Assembly: GCF_002930645.1 (NCBI RefSeq)
Contig: NZ_PSNW01000007.1
Coordinates: forward strand, 225,792 to 249,791
DNA length: 24,000 nt
Source: Solimonas fluminis
GTDB taxonomy: Bacteria > Pseudomonadota > Gammaproteobacteria > Nevskiales > Nevskiaceae
Reading direction: 5' to 3'
Made by a program: the position numbers and the translations under genes
Shown: positions 1-24,000 of the stretch, piece after piece
Layout of the letters: every line of letters begins with the position of its first letter
How positions within the stretch are numbered: position 1 is the first letter of the stretch
The notes under the pieces: model-generated
The model's input: the letters and a program-made list of their open reading frames with translations, nothing else
What the model was told of the DNA's origin: nothing
The model's database searches: none

Positions 1-96
1 ACCCAGCAGGGGCAGCGCCGGGCTCAGCAGCCACCACCAGCGCTTGCCGTCGCGCCATGCGGCGGCCTCTCCCCTCGTCGCTTCCAGCGTATTCAT
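1..96 (-). CDS. 5' end (32 codons) of a gene running off the left edge; N-terminus resembles integral-membrane alkane 1-monooxygenase (AlkB / membrane fatty-acid desaturase family)
   Basis: Reverse-strand ATG at 96-94, with GGAGGA (complement of 107-112) 10 nt upstream. The frame is open to position 1 and translates as MNTLEATRGEAAAWRDGKRWWWLLSPALPLLG. The pattern [D/R]xK[R/K]xxW[L/I]LSxxxPxxPxxG matches the region before TM1 of AlkB proteins (e.g. DKKKYLWILSTLWPATPMIG in P. putida AlkB). It is absent from the ORF track because it is truncated. Only 32 aa are visible. Confidence 0.4.
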   Translation of the reverse strand, partial: MNTLEATRGEAAAWRDGKRWWWLLSPALPLLG

Positions 97-151
97 TTTT
101 ATGACTTCCTCCAGACGGCGTGCATGCTGCGCCTTGCCTACCCACCCGTTC

Positions 152-182
152 TTGTCTTTTTGCGCCATGTTGTTGTCATAAT
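152..182 (+). promoter_or_regulatory. Candidate sigma70 promoter for the AraC gene (extended -10 TGTCATAAT; weak -35 TTGTCT)
   Basis: A locally AT-rich stretch lies in the 112-bp divergent intergenic region. TGTCATAAT at 174-182 fits the TGnTATAAT extended -10. TTGTCT at 152-157 gives a long 19-nt spacer. This is sequence pattern only. Confidence 0.3.
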
Positions 183-208
183 GAGACAGGACTTTCGGTG
201 GGAGCCCC

Positions 209-1255
209 ATGGCCAAGCAGGAACTGAGGGTGCCGGCGCGCTACTACATGCGCCTGCAGGAAGTGCTGGGGCGCCAGGGCATCGACGTGCGCGACCTGCT
301 GCGCGAGCTGTCGCTGCCGGTGGCCGCCCTGGAACAGCCGGATGCCACGCTGTACTTCTCGCAGGTGGAACAGATCATCGCGCGCGCGGTGCAGGCCAGC
401 GGCCGCAGCGATCTCGGTTTCGAACTGGGCAAGCTGCTGACGGTGAGCTCCCACAGCATCGTCGGCTTCGGCATGGTCAACAGCCCGACGGTGGAGCACG
501 CGATGCATTTCGTCGCGCGCTATTTCCGCCTGGTGCTGCCGAGCTTCCGCATGCGCTACGCCAGCGGGCCCGACCACGGCGAGCTGCTGTTCACGCCGAC
601 CGTGGCCATGGGACACCAGTGCCTGTCCTTCCACATCGAGACGATCGCGATGGCGGCGCTGCGCGACGTGCACGACATGGTCGGCAGCCGCATTCCCTGC
701 CGCCTGTACCTGTCGATCGCCGAGCCGCCGCACCTGCAGCGCTATACCGAGATACGCGACCTGCTCTGCACCTTCGGCACCGATCGCGGGCCCAGCGTGC
801 GCCTGCTGTTCAACGTCGACTTCCGCCGCTACCCCATCGCGATGGCGGACGCCAATGCCCTGAAGGTGGCGGAGGAGCGCTGCCGGGAACTGGTGCAGCA
901 GGTCACCGACGTGCGCCAGTTCGCCGACTGGGTGGCAATGACCCTGAGGGAGGTCGGCGACGGCGTGCCCTCGCTGGCCGAGCTCGCCAGCACCCTCAAC
1001 CTGTCGACGCGCACTCTCAACCGCTACCTGGAGCGCGAGGGCACCAGCTACCGCGAACTGGCCGGCCGCATCCAGCATGAACTGGCCTGCGAGCGCCTGG
1101 CGGCCGGCGTGCTCAGCATCACCGAGATCGCCTATTCGCTGGGCTTTCGCGACACGGCCAACTTCACCCGCGCCTTCCGCAGCCGCGCCGGCTGCAGCCC
1201 GCGCGACTATCGCCTGCGGCTGGCCAGCAAGGCGGAGTCATTACCTGGGCGGTAA
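209..1255 (+). CDS. AraC-family transcriptional regulator (N-terminal AraC-type ligand-binding domain, C-terminal double HTH)
   Basis: 348-aa ORF. The C-terminus LSTRTLNRYLEREGTSYRELAGRIQHELACERLAAGVLSITEIAYSLGFRDTANFTRAFRSRAGCSPRDYR is a canonical AraC/XylS HTH_18 region. GGAG lies at 201-204 upstream of the ATG. The gene is divergent from the AlkB-like gene. Confidence 0.85.
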   Translation: MAKQELRVPARYYMRLQEVLGRQGIDVRDLLRELSLPVAALEQPDATLYFSQVEQIIARAVQASGRSDLGFELGKLLTVSSHSIVGFGMVNSPTVEHAMHFVARYFRLVLPSFRMRYASGPDHGELLFTPTVAMGHQCLSFHIETIAMAALRDVHDMVGSRIPCRLYLSIAEPPHLQRYTEIRDLLCTFGTDRGPSVRLLFNVDFRRYPIAMADANALKVAEERCRELVQQVTDVRQFADWVAMTLREVGDGVPSLAELASTLNLSTRTLNRYLEREGTSYRELAGRIQHELACERLAAGVLSITEIAYSLGFRDTANFTRAFRSRAGCSPRDYRLRLASKAESLPGR

Positions 1256-1310
1256 TTGAGACGCCGCGACGGCGGCGGGATGCTGCAGCCTCCAACCCAA
1301 GGAGACTGCG

Positions 1311-1625
1311 ATGAACCTCAACACCTTGCTGCTGCTCGTCCTCTTCGCCGCCTTCGGCGCGCTGAGCCTGGTGGCCATCGCCGAGCACGGTTATGTCGGC
1401 ATCTTCATCCACCTGTTCCAGAACACCGCCGGCTGGCAGGCGCTGGCCGACCTCGGCATCGCCTGCCTGCTGATCATGGTCTGGATGGTGGGTGACGCCC
1501 GCCGCAGCGGCCGCAACGCCTGGCCTTACCTGCTGCTGACCGCCGCCGCCGGCTCCTTCGGCCCGCTGCTGTACCTGCTGGTGGGCCAGTTCAGCGGCGC
1601 CAAGGCCCGGCATGCGCTGGCCTGA
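1311..1625 (+). CDS. Small hydrophobic membrane protein (about 3 TM), function unknown
   Basis: 104-aa ORF with a strong AAGGAG RBS at 1299-1304 (6-nt spacing). The sequence is hydrophobic (LLLLVLFAAFGALSLVAIA, LGIACLLIMVWMV, LLLTAAAGSFGPLLYLLV). Third-position GC is high. Confidence 0.7.
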   Translation: MNLNTLLLLVLFAAFGALSLVAIAEHGYVGIFIHLFQNTAGWQALADLGIACLLIMVWMVGDARRSGRNAWPYLLLTAAAGSFGPLLYLLVGQFSGAKARHALA

Positions 1626-2007
1626 GGCCCTGCTGGGCTTCAGCCTGGTCGCGGCCGGAGTGCTGCATCTCCTGCCGCTGGCCGGGCTGCTGTCCGCCGC
1701 CCGGCTCGAGGCGCTCTACGGCATCCCGGTGCGTGAGCCCTCGCTGGAACTGCTGCTGCGACACCGCGCCCTGCTGTTCGGCCTGCTCGGCGCGCTGCTG
1801 ATCGCCGGGGCCTTGCGCAGCGAACTGCGGGCTGCCGCCATCATCGCCGCACTGGTCAGCATGGGCGGCTTCCTGTTGCTGGCCGCGCAGTCCGCCGAGC
1901 TGGCGGCGCCGCTGCGCCGCGTGGCGCTGGCCGACCTGATCGCTACACTGCTGCTGCTCATCGCCCTGGGCCTGCGCGCCTGGGTACCGACCGGAGGTTC
2001 CTCTTGA
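1612..2007 (+). CDS. Small membrane protein (about 4 TM), function unknown
   Basis: 131-aa ORF. Its ATG at 1612 overlaps the upstream gene by 14 nt. Its TGA (2005-2007) overlaps the TTG start of the next gene. The sequence is very hydrophobic (LLGFSLVAAGVLHLLPLAGLL, LLFGLLGALLIAGAL, IIAALVSMGGFLLLAA, LIATLLLLIALGL). The start codon is less certain. Confidence 0.6.
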   Translation: MRWPEALLGFSLVAAGVLHLLPLAGLLSAARLEALYGIPVREPSLELLLRHRALLFGLLGALLIAGALRSELRAAAIIAALVSMGGFLLLAAQSAELAAPLRRVALADLIATLLLLIALGLRAWVPTGGSS

Positions 2008-2870
2008 TCCAGGCCACGTCGCTGTCCCTGCGCTGCGCCGACGGCATCAGCCTGTCGGCCCGCGAATACGCCGGCGGCGACGCCGGCACCGTCGTGATCT
2101 CTGCGGCGCTGGGCGTCCCCCAGAAGTTCTATGCGGCCTACGCCGGCTGGCTCGCCGGCCAGGGCTACCACGTCATCACCTGCGACAACCGCGGCTTCGG
2201 CGACTCGGCCGCGGCACTGCGCGGCGGCGCCGTCGATCTCGCCGACTGGGGCCGCCAGGATCTGGAGGCGCTGCTGCAGCGCGCACGTTCGCTCAACCCG
2301 CGCCATTTCCTCGTCGGCCACAGCATCGGCTGCCAGATTGCCGGTCTGGCGTCTGCCAGCGCAGGACTCACCGGCGCCGTGTTCGTCGCCGGCACCGCGC
2401 CCCATCTGCGCCACTACCCCTGGAGCCAGCGTCCCGCGCTGGCCCTGCTGTGGTACGGCCTGGTGCCGGGGTTCACCCGCGGCCGCGATACGGTGGCGCC
2501 ATCGAGGCTCGGCCTCGGCAAGGGTCCCGCGCTGCCGGTGGGCGCCGCCGCCGGCTGGGCTCGCTGGGCGCGCTCGCACGATTACCTGTTCTCGCCGCAG
2601 CATGGCCTGGACCTGTCCGGCTACGCCCGGGTCCGGGCACCGATCCTGGCCTGGAACTTTCCCGACGATCCCTATGCGCCGCGCGCCGCCGTGGAGGCCT
2701 TGCTGCGCCGCTACGCGCAGGCGCGCATCGAGCGACGCGGCGACGAGTTCACGCGCGGCGTGGGGCACTTCGGCTACTTCCGCGAGGCGCATCGCGACAC
2801 GCTGTGGCGCCGCAGCGCCGACTGGCTGGCGCAGCGGACGCAGACCGCCGGAGAACGCATCCGTGCCTGA
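2004..2870 (+). CDS. Alpha/beta-fold hydrolase (Ser nucleophile)
   Basis: 288-aa ORF. TTG start at 2004 within cTTGAtc, overlapping the upstream stop, with GGAGG at 1994-1998. Nucleophile elbow GHSIG (LVGHSIGCQ). A C-terminal GVGHFGYF supplies the expected catalytic His. Confidence 0.8.
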   Translation: MIQATSLSLRCADGISLSAREYAGGDAGTVVISAALGVPQKFYAAYAGWLAGQGYHVITCDNRGFGDSAAALRGGAVDLADWGRQDLEALLQRARSLNPRHFLVGHSIGCQIAGLASASAGLTGAVFVAGTAPHLRHYPWSQRPALALLWYGLVPGFTRGRDTVAPSRLGLGKGPALPVGAAAGWARWARSHDYLFSPQHGLDLSGYARVRAPILAWNFPDDPYAPRAAVEALLRRYAQARIERRGDEFTRGVGHFGYFREAHRDTLWRRSADWLAQRTQTAGERIRA

Positions 2871-3726
2871 CACCGACGCGCTGTACCGCTCCCTGCCGGT
2901 GCGCGAGCTGGCGCTCGGCGATGCGAGCCTGCCCTACCGCTGCCATGGCAGCGGCCCCGACCTGCTGCTGGTGCACGGCTTTCCGCTGTCCGGCTACACC
3001 TGGCGCCACGTGCTGCCGGGACTCGCGCAAAGACACCGCTGCCATCTCGTCGACCTGGCCGGCCTCGGCGGCTCGCGCTGGGACGAAGGGACCGACTTCA
3101 GCTTCGAGGGCCACGCCCGCCGCCTGAAGGCGCTGGTGGACCAGCTCGGCCTGCCGCGCTACGACCTGCTCGCCCAGGACACGGGCGCCACCGTCACGCG
3201 CTGCCTCGCTCTGATGGATCCGCCGCGCGCGCGGCGCCAGGTGATGATCAACACCGAGATTCCCGGACACCGTCCGCCGTGGATCGTGGAGTACCAGGCC
3301 CTGATGCGCCTGCCCTTCACGCCGGCGCTGTTCCGGCTGCTGCTGAAATCGCGGAGCTTCCTGCGCTCCGGCATGGCCTTCGGCGGCTGCTTCGGCAACC
3401 TGGACCTGATCGACGGCGACTTCCACCGCGAGTTCGTGCAGCCCTGCATCGACCGACGGCGCCGCATGGAAGGCCTGCGCGACTACCTGACCGGCGCCAA
3501 CTGGCCCACGGTGGATGCCTTCGCCACGCGCCACGCCGAGTTCCGCGAGCCGGTGCTGCTGCTCTGGGGCGAGGACGATCCCACCTTCCCGCTGCGGCGC
3601 GCGAAAGCGATGCTGCCGCAGTTCCGCGACGCGCGGATGGTGACGATCGCGGATGCGAAGCTGCTGCCGCAGGAAGAGAAGCCGGCCGAGGTGGCGAAGG
3701 CGGTACTGGAGTTCCTGGCGGCCTGA
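2863..3726 (+). CDS. Alpha/beta-fold protein of the epoxide-hydrolase / haloalkane-dehalogenase type (Asp nucleophile), apparently lacking the catalytic His
   Basis: This is the C-terminal 287 codons of the 531-aa track ORF. An in-frame GTG at 2863 follows GGAGAA (2850-2855) and overlaps the upstream stop by 8 nt. Motifs present: LLLVHGFPLSGYTWR (HGxP oxyanion motif), LLAQDTGA (Sm-x-Asp-x-Sm elbow, Asp codon 3178-3180) and LLLWGEDDP. Where GHF(L)QEE is expected the protein reads DAKLLPQEEKP, and there is no His in the last ~60 residues. Confidence 0.8.
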   Translation: MPDTDALYRSLPVRELALGDASLPYRCHGSGPDLLLVHGFPLSGYTWRHVLPGLAQRHRCHLVDLAGLGGSRWDEGTDFSFEGHARRLKALVDQLGLPRYDLLAQDTGATVTRCLALMDPPRARRQVMINTEIPGHRPPWIVEYQALMRLPFTPALFRLLLKSRSFLRSGMAFGGCFGNLDLIDGDFHREFVQPCIDRRRRMEGLRDYLTGANWPTVDAFATRHAEFREPVLLLWGEDDPTFPLRRAKAMLPQFRDARMVTIADAKLLPQEEKPAEVAKAVLEFLAA

Positions 3727-3730
3727 GCCG
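3681..3730 (+). repeat. Direct repeat copy A (last 14 codons + stop + 4 nt of the hydrolase gene)
   Basis: gccggccgaggtggcgaaggcggtactggagttcctggcggcctgagccg aligns without gaps to 6384-6433, with 45/50 identical by my count. Confidence 0.8.
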
Positions 3731-4041
3731 GCAACTCGCGCATGGCGCGTGGGAATCCGGCGGCAACGGCGATGACGGGCCGCCGATTCGGGCGCTGAAG
3801 CTCCGCCTGGACCGCATCGGAAACCTGCGGCGGTTCATCGGCGCGGGGCCGTCGCCAGCCCGATCCAGCGCATCGGGGTCGCCAACGGCGTAGCCGCCCC
3901 CGTGCGCGCATCGCGTGGGGGGCCTGGTGCGCGGGCCCGGCACGTCCTTCATGCGGATCACGGCGCGCGCCCGCTTCTTCCGGACCCGGATGGCGCGGAT
4001 CGTGTCCATGGCCCCGGCCTTGCCGCCGGGCCGAGGCCGCG

Positions 4042-4080
4042 CCATGCGCCCGCGCCGGGGGCGCATGGGTTCGTGCTTTT
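4042..4080 (+). terminator. Possible intrinsic terminator / insulating hairpin upstream of the TetR cassette
   Basis: A perfect 10-bp inverted repeat, CCATGCGCCC (4042-4051) / GGGCGCATGG (4059-4068), has a 7-nt loop. It is followed by gttcgtgCTTTT (T-run at 4077-4080). It lies 316 nt after the nearest upstream stop, so its role is uncertain. Confidence 0.3.
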
Positions 4081-4122
4081 CCCCTGGGGAAGCCTGCAGG
4101 GAGGAACTGCAGCCCCATTTTG

Positions 4123-4149
4123 TTGACAATGTTAAGTTAATGCTGTCAA
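4123..4149 (+). promoter_or_regulatory. Palindromic operator (probable TetR autoregulatory site) overlapping a -35-like TTGACA
   Basis: TTGACAatgTTAAgTTAAtgcTGTCAA pairs at 10 of 13 positions around centre 4136. It is an AT-rich island in GC-rich DNA and ends 8 nt before the TetR ATG. The geometry TTGACA (4123-4128), 17 nt, TCAACT (4146-4151), 6 nt, A4158 would put the transcription start on the ATG. Confidence 0.45.
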
Positions 4150-4157
4150 CTTAATGT

Positions 4158-4835
4158 ATGGCCAGAAAGAAATTCCCGGACGAGGTGCGCGCGCGCAAGC
4201 GTGACGAAATCCTCGATGTCGCCATGACGGTATTCGAGACCGATGGCCTGGACGCATTGAGCTTTCGGCGCCTGGCCGACGGCATGGACCTGAGCCACTC
4301 CGCGCCGTATCGCTACTTCGCCAGCAAGGAGGCGCTGGTCAACGCGCTGCGCGCCCGCGCCTACCGCTGGATCGAGCGCGAGATGCTGGATGCCATCGCC
4401 GGCATCCGCGATCCGGAACAGCAGCTGGAAGCCTTGGCGGCCGCGTACATCCGCTCCGGCCTGGCGCGGCCGCATCGCTACGCGCTGATGTTCTTCAACC
4501 TCAATGATGCCGCCACGCTGCGCGACTTTCCGGAGCTGGAAGCCGCCAAGCGCGATGCGCTGGACGTGTGCACGCGGGTGATTGCGGCCGGACAGCAGCA
4601 TGGTGATTTTCCCAGGACCATCGACCCGCTCACCGCCGCGCACCTGTTCTGGATGGGCGCGCATGGCCTGGTGTCGCTGCAGGTGGCCGGGCAGTTCGTG
4701 ATGGGTCGCGAGGTGCAGCAGCTGGCGCCCGCGCTGATCCAGACGCTGCGCACGGGCATGGACCATTTCAAACCGACCGCCAGGCCTAGGCCCATGAGCA
4801 AGGCAGCGGGAGCAAAGGAGAGATCTCGTGGCTGA
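4158..4835 (+). CDS. TetR/AcrR-family transcriptional repressor
   Basis: 225-aa ORF. The N-terminus RKRDEILDVAMTVFETDGLDALSFRRLADGMDLSHSAPYRYFASKEALVNAL is a canonical TetR_N HTH. There is no Shine-Dalgarno before the ATG (possible leaderless mRNA). Confidence 0.9.
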   Translation: MARKKFPDEVRARKRDEILDVAMTVFETDGLDALSFRRLADGMDLSHSAPYRYFASKEALVNALRARAYRWIEREMLDAIAGIRDPEQQLEALAAAYIRSGLARPHRYALMFFNLNDAATLRDFPELEAAKRDALDVCTRVIAAGQQHGDFPRTIDPLTAAHLFWMGAHGLVSLQVAGQFVMGREVQQLAPALIQTLRTGMDHFKPTARPRPMSKAAGAKERSRG

Positions 4836-5775
4836 GAGCGAACCATCCGCCGGGCACCGCAGCAAGATCGTGCCGCTGCCCAGGCGCGTTCCCTTCCAGT
4901 TCCCGGACGATGTGCAGCCGCGCTGGAAGGCGTCCGACCCGGAATTCTGCGCCATGGTCAACGGCGCTTCGCTGAGCATGCCGTATCTGGAGCCGTTCCT
5001 GATCCGCACCGTACGCGAGGCCAGTGCCGGCATCGACGACGCGTTCCTGCAGGCGTCCGCAAGCGCCTTCAATCAGCAGGAGCAGCAGCACTTCCAGACG
5101 CATCGCCGCTTCAATGAGCTGCTCAAGGCCAAGGGCTACGCCGAGCTGGCCCGCATCGAGCAGGACATGCAGGCCTACTACACGCGCATGGCCCGCAAAA
5201 GCCTGCGCACGCGCATGGCCTACACCGCCGGTTTCGAAGCCATGACCCTGGGGGTGACGCGCTGGCTGGTGGAAAACCGCGTGCGCCTGTTCGGTGGCGG
5301 CGATACGCGGGTGGCGTCCTTCATCCTGTGGCATTTCGTCGAGGAGTCGGAGCACAAATGTGTGGCGCACGACATCTATGGGGCAGCCTTCGGCTCCGGC
5401 CCCGGCGCCTATTTCGCGCGCATGCTGGGGGTGTTTCACGGCTCGCTGAGCGTGATGCGGTTTTCCATGCGCGGCTACAAGGCGATCCTGCAGAAGGATG
5501 GCCTTTGGCGCAGCCTGCGCTCGCGCCTGCGCCTGGCCGCGCACCTGGGTTCCTTCGTGCGCACCGTGGCGCCGTATCTGCTGCGCGCCACGCTGCCGGG
5601 CCACCATCCGCGCCGCGAGCCCGATCCACAATGGGTGCAGGACTGGATCGCCGGCTATGCCGCGAATCCGCGCGACACCGCGCCGCTGCTCGATACCACG
5701 CATCCGCTGATGCCGGTCCCGTTCCAACCCTTGCCGTCACCACCGCGCGCGGCAACGACCGTGCATCGTTTGTAA
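4828..5775 (+). CDS. PF10118-like 'predicted metal-dependent hydrolase' family protein (residue pattern also compatible with a diiron-carboxylate site)
   Basis: 315-aa ORF. GTG start at 4828 with AAGGAG at 4815-4820, overlapping the TetR stop by 8 nt. SLSMPYLEPFLIRTV...FNQQEQQHFQTHRRFNELL...ILWHFVEESEHKCVAHD resembles the conserved blocks of the Metal_hydrol family as I remember them. Confidence 0.7.
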   Translation: MAESEPSAGHRSKIVPLPRRVPFQFPDDVQPRWKASDPEFCAMVNGASLSMPYLEPFLIRTVREASAGIDDAFLQASASAFNQQEQQHFQTHRRFNELLKAKGYAELARIEQDMQAYYTRMARKSLRTRMAYTAGFEAMTLGVTRWLVENRVRLFGGGDTRVASFILWHFVEESEHKCVAHDIYGAAFGSGPGAYFARMLGVFHGSLSVMRFSMRGYKAILQKDGLWRSLRSRLRLAAHLGSFVRTVAPYLLRATLPGHHPRREPDPQWVQDWIAGYAANPRDTAPLLDTTHPLMPVPFQPLPSPPRAATTVHRL

Positions 5776-5799
5776 CAGCCACTTTCGGGGAGTAGCCAC

Positions 5800-6285
5800 A
5801 TGAGCAGCCACGACGAACTCAAGCCTTGTCGCCAGCAACTGGTCGGTCACGGTGCGCTGATGATCTTCTGCGCCGGCGTGATCGGCTTCGGCTTCCTGTT
5901 CTTCCTGATCGGCAGCATCAAGCTCTGGCCGATTCCCGGCGAGATCGACATCAAGCTGCCCGGCAGCTATGACGACTGGCGCATGGCGCACATGGAGGCG
6001 GTGGTCAACGGCGCGATCATGTGGATCATGGCCGCGATCCTGCCGCTGCTGCCGTTCTCGCCCGCCGGCCAGCGGCGTGCCGCCCACGGCATGATCGTCG
6101 TCGCCTGGACTTTCGTCATCGCTTCGGCCATGAAGCCGCTGTTCCCCAACAGCCGCGGCCTGGCGGCCAGTGACCTCGTCAGCAACAACATCGTGTTCGG
6201 CCTGTTCTACGTGGGAGTGGTGCTGGTGATGCTGATCATGGGCCTGATCGCGTATCGCTCGCTGCGCGGCGACAAGGCCGCCTGA
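5800..6285 (+). CDS. Styrene-oxide isomerase (StyC/SOI)-like small haem-binding integral membrane protein
   Basis: 161-aa ORF with about 4 TM segments and GGGGAG at 5787-5792. It aligns along its whole length with Pseudomonas StyC as recalled: GHGALMIFCAGVIGFGF vs GHGILMIFCTLLFGVGL; IPGEIDIKLPGSYDDWRMAHMEAVVNGAIM vs IPGYIIEFHVPGSPEGWARAHSGPALNGMMV; NSRGL vs NRGL. The equivalents of the haem-ligand His (H64, codon 5989-5991) and Asn (N70, 6007-6009) are conserved with identical spacing. Confidence 0.65.
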   Translation: MSSHDELKPCRQQLVGHGALMIFCAGVIGFGFLFFLIGSIKLWPIPGEIDIKLPGSYDDWRMAHMEAVVNGAIMWIMAAILPLLPFSPAGQRRAAHGMIVVAWTFVIASAMKPLFPNSRGLAASDLVSNNIVFGLFYVGVVLVMLIMGLIAYRSLRGDKAA

Positions 6286-6329
6286 GGCGATAAGCCTCAC
6301 CTGGTCTCGCCGGCGCCGGATTCCGGCCG

Positions 6330-6429
6330 CGCGCGCCTGCGGCGGCTGACGACCTCGGGCGCCAGGCGGCTGCCGCAGCAGGGGCCGGCGGAGGTGGCGA
6401 AAGCGGTGCTGGAGTTCCTGGTGGGCTGA
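6330..6429 (+). pseudogene. Decayed 3' fragment of an alpha/beta-hydrolase paralogous to 2863-3726
   Basis: 6301-6429 translates to ...GARRLPQQGPAEVAKAVLEFLVG*, compared with ...DAKLLPQEEKPAEVAKAVLEFLAA* in the intact gene. Nucleotide similarity continues upstream (ggctgacgacctcgggcgccaggcggctgccgcag vs ggtgacgatcgcggatgcgaagctgctgccgcag) with an indel. The open frame from 6286 has no start codon. The 5' boundary is approximate. Confidence 0.6.
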
Positions 6430-6433
6430 GCCG
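6384..6433 (+). repeat. Direct repeat copy B
   Basis: gccggcggaggtggcgaaagcggtgctggagttcctggtgggctgagccg is the partner of 3681-3730. Confidence 0.8.
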
Positions 6434-6447
6434 CGGGCCTGCTGGCC

Positions 6448-7497
6448 CTAGCCACGCAGCCGGTATTCGCCCGGCGGCAGGCCGGTCCAAGTCTTGAACG
6501 CGGCGGTGAAGGCGCTCTGGCCGCTGTAGCCCAGCAGCATCGCGATGTCGCCCAGCCCCAGTCCGGGGTCGGCAAGGTACTGCAGCGCCAGCTCGCGCCG
6601 CTGCTGCGCGAGCAGGTCGGCGTAGGAGTGCCCCTCTGCCTCCAGCCGCCGCCGCAGCGTGCGGTCGCTCAGGCCCAGCAGGCCGGCCACCTCGGCGGAG
6701 GACGGGCTGCCATGCGGCAGGCGCTGGCGGATGGCGCCGGCCACGCGCGGCGCCAGCCCCGTCCCGCGGATCTCGCGCAGCCGCTCGCGCGCCTGCTGCT
6801 CCATCAGCCCGCGCAGTTCCTCGTCGTGCTGCACCAGCGGCGTGGCGAACAGGCCGACGTCGAAGCTCAATGCATTGTCCGGCTCGTCGAATCGCAGCGG
6901 GCAGCCGAAGAAGCGCTCGTAGGGCTGCAGGCCGGCGGGACGCGGATGCTGGAAGCAGGCGCCGAGCAGTTCGCCGCGGATGCCGCTGATCCAGCGGCCG
7001 AAGGCGAGCCAGCCGGCGACGATGGCCTCGTTGACCGGCCGCATGCGCGCCACGTCGGCGGCGCCGGACTGCCAGGCCAGGCGCACCTGCCGCCCCTGCA
7101 CCGTCACCCGCGTGCTGCCGCCGTCGTAGACCAGGCCTTCGTAGCGGGGGATCAGCGCCACCGCCTCGCCGAGGGTGCTGCAGCTCATCGCGGCATAGCC
7201 CAGGGCGCTGAAGGTCCGCGGCCGCACCTGCATGCCCATGTGCAGGCCGATGGAGTCGTCGCCGCTGAGTTCCTGCGCCAGGTCGAACAGGCGCAGCAGC
7301 CCGGCGATGTCGAGGCGCCAGGCCGGGTCGGACAGGCGCTCCGGCAGAAGGGCCGCACGCTGCAGCAGGCGCTCGCGCCCGGCACCCTGCGCCACCGCCG
7401 CATCGAGCAGGGCCTGCACATAGGCGGCCGATACCGAGCCCAGGGCGAGCCCGCCCTGGCCGGCTTTCTCAAAACCCTGGCCGTCCGTCGCTACCAC
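6448..7497 (-). CDS. AraC-family transcriptional regulator (AraC-type ligand-binding N-domain + HTH)
   Basis: 349-aa ORF with a GTG start at 7497. The C-terminus LSDRTLRRRLEAEGHSYADLLAQQRRELALQYLADPGLGLGDIAMLLGYSGQSAFTAAFKTWTGLPPGEYR is a canonical AraC HTH. The gene is divergent (56-bp gap) from 7554-9834. Confidence 0.85.
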   Translation of the reverse strand: MVATDGQGFEKAGQGGLALGSVSAAYVQALLDAAVAQGAGRERLLQRAALLPERLSDPAWRLDIAGLLRLFDLAQELSGDDSIGLHMGMQVRPRTFSALGYAAMSCSTLGEAVALIPRYEGLVYDGGSTRVTVQGRQVRLAWQSGAADVARMRPVNEAIVAGWLAFGRWISGIRGELLGACFQHPRPAGLQPYERFFGCPLRFDEPDNALSFDVGLFATPLVQHDEELRGLMEQQARERLREIRGTGLAPRVAGAIRQRLPHGSPSSAEVAGLLGLSDRTLRRRLEAEGHSYADLLAQQRRELALQYLADPGLGLGDIAMLLGYSGQSAFTAAFKTWTGLPPGEYRLRG

Positions 7498-7553
7498 TGT
7501 GCGCCGCCACCCCTCCAGAATCGTGCCGGTACGTCGCCAGCCCGAGAATCTCC

Positions 7554-8192
7554 ATGCCGCATGCCGAGTCCGCCGCCCTTGCCCTGGGCATCCTGCGCGA
7601 TCCCGCGCAGTTCAAATGGTATGTGATTCCGCTGCTGCTGCTCACCCTCCATGTCTATGCCCAGCAGGTCCATGCGCGGCGCTGGCCGGTGGTGCTGGGC
7701 GGCCTGGCGTTCTGGCTGATGGACTGGATCAACGAGATCTGGAACGCGCTGGTGTTCCACTTCACGCAGTTCGCGCCGGTCTGGGGTGCACCGGGCGATA
7801 CCGCCTTCCTGATCCTGATCGGCCTCAACATCGAGATCAGCCTGATGTTCGCCGTGTTCGGCGTCACCGCGATCCTGCTGCTGCCGGCGGACCCCAGGCT
7901 GAAGCTGTTCGGCATCAACAACCGACTGCTGGCCGCGGCGCTCAACTCGGTCCTGGCGGTCGGCGTGGAGTGCTGGCTCAACCACGCCGGCGCACTGACC
8001 TGGGAATACCGCTGGTGGAACGGCTCGGCGCCCTGGCTGATCTGGCTGATCGGCTACCTGCCGTTCTTCCTGGTCGCCTACTGGGTGCACGACCTGCCGG
8101 ACAGGCGCCGGCAGCTGCGCGCGGTCGGCACGCTGGGCGGCATCGTGGCCGGCAGCCTGCTGCTGTTCGGCGCCCTGCTGGGCTGGATCTGA
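7554..8192 (+). CDS. Integral membrane protein (about 6 TM, Trp-rich), function unknown
   Basis: 212-aa ORF with hydrophobic segments (VIPLLLLTLHVYA, VVLGGLAFWLMDWI, AFLILIGLNIEISLMFAVFGVTAILLL, LLAAALNSVLAVGVECWL, WLIWLIGYLPFFLVAYWV, LGGIVAGSLLLFGALLGWI). Its stop is 1 nt before the next gene's start. I recognise no family. Confidence 0.75.
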   Translation: MPHAESAALALGILRDPAQFKWYVIPLLLLTLHVYAQQVHARRWPVVLGGLAFWLMDWINEIWNALVFHFTQFAPVWGAPGDTAFLILIGLNIEISLMFAVFGVTAILLLPADPRLKLFGINNRLLAAALNSVLAVGVECWLNHAGALTWEYRWWNGSAPWLIWLIGYLPFFLVAYWVHDLPDRRRQLRAVGTLGGIVAGSLLLFGALLGWI

Positions 8193-8193
8193 C

Positions 8194-9834
8194 GTGCGCC
8201 GCCTTCCCGCGTTCGCCGCCGCCCTGCTGCTCGCCGCCTGCGGCAGCAGCACGGCCCCCGATGCCGGCCACGGCACGCCGCCGCCCTTCCAGCCGGGCCC
8301 CGACGCGCCGTTCGCGACCATCGCCGACCCCTCGCTGTCGCTGCCGCTCTGCATCCTGCCGGCCGGCACGATCGGCGTGCCGGACCTCGTGGTCGACCCG
8401 CTGCCGATCCCGGACCGCGGCAACGGCCTGGCCGCCGATGCCGCCAGCGAGGCCCCGGCCGCGCTGCCCGCGCAGCTCGCGCTGCGCAACGACCGCGGGA
8501 CCTACAACCGCCGCTACCAGTTCGCGCTGGACGAAGGGGCGATCTGGTTCAAGTCCAACACCGCCGTGACCGGCATCGAGCAGCCCTGGGCGCGGCTGGC
8601 GATGCCGGGCTGCCTCGCCGGCACCGTCATCGGCATCGCCGTGGACGACGACGAGCTCACCGCGATCCGCGCCGATGGCGCGATCTACGGCATGGACAAC
8701 GCCTTCAAGGACTACGCGCTGTTCAACTGGAGCTCGCGCTGGGGACCGCCGCTGTGGACCGGCACCGGTCACCGCATCCCGGCGGACTACCTGGCCTGGT
8801 CCTGGAGCGTGATCTCGCCGGCCGAGGACCAGCACTGGACCGACCCGGCCGGCAACCTGCACACCATCGGCAGCGGCAAGGTCTCGCACATCTGGCTGCT
8901 GCGCAGCGGCGGCCAGCGCTACACCTACGTCGATCCCTGGCTGCCGCGCGACGACAGCTACGAGATGTGCGGCCCGCTGCGCGGCCGCTACCGCGGCGTG
9001 AATCTCTCGGCCAGCGGCTCCACGGTCTTCACCGTCAACCGCTACGGCGATCTCTACACGCGCAACTACGACTTCGACCTCTGCGGCGCCGACCCGCTGT
9101 TCTTCGACTACGCCTACGAGGACCAGCGCGGGGTCTCCAACCCGAAGATCCAGCTGCCGACCTTCGAATGGCAGCGCCAGCCGAAGATCCCTGGCACGAT
9201 CACCCACGACATCAGCGTGCACAAGAGCGGCATCGACATGCTGACGCGCAGCCTGCGCGTCGAGGGCCGCGATGCCCGGGGCCATACCGGCTACTGGGAG
9301 AAGGATTACCGCGAACTGGACGCCCGGGCCTGGAAGTTCGTGCGCACCGACCAGCCGCTGCGCGGCACGGTGCTGGACAACCGCCCCCGCGACAGTTCCC
9401 TGGACGACGCCGGCCCCGGCGAGGACCGCTATTACGCGCGCAATCTCGCGCAGCTGCCGTCGCTGGCGGCGCACCCCCAGGTCGCCGGCGATGCCGACTG
9501 GGCGGGCGAACTGCCGGACTTCAACTTCTACTGCTCGCCGGCGCGGCTGCGCATCCGCTTCTCGCCCACCGAGGACCTGGAGCTGCTGCTGCACCACACC
9601 GACACGATCCGCCAGACCGAGCGCGGCCGCGGGCTGGACCAGCAGCCGCGCGCCTTCGTCGGCAGCATCGAGATTCCGGAACCGACCTTTGCACGGCTGG
9701 ATTCGCTGCCGCCGAAGTCGCAGCAGTTCATCCAGCTCTACCTGGACGGGCGGCGCCACACCAGCGTCAGGCTCAGCGGCGTCGAGGACCGCATCAGCGT
9801 CACCAGCTTCGGCTGGGAGTTCGAGCGCCCCTGA
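8194..9834 (+). CDS. Large lipoprotein, function unknown
   Basis: 546-aa ORF. GTG at 8194 lies 1 nt after the upstream TGA (translational coupling). The N-terminus MRRLPAFAAALLLAACGSS has a signal peptide and lipobox L-A-A-C, with Gly at +2. The mature part is rich in W/Y/D/R with recurring short blocks (IWFKSN, AIYGMDN, IWLLRSGG, LYTRNYDFD, GYWEKDY). I recognise no domain. Confidence 0.8.
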   Translation: MRRLPAFAAALLLAACGSSTAPDAGHGTPPPFQPGPDAPFATIADPSLSLPLCILPAGTIGVPDLVVDPLPIPDRGNGLAADAASEAPAALPAQLALRNDRGTYNRRYQFALDEGAIWFKSNTAVTGIEQPWARLAMPGCLAGTVIGIAVDDDELTAIRADGAIYGMDNAFKDYALFNWSSRWGPPLWTGTGHRIPADYLAWSWSVISPAEDQHWTDPAGNLHTIGSGKVSHIWLLRSGGQRYTYVDPWLPRDDSYEMCGPLRGRYRGVNLSASGSTVFTVNRYGDLYTRNYDFDLCGADPLFFDYAYEDQRGVSNPKIQLPTFEWQRQPKIPGTITHDISVHKSGIDMLTRSLRVEGRDARGHTGYWEKDYRELDARAWKFVRTDQPLRGTVLDNRPRDSSLDDAGPGEDRYYARNLAQLPSLAAHPQVAGDADWAGELPDFNFYCSPARLRIRFSPTEDLELLLHHTDTIRQTERGRGLDQQPRAFVGSIEIPEPTFARLDSLPPKSQQFIQLYLDGRRHTSVRLSGVEDRISVTSFGWEFERP

Positions 9835-9850
9835 GCCGGAGCGCCCACGC

Positions 9851-11164
9851 TCAGGAACGTTCCGCGCGCAGCTTGCGCGTCTGCGTCGGCGCGCCCGTCA
9901 CCAGGCGGTCGCCGATATGGCGCGTGAAGTACTTCCAGGTCCACTGCACGAACACGCGCAGGCGCTGCGCCCCGTCGACCAGCGCAGCGATGTGCACGAA
10001 GGCCCAGGTCAGCCAGGCGAACCAGCCGGTGACCTTCATGAACTTCAGGTCGCCCACGGCCTTGTTCATGCCGATCACCGCCATGGTGCCGCGGTCGGTG
10101 TACTCGAAGGGCCTGGGCGGCTTGGCGCCGGTGACGCGCGAATGCAGCAGGTCGGCCACGTAGCGGCCCTGCTGCATCGCCGCGGGCGCCAGGCCCGGCA
10201 CTTCGCGCCCGGTGGCGTCGGTCAGGCGGCCGAGGTCGCCCACCACGAAGATTTCCGGATGGCCGGGCAGCGAGCAGTCCGGCTCCACCTTCACGCGGCC
10301 GCCGCGGTCCAGCTGCACGCCGGTGCGCTGCGCCAGGATCTCGCCGAACAGCGAAGCGCGCACGCCGGCCGCCCAGAGGATGGTCTGGGTGCGGAGGGTC
10401 TCGCGGGTCTCGCCCTTCTTCGTGCGCACGTAGTCGGCGCCGATGTCCTCGACCATGGTCTCGGTCAGCACCGTGACGCCGAGCTGCTCGAGGTGCTTGC
10501 GCGCGGCCTGGCGCAGGCCTTCCGGGTACACCGGCAGCACGTCCTTGGCGCCTTCCACCAGCAGGATGCGCGCCTGGCTCGGGTCGATGCCGCGGAAATC
10601 GCGGCGCATGGTCTTGTGCGCCAGCTCGCCGATGGCGCCGGCCAGCTCGACGCCGGTGGGGCCGGCACCGACCACGACGAAGGTCAGCAGCTCGCGGCGC
10701 AGGGCCTCGTCGTCGGTCAGCTCCGCGCGCTCGAAGGCGCTGAAGATCTTGCGGCGCATTTCCAGGGCGTGCTCCAGCGTCTTCAGGCCGGGCGCGAACT
10801 CGCGCCACTCGTCGCGGCCGAAGTAGTGGTGCTTCACGCCGGTGGCCACGATCAGCGTGTCGTACTTCAGCTCGCCGAACTCGTGCTTGAGCACCCGGGC
10901 CTGCGGGTCCACGTCGAAGGCGGTGGTCGCCAGGCAGCGCACCTGCGGGTACTTGCGCAGCACCACGCGCTGCGGGATGGCGATGTCGCCGGTCGACAGC
11001 GAGCCGGTCGCCACCTGGTACAGCAGCGGCTGGAACAGCTGGAAGTTGCGCTTGTCGAGCAGGGTGACGCGGTAGCCGCGCTGGCCGAGGCGCTTGGCCG
11101 CATGCAGGCCGGCGAAGCCGCCGCCGACGATGACGACGTGATGCTGGGCAGGGGTCGGGGACAT
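9851..11164 (-). CDS. ndh: Type II NADH:quinone oxidoreductase (NDH-2)
   Basis: This is the C-terminal 437 codons of the 719-aa track ORF, starting at ATG 11164 (MSPTPAQHHVVIVGGGFAGL...). It has two dinucleotide-binding motifs (VVIVGGGFAG and FVVVGAGPTGVE). GDIAIPQR, IFVVGD and PGLAPAAMQQG are typical of NDH-2. Confidence 0.9.
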   Translation of the reverse strand: MSPTPAQHHVVIVGGGFAGLHAAKRLGQRGYRVTLLDKRNFQLFQPLLYQVATGSLSTGDIAIPQRVVLRKYPQVRCLATTAFDVDPQARVLKHEFGELKYDTLIVATGVKHHYFGRDEWREFAPGLKTLEHALEMRRKIFSAFERAELTDDEALRRELLTFVVVGAGPTGVELAGAIGELAHKTMRRDFRGIDPSQARILLVEGAKDVLPVYPEGLRQAARKHLEQLGVTVLTETMVEDIGADYVRTKKGETRETLRTQTILWAAGVRASLFGEILAQRTGVQLDRGGRVKVEPDCSLPGHPEIFVVGDLGRLTDATGREVPGLAPAAMQQGRYVADLLHSRVTGAKPPRPFEYTDRGTMAVIGMNKAVGDLKFMKVTGWFAWLTWAFVHIAALVDGAQRLRVFVQWTWKYFTRHIGDRLVTGAPTQTRKLRAERS

Positions 11165-11176
11165 GAGGTCTTCTAA

Positions 11177-11207
11177 TGGTAATGTTGCACTGCGGCAAAG
11201 ATTACCA
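11177..11207. promoter_or_regulatory. Near-perfect palindrome between the EcsC-like stop and the ndh start (operator or hairpin)
   Basis: TGGTAATgTTGC-actgcg-GCAAagATTACCA has outer 7-bp arms TGGTAAT/ATTACCA and inner TTGC/GCAA. It is relatively AT-rich and sits 13 nt upstream of the ndh ATG. No U-tract follows on the transcribed (minus) strand. Confidence 0.4.
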
Positions 11208-11214
11208 CAGCCCC

Positions 11215-12051
11215 TCATTCCGGCGCGGCCAACACCTTGAACGGCGCCGATAAAGCCTTGTTTTTCGGGTACTTGGCGTGCAGCCAGCGCTCCTGGAAGA
11301 CATACCGCGCCACCCCCGACACATCGTGGATGTACCAGGCGTTCATGGAGGCGCCGACCGCCGCGCCCAGCACCGGCACCACGCCCATGACCTTGCGCCG
11401 GCCGAGCTGCACGCCGATGCGGCTGGCCAGGGTCTGCATGCTGAACACCGCCGCCTCCTTGGCCATCTCGCGCTCGGCCACGCGCTCCACGCCGTCGCGC
11501 CAGGCGGCGTCCAGCAGGTCGCCGCGGCGGCGCAGCGCCGCCAGCGCGGCCTGCTTCTCGTCCATGGAGTTGGCGGAGGCCAGTGCGAAGATGCCGATGG
11601 CCATGGCCTTGTGCGCCTGCAGGCCCTCCTCGCCGTAGCACATGGCGGTGCGGTGGATCGTGCGCAGCGCCAGTCCCAGGAGGGCCGGCACGTCGACCAC
11701 CATGCCCGCCGCGCCGGCCACGCCCAGCACCGCGCCCCCGGCGCCGGCCATGGCCATGGCGCGGCGCTCCACCTGCCTGGAGAGCTGGTCGCAGACTTCC
11801 AGCGGCAGCGCGCGCAGCTGGCGCGGCTCGTCCAGCCCGGCGGTCTTCAGCAGGGCCTCGCGGCCGGAATAGCGGAAGGCCACGTCGTTCAGTCCGTTCA
11901 GGGCGGCACGCAGGGCCGAGACCGGCACCAGGGTCTTCACCGCCGTGGCGGCCGACGCTCCCGGCTTGGCCAGCAGGCGCGTACCCCAGCCCGGCGCTTC
12001 CTGCTCCCACCGGCGCAGGGTTTCCAGCTGCAGCTGCTCGTACTCGGTCAT
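11215..12051 (-). CDS. EcsC-family protein
   Basis: ORF 11215-12090. I prefer ATG 12051 (MTEYEQLQLETLRRWEQE...), which gives 278 aa, but ATG 12090 is possible. VDVPALLGLALRTIHRTAMCYG and the Gly/Ala-rich hydrophobic core resemble the EcsC family (PF12787) as recalled. Confidence 0.65.
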   Translation of the reverse strand: MTEYEQLQLETLRRWEQEAPGWGTRLLAKPGASAATAVKTLVPVSALRAALNGLNDVAFRYSGREALLKTAGLDEPRQLRALPLEVCDQLSRQVERRAMAMAGAGGAVLGVAGAAGMVVDVPALLGLALRTIHRTAMCYGEEGLQAHKAMAIGIFALASANSMDEKQAALAALRRRGDLLDAAWRDGVERVAEREMAKEAAVFSMQTLASRIGVQLGRRKVMGVVPVLGAAVGASMNAWYIHDVSGVARYVFQERWLHAKYPKNKALSAPFKVLAAPE

Positions 12052-12099
12052 GTCGGCACCCGGTTGACGTCCACCGCAGTCTGACAACATTCTGCCGCC

Positions 12100-12867
12100 A
12101 TGTGTTTAATCGCCCTGGCCTGGCAGTCCCATCCGCGCTACCCGCTCGTGCTGGCGGCGAACCGCGACGAGTTCCATCACCGCCCCACCGCGGCGGCGGC
12201 GTTCTGGCCGGACGCCCCCGGCGTGTTCGGCGGCCGCGACCTGTCGCAGCACGGCAGCTGGCTGGCCGCCTCGCGCGACGGCCGCATCGCCGCCGTCACC
12301 AACGTGCGGCGCATGATCCCGCCGAACCCGCATGCCCCCTCGCGCGGCGTGCTGGTGTCCGACTTCGTCGGCGGCAGGCTGAGCTGCGCCGACTATGCCG
12401 CGCAGCTCGCCGGCGGCGCGGCGCTGTTCTCCGGCTTCAACCTGCTGCTGATCGACCGCGACAGCGCGCTGTACGTGACCAACCAGCCGAGCTACCGCGT
12501 GGAGGTGCTGCGCCCCGGAGTGCACGGCCTCAGCAACGCCACGCTCGACACGCCCTGGCCCAAGCTGCGGCGGGTCCGCGACGGACTGTCCACCTGGGTG
12601 GCACGCGACCGCACCGACAGCGACGCGCTATTCGAGCTGCTGGGCGACCGCCGCGTGGCGGACGACGCCGAGCTGCCGGATACCGGCGTCGGCCTGGAGA
12701 TGGAGCGCTTCCTGTCGCCGCCCTTCATCCGCGACGCCAGCTACGGCACGCGCAGCAGCAGCCTGCTGATCTGCGAGGACGGCCAGCTGTCCTTCCGCGA
12801 GCGCCGCTACGGCGCCGACGGCCAGCCCTCCGGCGAGACGCTGGAACGCTTCGCGCTCGCCGCCTAG
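12100..12867 (+). CDS. NRDE-family protein (TANGO2 homologue; N-terminal Cys, Ntn-hydrolase-like)
   Basis: 255-aa ORF beginning MCLIALAWQ...LVLAANRDEF. It carries the eponymous NRDE motif and GGRDL..GSWLA, LLL(I)D and GLSNATLDTPWPK blocks. Confidence 0.85.
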   Translation: MCLIALAWQSHPRYPLVLAANRDEFHHRPTAAAAFWPDAPGVFGGRDLSQHGSWLAASRDGRIAAVTNVRRMIPPNPHAPSRGVLVSDFVGGRLSCADYAAQLAGGAALFSGFNLLLIDRDSALYVTNQPSYRVEVLRPGVHGLSNATLDTPWPKLRRVRDGLSTWVARDRTDSDALFELLGDRRVADDAELPDTGVGLEMERFLSPPFIRDASYGTRSSSLLICEDGQLSFRERRYGADGQPSGETLERFALAA

Positions 12868-12876
12868 GGCCTCGCC

Positions 12877-13455
12877 ATGGACTGGCTGGAGCAGGAAGAG
12901 AACCTGCTGGATCAATGGCTGGGCCGCCTGCCGCAGGGCAGCGGCGCCGCGGATGTCTGGCTGCGCCGCATGCCCACGCCGCTGGGGACGCTGCTGGCCG
13001 GGGCGACCGCGCAGGGCATCGTGCTGCTGGAATTCGCCGACGCGGCCCGCCTGCGCCGCGCAGGCGCGGCCCTGCGCAAGCATTTCGGCGAGGACTGGGT
13101 GGCCGCCGATCATCCCTGGCTGCGGCAGCTCGAGGGAGAGCTGTCCGGCTACTTCAACGGCCGCCGTCACCGCTTCGAGGTGCCGCTGGTGTTTCCCGGC
13201 ACGCCGCTGCAGCAGTCGCTGTGGCAGGCGCTGACGCAACTGCCCTTCGGCTCACGGCGCAGCTACGAGCAGATGGCGGCGCAGCTCGGCGTCCCCGGCG
13301 CGGTGCGCGCCGTGGGCACCTGCAACGGCATCAACCGCCTCGCCATCGTGGTGCCCTGCCACCGGCTGGTGAACAAGAACGGCGGGCTCGGCGGCTACGG
13401 CGGCGGGCTGTGGCGCAAGCAGCGGCTGCTGGAGCTGGAAGTCGCTAACCGCTGA
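12877..13455 (+). CDS. ogt: Methylated-DNA--protein-cysteine methyltransferase
   Basis: 192-aa ORF lying 9 nt after the NRDE gene. Active-site motif IVVPCHRLV (PCHR), plus YEQMAAQLG.PGAVRAVG..NG.N and GGLGGYGGGL..K..LLELE. Confidence 0.9.
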   Translation: MDWLEQEENLLDQWLGRLPQGSGAADVWLRRMPTPLGTLLAGATAQGIVLLEFADAARLRRAGAALRKHFGEDWVAADHPWLRQLEGELSGYFNGRRHRFEVPLVFPGTPLQQSLWQALTQLPFGSRRSYEQMAAQLGVPGAVRAVGTCNGINRLAIVVPCHRLVNKNGGLGGYGGGLWRKQRLLELEVANR

Positions 13456-14263
13456 CAGCCCGCAGCAGCCGCAGGGGCCCGAGCACGCGCAGGCGCTGCA
13501 GTTCCTCTTCGCCGCGCAGCAGCAGCGTGCCGGCGAAGCCCAGCGCATTGACGCCCAGGCCCTCGTGCGCGCCGAAGCGGCGGCGCACCGCCATCATCCA
13601 GTCCGGGGTCAGCAGCAGGTTGTAGCCGCTGTAGCCCTTCGATCCGCCGAGCCCGATGTCCGCCAGCAGGCCCCGGTAGAGCCCGAGCAGCCGGGCCGGC
13701 TGCTCCAGGTCCACCGGCGCCAGCGCGGCCCGGGCGTGCGCGAAAGGCCAGCCCGCTTCCCGGCGCGCCCATTCGCGCGGGTCGAAAGGCTGCGCTGCCG
13801 CAGCCGGCATCAACGGCCAGGGCAGCAGTTGCACGTGGCGGTGCCGCTGGCTGGCCCCGGCGGCCGCGCCGCCGTTGAAGAAGGCCAGTCCCGAGGTCTG
13901 CCGCAGCACCTGCGCCACCGCGGCGAAATCCGCCTCCTGCAGTGCGGCTTCCTGCTCGGCGAAGGCGCGGGTCACGACCAGCACGTGGCCCTCCAGCACC
14001 TGGAACTTGTTGAGCAGCAGCGCATGCGACTCCGACAGCTCGGTGACGAGCATCGCCGGGTCGTAGGGCAGGAAGGGATTCGCCGGCTGCGGCGCGGCAT
14101 GCTGGCGCCGTTCGGAGTCGCTCTTGCGGCGCAGGTCGCCGACGCGCAGCACGAAATCCAGCCCCTCGTCGCGCAGCACCTCCGGACGTGTGGGGATCGG
14201 CTGCAGTGCGCCGCTGTCCAGCGCGCGGCGCGTGGCGGCGCGGATCGCTGCCGGCAGGTCCAT
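13445..14263 (-). CDS. ATP adenylyltransferase / Ap4A phosphorylase-family protein (GalT-branch HIT-like)
   Basis: This is the C-terminal 272 codons of the 736-aa track ORF, from ATG 14263 (MDLPAAIRAA...). It has LLNKFQVLEGHVLVVTRAF and GASQRHRHVQLLP (HxHxQ), as in Apa1/Apa2-type phosphorylases. Its start lies 2 nt after the upstream stop (TGAACATG). Confidence 0.7.
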   Translation of the reverse strand: MDLPAAIRAATRRALDSGALQPIPTRPEVLRDEGLDFVLRVGDLRRKSDSERRQHAAPQPANPFLPYDPAMLVTELSESHALLLNKFQVLEGHVLVVTRAFAEQEAALQEADFAAVAQVLRQTSGLAFFNGGAAAGASQRHRHVQLLPWPLMPAAAAQPFDPREWARREAGWPFAHARAALAPVDLEQPARLLGLYRGLLADIGLGGSKGYSGYNLLLTPDWMMAVRRRFGAHEGLGVNALGFAGTLLLRGEEELQRLRVLGPLRLLRAVSG

Positions 14264-14265
14264 GT

Positions 14266-15000
14266 TCAGCCCAGCCGCAGCCCGCCGTCCACCGGCAGCA
14301 CGGCGCCGGTGACGTAGGCCGCCTCCGGCGACAGCAGGAACTTCACCGCGCGGGCGATCTCCTCGCCCCCGCCGAGGCGCGCCAGCGGCACGCGCGCCAG
14401 TTCGGCCTGCGGCTGCAGCAGGTTGGGGCCGCCGGCCTCCGGCCAGATCATGTGCCCGGGCGCCACGCCATTGACGCGGATACGCGGTGCCAGCTCCAGC
14501 GCCAGGGCCTCGGTCACCGCCCAGAGCCCGGCCTTGGCGGCGGTGTAGGCGCTGTAGCCGCGCTGCGGGCGGCGCGCATGCACGTCGAGGATGTTGACCA
14601 CGGCGCCCCGCTCCATGCGCGCGGCGCAGGCCTGGGTCAGCAGCAGCGGCGCGCGCAGGTTGCTGCCCACCAGGTCCTCGAAGGCCTCGGCCGTGAGCTG
14701 GCCGATCGGCGTGGGGTACCAGGTGGAGGCATTGTTGACCAGGGCATCCAGCCGCCCCCAGGTGTCCCGCGCCGACTGCGCCAGGTGCTCCAGCGCGGCG
14801 GGGTCGAGCAGGTCGGCCTGCAGGGCCCGGGCCGAGTCCGGACGGCCCTGATTCAGGCCCGCCGCCAGCACCTCGGCCTCGCCCAGCGAGCGGTTGGCGT
14901 GGATCACCACGTTCCAGCCCGCCGCATGCAGTTCGCGCACGGTTGCCGCGCCCACGCGCCGGGCCGCGCCCGTGACCAGCACCACCGGTGACATTCCCAT
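14266..15000 (-). CDS. Pteridine reductase / dihydromonapterin reductase-like SDR
   Basis: From ATG 15000 (MGMSPVVLVTGAARRVGAA...; ATG 14994 is the alternative). TGxxxRxG cofactor motif, NNAS, YSAYTAAKAGL (YxxxK) and a C-terminal ITG..L.VDGG. The overall pattern matches betaproteobacterial pteridine reductases. Confidence 0.8.
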   Translation of the reverse strand: MGMSPVVLVTGAARRVGAATVRELHAAGWNVVIHANRSLGEAEVLAAGLNQGRPDSARALQADLLDPAALEHLAQSARDTWGRLDALVNNASTWYPTPIGQLTAEAFEDLVGSNLRAPLLLTQACAARMERGAVVNILDVHARRPQRGYSAYTAAKAGLWAVTEALALELAPRIRVNGVAPGHMIWPEAGGPNLLQPQAELARVPLARLGGGEEIARAVKFLLSPEAAYVTGAVLPVDGGLRLG

Positions 15001-15058
15001 GACCTGCCTTTGCTTTATCCTTGCCGCACTTTCCGCAAGCCCCAAGTGTAACTGTCCC

Positions 15059-15844
15059 GTGGACAGCATCCTCCAAGCGATCCTCCTCGGCGTCATCGAA
15101 GGCGTCACCGAATTCCTGCCCATCTCCAGCACCGGCCACCTGCTGATCGCCCAGCACTGGCTGGAGCGCCGCTCGGACCTGTTCAACGTGGCGATCCAGG
15201 CCGGCGCGATCCTGGCCGTGACGCTGGTCTATCGCCTGCGTCTGCTGGACCTGGCCACCACCTGGCGCGACCCGGGCACGCGCGACTACCTGGCCAAGCT
15301 GGCCACCGCCTTCGGCGTCACCGCGGTGGGCGGGCTGATCGCCAAGAAGCTCGGCGCGGAACTGCCGGAAACCGTGGTCCCGGTGGCCTGGGCCCTGATC
15401 GTCGGCGCCTTCGTGATCTTCGCCGTGGAGCGCTGGAACCGGGGGCGCCCCATCGTGGAGGCGGTGACCTGGAAGGTGGCTGTCGCGGTCGGCGTCGCGC
15501 AGGTGGTGGCCGCGGTCTTCCCCGGCGCCTCGCGCTCGGCCGCGGCGATCTTCGCCGCCCTGCTGATGGGCCTGTCCTGCCGCCCGCGCGCGGCGGAGTT
15601 CGCCTTCATGGTGGGCATCCCGACGATGTTCGCCGCCACCAGCTACGAACTGCACAAGACCCTGGGGAATCCGGCCGCCGTGCAGGCGGAATCATGGACC
15701 GAGCTGGGCATCGCTTTCGGCGTGTCCGCGGCGGTGGGCTTCGTCACCGTGAAATGGCTGATGAAGTTCATCTCCGGCCACAGCTTCGAGCCTTTCGCCT
15801 GGTACCGGCTGGGGCTGGGCACGCTGCTGCTGGTGATGCTGTAG
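15059..15844 (+). CDS. uppP: Undecaprenyl-diphosphate phosphatase
   Basis: An in-frame GTG at 15059 gives VDSILQAILLGVIEGVTEFLPISSTGHL..., the canonical BacA/UppP N-terminus. The protein also has PGASRSAAAI. The upstream part of the 316-aa track ORF overlaps the divergent reductase gene and was dropped. Confidence 0.9.
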   Translation: MDSILQAILLGVIEGVTEFLPISSTGHLLIAQHWLERRSDLFNVAIQAGAILAVTLVYRLRLLDLATTWRDPGTRDYLAKLATAFGVTAVGGLIAKKLGAELPETVVPVAWALIVGAFVIFAVERWNRGRPIVEAVTWKVAVAVGVAQVVAAVFPGASRSAAAIFAALLMGLSCRPRAAEFAFMVGIPTMFAATSYELHKTLGNPAAVQAESWTELGIAFGVSAAVGFVTVKWLMKFISGHSFEPFAWYRLGLGTLLLVML

Positions 15845-15909
15845 GAGCGGCCGTTGGCCGCGAGGACGGCCATCGGCATCTCCCGCCGCTCGCGGCCGAC
15901 GGCCGCTCC
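15844..15909. terminator. Long GC-rich inverted repeat between convergent uppP and cca (probable bidirectional hairpin)
   Basis: GGAGCGGCCGTTGGCCGCGAG (15844-15864) and CTCGCGGCCGACGGCCGCTCC (15889-15909) are complementary at 20/21 positions, with a 24-nt spacer. The arms abut or overlap both stop codons (TAG 15842-15844; minus-strand TAG at 15909-15911). There is no U-tract. Confidence 0.5.
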
Positions 15910-17147
15910 TACGGGGATGGCTCCCGCGGCTGTTCCTTCCACTCCTTCAGCCGCCGCTCGCGCCGCTGCTTCAGGGCCTCGCCGATGGCCGCGCCGCTGA
16001 TGCCGTCGGCCATCACCTGCGCCGCCTGGATCTCGCTGGCCGCGACGCGCGCCGCGCGCAGGTAGTCGGCCTGCTCGTAGTGGCTGTGCTCGAAGCCGAG
16101 GCGCCCGCGCGCATCGCAGACGCTGGCCTGCAGCACCTGCTCGAAGCGCTCGCCCTTGGCGAAGGCCCCGGTGCGCTCCAGCAGGCCCAGCAGGGTGGAC
16201 GGCCGCAGCTGCAGCGCCTGGTGGATGACCAGGTGCTCCCGGGTATGCACCAGCGCCAGGTCGCGGCAGGCGGAGGGCACGCGCAGGCGCTCGCTGAAGC
16301 GCTCCACCAGCGGCACGCCGCGCAGGTCGTGCATGCGGTGGCTGGGCCACTCCTCCGGCGGGGTGGCGCCCTTGCCGAGGTCGTGCACCAGCACGGCGTA
16401 GCGCACCTCCAGCGGCAGCCCCAGCCGCGCCGAAGTGTCCAGGCACATCAGCACGTGCACCAGCGTATCCACCTCGGGGTGGTAGTCGGCACGCTGCGGC
16501 ACGCCGTGCAGCGCCGCCAGCTCCGGCATGATCCGCGCCAGCGCGCCGCAGTCCTGGAGCGTGCGAAAGTAGGTGCCCGGCGACTCCGTCATCAGGCCCT
16601 TCTTCGTCTCCTGCCAGACGCGCTCCGGCACCAGGTGGTCGACCTCGCCGCTGTCCACCATCCGGCGCATCAGCGCCAGGGTCTCGTCCGCCACGCGGAA
16701 GCCCAGCGGCGCGAAACGCGCATGGAAGCGGGCCACGCGCAGGATGCGCACCGGGTCCTCGCAGAAGGCCTCGGACACATGGCGCAGCAGGCGCGCATCG
16801 AGATCGCGGCGGCCGCCGTAGGGATCGACCAGGACTCCGTCGTCGCCGCGGGCGATGGCGTTGACGGTCAGGTCGCGGCGGACCAGGTCGTCCTCCAGCG
16901 TCACTTCCGGCCCGGTGTGGAAGCTGAAGCCGCGGTAGCCGGGCGCGGTCTTGCGCTCGGTGCGCGCCAGCGCGTGCTCTTCCCTGGTCTGCGGGTGCAG
17001 GAACACCGGGAAGTCCTTGCCCACCGGCTGGTAGCCCGCCGCCCCCATCTCCTCGGGCGTGGCGCCGACGACGACCCAGTCGCGCTCGCGCACCGGCAGC
17101 CCGAGCAGTTCGTCGCGGACGGCGCCGCCTACGAGATAGCGCTTCAT
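15909..17147 (-). CDS. cca: Multifunctional CCA-adding enzyme (tRNA nucleotidyltransferase with HD phosphohydrolase domain)
   Basis: 412-aa ORF. MKRYLVGGAVRDELLG...RDLTVNA is the class-II nucleotidyltransferase head, and VLVHDLGK is the HD domain. AAGGA overlaps the upstream stop 10 nt before the ATG. Confidence 0.95.
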   Translation of the reverse strand: MKRYLVGGAVRDELLGLPVRERDWVVVGATPEEMGAAGYQPVGKDFPVFLHPQTREEHALARTERKTAPGYRGFSFHTGPEVTLEDDLVRRDLTVNAIARGDDGVLVDPYGGRRDLDARLLRHVSEAFCEDPVRILRVARFHARFAPLGFRVADETLALMRRMVDSGEVDHLVPERVWQETKKGLMTESPGTYFRTLQDCGALARIMPELAALHGVPQRADYHPEVDTLVHVLMCLDTSARLGLPLEVRYAVLVHDLGKGATPPEEWPSHRMHDLRGVPLVERFSERLRVPSACRDLALVHTREHLVIHQALQLRPSTLLGLLERTGAFAKGERFEQVLQASVCDARGRLGFEHSHYEQADYLRAARVAASEIQAAQVMADGISGAAIGEALKQRRERRLKEWKEQPREPSP

Positions 17148-17157
17148 CGCGGGTCCT

Positions 17158-19158
17158 TCACACGCAGCCCGGGCTGCCCTTGAGGCAGGCCGCGGCGGCC
17201 GGCGTCGGCACCGAGACCGGCAGCAGCAGGTTGCTTGCGTCCTGCGGCTCGCCGCTGGCCAGCCAGCCGTCGGCGGTGATGTGCCAGACGATCTTCTGGA
17301 TGTAGCCGCGGGTCTCGTTGTAGGGCACGTTCTCGATCCAGACGTCGGCGTCCCGGGGCTCTTGCGGCAGCCAGCGCGCCACGGCGTTGGGCCCGGCGTT
17401 GTAGGCGCCCAGCGTCAGGATGAAGCGGCCGCCGAAGCGGTCGGTCTGGTCGCGCAGGTAGGCGGCGCCCAGCGGCACGTTGATCGCGGGGTCGAACAGC
17501 GACTCGCGCGTCGGCACCGGCTGCTTCCACTTGCGCGCCACCTGCTGCGCGGTGGGCAGCAGCAGCTGCAGCAGGCCCAGCGCCTGAGAGCGCGACACCG
17601 CGGTGGGCAGGAACAGGCTCTCCTGGCGCATCACGCCGTAGATCCAGGGCCCCGGGATACCGGCGAACTTGGCCCCCGCCTCGATCTCCCGGGTGAAGGC
17701 CTGCGGATACAGCAGCGTCAGGTCCCGCGTCAGGTTCATCTGGTTGAGCATGCTGACGGTCTGGATGTGCCAGCCCCAGGCCGAGGCCAGGCGCGCGGCC
17801 TGCACGCGCGTCAGCTCGTCGGCACCCTGCAGCGCCGCGCGCCACTCGGCGCCGGCCAAGTCGGTGCGCTCGATCAGGAACAGCTCGCGGGCACGCTGCA
17901 TCTCCGGGCGCGCCATCAGTTGCTGCTGCAGGCCTTCGTCCGCCACCAGCTTCTGCGAGACCGGCACCAGCTTCTTCTGCAGGCGCCAGGCGGAGAGCAC
18001 GGCGTAGTAGCCGTTTTCCTGCATCAGCGTGTTGTAGATCGGCTCGGCCTGGGCGCGGCGGCCCAGCGTCTCCAGCGCGCGGGCGCGCCAGTAGCTCCAG
18101 CGCGGCTCGGCGGCCTGCGCCGGCGGCATGGCGTGCAGCCATTGCGCGGCCAACTCCCACTGGCCCTGCCACAGCGCCGCGCGCACGCGCCATTCGTGCG
18201 CCTTGTCGTCCAGGGCGTCGTCCGGCACCAGCTTGTACAGCGAGAGCGCTTCGGCGCGGCGGTCCAGCGCGTAACCCATGGCCAGGTCGCGGCGCAGCTC
18301 CGCGATCTGCCGCGCGTCGATGCGGCGGCGCTCGATCATCTTCGGCAGCAGCGGCGCAAGCTCGTCCGGCTTGCCGCGCGCCAGCTTGGCCCAGGCCGCT
18401 TCGAGCGGAGCCCATTCCACCTTCTCCTGCGGCGCGGCGATCAGCGCCTCGATGGCCGGACGCGGCTCGCGCAGCAGGCGCGACCAGTGCTTGAGCGGCG
18501 CGGCCCGCGCGGCGGGCACGCCGCGCAGCAGCCAGTCGGCCAGCTCGGTGTTGCCGGCCTCCAGCGCCAGGCGGGCGCGCTGCTCCAGGCGCTCGGGCGT
18601 CAGCGCGCCGCGCTGCTGCAGCCACTGGAACGGCGGCACGCAGGCCTGCGGCAGCTGCTGGCCGGTCATCCACACGCCCAGGATCTCGTCGCGCAGGCTG
18701 TCCTCGACGCCGCCGGTCTGCAGCCAGGCGTTGTAGCGATGGCAGCGCAGCGCGTCGTCGGCCGCCGCCGGCTCGCTGTTGGCCAGCAGCGTGGTCCATT
18801 GCTGGCGCTCGGCGAGGTTGCCCAGCCAGTCGCGCTGCAGGGCACGCGCGGCCGGCAGCCCGGCGTTGGCGCGCAGCCAGCCGGCGATCTCGGCGTCCAG
18901 GGCCTCGCCCGGGCGGGCCTTGATGGCCTGCCGCAGGCGTGCCGCCTGCAGGTAGGGATAGAGGATGTAGCTGCGCAGGCCCGGGCTCTCGGCGGCCTCG
19001 CCGCCGGCCTCCACGGTCTTCAGGGCGGAGCGGAACTCGACGCGCAGCACGTCGTTGGCGGCCTGGGCGGCGACGGTGCCGCTGAGGCACAAGCACAGAA
19101 GGAATGCGGGCAGACGGAGCATCAGTGGGGGGAGCCTGTTGTAGGATGCGCGCCTCAT
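17158..19158 (-). CDS. slt: Soluble lytic murein transglycosylase (Slt70-like)
   Basis: Long ORF 17158-19206. Signal peptide MLRLPAFLLCLCLSGTVAAQA. A superhelical repeat region is followed by a C-terminal SLT domain (GVMRQESLF, LGLLQLL, AYNAGPNAV). The start is ambiguous: ATG 19158 is chosen, ATG 19122 is equally plausible, and 19206 would overlap the divergent gene. Confidence 0.9.
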   Translation of the reverse strand: MRRASYNRLPPLMLRLPAFLLCLCLSGTVAAQAANDVLRVEFRSALKTVEAGGEAAESPGLRSYILYPYLQAARLRQAIKARPGEALDAEIAGWLRANAGLPAARALQRDWLGNLAERQQWTTLLANSEPAAADDALRCHRYNAWLQTGGVEDSLRDEILGVWMTGQQLPQACVPPFQWLQQRGALTPERLEQRARLALEAGNTELADWLLRGVPAARAAPLKHWSRLLREPRPAIEALIAAPQEKVEWAPLEAAWAKLARGKPDELAPLLPKMIERRRIDARQIAELRRDLAMGYALDRRAEALSLYKLVPDDALDDKAHEWRVRAALWQGQWELAAQWLHAMPPAQAAEPRWSYWRARALETLGRRAQAEPIYNTLMQENGYYAVLSAWRLQKKLVPVSQKLVADEGLQQQLMARPEMQRARELFLIERTDLAGAEWRAALQGADELTRVQAARLASAWGWHIQTVSMLNQMNLTRDLTLLYPQAFTREIEAGAKFAGIPGPWIYGVMRQESLFLPTAVSRSQALGLLQLLLPTAQQVARKWKQPVPTRESLFDPAINVPLGAAYLRDQTDRFGGRFILTLGAYNAGPNAVARWLPQEPRDADVWIENVPYNETRGYIQKIVWHITADGWLASGEPQDASNLLLPVSVPTPAAAACLKGSPGCV

Positions 19159-19189
19159 TGTAGTGCGTGGCTGACTGAGAATTCGCTGA

Positions 19190-19978
19190 ATGGAGTCCCT
19201 GCTCATCTACCTTCTGACCGGCGCCGTGGCCGGATTGCTCGCCGGGCTGTTCGGCATCGGCGGCGGCATGGTGATGGTGCCGGCACTGGCCTTCGTGCTG
19301 CCGGGCCAGGGCGTGCCGCCGGAAGTGACCCTGCAGGTGGCCGTGGCCACCTCGCTGGCGGTGATCTCGGCCACCTCCGTCTCCTCGATGCTGAGCCACC
19401 AGAAGCACGGCGCCGTGGTCTGGCCGGTGTTCCGCTGGATGGCCCTCGGCCTGGTCGCCGGCTCGGTGGGCGGCGCCTTCGTCGCCGACCAGCTCGCCAG
19501 CCGCACGCTGGCGCTGATCGTGGGCTGCGGCGCGCTGGCGGTGGCGGCGCAGATGTTCTTCGACCTCAAGCCGAAGGCCGCGGCGCCGCTGCCCGGCGCG
19601 GCCGGCCTGAGCGCCGCCGGCGGCATCATCGGCCTGCTGTCGGCCCTGGTCGGCATCGGGGGCGGCTCGCTGACGGTGCCCTTCCTGTCCTGGCGCAGCG
19701 TGGACATCCGCAAGGCCGTGGGCACCTCGGCCGCCTGCGGCGTCCCCATCGCCTGGGCCGGGGCCCTCGGCTTCATCCTGTCCGGCTGGGACCGCAGCGA
19801 CCTGCCCTCGCCGCACCTGGGCTACGTCAGCCTGCATGGCTTCATGGGCCTGGCCGTCGCCAGCGTGCTGCTGGCCCCTCTGGGCGCCAGGCTGGCGCAT
19901 CGCCTGCCGCCCCGGCAGCTGAAGCGCGGTTTCGCGCTGCTGCTGACCGGCGTTGGGCTCAAGATGCTGATTGGCTAG
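19190..19978 (+). CDS. TauE/SafE-family anion (sulfite-exporter-type) permease
   Basis: 262-aa ORF with about 8 TM segments. It carries the duplicated motifs GLFGIGGGMVMVPAL and LVGIGGGSLTVPFL that are characteristic of PF01925. Confidence 0.85.
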   Translation: MESLLIYLLTGAVAGLLAGLFGIGGGMVMVPALAFVLPGQGVPPEVTLQVAVATSLAVISATSVSSMLSHQKHGAVVWPVFRWMALGLVAGSVGGAFVADQLASRTLALIVGCGALAVAAQMFFDLKPKAAAPLPGAAGLSAAGGIIGLLSALVGIGGGSLTVPFLSWRSVDIRKAVGTSAACGVPIAWAGALGFILSGWDRSDLPSPHLGYVSLHGFMGLAVASVLLAPLGARLAHRLPPRQLKRGFALLLTGVGLKMLIG

Positions 19979-19995
19979 AATCACGCTGACGGCGA

Positions 19996-20661
19996 TTGCC
20001 GCCGCGCGCGAGAAAAGTCTTGGGTAAACGGGGGTTTGAGCCGGGTGTTGCGGGCGGAGTCCGCCGCAGGGGCAGCGCGCTGCTGCTGGGCCTGCTGCTG
20101 GCCGCCGCCGGCGCCCAGGCCGCCGAGGTCTATGTCTACCGCGAGCCCACCGGCACCCGCCTGTTCACCGACCAGCGCGTACGCGACCCCGCCTACGTGT
20201 TCATCGCCAAGTACGGCCGCCCCACCGCCTACGTCTCCTGCAGGGGCATCAGCGCCGCCGGCCTGGATGCGCGCCTGCGCAGCTACGAGGACCTGATCGA
20301 CAAGTACGCCGCCCAGCAGGGCGTGGAAGCGGCCCTGGTCAAGGCGGTCATGCGCGTCGAATCCTGCTTCGACCACCGTGCCGTGTCGCGCGTCGGCGCA
20401 CGCGGCCTGATGCAGCTGATGCCCGGCACCGCCTCGGACCTCGGCGTGAGCGACAGCTTCGACCCGGCGCAGAACATCCGCGGCGGCGTCACCTACCTGC
20501 GCCTGATGCTGGACCGCTTCGGCAACAACCAGAAGCTGGCCCTGGCCGCCTACAACGCCGGTCCCGGCGCGGTGGAAAAGCACCAGGGCGTACCGCCGTT
20601 CCGGGAAACCCAGGCCTACGTCGAGAAGGTGCGCTCGCACTACGAGCGCTACCGCAGCTAG
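19996..20661 (+). CDS. Secreted lytic transglycosylase (DUF4124-like N-terminus + SLT domain)
   Basis: Signal peptide ...ALLLGLLLAAAGAQA. EVYVYREPTGTRLFTDQ is a DUF4124-like block. SLT catalytic region VMRVESCF..GARGLMQLMP..AAYNAGPGAV. The only in-frame starts are TTG 19996 or TTG 20020, so the start is uncertain. Confidence 0.8.
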   Translation: MPPRARKVLGKRGFEPGVAGGVRRRGSALLLGLLLAAAGAQAAEVYVYREPTGTRLFTDQRVRDPAYVFIAKYGRPTAYVSCRGISAAGLDARLRSYEDLIDKYAAQQGVEAALVKAVMRVESCFDHRAVSRVGARGLMQLMPGTASDLGVSDSFDPAQNIRGGVTYLRLMLDRFGNNQKLALAAYNAGPGAVEKHQGVPPFRETQAYVEKVRSHYERYRS

Positions 20662-21536
20662 CGCGCCTTCAGCACCTCCAGGAACGCCTCCAGCGCCGGA
20701 CTGCGCCAGGCGCTCTTGAGCAGCACGCGGTACAGCGGCCGCCGGATGCGCAGGCCCTTCACCTCCACCACCCGCAGGATGCCGGCCTTCAGCTCGGTGC
20801 GGATCGCCTGGGCCGACAGGAAGGCCAGCGCCACGCCGCCGGCCACGGCGTGCTTGATCGCCTCGGTGCTGGCCAGTGTCATCGCCGGACGCGGGCGGAT
20901 GCCCCGGGCGGCCAGCGCACGCTCGGTGACCGCGCGGGTACCCGAGCCGGGCTCGTGCATCAGCAGCGGATGCTCCGCCAGCGCCGCCAGCGCCAGCGGC
21001 CCGGCCGCGGCCGCCGGATGGCGCGGCGCCGCGATCAGCACCAGCTCGTCCTCGGCGTAGACGCGGTAGTCCAGCTGGTCGCTGCTGACCACGCCCTCGG
21101 CGAAGCCGATGTCGATCTCGCCCGCCAGCAGCTTGGCCTCGATGGCCTGCGTGTTCTCCACCTGCAGCGACAGCTCCACCCCGGGATGGCGGCGGGCGAA
21201 GGCCGCCAGGGTCTCCGGCAGCATGTAGCCGCCGATGGTACGGCTGGCGCCGATGGCCAGGCGCCCCCGCCCCAGTTGCTGCAGGTCGCCCAGCGCCTGG
21301 GCCGCCTCGGCCTCGATCGCGAACAGGCGGTTGGCATAACCCAGCAGCAGCCGGCCCGCCTCGGTCGGCCGCACGCCGCGCGGCAGGCGGTCCAGCAGCA
21401 CCACGCCCAGGGCGCGCTCGAACTCGGCGAGCTGCTTGGACACGGCCGACTGGCTGATGTGCAGCTCGCGCGCACCGCCGCTGACGCTGCCGCTGGCCGC
21501 CACGGCCTGGAAGATGGCGAGATGGTTCAGGTTCAT
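20658..21536 (-). CDS. LysR-family transcriptional regulator
   Basis: ATG 21536 gives MNLNHLAIFQAVAASGSVSGGARELHISQSAVSKQLAEFERALGVVLLDR, a canonical LysR HTH, followed by a substrate-binding domain. The gene is divergent from sat. The 9 extra N-terminal codons in the track ORF (TTG 21563) are unlikely to be real. Confidence 0.9.
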   Translation of the reverse strand: MNLNHLAIFQAVAASGSVSGGARELHISQSAVSKQLAEFERALGVVLLDRLPRGVRPTEAGRLLLGYANRLFAIEAEAAQALGDLQQLGRGRLAIGASRTIGGYMLPETLAAFARRHPGVELSLQVENTQAIEAKLLAGEIDIGFAEGVVSSDQLDYRVYAEDELVLIAAPRHPAAAAGPLALAALAEHPLLMHEPGSGTRAVTERALAARGIRPRPAMTLASTEAIKHAVAGGVALAFLSAQAIRTELKAGILRVVEVKGLRIRRPLYRVLLKSAWRSPALEAFLEVLKAR

Positions 21537-21545
21537 GTCGGGTGA

Positions 21546-21596
21546 TCCATGAATAAAAGTCAACTAAGGCATCTATATATTGCATTTTATTGATGG
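21546..21596. promoter_or_regulatory. AT-rich divergent promoter / LysR-binding region
   Basis: tccatgAATAAAAgtcaactaaggcatctatatattgcaTTTTATTgat is strikingly AT-rich against >70% GC flanks. A 7-bp inverted repeat AATAAAA (21552-21558) / TTTTATT (21585-21591) flanks TATATAT. The position is typical for LysR autoregulation and target activation. Confidence 0.45.
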
Positions 21597-21669
21597 CGGC
21601 GGGAGTGCCTAAAATGCGGGTCCGGCGCGGGACCCGTCCCCGCCGCCCCTCACACAGCTGGAAACGACC

Positions 21670-22866
21670 ATGATCAAGCCCCACGGCTCCGACACCCTGA
21701 ACCCGCGCTTCGTCTACGACACCGCGCGCCACGCCGCCCTGCAGAAGGAAGCCGAGGGCCTGCCGAGCCTGCTGCTGAACTCCGCCGCCGCCGCCAACGC
21801 GGTGATGCTCGGCGCCGGCTACTTCAACCCGCTGACCGGCTACATGAACAAGGCCGACGCGCTGGGCGTGGCCAAGGACCTGAAGACCACCGCCGGCCTG
21901 TTCTGGCCGGTGCCCATCGTCAACCTGACCAAGGAGGCCGGCATCAAGGCCGGCAGCCGCATCGCGCTGCGCGACCCCAACGTCGAAGGCCATCCGGTCC
22001 TGGCGGTGATGGACGTGCAGGCCGTGGAAAGCGTCAGCGACGACGAGCTGCAGTTCATGGCCAAGGAAATCTTCGGCAACCTCGACGCCAAGCACCCGGG
22101 CGTGCAGACCTTCCTGAACCTGGGCAACACCCTGGTCTCGGGCCCGATCGAGGTGCTGAACTTCAGCTACTTCCAGGGCGAGTTCCCGGACACCTTCCGC
22201 ACCGCCGTGGAGATCCGCAACGAGATCAAGGAACGCGGCTGGCAGAAGGTGGTGGCCTTCCAGACCCGCAACCCGATGCACCGCGCGCACGAAGAGCTGT
22301 GCCGCATGGCGCAGGAGCGCCTCCAGGCCGACGGCATCGTCATCCACATGCTGCTGGGCAAGCTCAAGGAAGGCGACATCCCGGCACCGGTGCGCGACGC
22401 CTGCATCCGCACGATGGTGGAGCACTACTTCCCGAAGAACACGGTGATGATCACCGGCTACGGCTTCGACATGCTCTACGCCGGCCCGCGCGAGGCCGTG
22501 CTGCATGCCGTGTTCCGCCAGAACATGGGCGCCAACTACCTGATCGTGGGCCGTGACCATGCCGGCGTGGGCGACTACTACGGCCCCTTCGACGCGCAGA
22601 CCATCTTCGACACCCGCGTGCCGGCCGGCGCGCTGCAGATCGAGATTTTCCGCGCCGACAACACCGCCTACAGCAAGAAGCTGGGCCGCGTGGTGATGAT
22701 GCGCGAAGCCCCGGACCACACGCCGGAAGACTTCATCGCGCTGTCGGGCACCAAGGTGCGCCAGATGCTGGGCCAGGGCATCGCCCCGCCGCCCGAGTTC
22801 TCGCGCCCGGAAGTGGCCAAGGTGCTGATGGAGTACTACCAGCTGGAAGACGCCAAGAAAGCCTGA
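21670..22866 (+). CDS. sat: Sulfate adenylyltransferase (homo-oligomeric ATP sulfurylase)
   Basis: 398-aa ORF carrying the hallmark motifs VAFQTRNPMHRAHEEL and IVGRDHAGVG. Confidence 0.95.
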   Translation: MIKPHGSDTLNPRFVYDTARHAALQKEAEGLPSLLLNSAAAANAVMLGAGYFNPLTGYMNKADALGVAKDLKTTAGLFWPVPIVNLTKEAGIKAGSRIALRDPNVEGHPVLAVMDVQAVESVSDDELQFMAKEIFGNLDAKHPGVQTFLNLGNTLVSGPIEVLNFSYFQGEFPDTFRTAVEIRNEIKERGWQKVVAFQTRNPMHRAHEELCRMAQERLQADGIVIHMLLGKLKEGDIPAPVRDACIRTMVEHYFPKNTVMITGYGFDMLYAGPREAVLHAVFRQNMGANYLIVGRDHAGVGDYYGPFDAQTIFDTRVPAGALQIEIFRADNTAYSKKLGRVVMMREAPDHTPEDFIALSGTKVRQMLGQGIAPPPEFSRPEVAKVLMEYYQLEDAKKA

Positions 22867-22885
22867 ACCGGCGGATGCGGCGACG

Positions 22886-22912
22886 AAAAAAGGGGCCTGT
22901 GGGCCCCTTTTT
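22886..22912 (+). terminator. Rho-independent terminator of sat (symmetrical, potentially bidirectional)
   Basis: AAAAAAGGGGCC-tgtg-GGCCCCTTTTT, located 20 nt after the sat stop. A GC stem is flanked by an A6 run and a T5 run. Confidence 0.85.
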
Positions 22913-23006
22913 CGTTGCCCACCCCCTCTGTGAACCAGGTCAATGTCCGCTGGCCCGCCGGCGCCTATAGTGGAGGGATGGGGAAACTGCTGGGGGGCGG
23001 AGACTC

Positions 23007-23597
23007 ATGAGCGGACCGGCATCCTTGCGGCTGCTGGCGGCGGGGGCCGCCCTGGCGGCGCGCTACGGCTTCGAACAACTGACACCGGACAACCTGGCCG
23101 ACACCACCGGCCTGACGCGCGAGCAGTTCGCCGCGCAGTTCGGCAGCCTGGACGTCTACTTCACCGAGCTGAACCGGCAGTTCCTGGACCACATCCTCGA
23201 CCGGCTGGTGCAGGCCGCATCCCAGACGCCGCCGGGGCTGCCCCGCATGCAGCGCGCCACCGAGCTGCAGCTGGACATCTGCCTGGAGCACCGCGCCCTG
23301 CGCCTGCTGCTGAGCGAAGCGCGCCGGCGCTTGCCGGGCATGGCCCAGTACTTCCACAAGCGCAACCAGACCACCGCCATGATGGTGGGCATCGAGCTGA
23401 AGTCGCTCGCCTGCCCCAACTCGCATGCCATCGGCCGGGTCTACTGCCAGATGGTGCTGGAAGCCGCGCAACTGGAGTGCGAGGCCGGCGCACCGAACCC
23501 GGGCCTGCGGCGCATGCTGTCAGAGTTCCTGGCCGCCGCGCTGTCGGCGCCGCCGCTCCCCAAGGCAGCCGACGTGCCCGCACCCGCCGGGGAGTAG
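23007..23597 (+). CDS. TetR-like transcriptional regulator (divergent HTH)
   Basis: 196-aa ORF with GGAG at 22998-23001. The N-terminus LRLLAAGAALAARYGFEQLTPDNLADTTGLTREQFAAQFGSLDVYFTELNRQF follows the TetR_N spacing pattern (ILxAAxxLxxxxGFxxxTxxxxAxxxGxSxxxxxxxFxS). The assignment rests on pattern only. Confidence 0.55.
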   Translation: MSGPASLRLLAAGAALAARYGFEQLTPDNLADTTGLTREQFAAQFGSLDVYFTELNRQFLDHILDRLVQAASQTPPGLPRMQRATELQLDICLEHRALRLLLSEARRRLPGMAQYFHKRNQTTAMMVGIELKSLACPNSHAIGRVYCQMVLEAAQLECEAGAPNPGLRRMLSEFLAAALSAPPLPKAADVPAPAGE

Positions 23598-23636
23598 GAG
23601 AGGCGGCACTCCGCTGGCCTCAGGGCGTGCCCGGCC

Positions 23637-24000
23637 TCAATCCTTGTCTTCGAACCAGACGCAGAAGTACCGGCCCTCGCCGCAGGACACGATGATGCCT
23701 GCGTCGAACGAGGATTCGCCCAGAGGATGCCAGGCCTCGCGCGTATCCCAGTTGCCGTTCGAGTAATACCGGCTGCCGGGCTTCTCGCAGGACGACAGGA
23801 TCATGTCGGCCATGCCGTCCGCCTCGGCCTTCGACATGAGCGGCATCTGGTACGGCATGTCCTTGTGCAGGATGGCCGAGAGGATGGCATGCGCGGTGGC
23901 CCGGTGGTGCTCCACGAGCCGGCTGCTGTCCGGCTGCAATCCCGCCTGGGCCAGGACGGCGTTCAGGTCCCCCGCCGCATCGGAGACGAGGATGCAACGG
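23637..24000 (-). CDS. Hypothetical protein, 3' part; the gene continues beyond the right edge
   Basis: The track ORF starts at TTG 23939, but the same frame stays open to position 24000 (...RCILVSDAAGDLNAVLAQAGLQPDSSRLVEHH...). Third-position GC is high. It ends ...GIIVSCGEGRYFCVWFEDKD. I recognise no family. Confidence 0.5.
   Translation of the reverse strand, partial: RCILVSDAAGDLNAVLAQAGLQPDSSRLVEHHRATAHAILSAILHKDMPYQMPLMSKAEADGMADMILSSCEKPGSRYYSNGNWDTREAWHPLGESSFDAGIIVSCGEGRYFCVWFEDKD

Follow-up and report, generated by a model that had tools for sequence, protein, structure and literature searches.

Computational analysis of a 24,000-nt stretch of the Solimonas fluminis genome, hereafter the window, revealed a 2.2-kb cassette consisting of three genes and a predicted 27-bp operator. 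The cassette is a small, apparently self-regulated gene set that pairs a predicted iron-containing, O2-activating enzyme with a predicted haem protein of the membrane, a remote homologue of styrene oxide isomerase (SOI). In the explanation that we prefer, to which we assign a probability of about 45%, it is a self-contained, horizontally mobile operon under the control of a TetR-family repressor, and its two metalloenzymes would most probably work one after the other on a single lipophilic small molecule. An earlier note on this DNA had proposed a two-step module of oxidation and Meinwald-type rearrangement in a hydrocarbon-related neighbourhood. The cassette, the operator, the PF10118 protein, the SOI homology and the linkage of the two genes stood up in our analysis, whereas the Meinwald step is unproven and the hydrocarbon context is not conserved.

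Predicted operator and genomic context of the cassette

The three genes are tightly packed on the forward strand, just as the earlier note had read them. They comprise the TetR-family repressor gene (positions 4158 to 4835, start codon ATG), the PF10118 gene (4828 to 5775, start codon GTG, 315 aa) and the SOI-like gene (5800 to 6285, start codon ATG, 161 aa with four transmembrane helices). The first two genes overlap by 8 nt (4828 to 4835), and the AGGAG ribosome-binding site of the PF10118 gene (4816 to 4820, forward strand) was read within the 3′ end of the TetR gene. A 24-nt gap (5776 to 5799), which holds the GGGGAG ribosome-binding site of the SOI-like gene (5787 to 5792, forward strand), separates the PF10118 gene from the SOI-like gene. 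The repressor gave TetR_N and TetR_C_33 matches (PF00440, 43 bits; PF13305, 62.8 bits), both above the Pfam cutoff, so that an N-terminal HTH and a C-terminal ligand domain are both present. Neither a sigma-70 consensus promoter nor a credible terminator was detected around the cassette, and the window held no Rfam RNA and no match to anti-phage defence families.

A predicted core palindromic operator, TTGACA-N15-TGTCAA, is located at positions 4123 to 4149 directly upstream of the TetR gene. Its sequence, TTGACAATGTTAAGTTAATGCTGTCAA, fits on both strands the cross-phylum consensus TTGACAnnRTTAAnTTAAYnnYGTYAA, and its left arm is a perfect −35 hexamer. It lies within an extended imperfect palindrome (4116 to 4156) with 20-nt arms that are 75% complementary, which ends 1 nt before the TetR start codon. 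The palindrome noticed earlier in this single genome turned out to be conserved together with the TetR gene across phyla, being kept upstream of about 30 orthologous TetR genes from Gamma-, Alpha- and Deltaproteobacteria, Myxococcota and Actinomycetota. Exact matches to the consensus were found in 12 loci, and the window contains a single match where 0 would be expected by chance. The TetR start, ATGGC(C/A), is conserved in almost all of the aligned TetR loci. The mRNA of the TetR gene may be leaderless, because a Shine-Dalgarno sequence is absent and the start codon follows 8 nt past the operator.

This arrangement resembles autoregulated TetR operons in its HTH, its ligand-binding C-terminal domain and the 27-bp palindrome over a TTGACA −35 hexamer directly before the regulator gene. 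It differs from them in that the repressor gene is not divergently transcribed but heads the operon that it would control, and in the missing Shine-Dalgarno sequence before the repressor start codon. Judging from the conservation of the palindrome, binding of TetR to it is predicted to repress the three-gene operon, and the substrate or a related ligand would derepress it. The repressor and its operator could also serve as a biosensor for the inducing ligand.

Comparison with the sister species Solimonas aquatica by blastn (locus L004) delimited a block shared at the DNA level from position 3807 to 6342 on the forward strand, with 84–88% identity. The flanks are not homologous to those of S. 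aquatica, which indicates that the block is a unit sitting in different genomic contexts. At its upstream end (3807 to 4060, forward strand), alignment with indels and tblastn revealed the remnant of a decayed gene of the MAPEG membrane glutathione-transferase family. In S. aquatica the MAPEG gene is intact and directly upstream of TetR (L004 ORF 3767 to 4174; PF01124, E = 1.3e-16), and tblastn matched the near-identical contigs L001 and L003 over 99 aa at 39% identity. The GC content of the cassette is 65.3% against a window mean of 70.7%, and no other 2.2-kb stretch of the window is as low. The contrast in GC described earlier is thus real in direction, whereas the figures given for it (55–63% vs about 80%) did not hold and the difference is modest. 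Third-position GC is 0.83 for TetR and 0.85 for the PF10118 gene vs 0.88–0.96 for the other genes of the window; the SOI-like gene, at 0.907, falls inside that range. The limited homology with S. aquatica and the low GC content are the basis on which we regard the cassette as probably mobile within our preferred reading. The hydrocarbon and epoxide theme that had been seen in the neighbourhood is not conserved with the cassette, as the homology with S. aquatica is confined to the shared block. The putative AlkB-like fragment at the edge of the window comprises 32 codons only.

A predicted diiron site in the PF10118 protein

The PF10118 assignment suggested earlier was borne out by a match with an E-value of 2.4e-49 over model positions 2 to 245 of 247, whose score of 168.7 bits is well over the gathering threshold of 33.2. 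The AF2 model of the protein (pLDDT 91.9) is all-helical, with the candidate metal ligands placed on four long helices. The top 50 PDB matches returned by Foldseek were all diiron carboxylate oxygenases, oxidases or desaturases, with weak E-values of 0.09–0.5 and TM-scores of 0.37–0.49; the best of them was CmlI (0.46–0.49). The ligand candidates are E55 (helix 38–66), E85xxH88 (helix 72–101), E137 (helix 126–149) and H169xxxE173xxH176 (helix 160–188). All seven are invariant across paralogues of 23–29% identity, and the pattern E / ExxH / E / HxxxExxH makes up a set of three histidines and four carboxylates. AurF and CmlI are distinguished by an extra histidine that shares its core helix (helix 4) with the second ExxH, a feature described as the hallmark of ferritin-like diiron N-oxygenases (bioRxiv 10.1101/2020.07.29.227702). 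The protein named a hydrolase in the databases is consequently predicted, from its conserved residues and its model, to be a cytoplasmic ferritin-like diiron enzyme with an AurF/CmlI-type ligand set, which fits the oxygenase-like character attributed to it in the earlier note.

The likeness of the model extends to the arylamine N-oxygenases CmlI and AurF, the acyl-ACP desaturases and the R2-like ligand-binding oxidase, all of which are all-helical with ligands on four long helices; the three histidines, the four carboxylates and the extra-histidine pattern are shared with AurF and CmlI. In contrast to this apparent similarity of structure, no sequence or profile similarity between PF10118 and the ferritin-like diiron oxygenases and oxidases was detectable. 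The protein had no match to PF11583, the AurF/CmlI-type family, at E-values up to 1, sequence and profile searches of the PDB with PF10118 returned noise only and no link to a solved structure, and an hhalign comparison of the PF10118 alignment with an AurF-like neighbour protein of a Mycolicibacterium plasmid was not significant.

The ligand set raises the question of whether the pair forms a nitrogen module, in which the PF10118 protein would be an amine N-oxygenase of the AurF/CmlI type and the haem protein would rearrange or dehydrate its N–O product, such as a hydroxylamine or an oxime-like compound. The extra histidine on core helix 4 and the position of CmlI as the best-superposing solved structure speak for it. 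We nevertheless consider this improbable, given that PF10118 is unrelated to AurF at the sequence level, that no amine-related genes lie nearby and that the SOI family is known for epoxide chemistry only. It is more improbable still that PF10118 is the metal-dependent hydrolase of its Pfam name and database annotations, in which case the pair would hydrolyse and then isomerise, or would handle an ester or epoxide without O2. That name is a prediction only, both the modelled fold and the ligand pattern resemble those found in O2-activating diiron carboxylate proteins, and no hydrolase fold appeared among the structural matches. The searched literature contained no characterised member of PF10118. 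The family is large, and the label "metal-dependent hydrolase" has been spread over thousands of genome annotations, including those of Acinetobacter plasmids from clinical isolates, whereas the conserved residues point to a diiron O2-activating enzyme.

A divergent SOI-family membrane protein

The 161-aa protein matched the NCBIfam StyC profile over model positions 2 to 143 of 147 (E = 1.6e-13), which agrees with the end-to-end homology claimed for it, yet its score against the StyC equivalog NF045734 was 50.9 bits, below the cutoff of 150. A sequence search of the PDB retrieved the SOI structure 8pnu (E = 3.6e-12), and the precomputed Pfam label of the protein is PF26512:SOI. Its AF2 model (pLDDT 81.5) had 8pnu_A as its sole structural match (E = 1.2e-6, TM-scores 0.75/0.77, rmsd 3.3 Å). 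By sequence and by modelled fold, the protein is thus judged to be a true but divergent member of the SOI family.

Like the characterised enzymes of Pseudomonas sp. VLB120 (8PNU/8PNV) and Rhodococcus opacus (RoSOI1), it is a four-helix membrane protein of about 160–170 aa, and its identity to them is 28–32%. The haem ligand H58 of SOI is kept as H64, N64 as N70 and W97 as W103, while the propionate-binding arginine (R112 in true SOI, R111 in RoSOI1) corresponds to R119. H64 is invariant; R119 is missing from a single one of the aligned SOI-family sequences and shows almost no variation within the subfamily. The roles of the axial ligand His58 and of the haem-propionate arginine in SOI have been described (PMC11374702; PMC12502698). 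With these residues kept, the SOI-like protein is predicted to bind haem.

The predicted distal pocket differs from that of the known enzymes. D95, N99 and Y103 of true SOI are V101, F105 and S109 here, so that the substrate-positioning network is not kept and N64 alone is retained. The N99A and Y103A mutants of true SOI are inactive, and because both of these residues are replaced, Meinwald chemistry cannot be assumed. With the network absent and the equivalog cutoff failed, the rearrangement step that the earlier note had envisaged is unproven. The SOI-like protein also lacks the 6-residue insertion that starts the fourth transmembrane helix, and its partner is a PF10118 protein in place of the styABD context. 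Within the SOI-like subfamily, E66, N70 and S109 are invariant, which implies that the distal pocket is a selected and not a decayed one.

These differences bear on a further explanation, in which the protein would be a normal styrene oxide isomerase belonging to a styrene pathway whose genes are scattered. Family membership and the conserved haem ligands would agree with it, but it scarcely deserves credence when set against the missing N99 and Y103 and the sub-threshold StyC score. As had been stated before, StyA, StyB and StyD are absent from the ORFs scanned in the window, and none of the three occurred in 80 related loci. Moreover, Zavarzinia possesses a characterised SOI with a 26-residue N-terminal extension in addition to a shorter, different paralogue beside PF10118. 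The characterised Zavarzinia enzyme (PMC12502698) was considered as a member of the SOI-like subfamily and was rejected on account of that extension; the subfamily member of this genus, P0058, has no such extension, carries extra C-terminal residues and adjoins PF10118.

The SOI-like protein might, on the other hand, be no isomerase at all but a haem-b subunit that anchors an oxidase or oxygenase in the membrane or conducts electrons to it, with PF10118 as the catalytic one of the two subunits. The module encodes no reductase, the residues that the SOI-like protein shares strictly with the whole family are those that bind haem, and a role of SOI in anchoring partner enzymes to the membrane has been proposed (PMC12502698). 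In addition, PF10118 proteins linked to an SOI-like gene have a conserved C-terminal tail, PLLDTxxPxMPVPF, which is absent or poorly conserved in the lone paralogues. However, in SOI the residue H58 directly follows periplasmic loop 1 and the trimer is open on the periplasmic side, which would place the haem on the opposite side of the membrane to a cytoplasmic partner. The haem of SOI has five ligands and a free sixth coordination site, dithionite fails to reduce one of its spin species, and SOI-like genes without PF10118 as well as PF10118 genes without an SOI-like gene exist. Taken together, these observations make an anchor or conduit unlikely in our view, and sequential action of the two enzymes is the reading pursued below.

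Conservation of the pair and the proposed pathway

The check for conserved co-occurrence, which could have refuted the earlier note, came out in its favour: in 68 of the 78 assessable genomes (87%), which belong to many phyla, the SOI-like gene is directly preceded by a PF10118 gene in the same orientation, and the two genes are divergent in three further loci. A median of 14 nt separates the two genes, and overlaps of 4 nt are common, which suggests translational coupling. The distance matrices of the two proteins are correlated (Mantel r = 0.66, p = 0.001). The sole other recurrent neighbour is one regulator, which is of the TetR type in 32 loci, a MEDS-domain protein (a MerR-type HTH with a MEDS sensor domain) in 12, PadR in 10 and AraC in about 6. 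No conserved reductase, ferredoxin or aldehyde dehydrogenase was found near the pair in the related loci surveyed. As further partners, MAPEG, GST, FA_hydroxylase, SnoaL, DUF6351, alpha/beta hydrolases, AraC2, AF_1327 and a 546-aa protein were considered and set aside, each being confined to one lineage. A family-wide rule pairing SOI proteins with oxygenases was likewise dropped after a survey of the nearest SOI clade (motif WRMAHLEG...N..AS), whose 80 metagenome loci had neither a PF10118 neighbour nor a conserved partner.

Co-regulation of the two genes could also reflect parallel detoxification, in which both proteins remove the same class of reactive lipophilic compounds and neither uses the product of the other. 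Each gene does occur alone with TetR in some genomes: TetR-SOI pairs without PF10118 are found in Oceanococcus and its relatives, and lone TetR-PF10118 pairs in Acinetobacter, Tsukamurella and Mycolicibacterium. Regulators of the TetR, PadR, MerR-type HTH with MEDS and AraC types are typical of xenobiotic or stress sensing, and glutathione transferases occasionally appear as neighbours (MAPEG in S. aquatica, GST in loci L094 and L026). We hold this explanation to be unlikely, since co-regulation alone would not require linkage as tight as an adjacency of 87% and frequent 4-nt overlaps, and the GST and MAPEG neighbours each occur in one or two loci only. The compounds in question would be lipid or xenobiotic epoxides, peroxides or electrophiles.

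We thus return to sequential action of the two enzymes, for which the styABCD operon offers a precedent. In sty operons, as seen in the Rhodococcus sty cluster, the oxygenase genes directly precede styC, and in the present cassette the gene of a predicted O2-activating enzyme likewise stands immediately before an SOI-family gene on the same strand. The two systems differ in that a predicted one-gene diiron protein here takes the place of the two-component flavin epoxidase StyA/StyB, an aldehyde dehydrogenase is missing, regulation is by one-component regulators (TetR, PadR, MerR-type HTH with MEDS, or AraC), and the pair is spread over many phyla without being restricted to degraders of styrene.

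On this model, the cytoplasmic PF10118 protein would activate O2 at the diiron site suggested by its modelled structure and oxygenate the substrate; the product might be an epoxide, a peroxide or an N- or O-oxygenated species, for instance. The oxygenated, membrane-soluble product would then pass to the SOI-family protein in the membrane, which by homology is probably a trimer and which keeps the haem-b ligands of SOI. Its distal pocket appears to be rewired, with Glu66, Asn70 and Ser109 in place of Ser, Asn and Tyr103, and with hydrophobic residues at the positions of D95 and N99, so that the ferric haem, acting as a Lewis acid, would rearrange some compound other than styrene oxide. The enzyme pair seems to be wired in other lineages to a PadR, MerR-type HTH with MEDS, or AraC regulator.

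A broader proposal is that the pair constitutes a widespread, previously unrecognised pathway, in which a single-gene diiron oxygenase feeds a haem Lewis-acid rearrangement by a membrane enzyme in a Glu/Asn/Ser pocket that accepts substrates other than those of SOI; this we put forward tentatively, as a possibility on the doubtful side. Aliphatic or terpenoid epoxides, lipid peroxides and N–O compounds are examples of such substrates. Searches of the literature for PF10118, COG3687, IPR016516, SOI-like, StyC-like and PF26512 returned nothing on the PF10118/SOI-like pair.

To our knowledge, SOI is the only natural enzyme known to carry out the Meinwald rearrangement. Its mechanism, in which haem is the Lewis acid, was not solved until 2024, and the enzyme is in demand for cascades in biocatalysis. 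The known chemistry and substrate range of the SOI family would be widened by a conserved clade that combines a rewired distal pocket with a dedicated oxygenase partner. If the proposal is true, haem-catalysed Meinwald-type chemistry would be a general bacterial strategy and not a curiosity specific to styrene, and PF10118 would gain its first function. The pair is present in cultured strains of Solimonas, Zavarzinia, Sinimarinibacterium, Nevskia and Flagellatimonas, and being a small self-regulated cassette in cultured strains, it is directly testable.

Conservation and regulation of the PF10118-SOI-like gene pair

The cassette consists of three ORFs on the + strand, namely the TetR gene (4158-4835; TetR_N + TetR_C_33 in Pfam), the PF10118 gene with a GTG start (4828-5775; Pfam E 2.4e-49), and the gene of a 161-aa protein resembling styrene oxide isomerase (SOI) (5800-6285), which matches both the NCBIfam model of StyC, the SOI of sty operons, and the solved SOI structure 8pnu. 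The TetR stop and the PF10118 start overlap by 8 nt, AGGAG (4816-4820) lies 5′ of the GTG codon, and GGGGAG (5787-5792) is inside the 24-nt gap ahead of the SOI-like gene. The positions, overlap, gap and GGGGAG element proposed in the earlier note were all exact, and Pfam agreed with its TetR and PF10118 assignments. Solimonas aquatica carries the same cassette, with an SOI-like protein of 91% identity.

Linkage of the two enzyme genes in other genomes, a check suggested by the earlier note, was assessed in GTDB with one genome per species, and 80 loci were returned. They came from Nevskiales (Solimonas, Algiphilus, Polycyclovorans, Sinimarinibacterium, Nevskia, Oceanococcus), Cellvibrionales (Haliea, Halioglobus, Porticoccaceae, OM182, HTCC2143), Shewanella among other Gammaproteobacteria, Alphaproteobacteria (Zavarzinia, Henriciella, Hellea, Erythrobacter), Myxococcota, Actinomycetota, Binatia and one spirochaete MAG. 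The results showed that in 68 of the 78 assessable loci PF10118 is the immediate upstream neighbour of the SOI-like gene in the same orientation, with a median gap of 14 nt and frequent 4-nt overlaps; in the others the two genes are divergent (3) or PF10118 is missing (7). The pair occurs widely, in tight linkage, and has apparently not been described. Pairwise distances among the PF10118 proteins correlate with those among the SOI-like proteins (Mantel r 0.66, p 0.001), a correlation to which shared phylogeny contributes. Clustering of all flanking ORFs revealed no further conserved enzyme near the pair: neither a reductase or ferredoxin, nor StyA/B or an aldehyde dehydrogenase. The sole recurrent neighbour is one upstream regulator, of the TetR type (32 loci), the MerR type with a MEDS sensor domain (12), the PadR type (10) or a divergent AraC type (about 6). 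In Flagellatimonas centrodinii (L092, 9126-9968), and in no other locus, TetR-PF10118-SOI-SOI2 is followed in the same orientation by a gene for a membrane protein of the FA_hydroxylase family (PF04116).

Each gene also occurs without the other. TetR is followed by the SOI-like gene behind the same operator, with no PF10118, in Oceanococcus and relatives (L084/L085 5742-8483 in Oceanococcus atlanticus; L094 7234-8480), and TetR-PF10118 pairs that lack an SOI gene are found on plasmids. A divergent operon in Oceanococcus encodes another SOI paralogue and a double SnoaL (NTF2-like) protein, and in L094 and L026 the SOI-like gene faces a convergent glutathione S-transferase gene. Acinetobacter plasmids (54 records), including those of clinical A. 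baumannii, widely carry a TetR-paired PF10118 paralogue (28% identity); on pTol5 (L087, 6977-8556) it adjoins an AraC/ferredoxin/cytochrome P450/FAD-reductase cluster.

The AT-rich palindrome that the earlier note had seen ahead of the TetR gene proved real, with 20-nt arms at 4116-4135 and 4137-4156 and the core TTGACAATGTTAAGTTAATGCTGTCAA at 4123-4149. The motif TTGACAnnRTTAAnTTAAYnnYGTYAA recurs 5′ of about 30 TetR orthologues in Gamma-, Alpha- and Deltaproteobacteria, Myxococcota and Actinomycetota, always a few nt (6-12) before a conserved ATGGC start; it occurs once in the window, where 0 matches are expected by chance. We infer that the TetR protein would bind this palindrome as a ligand-responsive repressor. 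Most of the aligned lineages (about 30 loci; 4150-4160 in the window) have no Shine-Dalgarno sequence before the TetR start, and a consensus -10 hexamer was not found. Judging from a start codon so close to the operator and lacking a Shine-Dalgarno sequence, our guess is that the TetR mRNA may be leaderless.

A divergent member of the SOI family

The SOI-like protein aligned with positions 2-143 of the 147-position StyC model (E 1.6e-13), so the end-to-end homology claimed earlier holds, but its 50.9 bits fall under the cutoff of 150. Sequence search of the PDB returned SOI alone, in two entries, one of them 8pnu (E 3.6e-12), and the public-collection label is PF26512:SOI. The AF2 model (pLDDT 81.5, four long helices) had 8PNU as its sole structural match (E 1.2e-6, TM 0.75/0.77, rmsd 3.3 A). 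In the cryo-EM study of SOI, H58 is the axial haem ligand, the N64A and D95A variants are impaired, and N99A and Y103A are inactive (PMC11374702); in a Rhodococcus SOI, the equivalent His and the haem-propionate Arg both matter (PMC12502698). Aligned with the two solved SOIs and with two StyC proteins of Rhodococcus, the protein keeps H58, N64, the Arg and W97 (as H64, N70, R119 and W103) and has V101, F105 and S109 in place of D95, N99 and Y103. H64, E66, N70, W103 and S109 do not vary among 27 subfamily members, and R119 hardly does. E66 precedes N70 by four residues on the same helix, and helical periodicity would turn it towards the same pocket; in that case the distal haem side would be Glu/Asn/Ser, as against Ser/Asn/Tyr in SOI.

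Only 146 SOI-superfamily clusters emerged when 1.84 billion cluster representatives were searched exhaustively. Of 87 full-length representatives, nearly all have the His and the Asn; the D/N/Y triad varies widely. Two groups make up the family: a Tyr-type group, to which the true SOIs belong, and a WRMAHLEG...N..AS group, of which the cassette's subfamily is an extreme member. Given the match in fold and sequence, the kept His/Asn and the variable triad, the protein is a genuine SOI-family member that very probably binds haem, and it is not to be classed as a StyC. Most of the superfamily is uncharacterised and without a link to styrene genes. In the nearest clade, the AHLEG clade, the gene stands alone, mostly in soil metagenomes, with neither a PF10118 neighbour (0 of 80 metagenome loci) nor another conserved partner; the PF10118 pairing is specific to the cassette's subfamily.

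About 18 of the 80 GTDB loci, many from Nevskiales and some from Cellvibrionales, have a second SOI-family paralogue directly 3′ of the SOI-like gene (6491-7018 in S. aquatica, L004), as does L092 (8491-9006). Its motif TGWGN..FF keeps N99 and has F for Y103. The window, whose homology with S. aquatica ends at 6342, lacks this paralogue. The PF10118-adjacent homologue in Zavarzinia is a different protein from the Zavarzinia SOI of PMC12502698, which carries a 26-residue N-terminal extension.

A putative diiron partner and a proposed two-step module

The PF10118 protein matched no solved structure by sequence or profile, and nothing on the family was found in the searchable literature. Its confident, all-helical AF2 model (pLDDT 91.9) gave a Foldseek top 50 in the PDB made up entirely of ferritin-like diiron carboxylate proteins (acyl-ACP desaturases, CmlI, R2-like ligand-binding oxidase, RNR R2, aldehyde-deformylating oxygenase), with weak E-values (0.09-0.5) and TM-scores of 0.37-0.49. 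The stronger argument for a diiron site comes from an alignment with lone paralogues (23-29% identity) from Acinetobacter, Tsukamurella, Burkholderia and Mycolicibacterium plasmids, in which E55, E85, H88, E137, H169, E172/E173, E175 and H176 make up nearly half of the invariant columns. These residues map to the four long helices of the model in the pattern E / ExxH / E / HxxxExxH, a 3-His/4-carboxylate set, and the Acinetobacter paralogue has the same invariant metal ligands. The protein thus looks like an O2-activating diiron enzyme, in line with the oxygenase-like reading of the earlier note. A true hydrolase is the rival suggested by the database name; because of the diiron-type fold matches and the invariant ligand pattern, "predicted metal-dependent hydrolase" is most likely a misnomer. 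The extra His, on the core helix of the second ExxH, has the arrangement that distinguishes the ferritin-like N-oxygenases AurF and CmlI (bioRxiv 10.1101/2020.07.29.227702), and N-oxygenation is a rival chemistry. With no signal peptide or hydrophobic segment in its sequence, the protein should be cytoplasmic.

An inducible two-step module is the best-supported reading, in which the cytoplasmic diiron enzyme would oxygenate a lipophilic compound and the membrane haem enzyme would rearrange the product. Since the SOI haem is near the periplasmic face (PMC11374702), transfer of a membrane-soluble intermediate is favoured over direct electron transfer. The two proteins might instead form a haem-anchor/oxidase complex, but the finding that either gene can occur by itself speaks against a solely structural or anchoring function for either protein, and the invariance of the polar residues in the pocket speaks for a catalytic haem protein. 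Parallel detoxification by the two proteins is a further rival to the two-step module. The earlier note had proposed oxidation followed by a Meinwald-type rearrangement; its observation was confirmed and its interpretation is partly supported. With N99 and Y103 lost, styrene-oxide-type Meinwald activity is not to be assumed. The cassette represents a divergent clade of SOI proteins whose dedicated partner, a putative diiron enzyme, is uncharacterised, and it poses a directly testable question in a recently solved, biotechnologically valued family.

Ancestry and surroundings of the cassette

The cassette (GC 65.3%; window mean 70.7%) is the lowest-GC 2.2-kb stretch of the window, a real dip but far smaller than earlier spot counts had suggested. 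GC3 is 0.83-0.85 in its first two genes and 0.907 in the SOI-like gene (0.88-0.96 in the window's other genes). DNA homology with S. aquatica is limited to 3807-6342, the flanks being different, and the operator accompanies the TetR gene across phyla, which is consistent with a self-contained and mobile unit. Within the 430-nt "intergenic" stretch ahead of the TetR gene lies a decayed, frameshifted gene of MAPEG, a membrane glutathione-transferase family (3807-4060, +), which is intact at the same position in S. aquatica (L004 3767-4174).

The hydrocarbon/epoxide neighbourhood proposed earlier is not conserved with the cassette. Neither the two upstream alpha/beta-hydrolase genes nor the downstream AraC, AF_1327 and 546-aa genes are linked to the cassette elsewhere. 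The last two, 1 nt apart, form a unit (7554-9834, +) of an AF_1327-family protein (PF27271, 212 aa) and a 546-aa protein without a family match, divergent from their own AraC regulator (6448-7497). An ORF starting MNTLEATRGEAAAWRDGKRWWWLLSPALPLLG (96-1, −; 32 N-terminal codons, running off the window edge) may resemble the N-terminus of AlkB alkane hydroxylase; tblastn against plasmids gave no match. It is divergent from an AraC gene (209-1255). The other window ORFs that were scanned are mostly housekeeping-type genes, with a few of unknown family.

Follow-up and report, generated by a model that had tools for sequence, protein, structure and literature searches.

The open reading frame at 5800-6285 of the window (by which we refer to the whole stretch of 24,000 nucleotides of Solimonas fluminis DNA that was analysed) encodes a true but distant homolog of styrene oxide isomerase (SOI, StyC), having the same fold, and its gene is linked to a gene for a protein of the family PF10118, with which it forms a conserved module. 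Our best guess, based upon analogy with SOI, is that the protein is a haem-containing Lewis-acid isomerase, which would act on a non-styrene product of its PF10118 partner. To our knowledge, no enzyme other than SOI is known for the Meinwald rearrangement, and only one narrow clade of SOIs has been studied so far; the enzyme is sought after in biocatalysis. The closest known system is the StyC/SOI of Pseudomonas sp. VLB120 (PDB 8PNU/8PNV; NCBIfam NF045734; Pfam PF26512), along with RoSOI1 from Rhodococcus opacus 1CP and ZcSOI from Zavarzinia compransoris.

5800..6285, + strand, SOI-like membrane protein ORF, ATG start, 161 aa
Residues 3-35, 57-83, 88-114, and 127-160 of this protein, predicted transmembrane helices (four)

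The ATG of this ORF is preceded, 9 nt on its 5' side, by the sequence GGGGAG. That its product is an SOI/StyC homolog had been suggested in a first-pass annotation, and this was confirmed by searches of several kinds. In a phmmer search of the PDB, the protein matched two SOI entries, 8pnu (E 3.6e-12) and 30tw (E 4.6e-12), and a profile-profile comparison (hhalign) of 46 members of the query clade with 13 Tyr-type or true SOIs gave a probability of 99.85 % and an E-value of 6.4e-31, with a register identical to that from phmmer. The AlphaFold2 model (pLDDT 84.7) had 8pnu_A as its sole significant match in Foldseek (TM 0.78/0.81), and PF26512 'SOI' is annotated on all 120 of the listed homologs. 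The SOI match and its register are thus far beyond chance. The protein resembles SOI over its full length in both sequence (about 28 % identity, 161 vs 169 aa) and four-helix fold (TM 0.78-0.81), and with its four predicted transmembrane helices it is a four-helix inner-membrane protein of the SOI (PF26512) superfamily. In our tree it also branched within this superfamily, and not with an unrelated family, in a clade separate from StyC (support 100/99). A match to DUF7220 (E 0.064), obtained with a Pfam set lacking the PF26512 model, is meaningless.

The residues that are relevant to the pocket are listed below, the numbering of the SOI-like protein having been verified codon by codon:

5983..6012, + strand, helix-2 motif R61-M62-A63-H64-M65-E66-...-N70, with H64 as the putative axial haem ligand
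5989-5991, + strand, His64 (cac), aligned to SOI His58 by phmmer and hhalign
6007-6009, + strand, Asn70 (aac), aligned to SOI Asn64 by phmmer and hhalign
6100..6126, + strand, helix-3 stripe Val101/Trp103/Phe105/Ser109, equivalent to SOI Asp95/Trp97/Asn99/Tyr103, gapless by phmmer and hhalign
6106-6108, + strand, Trp103 (tgg), aligned to SOI Trp97
6124-6126, + strand, Ser109 (tcg), aligned to SOI Tyr103
6154..6162, + strand, Arg119-Gly120-Leu121, equivalent of the (N)RGL motif of SOI that carries the haem-propionate arginine, aligned to SOI R112

The block WRMAH64MEAVVN70G pairs in phmmer with WARAH58SGPALN64G of SOI, as the H-x5-N spacing had earlier led to be expected, and since this His and Asn remain in register under formal profile alignment, the shift that was named at that time as grounds for rejecting the homology did not appear. 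The axial His, the Asn at His+6, the central Trp of helix 3, and the (N)RGL arginine are all retained, with His64, Asn70, and Arg119 corresponding to His58, Asn64, and Arg112 of SOI. The placement of Ser109 opposite Tyr103 was likewise borne out, the stretch W103-S109 aligning without gaps to W97-Y103 in both phmmer and hhalign, and the sole gap in this vicinity in hhalign falling after Ser109, directly ahead of the conserved RGL. The register that we relied upon was that from pairwise phmmer, hhalign, and residue counting from the Trp; a 208-sequence MAFFT alignment was dropped due to spurious gaps after Trp103, as a result of which the SOI Tyr103 is out of line there. The idea of a different pocket, which rested on the Tyr103 to Ser change, stands but was incomplete, as it had missed the replacement of Asp95, Asn99, and Thr20 of SOI by Val101, Phe105, and Ala25 and the presence of Met62 and Glu66, which are new and invariant.

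Among 120 close homologs, W60, M62, H64, E66, and N70 are invariant (120/120), and within the local motif S-R-G-L, G120 is found in all 120 and R119 in 118 of them. The Ser109 position holds Ser in 116 and Ala in four, and hence this change is not a one-off, while the Phe105 position contains Ile in 67, Phe in 51, and Leu in two; in the query clade the Val101 position is V/I and that of Trp103 is W. On a helical periodicity of 100 degrees per residue, Met62, Glu66, and Asn70 would form a stripe of helix 2 that faces the distal pocket. In SOI, Tyr103 hydrogen-bonds the Fe-bound ligand, Asn64 sits in hydrogen-bond network 1, and the D95A variant is impaired; the propionate arginine is R111 in RoSOI1 and R112 in the VLB120 enzyme. 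Both haem binding and Lewis-acid isomerase activity may be expected of the SOI-like protein from the conservation of His64 and Arg119 and by analogy with SOI, for which the roles of the His, Asn, and Arg are taken from published work (PMC11374702; PMC12502698), including the contact of R111 of the Rhodococcus enzyme RoSOI1 with a haem propionate (PMC12502698). The N99A and Y103A variants of SOI are each inactive (PMC11374702), and as both of these sites are changed here, the SOI mechanism is not simply transferable.

The distribution of these changes provides some insights into the relationship of the SOI-like protein to its neighbour. Pairing with PF10118 was found in three separate SOI-like clades, all of which have Phe or Ile at Trp+2 (the Asn99 position of SOI). 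This trait, which was scored from alignment columns, cannot be explained on the tree by fewer than three changes, and an adjacent PF10118 is found in one or more members of each of the three clades and in the majority of the query-clade loci; these three contrasts are too few for a significance test. The Asn99 to Phe/Ile change tracks PF10118 pairing better than does the loss of Tyr, and one PF10118-paired clade retains the Tyr, with Arg at His-2. A Glu at His+2 and a Tyr at Trp+6 never occur together, the Tyr being present in 0/30 Glu-type vs 34/42 Gly-type representatives, and in some Glu-type clades the His-2 residue is Leu or Phe rather than Met. For four distant representatives (P0131, P0130, P0214, and P0177) the contigs were too short for their contexts to be informative. 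No study of these clades was found in the literature surveying SOI homologs.

The gene directly upstream encodes a protein that the earlier account, sound in regard to homology and register, had not linked to the SOI-like protein, although it is this di-iron-like partner that the Asn99 to Phe/Ile change tracks:

4828..5775, + strand, PF10118 'predicted metal-dependent hydrolase' partner, 315 aa (Pfam E 2.4e-49)
5683..5724, + strand, C-terminal tail of the partner, PLLDTTHPLMPVPF, outside the Pfam domain and kept across paired homologs

The partner (AlphaFold2 model, pLDDT 93) is all-helical and ferritin-like, with a ligand set E55 / E85xxH88 / E137 / E173xxH176 that is invariant in 32 paired PF10118 homologs. 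All of its top 50 PDB fold matches are di-iron or di-manganese carboxylate proteins, although these matches are weak (best E 0.06, TM ~0.45), and by sequence no meaningful match was found in the PDB. With CmlI, AurF, R2lox, acyl-ACP desaturase, and RNR R2, it has in common a helical bundle and the order E / ExxH / E / ExxH, whereas it differs from these di-iron or Mn/Fe proteins in that the similarity is weak (E >=0.06) with no sequence match to a solved structure, and in having a proline-rich C-terminal tail and a dedicated neighbour resembling a membrane haem protein. From its ligands and predicted structure, the partner is probably a ferritin-like di-metal protein that activates O2. The genome carries eight PF10118 copies. 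The tail, whose pattern in paired PF10118 proteins is PL(L/V)DTxxPxMPVPF, is present too in the PF10118 protein paired with an SOI-like protein that has kept the Tyr, and it is absent from six unpaired paralogs of the same genome. Literature searches for PF10118/COG3687/IPR016516/UCP07580/PIRSF007580 and for PF26512 yielded nothing relevant on these families.

These two genes are preceded by that of a regulator, and the module has the order regulator, PF10118, and SOI-like gene:

4158..4835, + strand, TetR-family regulator (TetR_N + TetR_C_33, Pfam), its stop overlapping the PF10118 start

PF10118 lies directly upstream of the SOI-like gene on the same strand in 74 of the 85 loci, often with overlap of stop and start, and such pairs span the Gamma- and Alphaproteobacteria, Myxococcota, Actinomycetota, and a spirochaete MAG. 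In the window, a tailed PF10118 adjoins an SOI-like gene that encodes the hydrophobic Phe105 at Trp+2. When 400 gammaproteobacterial genomes were searched in the reverse direction, five had a PF10118 of the paired type, with an SOI-like neighbour at every such locus that was not cut off by a contig end. The regulator encoded upstream of the pair is of the TetR family in 39 loci, and in some other loci it is instead of the PadR or MerR-MEDS type. Across the surveyed loci, the pair has no conserved neighbouring gene for a reductase, a ferredoxin, or an aldehyde dehydrogenase. Apparent fusion proteins at three loci (L013, L023, and L074) were rejected, being long ORFs across both genes in different frames. 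Due to its constant partnership with PF10118, the SOI-like gene is assigned to a putative two-gene system and not to styrene breakdown.

The explanation that we favour, although tentatively and with slightly less than even confidence, is that the module as a whole consists of an oxygenase plus a haem isomerase. In a two-gene module under repression by TetR, the SOI-like protein would be the membrane component and, as in SOI, would form a trimer with ferric haem b at the subunit interfaces. The partner, docking via its subfamily-specific C-terminal tail, would oxidise a hydrophobic non-styrene substrate and pass on the oxygenated intermediate (in the simplest case an epoxide) to the haem pocket, where Fe(III) acting as a Lewis acid would rearrange it to a carbonyl compound. 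The pocket would be rebuilt and more hydrophobic, as the helix-3 stripe Asp95/Asn99/Tyr103 of SOI is replaced by Val/Phe/Ser, and the invariant Glu66 (with Met62) on the facing helix-2 stripe probably assumes the hydrogen-bonding role of Tyr103 and Asn99. Under this two-component reading, a helix-2 Glu may stand in for the catalytic Tyr in the query lineage. A similar logic is suggested by other parts of the superfamily: one Glu-type relative is translationally coupled to a FAD monooxygenase with a squalene-epoxidase-like domain, and the operon of another, with Ala at the Tyr103 position, comprises SRPBCC, SOI-like, FAD monooxygenase, SnoaL, and aldehyde dehydrogenase genes. As in styABCD (epoxidase, isomerase, aldehyde dehydrogenase), an oxygenase-type gene adjoins a gene for an SOI-fold protein and there is a dedicated regulator, and FAD monooxygenase and aldehyde dehydrogenase neighbours are found at two loci of relatives (L095, and L107 of genome G263); in contrast to styABCD, the oxygenase candidate here is from an unrelated, uncharacterised family and the dehydrogenase step is missing. 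Against this explanation, the two positions at which SOI does not tolerate Ala are both changed, no conserved neighbouring gene accounts for the source of electrons for a di-iron centre or the fate of the carbonyl, the fold matches of the partner are weak while its family name says hydrolase, and the position of one unpaired paralog after an FMO/Baeyer-Villiger-type gene would also suit an ester hydrolase. In its most specific form, that of an undescribed and flavin-free two-component membrane system, in which a di-iron oxygenase is docked to a trimeric Lewis-acid isomerase with haem b and a hydrophobic substrate, either of the alkene type or a lipid, is converted to a carbonyl compound, the proposal is doubtful.

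A functional styrene oxide isomerase, i.e., a StyC orthologue serving styrene catabolism, is very improbable, even though the best database matches are SOI structures and the His, Asn, and Arg are retained. Against the NCBIfam StyC equivalog (NF045734) the protein scored 50.9 bits (E 1.6e-13), far under the cut-off of 150, and in this 100 % complete genome no StyC was found above that cut-off, both of its SOI-like genes falling below. The StyA domain Smoa_sbd (PF17885) also had no match in the genome, although the control genomes were without a match as well. The protein is placed in a separate, well-supported clade, and D95, N99, and Y103, the latter two of which are essential in SOI, are all replaced. 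While StyC/SOI resembles it in being encoded beside an enzyme of an oxygen-activating type, the neighbours here are TetR and PF10118 rather than styA, styB, or styD: the ferritin-like partner stands where StyA/StyB would supply a flavin epoxidase, a dehydrogenase of the StyD type is missing, and no styrene genes turned up in the genome. Likewise, in Zavarzinia marina, whose genome has three SOI-superfamily matches, the member of the query clade is in a PadR/PF10118 context and not in a sty operon. The SOI-like protein is not StyC, and styrene oxide is, from these sequence comparisons, an unlikely substrate, in agreement with the first-pass annotation.

The main rival to the isomerase guess, which we regard as unlikely, is that the SOI-like protein is a redox or anchor partner: a small membrane cytochrome b through which the di-iron partner would receive electrons from the quinol pool and be held at the membrane, with no isomerisation. 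The haem would then be six-coordinate, perhaps with His64 and the Met62 of the neighbouring pocket face as ligands, and the pair would perhaps be a self-sufficient oxidase/oxygenase. This would suit the lack of a conserved reductase or ferredoxin gene, the loss of two residues essential for SOI catalysis (PMC11374702), and the invariance of Met62 (120/120) on the same predicted distal-pocket stripe as Glu66 and Asn70; the frequent stop-start overlap and the pairing-specific tail suggest a stoichiometric complex, and SOI itself has been proposed to be a membrane anchor for pathway enzymes (PMC12502698). However, the Met gives way to Leu or Phe in some Glu-type clades, and because the Tyr-retaining paired clade has Arg at this position, a His/Met haem is not general to PF10118 partners. 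Additionally, the seven other PF10118 paralogs adjoin neither of the two SOI-like genes of this genome, and the sole known function in the superfamily is non-redox. We consider it less probable still that the partner is truly a di-metal hydrolase and that the pair, as a TetR-controlled detoxification cassette, handles an epoxide, ester, or lactone made elsewhere, the SOI-like protein, for example, isomerising an epoxide or binding a lipid and PF10118 hydrolysing a related product. The Pfam/COG name, the operon of one unpaired paralog (SDR, patatin, FMO/Baeyer-Villiger-type flavoprotein, then PF10118), and the TetR, PadR, and MerR-MEDS regulators, which suit a xenobiotic response, are in accordance with such a role, but the ligand set and the fold neighbours, namely CmlI, R2, acyl-ACP desaturase, AurF, and R2lox, point without exception to proteins of O2 or radical chemistry and not to hydrolases. 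The alpha/beta-hydrolase genes just upstream in the window would also fit with it, but they are not syntenic with the cassette in Solimonas aquatica.

These results indicate that several clades with a rebuilt pocket make use of the SOI fold and that three or more of them are tied to a widespread and misnamed "hydrolase" that resembles a di-iron oxygenase. If the oxygenase-isomerase system is true, it would widen the range of epoxides open to biocatalysis and give PF10118 its first function, and a Glu of the adjacent helix would be seen to be capable of replacing an essential Tyr/Asn pair; should the haem instead be a redox centre, the fold of a Lewis-acid haem enzyme would have been re-used as a cytochrome.

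The edges of the cassette and its upstream region show the following features:

3663..3730, + strand, direct repeat, left copy, 68 nt, 3' end of an alpha/beta-hydrolase gene
4116..4156, no strand assigned, imperfect palindrome (arms of 20 nt, complementarity 75 %) that ends 1 nt upstream of the TetR start
6366..6433, + strand, direct repeat, right copy, a stump of the hydrolase gene 3' end

The palindrome is, from its sequence and position, a candidate operator. Consensus scans detected no sigma-70-like promoter and one terminator-like hairpin, which lies within the 3' end of the PF10118 gene and is at chance level. The two repeat copies, which are 81 % identical, bracket the cassette; synteny with Solimonas aquatica is limited to 3807-6342, and the GC content is 64-67.5 % within the cassette vs 70-75 % outside it.

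The SOI-like gene is the last of a cassette of three genes that run in the order TetR, PF10118 and SOI-like:

4158–4835: TetR gene, first of the cassette, overlapping the PF10118 gene by 8 nt
4828–5775, + strand: PF10118 gene (Pfam 'predicted metal-dependent hydrolase'), middle of the cassette, 24 nt from the SOI-like gene
5800–6285, + strand: SOI-like ORF of 161 aa, with an ATG start and GGGGAG upstream

When the protein encoded by this ORF was searched with phmmer against all PDB chains, two styrene oxide isomerases (SOI/StyC) were its sole notable matches (8pnu, E 3.6e-12; 30tw, E 4.6e-12). In the alignment with 8pnu (the Pseudomonas sp. VLB120 enzyme, whose residue numbers are used here for SOI), WRMAH64MEAVVN70G is paired with WARAH58SGPALN64G, and W103-T-F-V-I-A-S109 is paired without gaps with W97-S-N-V-G-F-Y103. 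Two profiles, one from 46 sequences of the query's clade (close homologues bearing Met62 and Glu66) and one from 13 true or Tyr-type SOIs, were compared by hhalign; they aligned with a probability of 99.85 % (E 6.4e-31) in the register found by phmmer, the one gap near the site lying C-terminal to Ser109, immediately ahead of the common RGL. The AlphaFold2 model of the query consists of four helices (pLDDT 84.7), and its sole significant PDB neighbour is 8pnu_A (E 2.8e-7, TM 0.78/0.81, rmsd 2.7 Å across 153 columns). Because the phmmer alignment, the hhalign register and this fold match concur, the first-pass annotation was correct in aligning the protein with SOI, with the His and Asn kept and Ser109 in place of Tyr103; the profile alignment revealed no register shift of the His/Asn, and the matches in sequence and fold do not place the protein in an unrelated family. 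The MAPEG trimeric four-helix enzymes (LTC4 synthase, a human microsomal enzyme) rank after 8PNU in the fold search (TM ~0.5), and these matches, which are not significant (E about 1–2), may point to a remote likeness in architecture between the modelled protein and this group.

The loss of Tyr103 that was initially proposed is thus borne out, but the change in the pocket is wider. One network of SOI is formed by N64, D95, N99 and Y103, where the N64A and D95A mutants are impaired and N99A and Y103A are dead, and in a second H58 is locked by T20; H58 serves the haem of the neighbouring subunit, and the distal pocket is lined by N64 (PMC11374702). In the Rhodococcus SOI, R111 is located at the haem propionate (PMC12502698). 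The query keeps His58 (H64), Asn64 (N70) and Arg112 (R119), and besides Y103 the residues D95, N99 and T20 are replaced by V101, F105 and A25, respectively. Among 120 close homologues (50–95 % identity), W60, M62, H64, E66, N70, W103 and G120 are invariant, position 109 is Ser in 116, Ile or Phe occupies position 105, and position 101 holds Val or Ile. Helical periodicity suggests that M62, E66 and N70 form a single stripe of helix 2 opposite H64, which agrees with the reported roles of H58 (neighbour's haem) and N64 (distal pocket), and that V101, F105 and S109 form a stripe of helix 3 facing it. Whereas in SOI R56, G60 and N64 face D95, N99 and Y103, the corresponding pocket of the query is more hydrophobic, with one new carboxylate, on the other helix.

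The SOI-like family is rare: when 1.84 billion representatives were scanned in full with HMMER, only 146 clusters emerged at E < 0.001, and members were present in only 3 of 401 sampled genomes of the same phylum. One sequence type, with His-x-Gly and W-x-N-x-x-[FG]-[YF], takes in true SOI (motif DGWSN.GFY), and another has M-A-H-[LM]-E and W-x-[N/F/I]-x-x-A-[SA]. No sequence of either type combines Glu at His+2 with Tyr at Trp+6 (Tyr in 0/30 Glu-type vs 34/42 Gly-type sequences), and loss of the Tyr accompanies the gain of Glu66. In a maximum-likelihood tree of 84 rows (LG+C20; support by ultrafast bootstrap/SH-aLRT), the true SOIs formed a clade (100/98), a Tyr-type clade (W-x-N-x-x-F-Y; 100/97) of 35 rows including true SOI lay inside the broader His-x-Gly group, and the query's clade (100/99) branched among the Glu-type groups.

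A PF10118 gene is directly upstream in 74 of the 85 loci containing a member of the query's clade, and the two genes are nearly always on the same strand, often with a stop/start overlap. The 11 exceptions comprise three contig ends, six loci (five from Oceanococcus) with TetR directly upstream and no PF10118, and two others. In an all-against-all clustering of neighbouring ORFs from the 85 loci, only regulators were conserved besides PF10118 (TetR at 39 loci, PadR at 10 and MerR-MEDS at 10). In the reverse search, a profile of the paired PF10118 proteins found hits (E 1e-60 or better) in 5 of the 400 gammaproteobacterial genomes sampled, and an SOI-like gene adjoins the paired-type PF10118 at every locus unbroken by a contig end.

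Some of the PF10118-adjacent SOI-like genes found by reverse search and on metagenome contigs lie outside the query's clade. The Gly-type sequences G522, G687 and P0156 keep the Phe-Tyr (W-S-F-T-V-F-Y), and G457 and P0161 represent a third PF10118-linked clade, with W-[LM]-F-T-L-P-A. The three PF10118-linked clades are separate and well supported on the tree (100/99, 100/100 and 100/96). At Trp+2, where SOI has Asn99, 23 of the 84 rows have a hydrophobic residue, a distribution that requires at least three changes on the tree. In each of these clades one or more members have PF10118 alongside, and so do most loci in the query's clade, with the Oceanococcus subgroup as the chief exception. Rows of known context with Asn at Trp+2 have other partners or none; they are the true SOIs (by literature), the copies linked to SnoaL, two relatives linked to an FAD monooxygenase, a lone gene and the second copies that lie downstream in Nevskiales. 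In these sequences PF10118 partnership is tracked by loss of Asn99, not of Tyr103, the three contrasts being too few to test statistically.

In 32 paired homologues of the partner, E55, Q84-E85-x-x-H88, H92, E137, H169, E172-E173-x-E175-H176 and D182 are invariant, a pattern that matches the E / ExxH / E / ExxH arrangement seen in ferritin-like di-iron carboxylate proteins. Its AlphaFold2 model is confident (pLDDT 93) and all helical, and the best 50 PDB fold matches, all of weak score (best E 0.06, TM ~0.45), are ferritin-like di-iron carboxylate-type proteins, including CmlI, RNR R2, acyl-ACP desaturase, AurF, R2lox and toluene monooxygenase. A sequence search against solved structures gave no match, and a literature search found no paper treating the PF10118 family functionally. 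This uncharacterised family is expanded in the 4.7-Mb genome, where eight genes are present (loci L087–L093 and L109–L115), that at 4828–5775 alone being SOI-paired. The paired proteins have an additional conserved tail at the C-terminus (DPxW..W...PL(L/V)DTxxPxMPVPF), which is lacking in six unpaired paralogues aligned with them and also occurs on the protein partnering an SOI-like protein that keeps the Tyr (locus L123); we infer that it is a docking element.

Our best reading, put forward tentatively, is that the query would be a haem-b trimer like SOI, that its PF10118 partner would oxidise a hydrophobic non-styrene substrate, and that Fe(III) would rearrange the oxygenated intermediate, with positioning by Glu66, Asn70 and Ser109. 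What the analysis shows is the homology, the fold, the pattern of residues and the linkage of the genes; haem binding, the oligomer, docking and the chemistry are inferred. The main rival, which we consider rather unlikely, takes the haem to be a redox centre that feeds and anchors the di-iron protein, with Met62 perhaps serving as the haem's sixth ligand; this would account for there being no encoded reductase. Met62 is not shared by every partner of PF10118. A hydrolase-type partner within a detoxification cassette appears improbable, although this reading is kept alive by an unpaired PF10118 paralogue (L110, 4425–5264) in an operon with an SDR, a patatin-like lipase and an FMO/Baeyer-Villiger-type flavoprotein. 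That the query is a true StyC is very hard to credit: it scores 50.9 bits on the NCBIfam StyC equivalog model vs a cut-off of 150. The S. fluminis assembly is 100 % complete, and both of its SOI-like genes fall below this cut-off; the StyA substrate-binding domain had no match in the genome, which is weak evidence, as control genomes also lacked a match.

Two other gene contexts lend support to a scheme in which an oxygenase is followed by an isomerase. The gene for P0129, which is a relative of Glu type, overlaps the stop codon of one for an FAD monooxygenase with a squalene-epoxidase-like region. In genome G263, an operon (locus L107, 2777–7634) with a divergent TetR gene consists of SRPBCC, SOI-like, FAD monooxygenase, SnoaL and aldehyde dehydrogenase genes, and its SOI-like protein is Glu-type (WVMAHLE..GWGNVIAA), with Ala at the Tyr103 position. 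This operon mirrors styA/styC/styD but is built of different parts, sty-like and non-orthologous, and by this analogy it suggests that members without the Tyr can still be isomerases; on the question whether Tyr-less SOI-like proteins are isomerases, locus L107 may be more suitable to start with than the query.

The second S. fluminis SOI-like copy (contig C30, locus L005, 1438–2885; 161 aa) is of the W-A-N-x-x-G-F kind (WRRAHLG / GWANTLGF), with Phe at the Tyr103 position; it is directly followed by a gene for a 322-aa SnoaL-domain protein and is faced by a TetR gene. The SnoaL-domain pairing recurs in Oceanococcus (L003). In many Nevskiales, including S. aquatica, a second SOI-like gene of Gly/Ala type (WRVAHVA / GWGNTVFF; ~30 % identity) is found directly 3' of the pair (L001, L007–L012, L014, L016, L017 and others), and the window has in its place an opposite-strand AraC gene. 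This AraC-type regulator (within 6448–9834; best NCBIfam matches GliR/QhpR, below cut-off) is divergent from genes one base apart for a 212-aa Trp-rich membrane protein and a 546-aa protein, both without a Pfam or NCBIfam family. Two adjacent large ORFs at 17144–22719 (−), of 946 and 912 aa, had no Pfam match at E 0.001.

Solimonas aquatica is the closest relative (91 % amino-acid identity), and DNA similarity to it is confined to 3807–6342. A 68-nt direct repeat (3663–3730 and 6366–6433, 81 % identical) brackets a spacer and the cassette; it corresponds to the 3' end of the alpha/beta-hydrolase gene lying upstream, the right copy being a stump. The GC content is 64–67.5 % inside the bracketed segment vs 70–75 % outside, and the cassette looks to have been relocated or inserted. 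An imperfect palindrome at 4116–4156 (20-nt arms, core TTGACAATGTTAA / TTAATGCTGTCAA), ending 1 nt ahead of the TetR start codon, with scant space for a leader, is likely an operator.
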